From NCBI GenBank assembly GCA_046563655.1, contig CM102285.1:2480001-2544000 (forward strand): 64,000 nt of DNA. Direction: 5' to 3'. The notes under the pieces were generated by a model that was given only the letters and a program-made list of their open reading frames with translations, was not told the origin of the DNA and did no database searches. Position 1 is the first letter of the stretch. Every line of letters begins with the position of its first letter. Shown piece by piece: positions 1-64,000 of the stretch. Source of the DNA: Yuukianura sp. NJ FZ-2021 (taxonomy: Eukaryota). A program made the translations under genes and the position numbers.

Positions 1-481
1 ATCTTGGAAAAACTTCGGACCCTCCTGTTTCGAAATTTATTCAAGAAAGTGTAAGTTGAGTCACTAAATTCATGCAAATCTCTTTCAAGGATTCTGGGAA
101 TTGCAATGTGACCTCCGGGATTAACTTTACGTACTAATTTAATGTTATTCAAACTGACAAGGCAATTATGAGCATGTCATAACTTTTTTTTTGTAGAAAA
201 GCGGAGATAATTTATTGAAGACTTAATTGTTAACTAACTGATGGGTGATTAATTGTAGGTGCCTTCTTCACGACTCGAATCAGATCCCAATTAACTTGTT
301 CGTGACAGCATTGAACTGGTCAGGCTACAAGGAAGCCGACGGAGATGAAGTCCAGTGCATTTTGTCCAACTTGATTTATGAAGGTCAAATCCGTGGCTAC
401 ATTTCTCATCAACATCAAATCCTTGTTGTTGCCAAAACAAATCCGTTTCCGAAGATCTCTGCCTGCAGCGGTACGGACTAA
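1..481 (+). CDS. PCID2: PCI domain-containing protein 2, last two exons (1-50, 259-481); gene starts upstream of the window
   Basis: Spliced translation ILEKLRTLLFRNLFKKV|CLLHDSNQIP...DEVQCILSNLIYEGQIRGYISHQHQILVVAKTNPFP matches the recalled PCID2 C-terminus. GT at 51, AG at 257-258, TAA at 479-481. Confidence 0.9.
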
Positions 482-1190
482 AAATCATAAGTTGTTATTG
501 GATCTAAACAGTCGATGTTGTCCTTTCCATTTCCAATACATAAGTGGTAATTAACTACCGTTAAGTCGGTCTTCTTCAAAATACTATTACACAATACCCG
601 CAGATCCTTTTATTCGTCTTTTCAATGGTAAGACTTTTTTGTTAGGACAGACAGAGAGTGCTATATGTCAATATTTAATTGAGCACCTAAATGCAGGGTG
701 ACCAATATTGTAGTAATCCTGATTCTATTTTTAAAGGTTGCCATTTGGAAAGGTAAATAAAACAGTGGGCTAAGGTCATTTGAGCTCCATTGTTATTGCT
801 TCCCATACTGCAAGCCCTTCTCTTAAACCCATAAGCGTCATGACAAATTAAAGCCATGATGAGTTAATACTTTGAACACCAAGGCAGTACTTTGTGACTG
901 TCTGTTGAGCTTCTTCCACTCAATCAATCAGTTCGGTCATAATATCTTCAACATCCTTTTCAAATTAGTCAAAGTTTTGATGTGCTTGATGTGTTCATGA
1001 GTGCAGTAAACTGCACTTCAACTTTTCCGTAATTTGTCAAATTTCACATCTCTACCCAAGCATTACTTCTTCATGATTTCTGACAGGATTAACCATGTCT
1101 CAACATTTACGTGGGGATTGGGCGTTAAAATGTTTAAGAACTGCGAATTTTGGTGGGTGATCGAATAACTTAAAACCTGTCCTGCCAAAT

Positions 1191-1416
1191 AGTACAGACA
1201 ACTCTTTGAATTAGAAAAACTGCAAAATACAAAACAAATGGCAATTGAGGGATACAAAATAACTTAGATATAGATATATACACAACAATTGGCGGTAAAC
1301 AGACAAAATGACATATGAAATGGCAAATGATTGATATTGCAATGGCAATTGGACCAACATCCATGCCATTTGTTTTGTATTTTGCAATTTTTCTAATTCA
1401 AAGAATTGTCTGTACT
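1191..1416. repeat. Inverted repeat, 53-bp arms (1191-1243 and 1364-1416), 120-bp spacer
   Basis: AGTACAGACAACTCTTTGAATTAGAAAAACTGCAAAATACAAAACAAATGGCA matches the reverse complement of 1364-1416 with 2 mismatches. Confidence 0.85.
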
Positions 1417-1527
1417 TTGGCGGTGGTTGTTGTCGAAATTTCGTTACTTTACTTCTAACTTGATTTATCCGTATTTATCTCTATAATGCATTCTATAATA
1501 TTACCGATATTATATACGGTATATATA

Positions 1528-1742
1528 CAGTGAGCGCCAGCTAAAACCATACACCCATATTTTGTTTCCGTAGAAACAAGTTGAAAATTATGTAAACATG
1601 GTGGGAAAGGTAACTCAAAATGTGCAACTTCAGTTAAACTCTTATGATGAAATTTTTGCAAATCGCGTAATTTCACTGGTTTTCCCTCCACAATAGCGAA
1701 GTTAAACAATTCCGGGTGTATGGTTTTAGCTGGCGCTCACTG
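1528..1742. mobile_element. Tc1/mariner(pogo)-type MITE, 215 bp
   Basis: Perfect 29-bp TIRs CAGTGAGCGCCAGCTAAAACCATACACCC (1528-1556 and 1714-1742), TA on both sides, no coding capacity. Confidence 0.9.
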
Positions 1743-4304
1743 TATTATATACCTATATTTATCTGTAAATTAAATCCTAAATATTGCTATTTAAGCCTAT
1801 CTAATCTTGCTATGTAATAATTTTTCGTTAATTGTTGCACAAAATATTTGCATATGTGCCCATAGATTACCAATTCAAATGGTGTTGGAGAACCCTGCTT
1901 TCCTTGATTTTTTGACAATCATCTTATGCATTAATGCAAATACACAATGGAGCTAAAATAGCAATAAATTTGCTTCATCTCCGTGATCTCTTCACCTCGT
2001 TACTCGAAATTGTCGTGCCCCGTCTCCACTTACGAGTCAAGGCAAATGTTAAACTATGTAATATACTTACGTTTTCTCTAAAATCTGAATAGTACGGAAG
2101 AGACACACCTAAAATTACATTAATGCTTAAACAAATTTCCAATTCACCCATGAATTTTTCCATTGTCGTCTTTAACCCTTGTTTGCCTTGTGGGTAGCAA
2201 AAGGTCAAGATTTATGCACTCTTATAAAATCAAACTTTGTTTTTCCTCAAATTAAATTTTTTGGAAGACAAATTTTGGAAGAATATGCATAAAAAAAACA
2301 TCAAATTGAAATTTATATAGTTAGGGTAAAATTTCACCAAAGTTTTGCTGATGATCTAAAGATACGCATGAGGAGAAAGGGATTCATCACTTTTTGCAAT
2401 GGAAAAAGTTGAAGTTTGCAGATATTGTGCGTTACAGTATAAGTGAATTTCATGACTAATTCTTTTATTACGACAATTTGCAAAGTGTACTGACCATTTC
2501 ATTTGTGGTTTGTTTGACAGATCTCTCAGTGGGAGAAAACTTGAAAGGTGCTCATTCACTTTTGCATTCTGCAAATTTTGCAAGTTAACGCATTCTGAAA
2601 AGTAAAAATTCGTCAGTTGCGGCGTAAAGACTAACATTATTTGACAGTTTCAAAAGTTAATGATCAATTTAAGTTAGAAGAGGAGCAAAAAGAAAATAAA
2701 TTCATTTCATGCCTCGAATTCTAAGCATTCTTCCAAAAATTTGTTTTTAATGAAAAGTGAAACGAATTGAAACTACCAAAGCGTCACAACTTTATTCACT
2801 TTTTAAGTCGAAGAAGGATTCCGCCTACTAAAGCCTTTGCAAATCAAAACAAAGATGAGTTGATCTCTTGATTTGAATTTAAAGTCTACCGCCTTCTGCA
2901 TCCAACTTGTTTGTACAACCACATGACTTTGTTACCTTGTAAAGTCGTATTTACATGTGTCACAGAAGAAACACATTTTAAGTTGTAGTTGTGACTGTCA
3001 GTATGCCATAAGTTGTGCTTGAGTTGTGTCATTTGTGTACTCCTCGTTTTGAACTCTATTGTGCAACAAATGATGTTTTCACATCATTTGTTTAGTATGC
3101 ACTTGACTACGGTCCTTTTGAATTTGAATTTTCCAAAGTGCAATAATGCATATGTCAAAAAATGAATTCTGCAAGGCTTCAACCTGTGCTAATTACAAAA
3201 AACCCACATAACAATTTTCACCTGTCGCTTTCATGTCACAGTTACTCCCCCTCTTTCTATTTATAACTTTGCAAAAGCACATATTTATTTATTTCTCTCG
3301 CAAAAAAAATTTGCAATTTTGCAATTCGCAAATTTTTGCAAACAATTTTGATTACCAAAAATGGAAACTTTTTCAATAGTTTGTTTTAACTTGTTGGAAA
3401 GGTATTGATGAAATTTTTGGCGGAAATTATTTAACAATGTACCAGAAAAAATGTACCTATAAGCTGTTACTTTTACTTGTACCTTAAATTTGCCATGGCC
3501 GAATAGGTCATTACCGGAAAAACCAAAAAGCGTGAATTAGTCATAACGAAAAATGTCAATATTTGATCAGTTTTAAAAATCAGATTACAAATTGAGCACT
3601 TTTGTTTGTTCTTAGATTACAATATTGTAAGTTACAAATGCAACTTTAGTAGTTTACTTAATGCAAGGCTAACTGTTGTTGATTTTGATTATCTGGTTTG
3701 TTAATTTACACTTTTTGGCGTTATGCACTTTGAAAAACTGCAACGTTAGGCAAGTTTACTGGCAAAAGTATTGATTGTCTCCGTTTCATTCTAAATTTTT
3801 TGTTAAATCTGTAATAGGTCATTTATAGATGGGTTAAAAAGTTAACATTAATGGGAACCGGAAAAGAAAAAAATCAAATCTTGATCTTTGAGTTTATTAA
3901 ACTTTAAGCACAAAAACCTCGTTTGATGAGAATTTCTCATCAAACTCGATGTATTTTCACCATTGTTATAAAATATATCATAAATACTAAATCAACAAAA
4001 GCCAAATATAAAAATCCTAAAGTTTGAAACTTTTTAAGTCATATTGGGGTGAGATTTTTTTTCTTGGGTTCTGCGACCTTGCATGGTTGAATCTAAACAA
4101 GACTAAAACTTTATCACTAAAAGGAATAATTTTCAGTTCTAAGTTCTAATTAGGTTAGATTTGTAGATTTGGTTTAACTTTTTGCGTTATGTTAGTAACT
4201 TCATAAAGATTGACATTTAAAAATGTGTAAAAAGAATTTCAAAAATAAGTTTGTTTTTTATTTTTTACATTTAGAATTGACTAAATCAAATATTAATTAT
4301 AATT

Positions 4305-6590
4305 TTTTTTAAATATAAACACAACAGAACTGTACATAAAAAAAGTTAATAATAGATATTATAAGTAATAAATTTCATCCAATTCTTTTCCGGGAGTAAT
4401 GGTTCCGAAAATTGAGGCTGCATTCCCACGTTGGATTGCTATGCTGATTCGTTGTAGAAGAAAGGCGGTTGACTTCTGCTCGCCGGTGTAATCAGTAATA
4501 CGATGTCCAATCGATTTGATGAGTTTTAGACCTTCGACCCCGAAGACTCCTGATGTTTCGACTGCGATGATGCCCACAATGTATTGAGTTTCCAAGTCAT
4601 TGTAAAGGTTGTGTTTATGGCTTTCAGCCATCGAAGCAGCATGTCCAGAATTCATCGAAGAGGCCTGAAGGTAGGATGTAGCAAAGGTATCTCTACAGGT
4701 GAAGTCCCAAGCTAAAGCGCGTCCACATTTCCAGGGGATGAGGGTGACTCCGTCCGGGCGTTTGCCGTCGCTTCTGGAACATCCAGATGGTTCCTTGACA
4801 CATGGTATTCCTGAGGAATGGAGAGCTCTGTAAATCAGGTCATTCACTGAATTGTGTCTTGACATTCGTCCTGCGCTTTTCTGACAACTGAGTCCATGGA
4901 GTCCATCGCTGGAAACTGGAGCTCCGCATTTACAAGTGTGAGGTAAGCAGATATCGCTCCCAAGGCGAAGGGCACAAGCGATTCTGAGGCTCTCGTTGGT
5001 GAGTAAAGTTCCAAATTGAGCGGCAGGAAGGGCATTGAGCCAATCACCAGAATGAGGAGACGCCACAGCAAGTAATCGAGCCTTGTCAGCCAGAGAGGTA
5101 GCATCTAGTAAAAGTTGGTCGTAGGAACGACGGCTAAGTTCAGAATCCCAGTGGTGCTGCAGCTTGGCGACTTGAGGAATCCGGAGTCCATTCTCAATCC
5201 ATTGTCTTGATGCAACTTCAAAGTCTTTGTCGAACGGAGAAAGGTCAGGTGGTAGAAAGAGTTCAACGAGATTTGAACAACTGTGGATAGAGGCCAAAAA
5301 GGAGAGAGTAGCATAATCCGCAGCGTGTCGAATCCCGAGACCTCCTTGGGCGACCGGAAGAGATGACTGATGCCAGGCGTTCTCAGACAGTTTGATGTTC
5401 AAGATATTGGTTAAAACTTCTCGAAGAGAAAGGTCGTAAGCGATTAGAAGGTCTTCTTCTAGGAATGATGGAAAGCAACGAAGAAAGTAATGTAGTCTGG
5501 GAGTGGAGACTGAAGCTCTCAGAAGATAGAGTGCAGCGTGGGCAGGAAGGATGCTGAGTTTAGACGAAATTTGTTTAAAATCCTGAGTCTTGAATTGAAG
5601 GATGCGGCGGCATGAGGCTGTTGTCAAAGGCGCACCAAGAAGTTCAGCATTTTCTTCACTACAGATGCAAATGTCTGGAGCGAAGGAACGGAAGCGGGTA
5701 GCAATTGACTGAGCCTCAGACGGGTTAGCTCCGATCATGATGATTTCGCATTTTTTAGTGTTAAGTTCCAGGCCAATAGAAGCAGCTTTCTTGGTAATTT
5801 CTTCCAGATTGTAGAGGACTGAGTCGGGAGAGTCAGCAATTGTGGCGTCATCTAGATACCATATGTTGAATTCGGTATTGATGGAGGTGGCGAGAGGATG
5901 AACAGTCAAAGCGAATAAGGCTGGGCCCATCGGGTCCCCTTGCTGAACCCCAAGGCTGGACTTGATACAAGTTGAACCGTGGAACAGGTCTGAGTCGGTG
6001 GAATAACATTGAGAAACGAAATGAAGTAGCTGTGGGAAGTTAGTCTTGACAGCTTGTAGCATTCTATCTCGTCTCAGAAGGTTAAATGCGTTTCTGAAGT
6101 CCATTTTGAGCATCACCTTAGGAGTGGACCGAGGCGAGTTGATGTATATCCTAGCTGCATGAGCTACAGCTTCAGCTCCATTCTTGACGCCCACACCAAC
6201 CTGTGTTGGACTGAGGAAAGTAGTGATGTCCTTCATCATTCGTGATAAAGCTAGTTTTGACACCAGGCGTCGCCAAACCAATCCGACTGCAATTGGACGC
6301 ACACCACCTTTCTTCTTCTGGATAGCCACGAGGGATGCTCCAAAGAAAAGAGGAATGATGTCGTCAGGCAAAGGTTTGTTTGCAACAAGATTGCAAAGAG
6401 TTGTGATAGATGAGAGAAGGTTTATGCCGGTATCTCCTGTAGATTTGGCGGTCAGTTCCTTGAGAATTTGAGGACGAAGTGAATCCAGACCGCCAGCAGA
6501 ACCATTTCGGAATGAAGAAATGCATTTGGAAACTTGCGGTTCTTCAAATCGTATTTCGTCAGATTGAGGTTGATCATTGTCAGAAATAAT
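4305..6590 (-). mobile_element. 5'-truncated CRE-clade non-LTR retrotransposon (RT plus restriction-like endonuclease)
   Basis: Short poly(A) (T8 at 4303-4310 on +), an open RT/RLE frame to about 6586, and a candidate TSD ATATTAATTATAATT at 4290-4304 that recurs at 6593-6607 and 6732-6746. Confidence 0.85.
4359..6586 (-). CDS. Reverse transcriptase with C-terminal Zn-finger/RLE endonuclease (partial; frame stays open upstream of the 6371 start in the ORF track)
   Basis: Motifs SFRNGSAGGLDSLRPQIL, RPIAVG, KMDFRNAFN, GVQQGDPMGP, WYLDD, GGLGIR, CKCG..HGLSC, RH, RPDG, IAVETSG, IQRGNA. Confidence 0.88.
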
Positions 6591-6746
6591 TGATATTAAT
6601 TATAATTGATATTATAATTAATATTAATATTTAATTATAATTAATATTAATTAATTAATATTAAATAATTAATATTAATTAATTAATATTAATATTATAA
6701 TTAATATTTAATAATTGATATTAAATAATTGATATTAATTATAATT
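6586..6746. repeat. Almost pure A/T low-complexity tract made of ATATTAAT/TATAATT units at the 5' junction of the retroelement
   Basis: About 160 bp with only four G residues and no C; contains two full copies of the 15-mer found at the other end of the element. Confidence 0.85.
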
Positions 6747-7638
6747 GTTTTGGTTGGAAGAGCTTCAGTAAATGCTGCAATTATTTTAATTTCGTTATGT
6801 AATATGTGACTGCGTAAAAAAAAAATTGTTGGAATTGGTTTATATGTTAATTGCTGTTTAAGATGAGATTTTAAGGTGAGTCAAGGGAAGAATAAGTGTG
6901 TGAAACGAATTATTCAGAGGATGATGAGGAAAAAGAGGATTACAGGATTTTAATTTTTTTTTTAATTTTTCTATGTAATTTCTGTGTGTAAATTACGGTG
7001 CTAAGTTCCTAATTTTTAAGAAAATTGGTCAATAATCGTAAAAAAACAACGAAGCTACAGATTAACTTAACTTCTTTCTTGCGCATACTCAACAATTTGT
7101 ATATTTTGAAGATCAGATAGCACACGACTGAAAGGAAAAGGGGAGGGTGGGAGAAATTGGGATTAAGTGGATGGTGGGGGGTTTGGCCTTTTCCAAAAGC
7201 ATTTCAATTTGCAGAACTAAACATTTAAAGTACCTCAAAATTCGTTTTGCTATGATTAGCAAATTCACATGAACGTGTGAATAAGCGTCGTTGTCAGCGC
7301 ACAGGCGTAAAGCAGCTCATGCATCAACTCAAGTGCTAAAATTATGATGATGGAGGACTTGAGCGTTTTAAGTTAAGTCGTGAGTGCATCCCTTGATTTT
7401 TAGACTTGATAAAAAGAGGGCGACTTTGATCCTTGGCCCCTTAGTTTCGTCTTTCCACTCACCATTGGCACAGTTAGCTTTCAGTTTTGTCAACTTGCAA
7501 TTTTGCAAATTTTTACGGCTTTTTTCGCAAAATTTGTGAAGAATAAAAAATTAACTTGGATTAACACAAGCTTCGTTTGTTCGAAACACTCAAAAATCAC
7601 AAAAGCTACTAAATTGAAACAAGTTCCATTTTTCGAAA

Positions 7639-10600
7639 ATGGAATTCTTGTTCAGGATTTCCATTCTTTCGACTATTGGAGTCTTACTAGTAAGTTTTCG
7701 AAGAAAATAAAATTCGAAGTTTTTCTTTACATAAGTCGAAGTTGTGTATATAATTTTTCTGAACTATTGTTCATTAGATTTTAGGAACATTTGCGCAAGG
7801 TCAGTATATACCTTATGGAACACGAACAGTGAATCGGAACAGACTTGCGCGCTTGACAGCGTCCACTTTCATTCCAAGCGGAAACCATCCAAAAATTGTC
7901 AACTTGGAAGTACAGTGCGTTCCAGAAGGAATGGCTGTCACAGTGGATTTTGATTTGCAATTCTCCGGCGTAGTTTACAGTGCCGGACATTATGGGATGC
8001 AAAATTGCGAGTAAGTTCCGCATCATAAAATTTACAATTTCAACTAAACAAAAATTAATCCTAAAGTATGGATTTTGAAATTTTGAAAATGCAACACTTT
8101 GTTAAAAGAAAATTGAACAATTTGCATTAGGTTTGTCCAAGCAAATCTGGCTGGAGCTACTCAGTTTTCATTTGTGGTTCCGGCAAACGACTGTGGAACT
8201 AAGGAAAACAAACTTGCGAAATCTTTGAGCAATGTTCTCGTTTTTCAAACAGATGAAGATGTCCAGGTAGATTTTTTCTCAAAATGAAATAAAATTGTGT
8301 CATAAAATTTATGTCGTAAATCATTTTTCTTTATAGGAAGTCTGGGACATTACCAGAAAAGTTTCATGTTCAAATGCAAAACCAGGAGACACACACGAGA
8401 AAATGGTTGTTTTCAAACCCCTCTCGGTCGGAATGCTCGATGTTCAACATCATCCAATCAAAAACGACGAACTAGACTGTTGGATGGATATTCAAATTGG
8501 AAAGTACCCAGACGTGAGATAGCATTCAAAACATTAATTCTTTTTAAATTCATGTTAGTATTTCTTTTTTAATTTTTGTTTTTAGATTTCTCCTATTGAA
8601 GGCGAACTTCCAATTGGACAGGAATTAAGCATTTTGATATACTTGAGAGATTCAGAAAAGCAGTCTGACGTAAGAGTCAAAGACTGCTGGGCTTTTGACG
8701 CGGAAGATTTCGAGGGACCGAAAACATCCAAGGTTCAACTGACAGGATACGATGGATGTCCACGGTAGGCATAAAAAGTTTCAAATTACAACAATTAATT
8801 TTTTTGAAATTTTCACATAATTTGTCATAATTTGTTCAGAAAAATGAAACTTGAGAGCTAATGGAAAGCTCAAGGAAACAAAAGGCAGGAACAACTGATG
8901 AGATGATGCTAGGAACTGGAGTTGATACTCCGTTTATTTTAGATTTAGTTAAAGTTAAGTTTAAGTTAATTGACTAATTGGAAATTGAGAGATGACGGAG
9001 ATGGGATGTTGAACGGAAGAGGGGAGGGAGACGACTGAGTTGAAGTTGTGACGAGTGGAGACGGAGACTGACGAGACGGATCTTCTGGTTGACTTGAGGG
9101 TGGGTTGCACACGCTGTAACCCCTCATGACCCCGCCGCCGAGCCCAGAGCCGTCCCGGCTCGAAAAAAACCAAGGGGTACAAGCAGGTAGAATGGGCCGA
9201 ACGTCAATTTTCAATTTTGAAAAATTTTGAAATTGGTGCCGAATGGAGTCCAATCACTGAAAATAGAACAAAATGGTGGGGAAAAAGTGGGGAGGGACAC
9301 TGAAAACATGAGAAAAGATTAAACCGAATTCAGGGGCTGAAAATTTAGCAAGTTTTGTAAGCCTAATTGGGGGGTAAAACGGGTAGGGGGAAAATTTAGG
9401 AAAAATGCTCGTCTAAGGCTCAAAATGGAGGGTAAGGGAACCAATTTAGGGAATCAACATCTCTTAAAAGGAAGAAAGATAAGGTTAGGAAAAATTGTAT
9501 TAAGTATATGTACATAAATCAATAAGAGTGTTTAAGAACCAGTAAAAGTGCTTCAGAGTCGTCATCAAAGTATCAATCCATGGGTGCGTGCGACGTCGAT
9601 CTCCTGCAGGCCTATGTCTCCTAAAAACCTGGGAAATCAAATGATTAGGGGGGAAAACGGGGAACCATATAGGCAAAACACAAAATTCAATCAAAAATCA
9701 GTGCACAAAATACCAAAATACACAAAAATCAAGGCCAAAAATATACAAAACCACAAAAATCAAATCAATTACCAAAATCCAGAAGCATGTTTCACTTCAA
9801 TTAAACCAACCTCAAAAATACACAAAAACCAGAGGCATATTTCACCCCAATGACAAAGGAAATACTCACCAAATTCGGGAAGGACTGACGAACTTACATA
9901 CCAAATCCAGGGCGAGGGGGAGGGCAAGGCATTTCTTCAGTGACCATCAGGGATTTCCAATCTGAAAAAGAGGGAAGGGAACGGCGGAAACTGTTGAGGA
10001 GGTTGAGTCGGTACCAAACAGTTTCTTCGGTTTCACATCCAAGGGTGAAGTAGACCTGGAGTTTGGGGTCCAAAAGGTCAACAATGTCCTGACCTCGGTC
10101 TGGGTATACTTTGGCGGGAAAATGGAGATCCAAGTATTTCTTCGCCAGTTGAATGAACTTGGTAGGATTTGATCCAATGGTAAAGGAGGGCTTCTTTGGG
10201 GTCAACTTCTGAACTGGTTTAGACTGAAAATGAGGGGAAACGGGAAGTCGAACTTGTTCCATTACCAAATTGGGCTTGTCACAGGAGAGTCCAGAAAGAA
10301 CAACGGCATCATCACGAGGTATTGGACACTCGGGGTCACTAAATTGGGCGGGGCAAGGCAATCCACGCTGAATCATCAGCGCTTCCCAATCCAGGAAACT
10401 AGGCAGGGAGTCTCGGAAGTTATCTAGGAGTCTCAACTTCTCAAGTACTTGGAGTCCGTGATCAACATGGGAAAGGAAATATTTTTGGAGAGGAGGATCT
10501 ATGTCGTTGATGAGGAGACTGCCGAAGATGGGTGTGTAAAAGTCCAATTCATGGTACACCAGAGCAATTTCCCATTCCTTGTCCCTCATCCAGCTCTCAG

Positions 10601-13600
10601 GAATATCTCCGAGGCGGAAAATCTTACGTCGATCACCTAAAGTGTGAGAAAGAGGAAAGATGCCTGAAACTGGGAGAACGGGCATCGGAACTGGAGCAGG
10701 GGGCACAAAAACGGAATCGGGGTCTCTCGAACTGACATAGCTAGGGTTAGGATTAGGTAACGGATTTTGGATAGTATCAGGGATCACGGGCTCTGGAAGT
10801 TCTGGAATAATCGGGGGTGACGGAGTTTCAGCTGGAGGCGGCGATGGAGCGTGGTCGGTTTGGGTAGAACAAGACAACTTCGCTGGGGTTCCTGTGGATT
10901 GAGGAAAATCGGGAGCTACTGCTGGCAAACGACGAATGATTTCCTGCAGCATCTGCAGAATTCCGGAAAGAATCGGGGCTAGGGAATCTTCTAATCCACA
11001 GGAAGAACATGACTGGCTTCTGGATTCTGGAGGTGGAGCGTGGAATTGATTTGAATTAGGCGGAGAGTCGAATTGGAGAGACATCAATGGTACAGGCGTG
11101 ATTCCTTGCGTAGATCGGTGGCGATTTCTGTAGCGGGGGCAGGTTCTCTTGATATGGCCAGGGAATCTGCAAAAATTGCAAATGGGTCTTCCATCCGGGG
11201 TTCGTAGGTTATTCGGGGTCATCTTGGGTGAATTTACGTAGGCAGGCAGCTGATTCATCTCAGGAAATCAAATCGAATTAACTGAAACTCAAAAGAAAAG
11301 ATTTTAGCAAAAGAACCAATAATTGTGAAATCAGCTTTCCTAAATTTTGTATTTAATTAGGTTATTGTAGTATTGTCGTCTAAAAGGAGGAATTGGTAAA
11401 AGGAATTGAACGGTAGAAGTGGGGAGTACAAGGGAACAGGCGTTGCTGTAGTGCAACTGAGTTTTGCAATTTTGCAATTGCAATTGCAAAATTAGTGGTG
11501 TTTCGTGATGGTTGGAGGAGACGCTGCTAAAAAGAGGGGAAAAGAGGGAAAGAAGAGGGGAGATCCGCAGCTAGCGTGTATTCTGAAGGAGAGGGTGGAC
11601 TCCTTCAACCTCCTCACCACCTCTGAGCGTCCATGACGGCTTCCTTCCTTCCACGCGTCCAAGCCACCATCTTGAAATTTCCCTCTTTTGTGGCTAAAAA
11701 TCGATGATTTGAGGTCAAAATGGCCTCAAAACTGCCTAAAAATGGGGGAAACGGGATGGTGGGGCAAGGACAAATGAAAGGATGTTCGTAGGGACTCAAT
11801 AAACCACCATAATCCACCAAAACTAACTTGCTTTACCAGAAAAAAACGCTAAACTGCTCTACCAACTGAGCTCCACGCCACTGGCGTGACCTCTGACCTG
11901 CAAAAGTGGGATAAAACGGATAGGAAGGGGGGGGGGGGCAGCAATCGTACGAGGCGAATTACAGGCTACAATGCCTACATTTCAAAAATCAGATGATTTA
12001 CTTTACCGATATTCGCTGAACGGCGACGGTTACTGCTTGAATCCGGCAATGAAGGTCAGTGGAGAGGTCGTTGGCAGTTGCTTCCGGTCCCTTTGTTCGC
12101 GTCGAAGATCGTCCACCACTCTGAGAGCTAATGGAAAGCTCAAGGAAACAAAAGGCAGGAACAACTGATGAGATGATGCTAGGAACTGGAGTTGATACTC
12201 CGTTTATTTTAGATTTAGTTAAAGTTAAGTTTAAGTTAATTGACTAATTGAAATTTGAAAATGAGAGATGACGGAGATGAGATGCTGACTGGAGAGGGGG
12301 AGGGAGACGACTGAGTTGAAGTTGTGACGAGTGGAGACGGAGACTGACGAGACGGATCTTCTGGTTGACTTGAGGGTGGGTTGCACACGCTGTAACCCCT
12401 CAAACTGATTGGACCTTGGGATAAGACGCTCAATACTGGAAACTCTGGAGCCACAATACTTGCATTCACAAACATGACTGCCTTCAAATTTCCCAATTCA
12501 GACAATGTCCATTTAACCTGCAACGTTGAAGTGTGCCGCGGGGTTTGTGAGCAAGAGAGTTGCGGAGGATCAGGTCAAGGTCAAATTGATACTGCGATTC
12601 CGCCGGAGCAAGTCAACGACGTACTACCAGCAGGTCAGCCAATCAAGAGTGTTACACCATACCAAGGTCAACGGTACACCAAACCAGCACAAGCCCAGCG
12701 GCAAAGACCAGGGTCAACAGGTTCAAATGTCACACCGTTCCCAGATCAACGGTACACAGAACCCACGCAAACTCAAAGACCAGAATCTGTCAATCCAAAT
12801 GCTATAACCTATCAAGGTCAAAGGTACACACCGACACCACCGTCACAACCACAAAGCCCTGGATCAATTTCTCCAAATATTACACCGTACCCAGGTCAGC
12901 GGTACACGGAACCAGCTCAAACGCAGCCGCAAAGAACTGGGCCTGGAAACACCAATGTAACACCGTATCAGGGTCAAGGATACAAGTACCCCGCACCAGC
13001 TCAACCACAACGTCCTGGGTCAACAAGCAACAATGTCACACCGTATCCAGGTCAACGCTATACCCCTGACACTCAAAATCAAGGTCAACGCTATACCCCT
13101 GAAACCCAAAATCAAGGTCAACAATATACACCCTCATCACAACCTCAGAGACCCGCAACAGCTCCCGCTAGGCAGCCAATTACTGACATTCCGCGAGTAA
13201 CGTATGACCGCTTACCAACTTGCTACGACGGAAGTAACGACCCGAGGTAAATTTCTGACGATTTTTGATACAAAAACATTAAAACTTTACAAAAAAAATT
13301 GACACCATAGAAAAAAATTGAAACTACAAAACAATTTTTTTCGTATTAGCTGTCGCATCGGTTCAGCACAAAACCAGAGTGAAGAAACTCCAGACTTTGC
13401 AGGCGTCTGTCCACCAGGCAGCTTCAATCCAGAGTGTTTTCAGTATCCAAGTAGTTCTGAGCAACCTCAAGATTACACCGACACCGAACAACCAAAAAGC
13501 TCATCTCCGTCGGACGAATCGGAAAGTGACATAAAGGCAGCGGGAGTCGAATACACAACGCAGTCATATTTTGATAACACCCAAAGTACGCCTTCCTTAA

Positions 13601-15985
13601 TTCAATCACCGTCGTCGCCCAGAACTCCTTTGTGCTACCCTGGACAGCCCGACCCACGATGCCCTGGCAGCTATCAGCAGCGTCCCAGTGCACCAAGCAG
13701 TCGTCCTCAATTTAATACTTACCAACCAGAAACTACTACAAAAAAAATCCCATCACAGTCAACATATCCAAGCGGGCCAATCAGAACGCCAACAACTGTA
13801 AGACCGATTCTCTGCTACCCTGGTCAACCTGATCCACGGTGCGCAAAACCAGAAAATATAGCAAGCTCACCTGAGGAGGAGGAAGACGAAGTGCAAGCCG
13901 GCGGCTACACGTCGACGCAGCCACCATCTACAGGACGTGAACGACCCAGTGATGTCCAACTTCCAAGTTTTCCGCAACAAGCTTCATCCACACCGAAGTT
14001 CGGATGTTACCCGGGAACACGTGACCCGAGATGTCCAGAAAGCTATGTCACAACAAAACCAGAATCGGAAGAGGACAATGAAGCAGGCTACTATACCACA
14101 ACTCCAAAAATACCATACCAGACTACCCCAAGATTACCGTATCAATCATATACTACGACTCCAAAGTCACCGTACCAATCATATACTACGACAACGCGTA
14201 TTCCGACTCGCTACCCTGGACAATCCCAACACTATGAGCCATCCACTAATGGCAGATTCCCGCAATACCCGACAACCAAACAACCGTCGGTGTACCAAGC
14301 AACGACTCCAAAAAGCCGCGTTGAGACGACAACAAAGAAGGTTCTTTGTTACCCGGGACAACCAGATCCAAGATGCCCGGGTAGCTACCCCTCAAAACCC
14401 GGCACCTACACTCCACCAACTGCACAATACGACAACCCCACGCCAAGCACGGCTCTAAATCCATATACTCAAACTGCTCCGTCCAGAAAATTCAGTAGCC
14501 AGCAACCCTATGTCCAACCAACTACATTCAAACCAGCTTTGTGTTACCCAGGTGACCCGGATCCTCGTTGCAGAGATTATCCAACGACAACCAAAGATGA
14601 AACGGAAGATAATTTTGGTGACACCTACTTCACTACTACGCAAAAACCACAAGAACTAGCAAGTCCCACGCCATACCAAAGTCCTTCTCGAGTTACCCAA
14701 GGCTACTCGCCATATCGTCAGCCGACTACACGTGAACCTACCCCCTACCAAGAGACATCTACGCAAGGCACACGATTTCCACCAGCCATGCAGAAAAATG
14801 TTCTTTGTTACCCTGGACAACCAGATCCGCGTTGCCCGCCTACCGGACACCTAACAAGTCCGCCACGCCGTGACGAAGAGGATGTGGCACATCATGAATT
14901 TGAAAAGGCCATAGAAGCTGCTGGATATCAAGCACCGCAGAAGCAGCGAGGTCCAGAACAGTCCAGTATTGCTCCACCTCCGTCGGTATTTGAACTTCCA
15001 GTGACAGGCCAAGGACCTACTGGATACGGTACCAATCCAACTGGCTATGGACAACGCGAAAACCCGTACGAGCCGAAACGAAACGGTTATGAACCAAAAC
15101 AACGTGAGCAGAATCAGGCTGCTTACCAACCTAAACAAAACGGCTACCAGCCGAAACAAAACGGCTACGAACCGAAACAAAATGGCTACCAACAGAAACA
15201 AAACGGATACGAGCCGAAACAAAACGAACCAAGCCAAAGTCCTTATGGGCCGAGCGTTCACGATCCAAGCGACAACGAATTTCAGCCTGAACAAAACAAG
15301 TATCAGCCGAAACAGAATGGTTATGAACCAAACCAAAACGGATACGTACAGCCTGGACGGAAACCACAACCGCCTTCAAGCAAACAAACAACCCCTGCAT
15401 ACACACAGATTCAAACCGGTACTGCTCCAAAAACTAATGGGAACCTGCCGGGTAAGACCGGTACGAATTCTAAATCCAACGGAAATACTCAATCTCCGAA
15501 CCGGTACCAACCGAATCAAAATACCGGGAAACCGAATCATAGTCCTTTTCAACCAGAACAAAATGAATTCGACTCTAAACTTTACAACATCCAGCAAGAT
15601 CCTACTAAAGACAAAGGTTATGTTTACAAGCCACCCACCGGCAGACCATTTACATACGACTCAACTACCAAAACAACAAACAATGGTCCAAACAAACCGC
15701 CAGGGAGTTCGTACCAACCTCCTTCTACTGAAAACCTTCCGGCTTCCCCCGTCGTGTGTTACCCTGGACAGGTAAATTCCAAAATTTATGACGCAAAAAA
15801 AAATTCTGTTATGTAAATTGAAATTTATATAATTTTTTTTGTAGATTGACCCGCGGTGTCCAAAAGTGTGCTACGAAGGGTCAACAGATAGACGTTGTAC
15901 ACGAAAACGTGAGGTGCCAGCAAGTGAAAACCAAGTGATTTGCTTCTCGGATTCTACGGATCCACGATGTCCAAAATTTAATTAA
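7639..15985 (+). CDS. Secreted ZP-domain (cuticlin-like) protein with a long P/T/Q/Y-rich repeat region; interrupted by an LTR element in this allele
   Basis: Exons about 7639-7689, 7778-8010, 8131-8266, 8337-8513, 8586-8764, 8840-8851 + 12407-13246, 13350-15771, 15845-15985, all GT-AG and phase-compatible. Signal peptide MEFLFRISILSTIGVLLILGTFA. ZP motifs LEVQC, FSGVVYS, QEVWD..RKVSC, DCWMDIQ, VKDCWA, DGCP, AFKFPNSDNVHLTCNVEVC. Confidence 0.85.
8852..9126 (-). repeat. 3' LTR (275 bp)
   Basis: Direct repeat of 12122-12402; AATAAA on the minus strand at 8933-8938. Confidence 0.93.
9894..11258 (-). CDS. LTR-element ORF, 454 aa: CCHC zinc knuckle, Pro-rich linker, two copies of an unknown ~55-aa domain
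   Basis: CNFCRFPGHIKRTC (CX2CX4HX4C). Internal repeat IDPPLQKYF...LRLLDNFRDSLPSFLDWEALM...PCP versus LDPKLQVYF...LNLLNSFRRSLPSFSDWKSLM...PCP. Confidence 0.75.
   Translation of the reverse strand: MNQLPAYVNSPKMTPNNLRTPDGRPICNFCRFPGHIKRTCPRYRNRHRSTQGITPVPLMSLQFDSPPNSNQFHAPPPESRSQSCSSCGLEDSLAPILSGILQMLQEIIRRLPAVAPDFPQSTGTPAKLSCSTQTDHAPSPPPAETPSPPIIPELPEPVIPDTIQNPLPNPNPSYVSSRDPDSVFVPPAPVPMPVLPVSGIFPLSHTLGDRRKIFRLGDIPESWMRDKEWEIALVYHELDFYTPIFGSLLINDIDPPLQKYFLSHVDHGLQVLEKLRLLDNFRDSLPSFLDWEALMIQRGLPCPAQFSDPECPIPRDDAVVLSGLSCDKPNLVMEQVRLPVSPHFQSKPVQKLTPKKPSFTIGSNPTKFIQLAKKYLDLHFPAKVYPDRGQDIVDLLDPKLQVYFTLGCETEETVWYRLNLLNSFRRSLPSFSDWKSLMVTEEMPCPPPRPGFGM
12122..12402 (-). repeat. 5' LTR (281 bp)
   Basis: Direct repeat of 8852-9126; adjacent to the PBS-like sequence at about 12109-12118. 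Confidence 0.93.
15060..15345 (+). repeat. Coding 21-bp repeats (PKQNGYE/Q heptads) inside the ZP gene
   Basis: Repeated CCGAAACAAAACGGCTAC variants translating to YQPKQNG/YEPKQNG. Confidence 0.8.
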
Positions 15986-16624
15986 ATATTTCTGCAGCCT
16001 AAACCGTCTTTGTCACACTATTTTCTTTACTATGATTTTAAATACACACAATAAGATAAGATAATAACAATACATTTTAAATGCATACTAATTTTAATGG
16101 AATGATTTATTTACTTATGTAACGTACGTCGCGCTATTTGCAATATTGCATATTGTATATTACAACTTACAGTACTACATATTACAATATTGCATAACTT
16201 CGAAGTATATACGCTCCACTGCATTTTACAACTCGCAAGTTTAAGGTTAATTGTTTTACAAAATGTATTTAACAAATTTTCTTCTTTTGTTGTTTTTTTT
16301 TTAACAACTTGAAAGATTCAATTTTTATTAGTTAAACGTGCAAGTATATTACTTTCACCCGGCAAATCCTTTCAATTATACTACACTGAGAAGTACAGGA
16401 TTGTTTTTAGGATAACATATTAAACTGCAGTTTATCACAACTATATCGCAAGTAAGTACATTGTAGGTACGTATACGTACTGTAAGGATACCAGTTTACA
16501 TGCTTACAACTATTTTCCAGTCGTGTATCCGGTTTAATTTTATTGAATTATATATCGTACGCATGCATGCTGCCCAACCTTTACTTCTGCCACTGTAACT
16601 TTCGCTGCATCTTAAGTTATGCTA

Positions 16625-17680
16625 TTACAATGCTTGGTTTAGCGTGAGAATTAGCGAGATTGTGTAGTCGATAACGTTGTTGTTCATGTTCACTACAATT
16701 TCTTTATCAACTAAGTTTAGTGCACCACATCTAACACAGCATGGTCTCAGTGTTTTGATTTGCATAATACCGTTTCGATTGGCTTTTCTTTGCCGTTTCA
16801 ACTCAAAGATGTAATCGCATGACTCATAATATATCAAAGCACCGTATGTGCCATATACATTTACACTACAAAAAATCATTGAAGCAATGACAAAAAAGAT
16901 GAGGAACACAAAGTTGAAAGGCAGGCTCAAAAAACCAGCGTAACGTACTACAGTAAACAAACTGGAAACAGTTACAATAGATGCAAATGGTAAAACTACA
17001 AGGTCACTAAATACTAATGACACAATATAAACACCTTTGTAATGACTTGTTTTGTCTAAGGAAAGATTTCTTGTTGGCGAACAATGAGCCATGGGAATAC
17101 GTAACCAAATAAGTATAGCATTCAGTGTAGTGATGGCTACTACAAAATATTGCAAGTACTTGTGAAATATCAAGTAACACTGAACCCAAATGTAAATTAC
17201 TAATACAACTGCAGCAGATATTGCTAGGTAAGGTTCTAGTATGTTACACAAATCATGCTCACCAAATAAGCGGTTAAATATATGTTTAAAAAGTTGTACA
17301 AAATTTTGGCCAAAAACAAAAGGAAGTGCAACGCAAAAGCATATTATTGAGCACTTAAAACCCATACAGCATTTCTTCAGAGCTTCCAAGCTAAGTTGGT
17401 TTTCGCTGATATAGTACTGCGAACCTGTATTTAAAAAAATGGTTATGTAGAGGGCAATTTTTCAAGAAATAAGATCATAAAAATCAAAATTACCTTTTGC
17501 ATAAGTCAGTCCAGATATTAGTATGTTCATATGTTGTTGCAAGGTTTTCCGACGCCAAATTGTGTTTATATCCAGAACAATATTATGAAAAATGATGAAA
17601 TTTTTGCCCACGAATCCCAACGTAACGGCCAAGCTCAGATTTGCAAAATGATTCGTGTACGCAGCTTTTCACGGCATTTT
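16625..17680 (-). pseudogene. Family A chemoreceptor-like gene with a disrupted first exon
   Basis: Exon 2 (17424-16625) is open and ends LRPCCVRCGALNLVDKE...DYTISLIL; intron 17425-17493. The exon 1 remnant AYTNHFANL...HNIVLDINTIWRRK is preceded by an in-frame TGA and lacks the YQNPL.W segment of the paralogs. Confidence 0.65.
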
Positions 17681-19486
17681 CAAATTCCAATTCTACTTGC
17701 AAGTGTAGCGTTCAGTTATTCGGAATTTACAATATTTTTTTTATTTAAAAACTGACTTTGTTTAATTACTGTGAATTCCAATCAAAAACTTTTGTTTTTC
17801 AATACGTTTTGTCACGACGAAGATGAGCTACCAATGACAGAAGTAGTAGAAGCAAATCGATTAAGTATATTTGACTACGTGTAAATGAAAATTAGAAAAT
17901 GCTTTTTTAGAATTATTCATGGTATTGCCATCGCTGCTGGCTTTTTCCATAAAGAAAAAAAAACTGTGTTCCATTATGTTATGCTTTTTTCTTCGACAAG
18001 TATAAGTTTTTAACATTTTCATAATTGAAATAGGGGCCGAGCCAAGTTTTGAAAAACTCAAAAAAGTTAACTTCAAAATGAAAATGAAATTCAAAAATAA
18101 AAAGCTCGTGAAAAATTTCGGATGAGCCAGGTTTACTATGGATAAATTCTCACCTTGATTTGGGATCCAAGGTCAAAGACCATCGCTCAGTTTACGGCAT
18201 TACTGCAGCATTTTATAATAAGAGATTTTTAGATTTAGAGAAGAAATTTTTCAAAATTACCAATTGGTACTGACAGAGCGAGCAGTGGAATTTTTACAAT
18301 GATAATTTTAACAAATTACCTGAGACTATTCACATCGCAATAAAGTTTAACGTAAACGTTGAAAAAAATTAAATTCGGTATAAAATCTGAAAATTAATGG
18401 TTTACAAGTACCAGACAATAAAACTTTGTGAAGGTGAAAAATTGGCTTCAATGTTTTTAATTTAATTTAAGTTTTTAAATTACTAAATTATTGTGTCAAG
18501 GAAATTGAGTAGTTCAGGATATTAATACAATACAGTATCTATTTTGGAAAAGATTCTTTTACATGAGACTAATCCAATATCAACAAGTTTTGTGCATACT
18601 CCAGCGTAGTAGATTCTGATACGTGTCATACCCGTTTTAACACAGTGCAAAAAACATAACCGAAAATTGATTTTTACATTTTTAACCTTCCACTTCATTT
18701 TTTACATTGTGATTATTGGTCACATTTCAGCAATTATAATTTAACCACGTCATGGTAGATTTTCTAAACTGAATTTTTATTCTTCTTTAAATACAACTGT
18801 TATGAACCCGGTTTTTTAGACGCCATATTATTTGCAACATACTTGAACAACCTAGGTGATAAGCGGAAAACGTAAATAAATCGATTGAGCTGGTGGAAAG
18901 TTCTGAAGAAATGAAAACGCTGCAGAATTCATTTAAGTAATAATGTATAGGACATGACAACTTTCACTTAACATTTTAATCCACTTAAACTATTCTCGCT
19001 TGGCTGAACGCTACTTTCAACAAGATTTTCAAAATTAAAGCATTAAAGCAAATATTTGGAAATATTTAATGCGGTTTTAAGTAAAGAGCTTTGTAATCTT
19101 AAGTAAAACTTCAGAAAGAATAAACTTCTTGCAAAGACGATATAAGTAAGTATCGTCATATCAATTATACAGAATCGCCGTGCGGAACATTGTTGACCTT
19201 GACCTTTGATATTATTAGAGGTCACTTGTGGTCAAGCCGACGTACGGACAATACAATCTGTATAAGTATTTGACGATACTTAAATTCTCTTCAATGGTTC
19301 ATTATAGGGAAAGTCGAATGTTAGCAGCACATTTTCAGTTAACTTATGACGCCATGTCAAATGCTTGTTTTAAGAGTATGAGTTCACATGCGATTTCACT
19401 ACTCCAGTGCAACTATTTTTTCAATATTTTATTCAATTTTATTTTATTGAATTGTAAATTATTAACACACCTATAGAAGATTACAT

Positions 19487-20777
19487 CTAATAAAACCTAA
19501 ATGTGCGCAACATCAACACCAGTGAAATTGTATTGCTAATAATATATTGATTCATGTTAACCATAGTTTCCCGGTCAACAAATGTTAATGGCCCACCCCT
19601 GGGGTAACAAGGCATCAATGCTCTCGCACGCATTTTATTTTGCCTGGATACCACTAATTTTTTCAGCTCGGAAATGTAAATACAAGAATTCGTGTAAATG
19701 AGAACTGCGCTGTTAACGCATAAATTCAGGAAGGAAAGGAATGATGTGGCGCCGCTAAAGATAATAAGAAATACAAATGAGAATCCCAATATGAAGGAAA
19801 TGGAAAAGAGCACCACAGTTATTACAGTAAATACTACAACAAAAGATATATAGGGTAACACTGCAAAGTCAGTAAAGACTATAAACATAATATACGCGGT
19901 GATGTAACAAAATATTCTGGAACGTAATGGCTCTTGCCTTGATTTTTGTTTCGATGATACACAAAGCTCATAGAGCAAAACATCTTGGCTTATAATTGAA
20001 GCGATCATGTATTGAATGTACTTGTGAAATACTAGGTAAGAATGAACCCAAAATATAATAATCAAAATGAAAGTAACAAATATAGACGTGTACAATTTGA
20101 GACTTGGCGGACAGTACTTAATTATATCGAAATACAAGGAGAGCCGGCCTTCCCATAAGATTTTATCTAAAATAAAATTTGCCATTTTCACGATATCACC
20201 AAAGAAAGTAAAAGGCATAGCGAAAATAAAACAGCACGTCAACAACTTTTGCAAGATGTAAAAATTCTTTAGAGCTCGGAGGCCGATGTATTCGCCAGGT
20301 ATGTGCAAATGTGAATCTACGTAAATCAAATGTTTTTATTATTTGTATCAGTTCAAAATATACTGTCTGTGACATGGTTAATCAGTATTTACTTTTCTTT
20401 GAGCCCAAAACTAAAAGTAGTGAGTTCATCTGCTGCTGCCAGCATTTCTTTCTCCAAATAGCGTTGATGTCAAGGCTTACATTGTGACAGAAAAGTACAG
20501 CTGAGGCCAATAGTAATGTTGTCATAACTGGGCTGAGACGTGCTGCATAGTTCACATAAGCCAGACTAGTACAAACGATAATAAAAAAACAGTCAATTGC
20601 AAGTATGTAAAGCGATTTTTGGTTATAATATTCAGACTCGTCCAGAACAAAAATATTTTTGTTATCGTCCCAAATAAGTGGGTTTTGGTACGTGTCATGA
20701 GCTTGTCTAATGGACTGTTTTAATATATTTGCAATCTGAACCTTCCGGTTTGCTTTCGGTAAGTTTAGAACAGGCAT
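19487..20777 (-). CDS. Family A multi-pass membrane protein, GR-like chemoreceptor (exons 20777-20393, 20316-19487)
   Basis: Phase-1 GT-AG intron joins two open frames; several hydrophobic segments; TYQNPLIW, HNVSLD, and C-terminal GPLTFVD...NTISLVLML shared with paralogs. Confidence 0.7.
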
Positions 20778-21582
20778 TGTGTGTTAGTTAGTAACGCTAA
20801 CGAAGTTAGTTACGGATGGGTTCAACGTCGTTTTGGAAATAATGATTTTAAGCAACCGCAGGGCGAGTTTTTATGAAAATGTCTACCACAACACAGAATT
20901 CGAAAATAAAATTCAACTGCAGATGGAAATATTGCAAGTGAAATGATTTCGTTTCGACGAAGAAAAGCTCTCTCGGTAGCGGATTACCTGCGATTGGCTA
21001 AAATGATTTTTAGGTTTGGTTATGTTGGTAAATATTTCAAAAGTTCTTAAAACCCTCCACTTAATGCAGAGCTGCCCGCCTGCTGTAAGAAACTACTTCG
21101 TTTTTTGAACAGGAACAAAAACGATCTTGCATTATTTACGACATTATTTATTTTGCATTCTTTATTGCATTAAAACGACTCTTCAACAAGAAAGTGCCAT
21201 AAATTATAAACTTGCAAGGGATTGGGCTAGACCGAGGTTACAAATGTCTCGGATATTTTGAGCTCGTCCCGCGAAAATTGCCGTCAACGGACGGGCGGAC
21301 AGACAAACAAGGTGGATGCGTACAGTAGTATTCGATGGTACTTAACTTCAAACCCGTTGTTTTACTGTTTCGTAAAACCAGGAAAGAGGCAACGGTTTCA
21401 CTATTTTGTTAAAAATTACGTATTTTTGAGTTGAAAATGAGTCAGTAAATGACTTTGTCCTCTCACGACCATACTGCACGAAATGACGGATTCCAACGAA
21501 AAAATGTCAGAGGAATCACCGGAGTCAGAGGATTCGTTTACTCCTTTATTTGACAAAAGTCAGTAAGTGAAAGCAAGGAAGA

Positions 21583-23727
21583 ATGGCGATCCACACAAAG
21601 TCAATCATCTGTCACTTTTTCAAAACGCAACACACCTTATCCTCCTTCGGTCGCTGTGGTCATCGGTTTCCATCGCTCACTCCGAGGAAGGTCATCTGTC
21701 TAGAATCCATCTCAGGTCAGTTAACTGACCCGAGAAGACTGATTTCTACAGGGGCGAATTGCGGAAGAAAAAGTACAGTTACACAAATGTCCTCCTCATC
21801 TGCCTCAGTTGTGCCGACAGGCACAGCCTCTAATATGGACAATGCGAATGAAACAATCGAAGGGGCCAAAGTCAGCTCTAAGTTGGCACTTGCAACCAAA
21901 TATCATGGTTTGGAGAAGAATTTATGGTAAGTATCCACATTCGTACTCAACTCATCAAGTTTATAATTAACTAATGTGGATGTTTGACATTTTGACAGGG
22001 TGGAGTTTGTGGATCTGAATGCGAAACTAAAACCGCTAAACCTTGGACAAGGTTTCCCAGATTTCATGCCATCCGACAAAGTGGTCAAGGAATTGGCGAA
22101 ATGCTGTGAACTGACTGCTGACCCGCTTCTGCATCAGTACACCAGAGCGTACGGTCATCCGAGACTAGTAAAGGCTCTGGCCCAACTGTACTCGAGACTT
22201 ATCAATCGTTCCATCAATCCCATGACGGAAGTTTTGGTGACAGGAGGAGCATATGGGTATTTTCTCATAGATTAACTTGTTTTATCATTGTGGTTTGTTA
22301 CCAAACTCTTGATACTAATCAGCTGTACACCTTTAGGGCACTCTTTGCCGCAATTATGAGCAATGTGAACCCTGGTGATGAGGTACGTTTAAAAAGTACT
22401 ACCGTAAACTTTTCGTTTTTATTTGATATTGACATTGACCGAATTTAGGTTATCATTGTTGAGCCGTTTTTCGACTGTTACGAACCGCTTGTAAAGTTAG
22501 CAGGAGGTACATGCAGATTTATACCCCTGAAACCAACGGACCCTTCAGACGATACTTCAGCTTCGTGGAAATTAGATACAAATGAACTGGCATCTCTGTT
22601 TAATTCTTCGACAAAAGCCATCATCCTCAATACTCCAAACAATCCACTCGGCAAAGTGTTCTCACGATCCGAACTGCAGGTTAGTGCCAACGAAAACAAT
22701 GTATTGAATCTTAACTAATATTCACTTTTACAAAATTATTTTTGTTGGTTTAGGAAATTGCTGATCTTTGTATAGAACACGATGTCCTTGCAATCTCTGA
22801 TGAAGTCTACGAATGGATCGTTTACGACGGAAGTGAACACGTTCGTATTGCTGCTTTGGACGGAATGTGGAACCGAACCATCACGTAATCTCATTTGTAT
22901 TTCATATACTACGGCCTTCAATCGTCGACTTTTTAGTTAAAATCTAAATTGTGGCTTTAGGATTGGTTCTGCTGGGAAAACATTCAGGTACTGTTTAATG
23001 CAAACTCTACAAATCCAATGCGACTGAATGCTGTAACTCTACAAGACCTCATTCTATTACATTTTTAGTTTGACGGGATGGAAGTTAGGCTGGGCGTATG
23101 GTCCATCTGCACTCATGACAAACTTGTTCATTGCTCATCAAAACTGCGTCTACACTTGTCAAACTCCAGGTAACTCCTGCACAGTGGCTAAATTCCAAAC
23201 TACTCAAACGTTATGACGACTTGTGTTATTCGTATTCTGTGGTTACTTAGGACAAGAAGCCCTGGCAGTTGCTCTGGAAAAAGAGCTCAAAAGACTTGGA
23301 ACACCAGCGTCATTCTTTTCCAAAATGTGTGCAGATTTAAAACAACGTCGTGATGTGATGACTCGTTCCTTGAAAGACGCTGGACTCAAAACTGTGATAC
23401 CTGAAGGAGGTTATTTCATGCTTGCTGATTGGAAACCACTAGGTAAAATTTCTGAAATTGAGAAAGAGACTTGTTTTATCCGGATTTGATTCACTATTTC
23501 AATTAGAACCAAAAATTGACCTGAGTGCGGAGACGGACGAATGGATCGACTATCGATTTGTCAAATACTTGGCCAAAACTTGGAAGCTACTTGGAATCCC
23601 TCCGTCAGCCTTCTACTCGCAAAAGCACAAATCATTGGCAGAGGATTACATCCGGCTCTGTTTTTACAAAAAGACAGAAACTCTTCAACAGGCGGATGAA
23701 ATTCTCAAGAAACTAAAAACTCTGTAA
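21583..23727 (+). CDS. Kyat: Kynurenine--oxoglutarate transaminase / glutamine transaminase K (class I PLP enzyme), about 9 exons
   Basis: Motifs [68 protein letters not shown] (PLP lysine), [21 protein letters not shown]. Start codon uncertain (21583 or 21787). Confidence 0.92.
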
Positions 23728-24287
23728 GCAACAAATTAGATCCTCAAACCCCAAAGACAAAGTGGAATCAGGGCATGGATACAACTTAAATGAAACTAGA
23801 TTGTGAAATAGTTTAGGTTTTATGAGGGTATGGGCAGAAATAAATGAAACTAAGTTTACGTTTTAGGTAGTATTAGGTAGTAGTTACGTTCTGGTGGGAA
23901 AAAGTAGAAAGTTTTTTTTTTAAATGTAGCATCAGTTCAGTTTCACTTCAAGTGCGAAAATAGAACTTTATTTATGAGCACACCGAAGAGAAAGAAAGCA
24001 ACAGCGCCGAATCGTTAGCATTTGAAATTAAAAATACTTTTGTGCTGTAAATTAACCTACAAAAACTCAAATTTAAAGCAGAAAAAAAATTCTGATGCAC
24101 ATTTTTGGCTTCGAATGTGTTGGCGGTATGCTGCATAATGCAAAACGCATTCTGAGCAACTTGCTCATGCCCTTTTCATGTCAGTATTTGCATGCAATTT
24201 ACTACAACATAGAAACATTTCGGTCACTGAGCATCAACCTCATGAACTATCTTCATTACAAATATTTTTGCTGTTTGTCAAACACAA

Positions 24288-26384
24288 ATGTCGTTGTTGT
24301 GCATTTCGTTCCTAGTTTCCAGCATTTTTTCCGTTTTTACGACTGGTGAAAATGGAACAGAGGGCGCCAAAACTCAAACTTTGTTGAAAACTTTTCCTAC
24401 ATCAAAAACAGGGTGCTTCAATCCTAATGAAATCCATTTGTCAGCGGTAAGTTTCAAAAAATGACTACATTATTTATTAGTTTTAACATAACCGCGACGT
24501 TAACGCATGAGTGTGAGTTCGGAACGCGATATATGTTCGAGTGACTATTCCTCAGAATCGTAAGTTAGATATTCCAAAGGATTAGAATTCTGAGGATTAG
24601 ACACACTTTTCGATACCACAGTTAAACTATACGTTCTGAATTCACGGACATCCAGACCGCGGCCTTACCTTCACACATACATGTACAACCGGAAATGAAA
24701 ACGAAAAAATACCACATCGTTTGCAAAATCAAAATCAAGTTTTGATTGATTTTAAGCCAGAGCTCATTCTTGGACGTGGATTACCACTAGAAGTGCATAC
24801 GGTTACAACGAGTGATGGGTACATTTTGACGCTGCATCGAATCCCGAACCAAGGAAAACCGCCCATCATTGCCATGCATGGAATGTTCCAAAGTTCACGG
24901 GATTTCTTGATGAATTGTGACAGAAAAGCATTTGGTCAGAAGAAATGTTTTTTACTTCAAAGTTTTTTAAGAATATATTCTAATTAGCAATTGTATTTAT
25001 ACTCCAATAGGCTATTACATGTGGGATGCTGGTTACGACATTTGGCTAGTGAACGTACGCGGAAACCCTTATTCACGCGGCCATCTAACATTGAATGCGG
25101 ATAGGAACGCCACCTACTGGGATTTTGCGTACGTTTTTCTTAATTTTTTATACGCTATTATTCCACAATTTTTTTTCTTTTTGAGTTTAAATGTTTTTGT
25201 GTAGTGTGGATCAAGTAGCACAGTATGACGTACCTGCCTTCATTGACTACGTTATTGCCGTAACAGGGAAGAGCACTGTAACCTGGGTAGGGTATTCGTT
25301 GGGTACAGCTGCCATCATGGCAATTGGCACGGTTCAACCGCTGTATCTGCAGAAATTGAACCTGGTATTTCTTTTGGGTACGACAGCGTACGTTGGAAAA
25401 ACTAAAAGTCCACTAATGCGCTCACTTGCTCCTCTTGCTGAGATTCAAGACGTAAGGTTATGCCAATTAATAACATTATGTAGGTTAATAACACGTGCTA
25501 AGACATCTACGTACTACAACTGTAGGAATATATATTATATACTAATACGTATCTTTCTAATATTTGTAATAGAGTTAGATACTTTACCTATGTAGTCGGT
25601 GCTACACTACGTAGGGTAACGTGTACAAGATGCTATAGTATTTTATGTATGTAGTTTAGACTAACCTGTATGATATATCGTATCACATATATATATATGT
25701 AAAAATCTCATCAGGATTGTATGTTTTTCAGAGGATTATGACTGCGCTGAATCATGGTGAAACGTTGCCGCTTTTTTTGTTCCCGATTATGCGTACTATA
25801 TTTCCAGTCATGTGCTCAATAGAAGCTAAACTAGGAGTGTCTGGACCATGCACGTTTTTTCTGTTTATCGTAGCCGGCTTTAATAAGGAACAAGCAAATC
25901 CGGTAAACAAGAATAATAGAAATCTAGAAATCGTAGGCTTCTAAAATGTGGTTATTCGAATAATTTGTTTTCTGAATCCGTTGTTTTTACCGCCAACCAG
26001 TCAATCCTACCTATGATGCTCGGAGGGACTCCAGGATCACTCTCAATTAAAATGTTGAGTCAATGGTACCAATGGATCAACACTGGAAAGTTTTCCTTTT
26101 ATAACTACGGTACAGCCCGGAATATTGCAAAGTATCGACAACCTGAACCCCCTGTTTACGATTTATCAAAATTTACTGCTAAAGTAGTCAATATGTGGTC
26201 TGAAAATGACTGGCTGTCGGTTCCAGACGACGTACAAAAAACAGTTAGGGAGTTGCCAAACGTCGTTAGTAATATTCGTATAGGAATGGACTCGTGGAAT
26301 CATTTGGATTTCATTTATGGGAAAGATTCCGATAAGTTTGTTTACGCTGAAATTCTCGGAGTGTTGCGTACATTTTTAACATAA
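24288..26384 (+). CDS. Secreted acid lipase (gastric/lysosomal lipase, Lip3-like), 6 exons
   Basis: Exons about 24288-24446, 24757-24933, 25011-25128, 25205-25451, 25732-25902, 26001-26384. Signal peptide; VTTSDGYILTLHRIP, MHG, GYDIWLVNVRGN, nucleophile GYSLG, NDWL, NHLDF. Confidence 0.9.
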
Positions 26385-26818
26385 CGTTAGTATTCCTTAA
26401 TTAAAAAAATTATTAATGAAGTTAGTTAACAAGTTTGTTGTGATTATGATTTTGGCAGTTCTCTCTTGACATTCTTTATAAATAATCTAATTTAAACTAA
26501 ACTTTAAAGATGTTACATTTACATTTTTTTAACCTAATTAATAAATTAAAATAATAAACCTAAATCGTGAAATTAATAAATCTCAGCGTACAACGCTGAC
26601 TGATAATTCCGTCTTATCCGTGGAATAGTCACAAAGAAACTCACGTTTTTACAGCAGTGGGCACAATTTGTGATATGTCTTTCACTTCAACCGGAATCAA
26701 CACAAAATCAAAACAAACATAAAATTCGCTTGAAAATTGTACAACGATTTAATACAATTGTTGATTGTCATTGTTGTTACAATCTATCTGCAGTGCAGAC
26801 TCTACGGTGGCAGCTGAC

Positions 26819-27203
26819 ATGAATGCCATTAGAGAGATATCCCAAACCGGACAATGGTGGTACTGCCAATTGCGAAACACACTACCCGGAATCAGCTGCC
26901 TCTACTCTAGACTTCTTCAGGAACCCAGTAATCTTTCGGTAAGTTCATCGCCTCTAACTTAATAAGGCCTTTATAAACGTGCCATAATAAAATAACGCTT
27001 TTTGTCAGATTCAAAGCCGAACGTATAAGATAAAAGCACATCCTCATAGACGTTGCAAAGATTGCTATTTAACGTTCATCGATGGACTCCTTCATAATCT
27101 CTGTAAGACTCATCCCAGGCACAAGCAAAGACAGAAACCACCATATATCACAAATTCCAGAATCATCACATCTGTTTGCACCGCCCCACGGAGACCGTGG
27201 TAA
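26819..27203 (+). CDS. mRpL36: Mitochondrial ribosomal protein L36 (bL36m), exons 26819-26938 and 27009-27203
   Basis: Exon 2 translates IQSRTYKIKAHPHRRCKDCYLTFIDGLLHNLCKTHPRHKQRQK...RRPW*, the L36 zinc ribbon plus the invertebrate-type tail. Phase-0 GT-AG intron. Start codon tentative. Confidence 0.85.
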
Positions 27204-27371
27204 GGTCAGTTCGACATGCCTGCACGTACGAATATGTTAAACTCTATGTTCATAGTCACTAAATGTTAGTGCATAGTGGTTACATTAATGGAAATCCATA
27301 AAAACCAGTCATCATATGTTACTTTTCGAAAATCGAATACATGATTTAATAGTCCTAATTATTAGGTTTGT

Positions 27372-29826
27372 TTATTTTCCAAGTAGCTCCCTTGCATCCG
27401 AGATGAACTTAACAGATGATATCCCGTTAAGCCTACCCTCTACCTTTACACGAGCTTCGATTGATACAGTCGACATTGCTTTCTCCAAAAACGTTTCTAC
27501 GTTAGTGTCCAAATCGTCATAGACTTTGAAAAATGTCGCACATTTTTCACCGATATCAGGTGGAAACAGGAATACAAGACGATTCTCTTTGAACTTGCGA
27601 ACTTTGGCTACGTAATTCTTATATTCATCTAAGGTTGGAAACGTCTTATGTGTATTTGTGAGGTCAATGTAGAGTTTGTTATAGGACACAAGACGAGACT
27701 GTTGCAGGCGCTTCACTCCACCCAAAAACGAAACTGCTCCATCGGAAGCGACTTTGACGTCAGTGACACACTTCATAATCTGTTTGTAGTTGGACACTTT
27801 CTTGCCGTTGGACTCGGAAACGACGAAGTATGGACGAAACGTTTCCTCGCAAAGCTCGACTTCACACTTTGGCTGGTAGTTGTACGCTGCAATGAGATGC
27901 CCACTGAGATCCAACGTTTTATTGTCAAAAGCAAATGGAATCATCTCCTTGTGACTGTATTGAAGCAAGTGGAAATGCTTCAAAGCGTTCTTGTTCTTCA
28001 CCTCGTAAGTCAGAAATCGACCATCTTCAGTCGTCTTGAAAGCCTTCTGCGCCAGATAGTATCGCTTTTCGAACTCTTGTGGAATACGCTTCAAATCCTT
28101 TACCACCGAAAGTGTCTTGGCTCTGTCCCGAACAAACTCGGTATCCACGTTATCATATCCAAAGTAATCCAAGATTTCCAACATCTGATCTGCAACACCA
28201 GAGAACATGCGAAGCCGTTCATGGGCAAAGAGCTTCTTGTCTTGTCCAAACAATATGGAGGATCCTTCGGTACAGTAAAAGCAGGCTACTGCAACTGGAA
28301 CACGTTCCTGTGGATCCAAGGGCAAACTGGACAGGGCTAATCGAACCTTAGAATTTTCCAGTCTGCGAAATGCGTAGTCACGCAGTTTGCATACGACTTC
28401 TTCTTCGATCCATTGCTTCTTTTGACAATGCTTCCAAATGACAAAATACCAAAGCGAAAAATCTGGACAAACTTTTTTCCCTCTGAAGAAAGTGTGAGCC
28501 AAAACGTAATCGTTCCAAGCATCAGCTTCCGTTGAAGTTGAAAATATTAACCCGCCAAAAATTTCTTCATTTGTCATAGGATTTACCAGACGTTCTCCAG
28601 AATCCTCAGCATGTGACTTCAACGACTTGAATGTTTCTAAGGAATAGACGTGTCCCACGCAAGCGTCAACGGAGGCATAAAGTGCACAGTCTACTATCGC
28701 GCGAAACTTTGAATAAGATCCGTTTTCCCAATACTTCAAAATGAGATCCGTGATTGGGAGAAGTAAAATGGGTTGGGCCAATTCGTTTTCGAGAGTGACA
28801 CAGTCGTAGAACTTGCATTCTTCGACGTCAACCAAAGTGTCAATTTCGGGTTCCTCGTCAGCGACTTCCAATCGTTCAGTTTTGAAATCCAATTTGATCC
28901 CGTTGAAGTCAAAGGATTTGTGCTTGGTATGAATGTAGTTAACGAGGGAAGAAATCTTTCCGTCGATTTGAGTTCGCGCGGTTTTCAAATTTGCGTTAGT
29001 CAGGTTTCGATAGAATTCGCACTCCTCGAGATCACGGATCAAATCTTCCTTCTTTTTCGACCGAAATTTTTCAGATTGGGTGACATCCTGTAAAATTTTT
29101 TGAAAATGTACAAATTTTGAGATTTAACTAAAATTAACTTTATTTTTAGCATTTTTGGAGGCATACTGTCTTCGCTCCTGTGTCGATTTTGCCCAATTCT
29201 AACAGAAGACGCTTGCGCAATGCTCCTAATCTTTCCGATTCCTCTAGTGCATCCAGATCACTTCCCATGAATTTGGCTTGAATGAAATCAGACATTTCTT
29301 GCCATCGTTCATCAAAGTTCTCCACGGTGATGGAACTGTAGTCGAATGGAATGGCAGTGTTGATGGTCTTGTACTTGGTGTCATTTGTGTAAATTTCAAC
29401 TTCAGTTCCGCTCATGAAACTGGCACCGACTGACATGTCAATTTGCCTGGTATTGATGATGATGAACTTGACAACGGCATAGGTCATGGAGCTGTTTAAG
29501 GCACTGCACTTCCGGAGTTCTGAGACTTCAATTTCTCCATCGGTGATTAACCAGAGTTCGACTCGCCTGTTTTTCAGATTCGTCTGGATCCATTTGATAA
29601 TTGTGGAGGGATAAGTACATCCGTTACCTTCTTGACGTTTGATGACTCCGTCTAGTTGTCCCGCGGCAGCTTCAACGCAGTGGTCATCCCACAGAAGATA
29701 CTTCAACGACACTCCATCAGTTACACTTGCTCTGAATTCATCCACGTATTTCTTCCCAATCGTGTGGTAATGCTGAGATCCATGTGTGGATCCAGAGTAA
29801 TCCCATGCTAAAACCCTAGTCGGCAT
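27372..29826 (-). CDS. ~790-aa protein with an N-terminal vWA/MIDAS-like domain, resembling baculovirus/bracovirus P94 (exons 29826-29167, 29087-27372)
   Basis: Phase-0 GT-AG intron 29088-29166 joins ...GAKT|DVTQSEKF... Motifs WDYSGST, GCTYPS, LITDGEI (DxSxS..T..D). The P94 similarity is from recalled size and motif pattern, not from a search. Confidence 0.7.
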
Positions 29827-31063
29827 ATCCTGTTTAGAAAATCTGCAAATCCAAAATATTTATGGACATTTTAAAATTAGTTTCTTCAAAACCGCAGCAA
29901 ATTCGCCCAAAATTTAAAAAATAGCTTGGTGAAATTATCAGTTTGGGTTTCAAATTTACCAGCAAATTCTAAGTTGAAAAATGCAGATTTTGTGGTGGTT
30001 TCAGTCCTTCTTGGTTTCACTTTTAAGTTGACGAATTTCGAAAATAACGTTTCTCGCTAGATGTTTTGAAAGAAAAAAGAAAAATAAGCAATTCGAAGTT
30101 TGCGTTTCTTTTTCGCAAAAAAATATTTGCTTGAATGTGCTTTGGAGATACTAACTCACACTGTTGCACAGTGTTGAGAACCGCTTTGGAATTGAAACAC
30201 AACAGCATGAAAATGGTAGCTTTTAAATGGTAATTTGGAATCGTGAAAGTAGCGTTTTTCTTTGGAAAACAAACCAATGATGCACACGGAATAACGAAAA
30301 CGACCATCGAACGCTAGTAAAAATAATTATGCAATCGTCATTCTTTGGTTGCATCAGCAAGACCATTGCATGCCAAAGTCAAATCATTTGTATCTGTTCA
30401 TGGTCATTCTCAAATCGTCAGCTTTGGGTATTCCGCAGTTGAAACGCAAACCATTCGTTTTATACACATTTTGTTCATCATCAATCTTTCATTTTTTGAA
30501 GAATTTTTACGGAATCCGTGAAGAATTTTTACGGAAGCGTAAAAGGTGCAACAACGTTTCATTTCAGTGAAACACAAAAGAAAAAAACAAATTGTTTGCT
30601 TATTTATTCATTTCTTGACTTTAATTTCCTTTACCCTGTTTTATTTCTTATTTATTTTATTACATTTTTTTGCAATATTTTAATAGGTAAGTAATACCCT
30701 TGGTTGTTTTGAAAGCCGAATTTTCCGATATCAGATACCGCCATTTTGTGTTGTTCTTGAGACGCTTTTTGGACGAATAAAAGGAATACTGTCACAAATT
30801 ACGATCGTAATTAAGGTTTATCATTCCAGAATTCACATTCAACACAATAAATGAATAAATAAATTCCAGACAACAGCACACGTACTATCTCCTACGCCAA
30901 AAGTATTTTCGTATATTTTTTGGATTTCCTAAGTGAAAATGACGTTATGCAAGGATGAAAAGTGCTGTTAGTGCTTACGAGTTCTACTTTGTAGGATTCT
31001 CAGCCTCAAGCTGGATTTCGTATTAAAGATCTACACACAATGTATATGTTAACCACCCTTTCT

Positions 31064-32331
31064 CTACTTACCAGATACACTCTTAAGTATCAAAAGGACA
31101 GTAATAATGTTATTGACAATGTTCTGATTTACTATTACCCCCAACTCCATATCGACACGGCTAAGTGGTCCACACTTCATCCAGTACCTTCTCAACGTTT
31201 TGACTGCCTTTTTTTGTTCAGTATTACAAAGAGTAACCCTGTTATAGAATTTCAAAATGCATGTACCTGACCTGTTGTATGCTATTGCTCCTAATGTAAT
31301 TGCAATGTTTAAAAAGACAAACACCAACGTTGCGCCACTAAAAAACAGAATGGAGAACAGTGATATACCAAAGTTTAAACAGATAGCATAATACACAACA
31401 CTGAATACAGAAGCTATTACAAAGTACATCCCTGCCGGCCACTGTACAAAGTCGCTAAATACAGAATAAAATATGTAGATAACCTTGCAGTGTCGTATTT
31501 GCAACGACATTGTAGTTTGTAGTCCTTCACTTTGTTGTATGAGTTGACTCAACCGCAAGAGAACTACATTACTGGTTAAATTGATCATTATTACATACTG
31601 AATGTATTTGTAAAAAAGAAAGTAAAATAGTACATAAATTAGCAAGAAACTAATAATTATGAGTGTTATTGAGACATATCCTTTCATGGCTACGTATTCA
31701 TTAAACGATGGTACCCAATCAAGGACAGCCACACACACTAGTGTTGCGTCCAGAAAAAATAAAAAAGGAGTAAAAATTGCAAAAAAGGCAAGAACATGTT
31801 GGGCCGCAATATAAAACCATTTTGACAACTGGTAGCTTAATTGTTCATCAGCTATGTACAGCGCACTACCTACAAATTTCAGTTTTGTTTTTGAAATTGC
31901 ATTTATATGTTACAAAAATTTAGTAAGTATGTAAATGTATTAAATTTTAATTATAATGATTCACCTTTTCTTGATGTCAAAGTCGAATACAAAATGTTGA
32001 CATACTGTTGCCAATCCTTTTTCCGCCAAATCGAGTTCCAATCAAGACTGATGTTGTGAATAATCAAAAAAATTAAGCCAGTTATGGCACCTGTAAGTAC
32101 AGGATTGACATTTGTTGCGTAGCTGGCGTAAGTCAATAAAATAAACCATGACAAACTGAAACAATCAAATGCCAGAATCCACAATGATTTTGTACCTGCG
32201 TCATTCGCTAGTATAAATTTTTTTTCTCGCTTGTTCCAGATAAGTGGATTTTGATAAGTATTGTGAGCGCTTCTTATAACATGGTGCAACAACAAAATAA
32301 GTTTCCGGCGAGTAGAAGTAGCACCAGGCAT
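31064..32331 (-). CDS. Family A chemoreceptor-like gene (exons 32331-31965, 31869-31064)
   Basis: Two open exons, phase-1 intron, strongly similar to 34217-35495 and 38235-39482. Confidence 0.75.
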
Positions 32332-32802
32332 GGTGACGGAAAACGCAACTAATGATACGATTGGTAGTGCAATTCAAATGAGTTTTAGTTGATGGATATT
32401 GCTCAAAACGGTAGGATGTTAAATATACTTAACTTGGCTGTTGCCATGGGTTGTACTAAAAGCCACTTTGTGCTGAAAGCCTGCTTGTCTAAAAATTAAA
32501 AATTGAATTGACCCAATGGAAGGATTAACTAAATAATTTAAAAGTGGCAAGTTTTTGACTGTTTTCTTCCAATAAGTCAATTGAATAAAAATTAATTCAT
32601 AACTTTACATAAGTATTTCTCCGATGATATTGTTGGACAATTCCTGACAGCGTAGTTGACGTAAGGAATGAGACGGGTAGTTCGATTTTCCCGGGGATTT
32701 CTAGAAATTAGCTACTAACTATGAATTTGAATGTTGGGTGAGCTGAAATTTTGATTAATCCTGTTTTAGAGCAACTATAGGTGGAGTTAAACCTTGAGAA
32801 AA

Positions 32803-32853
32803 AATTGCTTAGATAAAATAAATCAATAATTGGTTGATTTTATCTAAGCAATT
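32803..32853. repeat. Hairpin with 17-bp perfect arms; paralogous copy at 39952-40006
   Basis: AATTGCTTAGATAAAAT-N17-ATTTTATCTAAGCAATT. Confidence 0.8.
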
Positions 32854-34216
32854 GTTATACTAATTATTAGTTACTAACTAATTATTATTAGTGACAGGCA
32901 AATTACCTTCTTCTACAGACGCATGTTGAGACTATGATACGACTTCGTCCGTCTGTCTGTCTGCCGGACATTATAAAACTCTGGAGCGACTAGACCGATC
33001 TCCAATCTGTCTTTACAGATGAAGTTTACATTAGGTTGTGCGAATACTCTGTTTACTGTTTGACCGGAAGTGGATAATTTAGTAGTCAAAGTTCAAGGTC
33101 AATTACTTTTTTTACTTGCAGTTTGTGAGTGAGGGTGAAGTGGGTGAAGAGTGATTTCGGAGATTTGCAATTTCTGATTGGCGCATTTCTGAATGGTAGG
33201 AATCATGGAAAGCTACGTTGCAGAGGGAAAGTTCATTTAAAAAAAAGCAGCGTCAAACCTCGTCAAAATTTTATTCCCAACGACATTTCGAAGCTTTGGG
33301 GAGTCGAAAGGTATTTGAAAACTTGAAAAATATTAGTAACAAAAATTAAATATTACAAAAGCTGTAGTAAGTAAAATTTTTTGCGTAGCTTTGCAATGAG
33401 GTACGAGACGTGATAGTCGTGGACACGACATCTTCGTGTGTTTAGCAGAACCTGCAGTACGAGACGTTGTTGAACTAATCAATGACTGTGCACCCATCGA
33501 TGTTGAGCTATTGACTACGAAGGACGATGTGGAGCAACAATGGTTTTTATTGAGTTGAATATAAATTGGCTTTCAAAGTTAACAGTCACAGCGTAACCTT
33601 CACTTGACCTCCTCGTACAATTCAAAAGAATAAAAATTATGTCAAGTTGGGATTCCGTATTCACATTTCCAGAGAGTGGTACACTAAAATATTGTATTAA
33701 CTAAATATCGTGCTAAAAATAATTAACACTATTTTTTTTTTTACTTTTTGACTCAAATTTTTGAGAACGTCGTGGCACAAGCGACTAAGGAAAGTACAGT
33801 AATGTTTGTGGTTCTTTTCATCTAAAAAACATCGGCGGTGGGAAATACGGTAATGATAGCATCAAAAATTCCGCGCTTTAATTTACTTTCGCTTTTATTT
33901 TCCTTAAAGAAAAACACTTTCATGAAACTTATTGGCTAAAGGTATTATAACTCTTATAACTATTTTATAACATATAAATTGTATTACTCGTGCTTTAATT
34001 TTTTTTTTGTTTAATTATTCTCCAAAACAAAAAGTTAACAAGTGAATTTTGGTTAAAAGAAGAAATATGGAGGCATATATATCTTCGTTCCTGTGCAATG
34101 CTAGAAGAAGTCGCTTGTGTAATACTCCTAATCTCTCTGATTCTTCGCATGCACCCAGCTCAACCTCAAGTTGGGTTTCGTATTAAAGATCTACACACAA
34201 ATTGACAAAGTATACT

Positions 34217-35495
34217 CTAACCACTCTTTGTGTACGGCCCAGATGCACTTTTAAGTGTCAAAAGAAGAGAAATAATGTTGTTGACAATGTTCTGATTTAC
34301 TATTATCCCCAACTCCATATCGATACGGCTAAGTGGTCCACACTTCACACAGCACCTTTTCAGCGATTTGACTGCCATTCCGTGTTCAGTGCTACAGATA
34401 ACCCTGCTATACAGTTTGGAAATGCATGTACCAGACCTAGTGTAAGCTTTTGCTCCTAATGTAATTCCAATGTTTAAAAAGAGAAACACCAGCGTTGCGC
34501 CGCTAAAAAACAAAATGGAGAAAAGTGATATACCAAAGTTTAAACAGATAGCATAATACACAACACTGAATACAGAAGCTATTACAAAGTATATCCCTGC
34601 CGGCCACTGCACAAAGTCACTAAATACAGAACAAAATATGTAGATAACTTTGTAATGCTGTACTAGCAAAAACTCTGTAGTTTGCAGTGCTTGACTTTGT
34701 TGTATGAGGTGACTCAACCGTAAGAGAACTACATTTCTGGTTAAATTGATCATTATTACATACTGAACGTATTTGTAAAAAAGAAAGTAAAATAGTACAT
34801 AAAGTACCAAAAAAGTAAGACTTGCGATTGTTATTGATAGAAGTCCTTTCAACGTTACGTATTCATCAAACGATGGTACCCAATTAAGGACAACCTCACA
34901 CACTAGCTTTATGTCCAGAAAAAATAAAAAAGGAGTAAAGATTGCAAAAAGCAAAAGAACATATTGAAACGCAATGGAAAACCATTTTGATAGCCGGTAA
35001 CTTAATTCTTCATCAGGTATGTACAGCGCAGTACCTACAAATTTCAGTTTTGCATTGGAAATTACATTCATATATTACAAAAATATAGTATATATAAATA
35101 TGTGGATATTAAATTTTATTAGATTCACCATTTCTTGATGCCAAAGTCGTATACAACATGTTGACATACTGTTGCCAAACTTTTTTCCTCCAAATCGAAT
35201 TCCAATCAAGACTGATGTTGTGAATAATCAAGAAAATTAAGCCAGTTGTGGCACCTGTAAGTACGGGATTGACATTTGTTTTGTAGCTGGCGTAAGTCAA
35301 TAAAATAAACCATGACAAACTGAAACAATCAAATGCCAGAATCCAGAATGATTTTCTTCCTGCGCCTTTCGCTAGTATAAATTTTTTTTCTCGCTTGTTC
35401 CAGATAAGTGGATTTTGATAAGTATTGTGAGCGCTTCGTATGACATGGTGCAACAACAAAATAAGTTTCCGGCGAGTAGAAGTAACACCAGGCAT
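34217..35495 (-). CDS. Family A chemoreceptor-like gene (exons 35495-35129, 35034-34217)
   Basis: Two open exons with the same intron position and phase as the paralogs. Confidence 0.75.
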
Positions 35496-35766
35496 GTTGA
35501 CGGAAAGCACAACTAATGTTAAGATTAGTAGTGCTATTCAAGTGAGTTTTAGTTGAAGGATATTACTCAAAACGGGAGGATAGGCTACAAAATTGCCTAT
35601 TACTGTTTAAAAAATTACACATTTAATTGAGCTAATGGATCGATTAACCAAATAATTTGAAAGTGAAAAGTTTCTAACTGTTTGAGTCACTTAAAATAAG
35701 CCAATTGAATAGAAGTAGTTAATAACTTAAGTATGTCTCAGGGGAGTATTCAACAAATGCTGACAT

Positions 35767-36743
35767 GTTCTCAAAGGAAATGAGACGGGTAGTTCCATTT
35801 TGCCCGGGTATTTCTAGAAATTATTTAGCTACTACTTTGAATTGAGTGAAGAGGGAGTTGGGAAAAATTTCTGATTGGCGGACAATATGAGGACTCATGA
35901 AGGACTACGTTCCAGAAGAACAGTTCACTGAAAATACAGCGTTGTTCAAATAAAATGGGCAGAATTTAATTGCCTACAATATAATATTTCGGAGTATTGA
36001 GGACTGGAAGAGTTATTCGAACATTTAAAAATTGTTAGTAACAAAAAATAAAATTTTGCAAAAATTATCCTAACTTGCATTTTTTTTGCTTAGATTTGCA
36101 CTCATTGTCAGGTACACGAAGTGATATTTGGGGACACTACACACAAATTCGTATCTCATAGCAGAACTTGCAGTACGAGACGTGTTATTGTATTCTACAG
36201 GACGAGACTTTAATCAATTAATGTATACACATCAATATTGAGCTGTCCACTACAAAGGACGATGGCAATAATTGTTTTTATGTTCAATATAAAATTGTCA
36301 GTAAACTTAACATTCACAACGTGACCTTGACTTGATCTCCTCATACGCTTCAAACGACTAAAAATTGTATTAAGTGTGATACCAAAAAAAATTTTACCAA
36401 TGCGGTTTTTTTCACTGAACTTTTCCTCTGGAACGAAGTCGTTTATGAGTCGTGCCATGCGCCAATCAGAAACTGCATATTTCCGAAATCCCTCTCATTC
36501 AACTCATTCTCAAAAAAATTACAAAAGTACTTGACAATGAGAAAAATTAACCTTGACCTGTGACTGGTCAAGGTTAAATTCTCCACTTCCCATGACGCCG
36601 GAAACAGATTAATCACGCCCAGGTTTTTCCTCCTTATAGTCAGTTTAAAAAGCTTTCAGCTCATCAATTCCAAAGTTAGTAGCTAAATAATTTCTAGAAA
36701 TCCCCGGGCAAAATCGAACTACCCTTCTCCTTGCTTTGAGAAC
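35767..36743. mobile_element. Degenerate foldback/long-TIR element
   Basis: Arms of about 78 bp at 35767-35844 and 36665-36743 are reverse complements; an inner inverted pair lies at about 35870-35935 and 36408-36473. Single arms recur at about 32670 and 39820. Confidence 0.55.
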
Positions 36744-38234
36744 TACGCCGTCTTTTTTATCCAGCATAGCTTTTATAAACTGAACTTAAAAAGACTTTTA
36801 AAAACATTTTACAAAAACATCAGTTTGCTTTCAATTGAAATCAACGTTTTACACGAAATAATCTTTCTGCACGGAATCATTTCAGATGAAAACATTGACA
36901 GAAATGAGCCAAAATTTGTGGCAATATTGAAGGTCCTTTCAAGAGTAGAGATTTCGCTACTGTTGACTCTCAGAATTCTAATAAATGAATTTCTGTTGCA
37001 CTTGAAATAAAATTTTTCTTCAGTTAATAATCATCCAATTACTCATTCAGTCTTAAGTCAGATTTCCAAAGTCAGAAGCATAGATTGAAATTTATTCACG
37101 CTACATCTAGAATCTAAAAAATTGTTTTGTCAATTAACTCTCAAAAAAAAATTCTTTTCACTTTTTCAGCTCAAGTCGACCTTGTTGTTCTTAACGCATA
37201 TTTATGAGCTGTTTATAAGTTATTACATTTACAACAATCCAAATTGGGAAACGTGTTTTCTCTGTTAGAAATTTTATTTATTTATTCCACTGTTAAAGTT
37301 TAACTGCTCACTTTTTGTTTTGACCTCAGTCCTTTTCAACTAAAAGTCAAACTTACTGTTCCTTCTAGAACAAATCATAAAGGGTGCATTACGTCATAGA
37401 AGCTTCTAGAAGGAATCGCCATTAAAAAAAATTGGAACTGGGCTTTCAATCGGAAAGGCTGCTGATGCCAAACTAATGTATTCAGCCTCGCTAGACGACA
37501 TGGCAACAATGGGCTGCTTCTGGCTTGCCCAAGAAACAATGCTTTCTCCAACGGCAAATAAATAACCGCTTGTTGATTTGCGGTCGTTTCGGTCTCCACC
37601 ATAATCCGAATCCGAAAACCCCGTCAGTTGATTTTGTTGCCATAAGTGAAAATTTTTCCAAAATCCGAGTGAAAGTGGAATTCCAACACCTGGGAGCCTG
37701 TTTCAATTTCAACTTTTTCCGATCTCTCAAGTTGTAGTCTTTCTCCGACTTTCCATTTTGAAGATCGACTATTGATGTTGAGTTTGTGGGAATATTTGAA
37801 ACAAATTTCCCATTTCCAGTGTCAATTTGAACTTGAATGGAAGTTTCACGTTTTGAATCCTCATTTCCTTCGATCTGTGTTGGTTGGGTTGAGGAAGGTG
37901 AACTTTCTCCAGGTTTGCATTGATCTGATTTGAAACTTTCTCCTTATGAACATAAACTGCAGTAGCCACTGCTTCAGCTTTTCCAGCCAAATCTGACCAT
38001 TTCACCCTTATAGATGTACACAGCCATCGCCTCATTCCTAATGACCATGTAACCCTTCTTTGTCATTGCTCTTATTGGCCTTGGTAGCCTTTCCGTCAGT
38101 CAGAATAACTTCCTTCGGAATTTCAAATTTTTAGCTCCGATTTATGCTGAGTAGCCCCCGAATCAGAGTACCTTTTCCCTTCAACTTTCTTTGGACATTT
38201 CTCCCACTACGCTTTTTGTTTTAGTCCTTTTCAA

Positions 38235-39482
38235 CTAAAACCTAAGTATCAAAAGGAGAGAAATAACGTTGTTGACAATGTTCTGATTTACTATTATCCC
38301 CAACTCAATATCGACACGGCTAAGTGGTCCACACTTCACCCAGTACCTTCTCAGCGATTTTACTACCATTCTGTGTTCAGTAGTACAGATAACCCTGTTA
38401 TAGAATTTCAAAATGCATGTACCTGACCTGTTGTATGCTATTGCTCCTAGTGTAAGTCCAATGTTTAGAAAAACAAATACCAACGTTGCGCCACTAAAAA
38501 ACAGAATGGAGAATAGTGATATACCAAAGTTCAAACAGATAGCATAATACACAACACTGAATACAGAAGCTATTACACAGTATATCCCTCCCGGCCACTG
38601 TACAAAGCCACTAAACACGGAATAAAATACGTAAATAACTTTATAGTGCTGTATTAGCAACGACTCTGTAGTTTGTAGTCGTTCACATTGTTGTATGAGT
38701 TGACTCAACCGTAAGAGAACTACATTTCTTGTTAAATTGATAATTATTACATACTGAATGTATTTGTAAAAAATAAAGTATAATAGTACATAAAGCACTA
38801 AGAAACTAATAATTATGAGTGTTATTGAGAGAAATTCTTTCAACACTTCGTATTCATCTAAACATGGTAGCCAATCAAGGACAGCCTCAAACACATGCAT
38901 TGCGTCCAGAAAAAATAAAAAAGGAGCAGAGATTGCAAAAAACAGAAGAATATATTGGAACGCAATGTAAAACCATTTTGATAGCTGGTAACTTAATTGT
39001 TCATCAGGTATGTAAAACGCAGTACCTACAAATTTCAGTTTTGTATTTGAAATTACATTTTGCAAAAATATAGTATATATAAATAATGTGAATATTAAAT
39101 TTTATAAGATTCACCTGTTGTTGATGTCAAAGTCAGATACAAAATGTTGACATACTGTTTGCCAATCCTCTTTCCGCCAAATCGAATTCCAATCAAGACT
39201 GATGTTGTGAATAATCAAGAAAATAACACCAATTGTGGCACCTGTAAATACAGGATTGATCTTTGTTAGGTAACAGACGTAAGCAATTACAATAAACCAG
39301 GACAAACAGCAACAATCAAATGCCAGAATCCTTAGTGATTTTCTTTCTGCGTCGTTTGCTAGTATAAATTTTTTTTCTTTCTTGTTCCAGGTAAGTGGAT
39401 TTTGATAAGTATTGTGTGCATTTCGTATAACATGGTGCAACAACAAAATCAGTTTCCGGCGAGTAGATGTATCGCCAGTCAT
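38235..39482 (-). pseudogene. Family A chemoreceptor-like gene with a +1 frameshift near the end of exon 1 and an altered 3' end
   Basis: CATACTGTTTGCC (about 39151-39163) versus CATACTGTTGCC in two paralogs changes WQQYVNIL to WQTVCQHF. Could be an assembly error. Confidence 0.65.
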
Positions 39483-40070
39483 AGTGACAGAAAGCGCAAC
39501 TAATGTTAAGATTAGTACTTCAAATGCAATATTTCAAATGAGTTTTAGTTTATAGTTATTACTCAGAACGGCAGGATGTTAAGTAGACAACCAGTCTTTA
39601 GCCAAGGTTTGTTCGGAAAACTACTTAGTGTTGAAAGCGTGCTTGTCTAAAAATTAAAAATTGAGCTGACTTAATGGAAGGATTAACTAAATAATTTGAA
39701 AGTGGAAAGTTTTTGACTGTTTACTTCCAATAAGCCAATAGTATAGAAATAAATTAATAATTTAAGTATTTCTCAAAGGCTATTTTTGGACAGATGCTGA
39801 AAGCATAGTTCACGGATGGAATGAGATGGGTATTTCGATTTTCCCGGGGATTTCTACGAATTATTTAGCTTACTTTCAATTTATGTGTTATGTGAGCTGA
39901 AATTTTGATTAAACCTGTTTTAAGCCAACTATAAGGAGGTAAACCTTGAGAAAAAATGCTTAGATAGAATCGATCAATAACTGGTTGATTTTATCTAAGC
40001 ATTTTTATACTAATTATTAGTTTTAAATACCAGGCATCTTCTACACACGCATGTCTCCGACACCTGGGAC

Positions 40071-40193
40071 TGTGATATGTTAGCATGATACCTATGTTAA
40101 TGTGGAATGTGATATGTTAGCATATGATACCTATGTTAATGTGAAATGTGATATGTTAGCATGATACCTATGTTAATGTGGAATATGATATGT
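40071..40193. repeat. Tandem minisatellite, about 37-bp unit, 3.3 copies
   Basis: Unit TGTGATATGTTAGCATGATACCTATGTTAATGTGGAA. Confidence 0.9.
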
Positions 40194-41383
40194 CTGGAAA
40201 ATTTTCAGAAACAGTTTTTCTACACTAAACTGCAACAGACTTGCAAACAAAAACGTTTGAAATCAACACTTGCAGACTGAAAGCTTCCGTTTGCTTTCAA
40301 CTGAAAGCAGTTTCACATGAAATTATTTTTTTAAACTCAATCATTTTCAACTGAAAGCAGACACCGAATCTAAACAAAAATTTTTAGCTATGTTGAAGGT
40401 CTAGCTGAAGGAGTGGATATTCTGGTTCTGTTATTGACGCAAAATTCTAGAAATACATTAAGTTAGTTTTCTACTAAAAATAATATTTTGCTCTAGGTAC
40501 TCAAGATTGACTCCGAAATGTTAGGTAAATTAGATTTTCAAAGACGTCAGGAGCAGAGATTAAAATTTATTCACATCATATACATGATATACAATACATT
40601 ATATTTATATAGTGCCATGCAGATCTCCACTCCATGCCTCATTTGTCATTCATTGCTTTCGTGAGTTGAGCTAAGGTTCAACGCGCGCCATTGAACCAAT
40701 CGTGAAAAAATTTGCCGTAGCTACAGAATTTAGCCACATATGCTAAATAATGTTCTCAACACTTTTGGAGAATTAGGTTACAAAATGCAATCAACTAACA
40801 TAACCATAAACCTTTAAAACTAAATCACAATTGTTAAGAAGCTTCGAAAGCGAAAGCTTCGAAAGCGTTAAGAAGCCTTCGGCATCAAAAAATAAAAGTG
40901 AATTCACTGAATGAAACCGTACAGAACCTTTCCAGGCGCGGCGTTAGATTAAGTTACTTGACAATAGTAATTATGATTTATTTGGTTGAATTCGGCTGAA
41001 TATCTGGAAATACGTCGCTACCTACGTTTATTTAGCTTATGTGGCCACAACATGGTAGCTACAAGGCAAGATTTTCTACAGGCAGCTCCAAATGTTGCAA
41101 CACAAAGCATACTAATACATATATGCATAAACATGCTGATTGCAATGGCCACTACAAAGGATCTACACTGTGCGGCTACAATTACGCTCGTTGCGGCTTA
41201 CTTCAACCCAGTCTGGAATTGAAATTCAAGAAAAAAAAATGAAAAACCTGCTGCTCTGTATCATTTGCGTGTGTGATCATTGATCAATGATCACGATCAG
41301 TTATTAAAACGCAGGTTCATATTGTAGTTTCAGTAATTCACGAAAATAAAATTTCATAGCAATTTTTCCAAAACGTGTTTCAA

Positions 41384-42334
41384 ATGAATTTCCTTTGTAT
41401 AACAATTCTTTTTGTGTGGTTACTGGGCGGAAGCAGCATTGCTTCAACTGGCGATAAGTACAGGTTGACCACTGCTGGCAAGTTTCCCTCTGCAAGGTCA
41501 TTTACTGCAGCGATCTACGATGGAGACAATTCCATCTATATCTTGGGCGGAATGCTTAAGGACCGCAGCATTTCAAGAGACATTTTACGGTATGACATTT
41601 CCACGAACAAAGTTGATGTTGCCGGGCAATTTCCAATTGGAGTAGTAGGATCAGCATGCGTCGCGGACGGAAATGGAAATTTTACGGTATTTGTTGCCAG
41701 TGGCGGATCCCTTGGTCCGCCGACTCCCAAATGGCCAATCAACGTCTACAAATTTTCAAATTCAAATTACAATCCTACTTTGGAGCACTCTCTCCATAAT
41801 GCATTCGGCCCAATTTCGGCAGTTACAACTTCAGACAACAAAATTTATTTCACCAGCGGCGGGAAATCTTTGTACCACTACAATGCTACTGATGGAGTTG
41901 AAACTGAAGTTTATACATGCCTCAAGCCAGGACAACACGGACCAGGATGTGGCCTTGACTCTGTCGTTCTTGTCAACAACAACTTAGTCATGGGTGGATA
42001 CGCAACAAATCAACTCGTCGAATTTAACCCAACCACGACCATTTCCCGCGAATTTGAAACCAAACGAACCGATTCTTCAACAATGCTGGCTGAGGGTGAA
42101 GACATTTATTTTGTCGGTGGAAGAAATGGACCACCAACACCATGCAATGGATTTTGCTTCCAGAAGTACTCAACCAGAACTGGAAAGTTGGAAATCCTGG
42201 ATATTCCTGGAGATAGTCGAGCTTATCCGTTCCTTCACGCAAGTGCAGTGTTTGTGCCTAAATTAAACAGAATTTACGTATTCGGTGGAGATCCGTACCA
42301 ATTGGACACAATATTTTACATTCAGCTAGAATGA
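41384..42334 (+). CDS. Secreted kelch-repeat beta-propeller protein, single coding exon, 316 aa
   Basis: Signal peptide MNFLCITILFVWLLGGSSIA; kelch motifs RSFTAA..IYILGG, ILRYD, LVMGG, IYFVGG, IYVFGG. Confidence 0.8.
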   Translation: MNFLCITILFVWLLGGSSIASTGDKYRLTTAGKFPSARSFTAAIYDGDNSIYILGGMLKDRSISRDILRYDISTNKVDVAGQFPIGVVGSACVADGNGNFTVFVASGGSLGPPTPKWPINVYKFSNSNYNPTLEHSLHNAFGPISAVTTSDNKIYFTSGGKSLYHYNATDGVETEVYTCLKPGQHGPGCGLDSVVLVNNNLVMGGYATNQLVEFNPTTTISREFETKRTDSSTMLAEGEDIYFVGGRNGPPTPCNGFCFQKYSTRTGKLEILDIPGDSRAYPFLHASAVFVPKLNRIYVFGGDPYQLDTIFYIQLE

Positions 42335-42899
42335 ACTTTTAATCGGTGACTACAGTTTCTTCCAAAATGTTTAAAAAAAATTGTGAATTTTCAACTGAAT
42401 AAAGTACAAAACCTTTCGAAAAAAAAAACATCTCATGTTTCTCATCATCGGTTACTTTGTGATTTTGAGGACGGATGTTTGACGACGAGAGGACTAAAAT
42501 TTCGAATGCTGTTTGACCTCAAATTCTAACTATATCAGAGGTCAATCTCAACAATATCCTGCGCAGGAACTCTCTATAATTGATCTGACAATGCTTATTT
42601 ATATCGTCCTTGCAAGAAGTTTTTTATTTTAGTTCATATATTTTTAACGGGGCGGAATAAAGTAAATGTTGTTACATATATTTGAATATCATCGCTCGAC
42701 GAAATATTTTCTCAATCGGAAATTGCCTTTTTGGGAAATTAGAGTTTTTGTTTAATTAATAGTTAGACTTTGAGTTATTACATCCTGTATTAATTTAAAA
42801 TATTTTTTTTGACGAATGCATAACCTAAACCTAAACTAAACCTAACCATATCCAGTGTAGGCCCTGAATTTGTTATTAGCATACTGGGAAATTACCAGT

Positions 42900-44414
42900 T
42901 TACTTAAAACTGACCAAAAGATTAATGACATTGGAGATAATGATGTCCTTCAAGATGAACAATAGTGTGGATTTATTAACAAATCCGATGTCAGAAATTG
43001 CAAGTTGAACTGACCGGAAACCCTTCAACTTTTTCATTTCGAATTTTGATACCTCGAAATTCCTCCCTGCTACATATACAGGTTCAAAATTTTGAGAGAA
43101 ATTGAAGTTGTCGGCGCCACTATCAAGGAGGAATTTCAAAACTTGGAGACAGTAGACCAAGACCATGACCATTGCTAGTGTTGTGGGGAACCCACACATG
43201 TATGGGCACTTAATAGTGCAAAAAATTACAGTAATGACGATACCGTAGCCAATTGTGAGGAAGGCCATCACCCAATGACAAAACTCGATGTTGAACTCTT
43301 GAGCACTGAGTTGAACCATTTGATAATGACCGAGTCGTTTGAAATGCCCGCAAATGTTCGTTCTGAAATTCAATATAATTTTTACATTTACACTTAAAAT
43401 ATAAGTATTCAATATAAATGCGTTTCTTTTCCTTTAACAAACTCTTTGATCGTAGCGATATTCAAGTAAACTACGTAAGTAAGCAATATGTACGTATGCG
43501 GTATATAAGTAAGCAACATTTTACCCATGAGCGGCAGCATTCAGCAGTATTGAGTTGCGTTTGAAAAAGAAGATGACCAAGACTAGCACATGAGTTGCGT
43601 AAATTATGTCAATGAAAGCGATCCACGTAAATACTGCTGCAAAACATCCAGTTAAGTATATGTGCAAGTCTCCCGCAATCACTATAAAAAGGGCTTTGAA
43701 AGCACCGCCGACGTGAGTTTCCATTTCTATGTGCACAACAAGAATTATCGGAAAACAAGCGAGGGCCAGAAGTATCACAAAAATACATTCCATGATAAAG
43801 TGTTCCATTTTCGCAAAATTAAGGAAATAGACTGTACCTATATAAAAATATCATTTTGGTTATTCATTCAGTGCATTTATTTTTCATTTTTATGCAATTT
43901 TTGCTTTGTATGTAAATACTCAAATGAGCAGAAATAGTTTTTTTTAACATTTTAAATTCCCTGCTGCTATAAATGTGAGGTTTTTGGAATTAAGATTTTT
44001 AATAAGTGGTTACTTACGTAGCTCGCGACTGGTTTGGAGCAATTTGTTGCTACAGCTGGCAATGGCTTTACTTTTCAAGAGGACAACCAAATGAAATATA
44101 ACTACTTCTAGCATAATTAAAAAGAAGACGAATGCTAAGACACGCTCATCAACATTATTCCGTTTTGATCTATTCCCAAAAACTTCATATAGTGGTGCTG
44201 TGAGCGCAAAAAATAAATTGATGCATAGTGAAGTAGTTGCAAAAATGCCAAATTTTCCGGACGATTCCATGGTAACAGATTGGACTATCCCAGTTTTGGG
44301 ATTTGGTTTCCAGGTGAAGTAGTACGGGAGTACTCCAAGTGCCTGTCCTAAGTTGAACAGTTCTAATAACCGCAGAGTACGCGGATGAACTGGATTTCTG
44401 GATTCTGATTTCAT
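42900..44414 (-). CDS. Family B chemoreceptor-like multi-pass membrane protein, intact copy B1 (exons 44414-44018, 43837-43525, 43362-42900)
   Basis: Three phase-compatible exons, about 390 codons; LGVLPY near the N-terminus; C-terminus GFVNKSTLLFILKDIIISNVINLLVSFK. Confidence 0.72.
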
Positions 44415-45728
44415 TTTAATTTGTTTTCGTTTTCTTATTGTTAGTTTAAGTAACAAAATGTATTAGGTCACTTGTTGCCTTCTGTTAGACAAGTTTTTTT
44501 TGCTTTCTGTTTAATTTATTCTAATTAAGAGAAAATTATTCTGAGGAAATATTTCATTGCAGAGATAACTTAAAGGTTAACCACACTCGAGAAAGATCAA
44601 ACGCAACACTAAAACTTTATAAAACTTGATGCATAGGAGTGGAACGTAGCAGCAATTTTTCTTTATGAGAATGTCAGGAAACACATATTTTTTTCAAAAC
44701 CAATTTCAAAGCGAATGCTGTATTATCGCAACATTAAAACAATTGATTCCTATGAGTGAAACACAGGAACAGTTTTTCATTAGCTGATGTCAAAAAGCAC
44801 ATGAATTTTTCAAAACCAATTTCAAATCGAATGTTAATTTTTTTTTAAATTGTATCTACACGGTTTTATTAACATTAATTGGTTTTTACTCTTCCAGATA
44901 GTGAGAATATTTGCTGATGGATGATGCTATTCGTTTTCCTTACCTTGGCGTCCAAAATATAATTTTTCAACACCACTTTTGAAACTGAAGTTATAAGAAA
45001 TGTGTTTAAGTAGTATAGTTTATGTAGAATTCGGATGTTTAACGTCCAACTTCTAAACTATCTGGTTAAAATTTTGAACAACTGGAAAATAGGGTTTTCC
45101 ACTACAACACTCACTTAGTTTTTAAGTAGAAAGAAAATGGCTTTCCTTCTATACTTCGTGTATTAACTAGATGGAATTTATTTGAATAAGATGATTGATA
45201 CAACGGTACTTAACAGTTTTACTATGAAGAAAAGTAATAATTACGATGAAATCGAGAATAAAGTAAACACATAATAAAAATGTGCAGCCAACGTAGAACG
45301 TTTTTCTGTGTAAAGTGTGGAAAAAGATGTTCGAAGTTTGGCTTTATACAAATAGATGAGTTGCGTTAAAGGCATCTGAAACTAAATCAACTACACTTCA
45401 TGGTGAATTTGGATGATATACATGCAACTTAAATTAATGCAAACCTTGTGAATATGTAACAAACCTTGTGAATATGTAACAATACTTACATATGTAAGTA
45501 TCATACCATTTGGTTGTCTACGCTAACGTAAGTTCTAACTTTATTTTTTTTTGAATTTCTTCATTTTATTTCATCTTCTTGTCTCTCTAAGTTCTTCTAG
45601 AGTGTAGATTTGTGAGCGTAGATTACTATTATTTTGCACAACTTTATATTAGTTTATGCTTGATTTTCATTTTAGTAGCTTTCCTTTCTTCAAGGATATC
45701 ACGATTCCACGAGTTAAGCTTAGTTAGT

Positions 45729-47522
45729 TTAAGTACCTATTTGCTTCAACATGAGCGTCAAGGAAATTGTTTGGTCGAGGACAGTTGCATTGACATTAAC
45801 TAGCGTGTGTTTGTCAATATAGTTGAGTGGACTACACCGTATGTAGCATGGCCTCAACGACCTCCACATCATAACTTCCCTTCGAGTGCCTGTTAGTTGC
45901 CTTTGGACTTGAGATATGTAAGTAACCGACTTGCAGTAAATCATCGAACCAAAAGACAAAACTATGTTTACATCACCGAAGATGCTTGAAGCAAGGACAA
46001 AAAGAATAACATTCATAACGTTGAATTCTAGGCCAAACAAGCATGCGTAACATACTACCGATAACAAGCTGCCAATGACCAATAAAGATGCTAAAGGTAA
46101 TGCCCCCATTTCATTAAATGCTACGGAAATTATATAAATTCTGTTGTAGTGTTGTGCTAAGGCGGTAGTTTGACCTTGGTTGGATAATTTTTGAAATAAT
46201 ATAGGGTCGCTTAGCCAGTTGACCACAAACTGTGCCGTTACATATCCTGAAATTAAACACTGGACGAACTTTTGTAATAAGAAGTACCCTTGTACCCACG
46301 TCATTATAACCCCGACAACAGTACAAGTAATTGCCAAGTAGTCCGACAGCATAGCGTAGTAGCTGAGTTCACCAAAATTACTTCCAAGGATGTACTTGAA
46401 CAACTCTGTCAAGTCTCTGCCCAACGCCACCGGAACGCCAATATCAAAGCAAATACGCACTACCTCTCCCACTGTGCAGAAAGTCTGAAGAGTTCGAATA
46501 TTCAGTTTTTCTTCAGAGATGTAGAAAGAAAACTCTGAAAAAAAGTAGTCATTGACATATTTCTAATACATGTGTTACAAATATGGATAATTATTCTCTT
46601 CATCTTTATTCTTTACGGATCCAAAATTATCAACTAAATTATCAAAAATTAATTAAAAAAATTAAAAATTAACAAAAAGTATCCTCGCTGTTCAACGCGG
46701 AAACTCCTGCTCTATCTTGGGAAGCTTACCCTCTGGAAAAGATCTCTACGAGTTATTCATACTGTAATCTAACATTTACCCTACTCCTTTTCTCAAGCTG
46801 CCTGACAGTAAAATTTTATGACTTGAAATAAAGGTTATTAAAAGGACATTCTATATAAAAAAAATTATCAACGAAATTTCTGAAAACAAAATTCACGTGG
46901 CCAACGTTCTCGTGAAACGTTTTATGAGCTTGAGTTTTATGGCTATGTGTAGTTAGGCTATGAGTTTTATGAGCCCAAGTATTGAAAATACAGTTAGCTT
47001 TGTTTAGGCAACATGAACAATATAAAAAGCAGTTCATCTCATTAGATGCTTACGCATTGTGGAACGTATTCTAATCTTTTGGAAACTTTTCTTGCTGTAT
47101 ATACCTAACCTAGTAATAAAGTATGTAAAAATATAACCTTTGTCGGATGTCAGTACGGACATCATAAAGTTTAGATGCTGCTGCAAGACTTTCTTGTGCC
47201 AAGTAATGATGATATCAACCGTAACGCTCAGGCAAATCACAAAAGTTGCTCCCATAAATACAATTGTGAGTACAGGATTAAGGTTTGCAGCGTAGTTAGT
47301 GTATGCCATTGCGATCAAACCAAATAGAGAAATACAGTCCATGAGAAGTATGGCAGTAGATCCTCTTCTGTATTCCACTGAGTCGTCTAACTCAAATTTG
47401 TTTTCGTGAATATTCCATCGCAGAGGATTTTGGTATGTTTGATTTGCGTTCATAATACTGCGTTTCACCATGTCCACGGCATGTCCTCGACGACGTGGTT
47501 TAGCGCGCCGAAGTTTTTCCAT
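45729..47522 (-). CDS. Family A chemoreceptor-like gene A1 (exons 47522-47138, 46534-45729)
   Basis: Open exons, phase-1 intron; TYQNPLRW and WRSLRPCYIRC..DQTISLTLML. Confidence 0.75.
46635..46860 (+). mobile_element. Extremely 5'-truncated CRE-type non-LTR copy in the A1 intron
   Basis: 46678-46767 translates SILAVQRGNSCSILGSLPSGKDLYELFIL*, homologous to the end of the 4359 ORF (SIAIQRGNAASIFGTITPGKELDEIYYL*). AATAAA and A-tail present; TSD AAAATTATCAAC at 46623-46634 and 46861-46872; absent from the A2 and A3 introns. Confidence 0.85.
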
Positions 47523-48307
47523 CGTGAAATTACCGTCAAATTTCAGATTCAAATACAACGTTCGAAGGATTTTGTGAACAGGATAAGTTTCTAATAGACT
47601 CAGAAGGTTCTATGGAATGTCGCTTCTGTTTTATATGTAAAAAATAATTTTCATGAAATGAAATGCATGTTTTTTAATAGGATGTTTGCAGGGACACAGG
47701 ACTGATGGTAGATAACATAGACATAAATCGATTGAGCTTCGGTGAAGCGGTATTTGTGTAGCTGCAAAACCTATGAACTTCAGCAATGATTCTGTATGTA
47801 GGTACTAAAACTAAATAACTCAAGTTGATACACGTGCCAGATATGAGCAGACGCCATTAGGACTTTTAGTTAATTCATAGTTTTTGAAAATAGTTCTTTG
47901 TGTAAAAATGGAGATGAAAGCGAATGTAATTTTACTGATTATTAATTCAGTATCCTTGTTCGACAATTTTTTTTCTAAATTGACTTTTTGGGAAACTAAA
48001 ATTTAATATTTGCTTGGTTTGAATTGAGGCCTTGAAGTCATAACGTCCTGCATTAATTTAAATTACCATCGTTGAAGATTGCCGCATCCAGCCAAGGACT
48101 GAATTTTCCAGTACTGTAAGAAATTATCAGCCTACTTAAAACTAACCAAAAGATTGATGATGCTGGAGATGATAATGTCCTTCAAGAGAAACAAAAGTGT
48201 CGATTCGTTAACAAATCCCACGTCAGAAATTGCAACTTGAACGACTGAAACTTTTTAGTTTCTTTTGTTCAAATTTTGATATCTCGAAATTTCTTCCTGC
48301 TACACAT

Positions 48308-48456
48308 GTATGTATGTATGTTTTTCAGAGGGATCTCTAAGTGCATTAGGCACAGAGAGGATCTCGGCGATGAGGCGCACTGTCGGGCCTATTTCGCTCT
48401 CTCCATAACACCAATTTAATTTCAGGGATTAACTCTCCCGCCGCTAACCTTCGCTC
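48308..48456 (-). mobile_element. Short retroposed insertion (SINE or LINE 3' end) with a (CATA)n tail
   Basis: 18-bp TSD TTTCTT(C/T)CTGCTACACAT at 48290-48307 and 48457-48474; GTATGTATGTATG tail; empty site in B3 at about 53750. Confidence 0.8.
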
Positions 48457-48554
48457 TTTCTTTCTGCTACACATACTGGTCCATAATTTCGGGAGAAGTT
48501 AAAGTTCTCGGCGCCGCTATCTAGGATGAATTTCAAAATTTGGAGACAGTAGGC

Positions 48555-48833
48555 CAGTGTTCCCAGTTTCAGTCAATGGACATTCTGGTCGTCCGCCCGA
48601 AAACGTCTTTTGGACATTTCGGTCCAAACCCTTTCAGTCGACCGAAATGACAAAAACTAATTTTAACCCTACAGGAGGCGCGGGAAATTTGAAAATTTGG
48701 GAGGCGTGGCCAGGTTTGGCACACGGCGCATGTGCATACCGTGTATGCATTTTGGTCGGACATTTCGGTCATTTTAGTCGTTTCAGACATTTCAGACCAA
48801 AATTTGAAAAAGTGACCGAAACTGGGAACACTG
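48555..48833. mobile_element. hAT-type MITE, 279 bp
   Basis: TIR CAGTGTTCCCAGTTTC (16 bp perfect, 21 bp with 1 mismatch); 8-bp TSD CAGTAGGC at 48547-48554 and 48834-48841; empty site in B3. Confidence 0.92.
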
Positions 48834-50272
48834 CAGTAGGCCAACACCATGAGCAATGCGAGTGTAGTCGGGAAACCGCACATGTATGGGCACTTAATAG
48901 TGCAAAAATTACAGTAATGATGATACCGTAGCCAATTGTCAGGAAGGCCGTAAGCCAGTGACAAAGCTCGACTTTGAACTTTTGAGCACTCAGTTGAACA
49001 ATTTGATGATAAGAGTCGTTTGAAATGCCCGCAAACCTTTATTCTGAAATTGGATAATTTTTTAGTTTGAGATGAAATAATTCCGATAGTAACCCGGAAA
49101 ATACGAAAGTAGCGAACATGTAAGCAGCTGGCAACGGGGACACAACATGGTGAACTTTTACACACTATGGCTATATGGACGGTAGAATAAAAAAGTGACC
49201 TTTGACCCGGAAGGAGGTCACTGGGGGTCATGTAATGAATTTAAATGTTGTTTGTCTCAATGAGACGAACATATTTGTGGACGTTATTTCCCGAGTTGTC
49301 GTTTTTGAAACAGTAACCGGATTTACTGACTGTAAAAGTACAACTAAGCTAACTAAATTCTATTACCCATGAGCAACGGTATCTAACAGAATTGGGTTGC
49401 GTTTGAGAAAGAAGACGACCAAGTCTAACACATGAGTTGTGTAAATTATACCAATGAAAGACGTCAATGTAGCCACTGATGCAAAACATCCAGTTAAGTA
49501 TATGTGGAAGTCTCTCGCAATCACTATGAAAATGGCTTTGTAACCACTGCCGACTTGAGTTTCCAATTCTAGGTGCACAGCAGTGATTATCGGAATACAA
49601 GCGAGGGCCGAGAGTATCACAATCACAAATTGCATGACAAAGTGTTCCATTTTTGCAAAATTGAGGAAATAGACTGCGCCTATAAAATTATCATTTTGAT
49701 TTGGAGCAATTTGTTGCTACAACTGGTAATGGCTTTGCTTTTGAAGTGGACGACCATGTGAAATACAACAATTTCTACCATAATTATATAATTTCTACCA
49801 TAGGAACATTTTTTCATTACGTGATGCCGAAAAGCACATGAATTTTTCAAAACCAATTTCAAAGCAAATGTTAATTTTATTTTAAATTGTATCTACATGC
49901 TTTTTATTAACATTATAACATTATAGTAGGTTTTTGCTCTTCCAACATAATAGGAATATTTGCTGATGTATCATGCTACTTGTTTTCCTTAGCTCGGCGT
50001 CAAAAATGTATTTTTCAATACCACTTTTGAAAATGAAGTTGTAAGAAATGTTTTTGCATGATTTGTGTAAAATTCGGAGGGTTTACGTCGAACTTGTAAA
50101 TTATTGGTTAGTATTTCCAACAACTGGAAAATGGGTTTTTCCACTCCAATTTGGACTTATTTGAATTTGAACAATAGTATTTAAGTTGAAAGAAAAAGGC
50201 GTTCTTCCTATATCCTGTGTATTAACTAGTAAAGAGAATTTATTTGAATAAGATGATTGATACAACGATAAT

Positions 50273-50933
50273 TAGGGTTGTTCAAGTTCCGGTGCCAGAA
50301 ACGGCACGAAACTTATTTCCGGTGTCGTTTCGTTTCCATTTCCACATTTTTTGAAACGAACTTTCGGTTCCGTTTCCGTTTCGTTCCCAGTTCCATGGTA
50401 AGATGGAACCGTTTCCTTTAGGAAACGGAACTGGAACTGGATGAATTTATTTTAGCGCAAAATTTGAAGCGCGAATCTCAAACTAGAAAAAAGAACAATA
50501 ACGTAATGTTATTATATATAATGTTATTATTATTAAGCAACACTTTTTTTTTTAGATAAGATTGCATATGTTTGAAGTGAACAAATCGATTATTTGGCGA
50601 TTTCTTTCTTAATTTGAAGTCAAGTGTAATAGATAATCTAATCAGTCTCCGTCGACATCATCATCTATCGACAATATGTAATTTAGTGATTCTAGCCCGA
50701 ATATCGTTGAAATTGACTTTAAAAATCATTTTTAAAGATAATTCGGCTGCCAAAGGTAGCCGCAAGAAAAGAAATTCGTTTCCAGTTCCGTTTCGTTTCG
50801 TTCCAGCGCCGTTTCGTTTCGTTTCCGTTTCCCCGTTTTTAAATTAGTTCCGTTCCATTTTCGAAAACTCATCGTCAGTTCCGGTGCCGTTTCCGTTTCC
50901 TCGTGGAAACGGAACGGAACTTGAACAACCCTA
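50273..50933. mobile_element. Non-autonomous hAT element, 661 bp
   Basis: Perfect 19-bp TIR TAGGGTTGTTCAAGTTCCG; 8-bp TSD ACGATAAT at 50265-50272 and 50934-50941; many subterminal AAACGG/CCGTTT-type repeats; empty site at about 55964. Confidence 0.92.
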
Positions 50934-51456
50934 ACGATAATTACTTGTTTTAATAGAAAAAAAAAGGTAATAATTAGAATGAAATCGAGCATAAAATTAA
51001 CACATAATAAAAATGTGCAACCAACGTAGAACATTTCTGTATGCAAAGTATGGAACACAATTGTCAAAATTTGGCCGTTATACAAATAAATGAGTAGCTT
51101 AGAATGTGTTTGAATCTACAGTCTCTCTGCTAAATCGACTAAACTTCAATGTGAATTTGAAGGATATAAATGCAATTTACGTTAATATGAACCTTGTGAA
51201 TAAGTAACGTGTAAGTACCATACCATTTGGTTGTCTAGCCTATGCCTAACAGATGTTTTAACTTCATTTATTTTTTTTTTTTTGGATTTATTCATTTTAT
51301 TTCATCTTACTGACGCTTTATTTCCTGCAGAGTGTAGATTTGTGAGTCGCGCTTGCTATTATTGTGCACAACTTTATATTAGTTTATGTTTGATTTTCAT
51401 TTTAATGGCTTTCCTTCCCATTCTAGAGCATCACGATTTCATGAGTTAAGCTTAGT

Positions 51457-53002
51457 TTAACTACCCACTTGATTCAACATCAGCGTCAGGGAAATTGTGT
51501 AGTCAAGGACAGTTGCATTGACATTAACTTGTGTCTGTTTGTCAATATAGTTGAGTGGACCACACCGTATGTAGCATGGCTTCAACGACCTCCACATCAT
51601 CACTTCCCTTCGAGTGCCTGTTAGTTGCCTTTGGACTTGAGATATGTAAGTAACCGACTTGCAGTAAATCATCGAACCAAAAGACAAAACTATGTTTACA
51701 TCACCGAAGATGCATGAAGCAAGAAAAAAAAGAATAACATAGATAATGGTGAATCCCAGACCGAACAAGCATGCGTAACATACTACCGGTAACAAGCTGC
51801 CAATGACCAGCAAAGATGCTATAGGTAATGCCCCCAACTCATTAAGTGCTACCGAAATTATATACATTCTTTTGTAGTGTTGTGCTAAGGCGGTAGTTTG
51901 GCTTTGGCTGGATAAGTTTTGAAATAATATAGGCTCGCTTAGCCAGTTGATCAAAAACTGTGCTGTTACATATGTGACAATTAAACACTGGATGTACTTT
52001 TGTAGCATCAAGTACCCATGTACCCAAGTCATTATAACCCCTACAACAGTACAAGTAATTGCCAAGTAGTCCGATAGCATAGCGGAGTAACTGAATTCAC
52101 CAAGTATACTTCCTAGTATGTATTTGAACAACTCTGTGAAGTCTCTGCCCAACGCCACCGGAACGCCTATATCAAAGCAAATAGGCAATAGCTCTCCCAA
52201 TGTACAGAAAGTCTGCAAAGTTCTGATATTCAGGCTTTCTTCAGAGATGTATAAAGAAGATTCTGAAAAAAAGTTGTAATCATTAGTATTCCTAATACAT
52301 ATGTTACAAATATACATAATTTTTCTTTTCTTTCGTATTCTTTACGGAACAGAAATTATCAATGACATTTCTGAAAACAGAATGCATGCGGCCAAAGTTC
52401 TCGTGTATTGAAGTCTTATGTGCGCCACTTAAGCTTTGTTTAGGCAACGTATCAACAATATAACAAGCAGTTCACCGCCTCAGATGCTTACATTGTCGAA
52501 CGTATTCCAATCTTTTGGAAGCTCCTTCTCTATCATGCTGTATGTAAATATTTATACAAATAATAAAATATGTAAAAATTTAACCTTTGTTGGAGGTCAG
52601 TACGGACATCATAAAGTTTAGATGCTGCTGCAAGACTTTCTTATGCCAAGTAGTGGTGATATCAACCACAATGTTGTGGCATATCAGAAGACTTGATCCC
52701 ATAAATGCAATTGTGAGTACTGGATTAAGGTTTGCAGCATAGTTAGTGTATGCCATTGCAATCAAGCCAAATAGTGAAAGACAGTCCAGCAAAAGTATAC
52801 CAGTGGATCTTCTTCTGTATTCCACTGAGTCATCCAAGTCAAATTTGTTTTCGTCAATATTCCAACGCAGAGGGTTTTGGTATGTTTGATTTGCGTTCAT
52901 AATACAGCGTTTCACCATGTCCACGGCATGTCCTCTACGACTTGGTTTTACGCGCCGAGCTTTTTCAATTGCAAAATTACTTTGAAAATTGAAGTACTTC
53001 AT
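51457..53002 (-). CDS. Family A chemoreceptor-like gene A2 (exons about 53002-52585, 52262-51457)
   Basis: Open exons; close paralog of A1 and A3. The ATG used by A1 is ATT here, so the start is uncertain. Confidence 0.72.
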
Positions 53003-53591
53003 TGTTCAAAAGGATTTTGTGAACAGAATAAGTTTTTGATATACTCAGAGCTTATATGCAATGTCGCTTTCTGTTTTATATGTAAGAAATAATTTTCATA
53101 AAAGGAAAGCTATTTTTTGAATTTAAAGTAGCATTTTTACAGGGACGTTAGGCTGATGGTAGATAACACGGATATAAATCGATTGAGCTTGGGTGGAGCA
53201 GTACTTGTGTAGTTGCAAAATCCATCAACATCAGCACTATTTCTGAAGGTACTAAAACTTTCATAACTTCTTAAGTTCATACAAGCGCCAGATGAGCAGA
53301 CTCCATTAGGACTCTTTTAGTTAATTCATAGTTATTGAAAATAGCTCTTATTTTGTAAAGACGGAAATGAAACTGAATGTAATCTAACTGATTATTAGTT
53401 CAGTATCCTCGTTGGACAAAATATTCCTTAAATCGGAAATTGTCTTTTTGGGAAATTAGAATTTGATATTTGCTGGGTTAGCACTGAGGCCTTGAAGTCA
53501 TAACATTCTGCATTAGTTTAAATTACCGTCGTTGAAGATTGCCGCATCCGGCAAAGGACTGAATTTTTCAGTACTGTAAGAAATTATCAGC

Positions 53592-55245
53592 CTACTTAAA
53601 ACTAACCAAAAGATTGATGATGCTGGAGATGATAATGTCCTTCAAGAGGAACAAAAGTGTCGATTCGTTAACAAATCCCACGTCAGAAATTGCAACTTGC
53701 ACGGACTTAAAGCTTTTCAGTTTCGTTTGTTCAAATTTCGATATCTCGAAATTCCTTCCTGTTACATATACTCGTCCATAATTTCGGGAGAAGTTGAAGT
53801 TCTCGTCGCCGCTATCTATGATGAATTTCAAAATTTTGAGACAGTAGGCCAACACCAAGAGCAATGCGAGTGTAGTCGGGACCCCGTGCATGTATGGGCA
53901 CTTAATAGGGCAAAAAATTACAGTATGATGATCCCGTAGCCAATTGTAAGGAAGGCCGTAAGCCAGTGACAAAGCTCGACTTTGAACTTTTGAGCACTGA
54001 GTTGAACAATTTCATAATGAATAAGTCGTTTGAAATGCCCGCAAACGTCTTTTCTGAAATTAAATATAATTTCTTAGTTTGAGCTAAAATAAATCCGATA
54101 TTAACTTGGAGTGTACGAAAGTAGCGAAGGTATAAGCAGCTCGTAACGAGGACACAACAAGGTGAACTTTAACGCACTATGGTTATCGACGGTAGAATAA
54201 AAAACTGACCTTTGACCCGAAGGAGGCCACTCGGGGTCATGTAATGAATTTAAATGTTGTTGGTCCCAATAACACGAACATTTTTGTGGGCGTTATTTCC
54301 CGTGTTTTCGGTTTTGAAGCAGTAAGTAAACCAACGCATTTACTGACTGTAAAAGTACAACTACATTGCATTACCCATGAGCAGCAGCATCTAACAGAAG
54401 CGGGTTGAGTTTGAGAAAGAAGACGACCAAGACTAGCACATGAGTTGTGAAAATTATATCAATGAAAGACGTCAATGTAGCCACTGCTGCAAAACATCCA
54501 GTTAAGTATTAGGTGCAAGACTCTCGCAATCACTATGAAAAGGGCTGTGTATCCACCGCCGACGTGAGTTTCTAATTCTACGTGTACAACAGTAATTACC
54601 GGAACACAAGCGAGGGCCAAGAGTATCACAATCACAAATTGCCTGACAAAGTGTTCCATTTTCGCAAAATTGAGGAAGTAGACTGCGCCTATAAAATTAT
54701 CATTTTGATTTGATTTGGAGCAATTTGTTGCTACAACTGGTAATGGCTTTGCTTTTGAAGTGGACGACCATGTGAAATACAAAAATGTCTGCCATAATTA
54801 TATAATTTCTACCATAGAAACATTTTTTCATTACCTGATGTCGAAAAGCGCATGAATTTTTCATGCGACTGGTGTGGAGCAACTTGTTGCAAATGCTGGC
54901 AATGGCTTTGCTTTTGAAGACGACGACCATGTAAAATACAACAATTTCTACCGTAATTATAAAGAAGACAAACGCTAAGACACGCTCATCAACAGTCCGT
55001 TTGGATACATTCCCATAAACGCCATATAGTGGCACTGAGAGCGCAAAAAATATATTGACGCAAAGTGGCGTGGTTGCAAAAATGCCAAATTCTCCGGATG
55101 ATTCTATGATAACAGATTGGACTACTCCAGTTTTACGAGTTGGTTTCCAAGTGAAGTAGTACGGGAGTACTCCAAGTGACTGTCCTAAGTTGAACAGTTC
55201 TAATAACAGTAGAGTATGCGGATAGACTGGATTTTCTGATTTCAT
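53592..55245 (-). pseudogene. Family B copy B3, pseudogene
   Basis: Frameshifts near 53925 and 54510; a duplicated end of exon 1 fused to spacer DNA at about 54700-54865. Confidence 0.8.
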
Positions 55246-56518
55246 TTTATTTTGTTTTTGTTTTCTTATTCTTTGTTTAACAAATAAAATGTATTAGGTC
55301 GCGTATTGCGTTGTGTTAGGAATTTTTTTTATGCTTTTTGATTAATTTATTCTAAGGAAGAGAAAAATATTCTAAGGAAATATTTTATTGTGGTGAATTT
55401 TTGGTGAGTTAACTTATAAGGCTAAACACACTCGAGAAAGATCAAACGCAACATTAAAACTATATAAAACTTGATGCATAGGAGCGGAACATAGCAACAA
55501 TTTTTGTTTATGAGGATGTCAGGAAACGCATATTTTTTTTCAAAACCAATTTCAAAGCGAATGTTAATTTTTTAAAAATTGTATCTACATGCTTTTATTA
55601 TCATTATAACATTATAGTAGGTTTTTTACTCTTCCAACATAGTAAGAATACTTGCTGATTGATGATGCTACTCGTTTTCCTTATCTCGGCGTCAAAAAAT
55701 GGAATTTTTAATACCACTTTTGAAAATGAAGTTATAAGAAACCTTTTTGCACAGTTTGTGTAGAATTCGTAGGGTTTGCGTCCAACTAAACTATTGGTTA
55801 ATATTTTCAGCAACTGGAAAATGGTTAGGTTAGGTTACCTGGAAAATGGGTTTTTCCACTCCAATATTCACTTTAGTTTTTAAGTAGAAAGGAAAAGGCG
55901 TTCCTCCTATATCCCGTGTATTAATTAGTAAATGGAATTTATTTTAATACGATGATTAATACAACGATAATAACTAGGTTTAACATAAAAAAGTAATAAT
56001 TAAAAGCCTGCCAGAAACAGGAGAGTAAATGAAAATGAAAATGAAAATGAAATTAGAATGAAATCGAAAATAAAATAAACTCATAATAAAAACGTGCAAC
56101 CACCGTAGAACAGTTTTGTATGTAAAGTATGGAAAACGATTGTCCAAGTTATACAAATAGATGAGTAGCTTAGAAGGTATTTGAATCTACAGTCCATCTG
56201 CTAAATCCACTAAACCTCAATGTGAATTTGAATGATATACATGCAACATACGTTAATATAAACATTGTGAACATGTAACAAGTAACTACCATACCATTTG
56301 GTTGTCTAGCCTAACGAAAGTTTTAACTTTATTTATCTTTTTTTTGAATTTCTTCATTTTATTTCATCTTATTGGCGCTCTAGTTCCTGCAGGGTGTAGA
56401 TTTGTGAGTCTAACCAACTATTATTGTGCACAACTTTATATTAGTTTATGCTTGATTGTCATTTTAATGGCTTTTCTTCCCCTTCAAGAACATCACGAGT
56501 TCATGAGTGAATCTTAGT

Positions 56519-58061
56519 TTAACTACCCACTTGCTTCAACATCAGCGTCAGGGAAATTGTGTAGTCAAGGACAGTTGCATTGACATTACTTTGTGTCTGT
56601 TTGTCAATATAGTTGAGTGGACCACACCGTATGTAGCATGGCTTCAACGACCTCCACATCATCACTTCCCTTCGAGTGCCTGTTAGTTGCCTTTGGACTT
56701 GGGATATATAAGTAACCGACTTGGAGCAAATCATCGACGCAAAAGACAAAAATATGTTTACATCTGCGAAGAGGCATGAAGCAAGGACAAAAAGAATAAC
56801 ATTGACAACAGTGAATCCTAGGCCGAACAGGCATGCGTAACATACTACCTGTAACAAGCTGCCAATGATCAGCAAACATGTAATAGGCACTGTCCCCACT
56901 TCATTAAATGCTATCGAAATTAAATAAATTCTTTTGTATTGTTGTGCTAAGGCGGTACTTTGGTTTTGGTTGGATAAGTTTTGAAATAATATAGGCTCGC
57001 TTAACCAATGGATCAGAGACTGTGCCGTTACATATCCTACAATTACATACTGGACGCACTTTTGCAGTGATAAGTACCCTTGTACCCAAGTCATTATAAC
57101 TGCTACACCAGTACAAGTAATTGCCAAGTAGTCCGACAGCATAGCGTAGTAACTGTATTCACCAAGAATACTTCCAAGTATGTGCTTGAACAACTCTGTC
57201 ATGTCTCTTCCCAACGCCACCGGAACGCCAATATCAATGCAAATACGCACGACCTCTCCCAATATGCAGCAAATCTGTAGAGTTCGCATATTCAGTTTTT
57301 CTTCAGAGATGTAGAAAGAAGACTCTGAAAACGAAGTTGTATAGTGATTAACATTTCAAATACATGGTTACAAATATGCATAGCTTTTTTCATTGCTATT
57401 CTTTCCGCAACAACAATTATCAACTAAATTTCTGAAAACAGAATGCGTGGCCAAAGTTCTCGTGAAATGAAGTGTGATGTGCGCCCAAGTATTGAAAATG
57501 CAGTTATCAAATTTCTAGCTTTGTTTAGGAAACGTAAGTTCATCGACGTAGATGCTTACGCGTACTTGAACGTATTCCAATCTTTTGGAAGCTCATTTCT
57601 CTTGCTGTACATACCTAGGTAATAAAATATGTAAAAATATAACCTTTGTTTGAGGTCAGCACGGACATCATAAAGTTTACATTCTGCTGCAAGGCTTTCT
57701 TGTGCCAAGTAGTGCTGATATCAACCGCAATGTTTCCGCACATCTGTAGAGTTGCTCCCATAAATACAATTGTGAGTACTGGATTAAGGTTTGCAGCGTA
57801 GTTAGTGTATGCCATTGCGATCAAACCAAATAGAGAAAGACAGTCCAGGAGAAGTATAGCAGTAGATCTTCTTCTGTATTCCACTGAGTCATCCAAGTCA
57901 AATTTGTTGTCGTGAATATTCCATCGCAGAGGGTTTTGGTATGTTTGATTTGCGTTCATAATACTGCGTTTCACCATGTCCACGGCACGTCCTCTTCGTC
58001 TTGGTTTAGCGCGCCGAGGATTTTCCATTGTGAAATTACTGTGAAAATTGAAGTGCTTCAT
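56519..58061 (-). CDS. Family A chemoreceptor-like gene A3 (exons about 58061-57644, 57324-56519)
   Basis: Open exons, phase-1 intron, paralog of A1 and A2. Confidence 0.75.
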
Positions 58062-58487
58062 CGTTCAAAAGGAGTTTGTGAACAGCATAAGTTTCTCATA
58101 GACTGAGAGCTTCTATGCAATGTCGCTGTCTACTTTATAGGTAAAAAATAATTTTCATAAAAGGAAATGGATTTTTTTAAATAGGATGTTTGCTGGGACA
58201 CCGGACCGATGGTAGATAACACAAGGCATAAATCAATTGAGCCTCGGTGAAGCGGTATTTGTGTTGCTGCAAAATCCATCAACTTCGGCAATATTTCTGT
58301 CTGTAGGTAGCCAAAATTTTCATAACTCCTTAAGTTCCTACAAGTGCCAGATATGAGCAGACTCCATTAGGAGTCTTAGTTAATTCATAGTTTTTGAAAA
58401 TAGCTCTTTAAGTAAAAACGGAGATGAAAGTTGATGTAAATTCACTGATTATTTATTCAAAAAACTCGGTCATTATCATATGGCTCA

Positions 58488-59521
58488 TATGATAATGACC
58501 GAGTTTTTTGAAATGCCCGCAAATGTTCATTCTGAAATTCAATATGATCTTTAGATTTGAATTAATATATAAGTACTCAATATGTATGCTTTTTCTGTTT
58601 ATGTTTAGCAAACTCATTGGTTTATAGTGATATAAGTAAATTTTACCCATGAGCGGCGACATTCAGCAGCATTGAGTTGCATTTGAAAAAGAAGATCACC
58701 AACACTAGCACATGAGTAGCGTAAATTATGTCAACAAAAGCGATCCATGTAGCCACTGCTGCAAAACATCCAGTTAAGTAAATGTGCCGGTCTCCCGCGA
58801 TCACTTCGAAAAGGGCTTTGAAAGCTCCGCCGACGTGTGTTTCCAATTCTATGTGCACAACAGCAATTATCGGAATACAAGTGAAGGCCAGAAGTATCAC
58901 AAAAATACATTCCATGACAAAGTGTTCCATTTTCGCAAAGTTTAGGAGATATATTGTACCTACGTATAAATATTAAATACTTTGGGACTGTTTAAAGGTC
59001 ATATTTTTTGCAATGCTTTAGTGTGTAAATACTCTAATTGGCAGAAATTGTTTCCTTTTAACCTTTTAAAAATCCATTGTTACTCTACATGTAAGGCTTT
59101 TGGAATTAGGATTTTTAAGTGGTTACTTACGTAGCTCGCGACTGGTTTGGAGCAATTTGTTGCTACAGCTGGCAATGGCTGTACTTTTCAAGAGGACGAC
59201 CAAGTGACATACAACTACTTCTACCATAATTAAAAAGAAGACAAATCCCAGGACACGTTCATCCACATTATTCCGTTTGGATCCATTCCAAAAAACTTCA
59301 TATAGTGGTACAGTTAGCGCAAAAAATAAATTGACGCAAAGTGACGTGGTTGCAAAAATGCCAAATTTTCCTGACGATTCCATGGTAACGGATTGGACTA
59401 TCCCAGTTATCGAATGTGGTTTCCAAGTGAAGTAGTACGGGAGTACTCCAAGTGCTTCTCCTAAGTTGAACAGTTCTAATAACCGTAGAGTACGCGGATG
59501 AACTGGATTTTGTGATTTCAT
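58488..59521 (-). pseudogene. Family B copy B4, 3'-truncated
   Basis: Exons 1 and 2 are open, but homology to the last exon stops after ...GHFKKLGHYH at about 58488. Confidence 0.78.
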
Positions 59522-60662
59522 TTTATTTTGTGTTTGTTTTTTTAATTACTGTTAATTTAGGTAACCAAATGTATTAGTTCATGTATTGCCTTCTGTTGGA
59601 CAATTTTCTTCCTTTAAATTATTTGTTGAAGGAAGAGAAAATTATTATAAAGAGATGAAATATTTTATTGTGGTGAATTTCTGCTTAGATAACTTAAAAG
59701 TTATAAGATTCGGAAAACAGCTAAAGCAAAACTGAAACACGTTATATGTATACGAGTAGAACGTAGCAACATTTTTTATGAATACGTCAGGGAAATGCAT
59801 GCACAGAAAGTCTTTTTTCAAAACCAACTTCAAAGTGAATGCTAAATGCGCTTTTTAAAGATCTATTTTTAAAGAGCTCTATGCTTTTAAATACAAGAGT
59901 TTTTCCCAGTGTAGTATAGATACTATTCCGTTTTCTTAGTTTGACATCAAAAATGCATTTTTGAACACGACTTTTCAAGATGAAGATATAAGTAATGGGT
60001 TTTCATAGTTTATTTAGAATTCGGATTGACTTCCAATGTTAAAACTATTTTTGAAAAGTTTTCCAAAAAAAAAATGAAAAAAAAAGTAGTTTTCTTACTC
60101 CAATTTCTGGCTTTTATTTCCAACTACTAGAAAGGAAAACGCACTCCATTTATATCCCACGTACTAACAAAATGAAATTTATTTGAATACAGTGATTGGA
60201 CAAATGTAAATTATTGCAGTTTTACCATGCAGAAAAGTATTACAATGAAATAGAAAATAAAATAAGCATCTACAAGAAACTAGAACACTGTTGGGGTATG
60301 GTCGAGATATGATCAACGTATGGTAAAAGTTTGTCAAAGTTTTGAGGTTGTTCAAATAGATGAGTTGCGTAAATGGTATGGAAGGACACTGTGATAGTAA
60401 ATCACGTCTACAAAAATTGAGGCCAAAAAATATGTGTTTCCACAACTGGCGCATATCCGAAAAATGACAACTAATTGAGGCCAGGTACAAGTAGCAGTCG
60501 GAGGAGAGAAGTTGTAGAAAAAATATTTAAGAGTTTACAGAAGTGGGTTTCCAATTCAACGTGACAAAGAAGGCTGCTGGAAAGCAAGCCCATACCCAAC
60601 CAAATTGTTTCAAAAAATTTTAAACATTGTTAAAAAAGTAGGCCAAATTTTTCAAATCAATT

Positions 60663-63600
60663 TCAATGAATTAATTCATTCGTTACATTCAATAATTTTG
60701 AACAATACCCTGACACAATCTCTGTTTCTCGATTGTTGTCCACTTTAGCTTTGTTGTCAAATTCAAACGAAATATGTCTCATAACTGATCCTCTTCTTTT
60801 CTGGGCTTGACGGTTTGCCATTTTCAACGAATTTAAAAATACCGAAGCGCTGATTCCCGCTGAATCAGGCTGAAACTGAGATTTGAATTCTCGTTCCCAG
60901 CATTCCAAGTCAACAAGTTCGCAATGCATCGGTTCAAAAAATTCCAACAATCCAATTTGCGATTCTATAATATGGAAGCACTGCTTCTTCTCTAGAGCAG
61001 GATTCTGCAACAAACCTTCCGATTCGTCCACTACCATTTTGGCTGCAAAATCCAAACCGACGTAAGGCAGCGTGTATGAAATATTTGGAAATTGTCCAAG
61101 GCGGTTACATGTAGTTAGAAATCCACCAAGAGCGTCTGTTGCATTTACGACGTTCAGCTCCGAGTGACTTCCTATTTCAGCAAGACGGTAGATGGCGCCT
61201 GGAACGCCTTTTCGAATTGCCAACCTAACCAGCTTCTCAGAAACCCATTTGCTTTGGGCATAGCCATTGCTCATGCTCAGTGCATCAAAATTCTCAAATG
61301 CATAATCTTCGTCTGCGTGAAAAGTTTCATCGACGCCTGGGAGCTGCACTCCGTCAAAAACTACAACACTGGACATATGATGAATCCACTTCAGCTTTCC
61401 TTTAACTGCAAATTCAATTACTTCTTTTGTCATGCGCACTGTAGAATTTTTTAGTTGCGCATAGGACTTCAAGTGGTTCACGTCTGCTGCGGTATGGTAG
61501 ATGGCATCAGTTGTTTCACATAAAGAATCATAGGTTTCATCTCCAAGTCCAAATTTTGACATACTGACGTCTCCCGCCAAAATTTCGAGCCGTGATTTCG
61601 GAAATTTTTGAAATTGAGTCGTCAATTTATGGGTCGCAATGGCAGCATCCAATTTTATTTCTGCTTCTTTTATACTTTTTGCTCTTATTATGCAAACTAC
61701 TGTTTGAGAAGTACTTGCAAGTAGTTGATACAAAAGTGCCGTACCGAAGTATCCAGTACTTCCAGTCAGCAGTGATTTCTGGATGGATTGAAGGCTGTTA
61801 ATGTTCAATTGTAGTTCAACAGTCAAATCCAATTGCACTTCTTTCTGGAAATCAATTTTTTGTTTTTCTGAATTTTCCGTCAAAAATTTAACAAATTCTG
61901 AGAGCACCGGGAAATCAAAGATGTTTGAAAGTTCCAAAGAGGGAAATTCTTCTAGTAGACTGTGAGTCAACAGAGATGCATGGATAGAGTTTCCACCAAT
62001 GGTAAAGAAGTCGGACTCTTCTCGAATGAATTCTTCCGGAATTCCAATAACGGATGCCCAGCACTGTCTTACTTTGTTGACCAAAATGCTGGTGTTTGAC
62101 GCTTCAGTTTTTAGGAATCTAGCGGCGGTTGCGTTACGATCGATTTTTCCAGAAGCAGTTTTATAAAATTCGGAAACAAAGTGAATTTCAGCGGGAATCG
62201 CGTGATGTTGAAGACGTTCGGAGAGAAAAGCATTTAAATTTTTCAGCGTCGGTGTATTTTCCAGATTTTCAACGAGACATACTGCAATCAACTGTTGCAC
62301 ATTTTGAATTTTCCGTAAGACGACAATAGCGTGTTTAATTCCCGGGAATTTTTGAAGTACAGCCTCGACTTCTCCAAGTTCGAGTCGCATTCCATGAATT
62401 TTAACTTGTGAATCTTTTCGTCCAATAACTGTTACCTCACCGTTGTTCCAAAAACCAACATCGCCTGTTTTGTACATTTTGGATCCTGGCTGAAATGGGT
62501 TTGGCAACATCGGCTGTGCAATGTCTTTTCCAACGTATCCAGTCATGAGCCCCGCGCCGGAGACATAAATGTCTCCAGTCACCCCAATCGGAACAGGTTG
62601 GCAATGGTTGTCCAAGATGTAAACAGAGACATTTGAAATTGGCGGCCCGACAGAAGGAAATTCGTAATTTTGGCCGCCTTTGTATATTTTTGTACAAATT
62701 GCAAATGTTTCGGTGCTCCCGTATTCGTAAACGCAGCCAAAGTTTTTCTCTAACAAGTTCAAATTTTCCATTCTTTCTCCACCAAAATGGATCCACTTCA
62801 GTTTTGAAAGTAATTGAGCATCATCTTTCCCTGCAACAAGATCGCCTGAAAAATTTCAGAGATCTGGAATTTCATTTTTTTCAAAAACACTTTAATATTT
62901 CAAAAATTTGAAAAAAAAATTAAAAATAATTGCTTACGGGTAACTATGTTCGAGGCAAAGAAACTCGTGATTTCATGCTGGTAAATAAAAATTTTCAATT
63001 TTTGCAAATCGAGTCGCGTTGCTTCAGAAGGAATGTGCAAACTTCCTCCAACGAGAAATGTTACCCAAATATCACACAAAGCTGGAAGGAAGCCTGGAGG
63101 CACAATGAACATTGCGCGTAAAGTGGAGTCAACCTGCATATATTTGGCGGTAAAAAGCGTACGGTTCAAAATTGAATCTGATGTGAGAAGTACGGCTTTC
63201 GGTACTCCAGTTGACCCAGATGTAAAAAAACAGTACGGCGTATCGTTTCGGCAAGGATTTCCAACCGCAGTGACATCTTTTGCAGGCAAAGTGTTGTTCC
63301 AACCATCTTCAAACATTGCCGCTTCATTGATAAAAAAGGTGGAGTGATATTTTAAATCAATTTTTTGAATTCTATCGGACGTTGTGATAAGTGTAGGTTC
63401 TCCGAGTTTTGCCAGACATGCTTCAACTTGCGCCTTTGCATAAGTGCTGTGCAGCACCGCCACGGTTTTATTCAACATCAGAACGGCCAAACTGGCTATC
63501 ACGAATGGAGCTCCTTGAGGTAGATAAATAGCTACAAACTTGTTTTGTTCAATGTTTTGAATCTTGGCGGCATCCGAATTTCCAGTGGTGTTTAAATGCG

Positions 63601-64000
63601 TTTCTAGTTCTAATTTCAGTTTGACAACGCATGCGTAAAGGTCATTGTAAGAAAGCCGGACGTCATCTTCTTCAAGCTCTTGTACCAAAGCCAACTTCTG
63701 TCCATTTTCGACAACATTATTGAGGAATATGTCAAATAAATTTGCTGGCGCATCTTCAAGTGATATCTTCAAGTCGTTTGAATTGTAAGTTTGTACGACT
63801 AGTTTTTGCTCCCGTGCAGTGAGCATGGGCAGTTTGTCAATTTGTTCTTCTGGAAAACGGAGTCCGGTTTCTAATATTGTGATAACATGCCCGGGTAGGT
63901 TGGACACAAGCGTTGAATTGAGCTTTGTTTCACTAAAATTCACGACAAAACGTATATCCGTTTCAGTGGAAGTGATGCGCAGCACAATTGAAAATTTTTC
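60663..64000 (-). CDS. NRPS-type enzyme, 3' part: end of a probable condensation domain, adenylation, thiolation (PCP), terminal thioester reductase; continues beyond the window
   Basis: A motifs LSYNDL, FFTSGSTGVPKAV, GGE, YGSTE, GDIYVSGAGLMTGY, YKTGD, GRKDSQVKIHGMRLELGEVE, SGKIDR. PCP DFFTIGGNSI. R domain LLTGSTGYFG, HTAADVN, GYAQSKWVSE. Phase-1 GT-AG intron 62846-62937 joins NIVT|RDLV...HFGGERMEN. Confidence 0.92.

Follow-up and report, generated by a model that had tools for sequence, protein, structure and literature searches.

Gene structure at the locus

On the minus strand at one end of the window (the whole 64,000-nucleotide stretch of DNA that was analysed), two open frames, 64000..62938 and 62845..60666 with the stop at 60665..60663, are joined over a 92-bp intron into a gene for an NRPS-like protein of A-T-R order (Table 1). 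In the ORF list they appear as the minus-strand frames 62900..64000, whose 366 aa run off the window edge, and 60663..62855 (730 aa). The intron donor GT (62937-62936) and acceptor AG (62847-62846) were read from the window sequence, and the split codon takes its first base from before the donor and the remaining two from the acceptor side. A scripted join of the exons gave 3246 nt in frame, encoding 1081 aa with the terminal TGA as the sole stop; read unspliced, the exon-1 frame hits a stop at 62900. The exons have a G+C content of 41% as against 18% in the intron. Two relatives described below, P0122 and P0123, align continuously over the splice junction with a length difference of one residue, which supports the intron model. 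We conclude that the intron-bearing A-T-R gene is real, and that the original prediction was right both in the 92-bp GT-AG intron joining one frame and in a frame that runs on to position 64000. Acceptors of a similar kind, (T)nCAG or TAG, also occur in the adjoining receptor-like genes. Beyond the stop the DNA is AT-rich and non-coding; no AATAAA-form poly(A) signal was seen within ~360 bases 3′ of the stop, from which we draw no conclusion.

Table 1. Features of the NRPS-like reductase gene, listed from the window edge toward the stop codon
Feature	Position	Strand	Basis
Exon (5′ end past window): condensation-domain tail, linker, N-terminal A-domain part up to the splice site	62938..64000	-	ORFs, join, Pfam AMP-binding residues 149-349
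Remnant of condensation-domain C-terminal end and C-A linker, first ~75 residues in window	63776..64000	-	hhalign, alignment to P0122/P0123
Adenylation domain, intron-interrupted	62133..63556	-	Pfam, motifs
A3 motif FTSGSTG	63197-63226	-	motif location
A4 pocket stretch FLPALCDIW, Leu at the usual Asp235 site	63065-63091	-	alignment
Spliceosomal intron GTAAGC...TTTTCAG, 92 bp, phase 1, 18% G+C	62846..62937	-	splice ends and scripted join
Last exon: remaining A domain, T domain, R domain, ~120-aa C-terminal tail	60666..62845	-	ORFs, join, motif positions
A5 YGSTE	62709-62723	-	motif location
A7 YKTGD	62460-62474	-	motif location
A8 GRKDSQVKIHG	62391-62423	-	motif location
A10 SGKIDR	62136-62153	-	motif location
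Carrier (PP-binding) domain	61869..62063	-	Pfam PP-binding 38.3 bits
GGNS with phosphopantetheine serine	61986-61997	-	motif location
Thioester reductase (SDR) domain	61023..61757	-	Pfam NAD_binding_4 E 3e-51
Nucleotide-binding motif TGSTGYFG	61743-61766	-	motif location
Catalytic YAQSK	61248-61262	-	motif location
Stop codon TGA	60663-60665	-	scripted join

Domain architecture

Pfam placed AMP-binding on both exons (profile 42-262 and 282-383; 90.2 and 62.2 bits, cutoff 29.9), followed by AMP-binding_C (38 bits, cutoff 24.5), PP-binding (38.3 bits, cutoff 20.8) and NAD_binding_4 (174.5 bits, cutoff 20.1). With every family above its cutoff, the predicted A-T-R order was borne out, as were the PCP serine in GGNS and the SDR-type reductase motifs TGSTGYFG and YAQSK. 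The Pfam scores above the gathering level together with motifs A3, A5, A7, A8 and A10 mark an NRPS-type adenylation domain of the ANL superfamily, the GGxS serine goes with a carrier domain, and the reductase is an SDR-type R domain. The NAD_binding_4 match is single, spanning residues 363-607 of 726, and the ~120-residue tail gave no second SDR match in Pfam. TIGR01746 scored the window protein at 197.4 bits, just below its cutoff of 213.35, and P0123 at 224.9 bits, and a PDB search gave MxaA (4u7w, 118.7 bits) as the best solved R domain.

A small family with two other members

Among 423 proteins with E<=0.001 of 8000 scored candidates, the only close relatives were P0122 (48% identity, 1203 aa) and P0123 (42%, 1269 aa), both intron-less and both encoded on ORF-poor, eukaryote-like contigs (8.4 and 13.7 kb, 40% G+C) from one metagenome. 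The remaining matches were bacterial or metagenomic NRPSs at about 30% identity, none closer than ~30-36%. A search for longer proteins returned 1337 matches with E<=0.001 among 7990 scored candidates, and the 120 matches listed had at most 37% identity, those also covering the reductase 26-32%. HMMER with exon 2 over 1.84 billion representatives gave 142,980 matches with E<=0.001, the best 150 of which were multi-module synthetases of 4668-7864 aa scoring by summed modules; P0122 and P0123 were not among these 150, and the ranking is uninformative on close kin. When metagenomes were scanned with family patterns, 3 loci were confirmed of 273 pattern matches, two of them the P0122 and P0123 contigs and the third only 24% identical. 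None of the 112 pattern matches from 185,579 prokaryotic species genomes, scanned with two family-specific peptide patterns, was confirmed. The flanks of metagenome loci L001 and L002 had no informative Pfam matches and no tblastx similarity to window positions 1-60600.

In an R-domain tree of bacterial and metagenomic terminal reductases, the window protein, P0122 and P0123 formed a long-stemmed clade with 99% support. Within this sampling of bacteria and metagenomes, the clade had no supported sister group. Although the three proteins are only 42-49% identical, their alignment is invariant at A5 YGSTET, A7 GD, A8 GRxDxQVKxxGxRLxLGEVE, A10 SGK, GGNS as G283 G284 N285 S286, TGxTGYxG and YxQSK, and catalytic-motif invariance at this distance suggests functional constraint. 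The family is small and previously undescribed; an ortholog may stand in Supplementary Table S4 of PMC10531068, which gives NRPS clusters per animal genome.

A condensation-domain remnant and a probable single module

Aligned with 33 bacterial C domains, the N-terminal stretch of the window protein covered template columns 397-477 of 480 only (hhalign, probability 96.8%, E 2.6e-10). Pfam Condensation had no match in the window protein, whose 5′ end lies past the window edge, and gave a weak match in P0123 (profile 386-454/456, E 0.011, 14.9 bits, cutoff 30.6). P0122 and P0123 are complete ORFs, each beginning with Met right after an in-frame stop, and their starts fall ~150-190 residues further upstream than the window edge. 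Both full-length proteins lack HHxxxDG, and tblastn with five bacterial C-A N-termini as queries found nothing significant in the 3.8-4.7 kb upstream of their starts. A full C domain, with ~450 residues, HHxxxDG and a Pfam score above the cutoff, is therefore absent from the window part and from both relatives. The condensation-tail likeness noticed in the original prediction is real over the last ~80 columns, but its "[C]" is a vestigial tail and not a full domain. Three bacterial proteins in the length class of these relatives (P0124, P0129 and P0130) have an equally truncated C domain (template columns 207-479 of 480; hhalign, probability 99.9%). Because the relatives start so shortly upstream, with neither the catalytic condensation motif nor further condensation coding ahead of them, the gene most likely encodes a single-module enzyme rather than the end of a giant synthetase, and its full product would more probably measure ~1200-1270 aa than comprise several modules.

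The substrate pocket

The HMMER alignment to LgrA set a Leu of the window protein opposite the Asp that binds the alpha-amino group. In 28 aligned reductase-adjacent A domains Asp235 was kept in all 25 comparators and lost in all three family members, which carry Leu (window, P0122) or Val (P0123). Since this Asp anchors the alpha-amino group, its loss throughout the family points to a substrate that is probably something other than an ordinary alpha-amino acid, for which aryl, keto, fatty or otherwise modified acids are candidates. The strict amino-acid adenylation class, defined by Asp235 and the TIGR01733 cutoff of 317.4, likewise excludes all three proteins (the two window exons, each scored by itself, 143.7 and 90.4 bits; P0122 235.6; P0123 230.0). 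Other pocket residues vary among the three members, so no substrate can be named. The pocket mapping covers positions 235, 236 and 239 in GrsA numbering.

Genomic context

The contig is eukaryotic and animal-like, probably arthropod, and in this the predicted neighbourhood held up: Pfam found an RVT_1 retroelement, a Kelch protein, an acid lipase (Abhydro_lipase) and weak co-linear CUT_N and ZP-C matches on separate exons of a cuticlin/ZP-like gene, and there are receptor-like exons and an LTR-like direct-repeat pair around a gag-like ORF. The "arthropod-like receptor cluster" of the original prediction is to be read more cautiously: the 7tm_7-like matches in the exon arrays stayed below threshold (best 22.1 bits, cutoff 26.6), and a protein language model led from a receptor-like exon to unnamed arthropod clusters as the nearest in the Atlas (0.97). 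A protein search with the receptor-like exon found no match among 2271 candidates, and the window had no Rfam matches and no tRNA genes.

The GC3 of the gene (0.375) falls within the 0.32-0.49 of ten neighbouring ORFs. DNA contigs from two studies were aligned to the window, those listed being 308-911 letters long. One of 527 letters, from a second organism and another study, aligns to 60503-61026, a stretch that includes the stop codon, with 45 mismatches and 3 gaps (~91% identity). None of the listed contigs bridges the distance between the gene and its closest receptor-like exon, and the assembly itself is the basis for their linkage. At 60427 and 62926, loose ends in several sequencing runs hint at diverged extra copies or alleles.

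Alternative explanations and origin

Bacterial contamination or a chimeric assembly join is very improbable, even though the best non-family matches are bacterial and no listed contig reaches the neighbouring genes. A canonical GT-AG intron, itself AT-rich, brings the exons into one frame, GC3 agrees with the neighbours, the 3′ flank is AT-rich and non-coding, the contig of the second organism runs over the stop into that flank, and the prokaryotic genomes scanned yielded no close relative. A silent relic or pseudogene that makes no enzyme would suit the lack of tailoring genes across the 60 kb of window sequence beside the gene, but 1081 codons without an internal stop in 37.5% G+C DNA, and catalytic motifs that are all kept and are invariant across the relatives, render this improbable. 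An ordinary alpha-aminoadipate reductase (Lys2) or CAR ortholog would share the A-T-R order, and Lys2 would also share a non-catalytic N-terminal extension; TIGR03443 (Lys2) is the second-best NCBIfam model. With a cutoff of 1030.1, however, it gives just 208 bits for window exon 2, 264.9 for P0122 and 238.4 for P0123, while the CAR model NF041592 reaches 121.9-138.7 bits against 1300 and matches the R region only (profile ~761-977), and in the PDB search the NRPS protein LgrA (233.8 bits) lies far above CAR (5msc, 98.3 bits). By model score the gene is thus no Lys2 ortholog, in line with the original prediction, and we regard a Lys2 or CAR ortholog as scarcely credible.

The frame is open at 64000, its first ~75 residues fit the end of a condensation domain and many bacterial matches with a terminal R domain are multi-modular, all of which would suit the terminal C-A-T-R module of a larger NRPS with upstream modules past the window edge. 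We consider this unlikely given that both close relatives are complete single-module proteins, with no HHxxxDG and nothing significant upstream, and that this truncated layout has bacterial precedents. Rather less unlikely, though still doubtful, is vertical inheritance of an old eukaryotic NRPS-like reductase in place of a horizontal acquisition. The low identity among three members on eukaryote-like contigs implies an old family, no bacterial relative comes closer than ~30-36%, the prokaryotic scan confirmed nothing, and section 4 of PMC10531068 raises early origin with loss as a possible source of the scattered animal distribution. On the other hand, all next-best matches are bacterial or metagenomic NRPSs and the matches listed include no close animal, fungal or protist protein, which in word-limited searches is weak evidence, and the truncated-C layout also occurs in bacterial proteins. 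With bacterial proteins at ~30% identity as the nearest relatives outside the family, a bacterial origin by old horizontal transfer is plausible. A host-type intron, host composition and animal genes on the same contig are all present, but nesting in a donor clade was not seen in the R-domain tree; the predicted horizontal acquisition is a plausible reading.

Proposed function and significance

Based on these results, we think it likely that the locus holds an intact, host-integrated invertebrate gene, probably of an arthropod, for a single-module NRPS-like reductase that derives from an old bacterial transfer and would act on a substrate other than a standard alpha-amino acid. In such an enzyme, a non-catalytic condensation remnant would be followed by an adenylation domain that activates a carboxylic acid by adenylation and transfers it, as a thioester, to the phosphopantetheine arm of the carrier, and the NAD(P)H-dependent thioester reductase would free the product by hydride transfer as an aldehyde, which a second reduction could convert to an alcohol. 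Most likely, a bacterial NRPS-type gene entered a eukaryotic lineage by old horizontal transfer and would then have taken on the base composition of the host and, in the lineage of the window, gained a spliceosomal intron. More tentatively, and with the balance against it, we suggest that the family is an unnoticed eukaryotic clade that arose by bacterial transfer into soil or freshwater invertebrates, gave up the recognition of amino acids along with Asp235 and turns a non-amino carboxylic acid into an aldehyde or alcohol used as a defensive compound or semiochemical, the gene here having gained an intron beside a large chemoreceptor-like array.

NRPS-type enzymes are widespread in animals but very few have a known product, and the window adds an intact, intron-bearing and apparently arthropod case, in whose family just two further members were detected and the substrate pocket is changed. 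Provided that it is expressed, the protein, with its one module and about 1250 residues, would offer a tractable target and a route to a new animal-made aldehyde or alcohol, and the intron gain could date a transfer from bacterium to animal.

Comparison with known systems

The original prediction held NRPSs to be rare in animals, a view that is no longer current: 199 NRPS clusters were retained in a survey that took in 1059 animal genomes (PMC10531068), and a monomodular mollusc NRPS with a terminal R domain, FmtATR, has been characterised (PMC11869996). NRPS genes in animals are therefore already documented, and the present picture of their distribution is unchanged by the gene described here. 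FmtATR, of the bur-ox (bursatellin/oxazinin) pathway, is likewise animal-encoded, intron-bearing, bacteria-like and monomodular with a thioester reductase end, but it has an N-terminal formyltransferase, a tyrosine-type A domain and a cluster of tailoring genes (PMC11869996), whereas the window A domain lacks Asp235. Pfam found no formyltransferase family in full-length P0122 and P0123, the comparison with FmtATR being by description only.

Bacterial truncated-C A-T-R proteins have the same length class and domain order, with an N-terminal piece that is the condensation part after HHxxxDG. An example is P0124 of Bacillus cereus ("non-ribosomal peptide synthetase family protein", 1267 aa), the best named match in the near length class at 30% identity over 87% of exon 2. 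These proteins, only ~30% identical to the window protein, keep Asp235 and lack an intron, and the R tree places their R domains on its other main branch. With MxcG (myxochelin) and MxaA (myxalamid) the shared chemistry is NAD(P)H-dependent thioester reduction. MxcG was the best NCBIfam model, at 266.9-317.8 bits far under its cutoff of 2300; P0122 and P0123 match this model of 1442 positions from 377-386 on, and the window family keeps only the C-domain tail. The MxcG equivalog and that of AusA (at most 250.1 bits, cutoff 2500) were ruled out by these scores.

Ebony and AASDH/ACSF4-U26 are long-known animal-encoded A-T enzymes with an amine-selecting domain or PQQ-type repeats at the C-terminal end, where the window protein has an SDR reductase as its C-terminal domain (NAD_binding_4). 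Enzymes of the glycine betaine reductase type are A-T-R-R, with two tandem reductases after the carrier, and this type was ruled out by the single NAD_binding_4 match. Fungal Lys2 and fungal NRPS-like adenylate-forming reductases have the A-T-R core in common with the window protein, and both carry a non-catalytic N-terminal extension. For CAR (EC 1.2.1.30), the model NF041592, at 130.7 bits, and the structures fit the T-R part only, and the window A domain is of the NRPS type and not the FadD9 type; we nevertheless propose CAR as a working analogy, in which an acid would be adenylated, tethered and reduced to an aldehyde.

Gene model and domain content

Two minus-strand open reading frames (ORFs) at the edge of the window are fused into one by removal of a 92-bp segment (62846-62937) that begins with GT at 62937-62936 and closes with AG at 62847-62846 (GTAAGC...TTTTCAG). 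The codon split by this segment takes one base from the donor side and two from the acceptor side, and the computed exon join runs in frame for 3246 nt to a single terminal TGA, yielding 1081 residues; unspliced, the upstream frame stops at 62900. The G+C content of the segment is 18%, compared with 41% for the exons. Two full-length metagenomic relatives, P0122 and P0123, are single unbroken ORFs whose alignment passes the splice junction with a one-residue length difference, indicating that, compared with them, the window gene carries 92 inserted bases whose ends are canonical splice sites. Short introns also occur in the nearby receptor-like genes (~85 bp ending TTTGTAG; ~300 bp ending TTTTCAG). 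These results support a predicted spliceosomal-type intron, and the clean GT-AG intron within one spliced frame that had been proposed is borne out by the join.

Pfam matches in the predicted protein were AMP-binding on both exons (consecutive profile stretches 42-262 and 282-383), AMP-binding_C, PP-binding and NAD_binding_4 (E 3e-51), with one thioester-reductase (R) domain rather than two. Motifs A3, A5, A7, A8 and A10 of the adenylation (A) domain are all present, and every motif named in the original prediction (the A core, the GGNS of the carrier (T) domain, the SDR-type GxxGxxG and YxxSK) was located. Taken together, the frames, the join, the Pfam matches and the motifs confirm the underlying observation far beyond chance.

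A 527-letter contig from another organism and another study aligned to 60503-61026, across the stop codon, at ~91% identity, which is independent evidence against an artefact confined to one assembly. We conclude that the gene is real, belongs to an animal and probably encodes a functional NRPS-like reductase of one module. Contigs in all four runs part from the window sequence at 60427, which lies 236 bp past the stop codon, and those of run X1 do so at 62926, inside the intron; variant letters at half depth occur at 61620-61647. These breaks and variants may represent a second allele or diverged extra gene copies.

Genomic context

The window is eukaryotic DNA, and the GC3 of the reductase gene (0.375) falls among the values of ten ORFs nearby (0.32-0.49).

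Features of the window and the evidence for each
Feature	Position	Strand	Evidence or description
RVT_1 ORF, 746 aa, Cys/His-rich C-terminal part	4359-6599	-	RVT_1 E 1e-19; non-LTR-type retroelement copy
ZP/cuticlin-like gene exons	~7778-15816	+	weak co-linear matches: cuticlin N-terminal domain and ZP-C
Direct-repeat pair, each at least ~275 bp	8852-9126 and 12122-12402		94-99% identical, 3.27 kb apart
gag-like ORF, 457 aa, CCHC zinc knuckle	9894-11267	-	between direct repeats
Receptor-like tandem arrays	16625-20783, 31064-39533, 42900-59545	-	at least two families of multi-pass membrane proteins
Acid-lipase gene, several exons	24640-26384	+	Abhydro_lipase, E 5e-17 for one exon
Kelch-repeat protein, single exon, hydrophobic N-terminus	41360-42334	+	Kelch repeats
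ORF containing the downstream exon of the reductase gene	60663..62855	-	730 aa
ORF containing the upstream exon of the reductase gene	62900..64000	-	366 aa, open at window edge

The direct repeats and the gag-like ORF look like a non-autonomous LTR element within an intron of the ZP/cuticlin-like gene. Matches of this gene to the cuticlin N-terminal domain and successive ZP-C parts (E 0.0027, 0.042 and 1.6e-4) each fell below the cutoff, and the exons are followed by an 837-aa Pro/Gln/Thr/Tyr-rich repetitive frame with recurring CYPGQPDPRCP units; the predicted product is a ZP protein of cuticle type whose low-complexity tail is unusual. Two adjacent long minus-strand frames of 583 and 237 aa (27372-29859) match no Pfam family, and their GC3 (0.47-0.49) exceeds that of the receptor-like genes.

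The receptor-like genes are built from a ~140-aa exon and a ~280-aa exon, or similar. In one family the 7tm_7 matches were all sub-threshold (best 22.1 bits, cutoff 26.6), and for the other no homolog was detected by protein search; the nearest Atlas protein-language-model clusters of the latter are unnamed and mostly arthropod (0.97; recognition value under the tool's guide line). Of the arthropod-like receptor cluster originally described, the tandem multi-pass arrays beside the gene hold, with receptor identity going as far as the sub-threshold 7tm_7 matches. We read the host as an animal and probably an arthropod, a reading that we treat as a lead rather than as proof.

Module layout and substrate pocket

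Alignment of the window protein to P0122 starts at about residue 148, and therefore ~150-190 residues are missing beyond the window edge. A 480-column profile built from 33 bacterial condensation (C) domains is matched by the first ~75 residues of the window protein and by residues 145-227 of P0122 over its final ~80 columns only (probability 96.8%), so that the proposed resemblance to a C-domain tail is real and extends over those columns. P0123 has a weak Pfam Condensation match (profile 386-454 of 456). The HHxxxDG motif is absent from both relatives, and a tblastn search with the N-termini of five bacterial proteins gave no match ahead of the relatives' start codons. Three bacterial proteins in this size class (P0124, P0129 and P0130) likewise begin past the catalytic motif (columns 207-479 of 480, probability 99.9%); a single module with a non-catalytic C remnant is a layout that already exists in bacteria. 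On the most economical reading, the window gene would encode a protein of one module, ~1200-1270 aa long, that keeps such a remnant.

In the HMMER alignment, a Leu in the window A domain lies opposite the FD-motif Asp of LgrA (position 235 in GrsA numbering). This Asp is established as the residue that binds the alpha-amino group. When the A4-A5 segments of A domains next to a reductase were aligned (27 of 60 R-bearing proteins past a position filter; 28 rows with the window), Asp occupied this column in 25 rows; the window and P0122 have Leu there, and P0123 has Val. The A10 lysine is retained. We infer that the substrate would not be bound through an alpha-amino group; because the rest of the pocket varies from one of the three proteins to the next, we name no substrate. 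The A domain would adenylate a carboxylic acid, a thioester would form on the carrier serine of GGNS, and the R domain, which retains its catalytic Tyr and Lys, would reduce the thioester with NAD(P)H to an aldehyde, or to an alcohol after a second hydride transfer. A second reduction, to the alcohol, is reported for the mollusc CvTR construct (PMC11869996).

Relatives and origin

A search of the length class nearest to the gene (423 of 8000 scored candidates at E<=0.001) returned two close relatives only, P0122 (1203 aa, 48%) and P0123 (1269 aa, 42%), the next match, at 30%, being P0124, which is an NRPS family protein from Bacillus cereus. The 120 matches listed for the longer class were all bacterial or metagenomic NRPSs, and those covering the reductase were 26-32% identical. 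Among prokaryotes (one genome per species, 185,579 species) no relative was confirmed by two family-specific peptide patterns. The contigs of P0122 and P0123 (8.4 and 13.7 kb, 40% G+C, from a single metagenome) are almost free of other long ORFs (2 and 5 more with 100 aa or longer, part of these lying within the gene), and this pattern is eukaryote-like. Their two loci lack an intron at the position where the window gene carries one and are only ~43% identical to each other, from which it follows that the family is old and its intron content variable. In an R-domain tree of 59 rows (the window and 58 of the 60 R-bearing proteins, two with short alignments being left out), the window, P0122 and P0123 form one clade (99% SH-aLRT), whose long stem lies amid reductases from bacteria and metagenomes, without a supported sister.

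An old transfer from bacteria would fit these data: sequence and layout are of bacterial type with no close prokaryotic relative, the three members are deeply diverged and eukaryote-like, composition is host-like, and the intron is present here and absent in P0122 and P0123. An old eukaryotic gene that was not transferred is also compatible with these data, since the R-domain tree compared the family with bacterial and metagenomic reductases.

Comparison with known systems

An ordinary Lys2 ortholog, which the original prediction had set against its own reading, is rejected by NCBIfam score (TIGR03443, 208-265 bits against a cutoff of 1030), as are CAR (122-139 bits, R region only, cutoff 1300), MxcG (at most 318 bits, cutoff 2300) and AusA (at most 250 bits, cutoff 2500). 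The closest solved structures are LgrA-like NRPS modules for the A-T part (LgrA, 233.8 bits) and MxaA for the R part (118.7 bits), with CAR lower; Pfam detected no formyltransferase domain in P0122 or P0123.

In the literature covered, no published account of a family that combines this layout with this pocket was found; outside that literature, the supplementary tables of PMC10531068 may include a relative. The small family appears to be undescribed, and NRPS genes in animals are already known. In a survey of 1059 animal genomes, 199 NRPS clusters remained once contamination had been checked for, with cases named from springtails, spider mites, nematodes, rotifers, molluscs and echinoderms, among other groups (PMC10531068). 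A centipede NRPS has been ascribed to transfer in the common ancestor of centipedes (PMC9151784), and in bdelloids fungal infection is reported to elicit a response of NRPS and PKS genes (PMC11258130).
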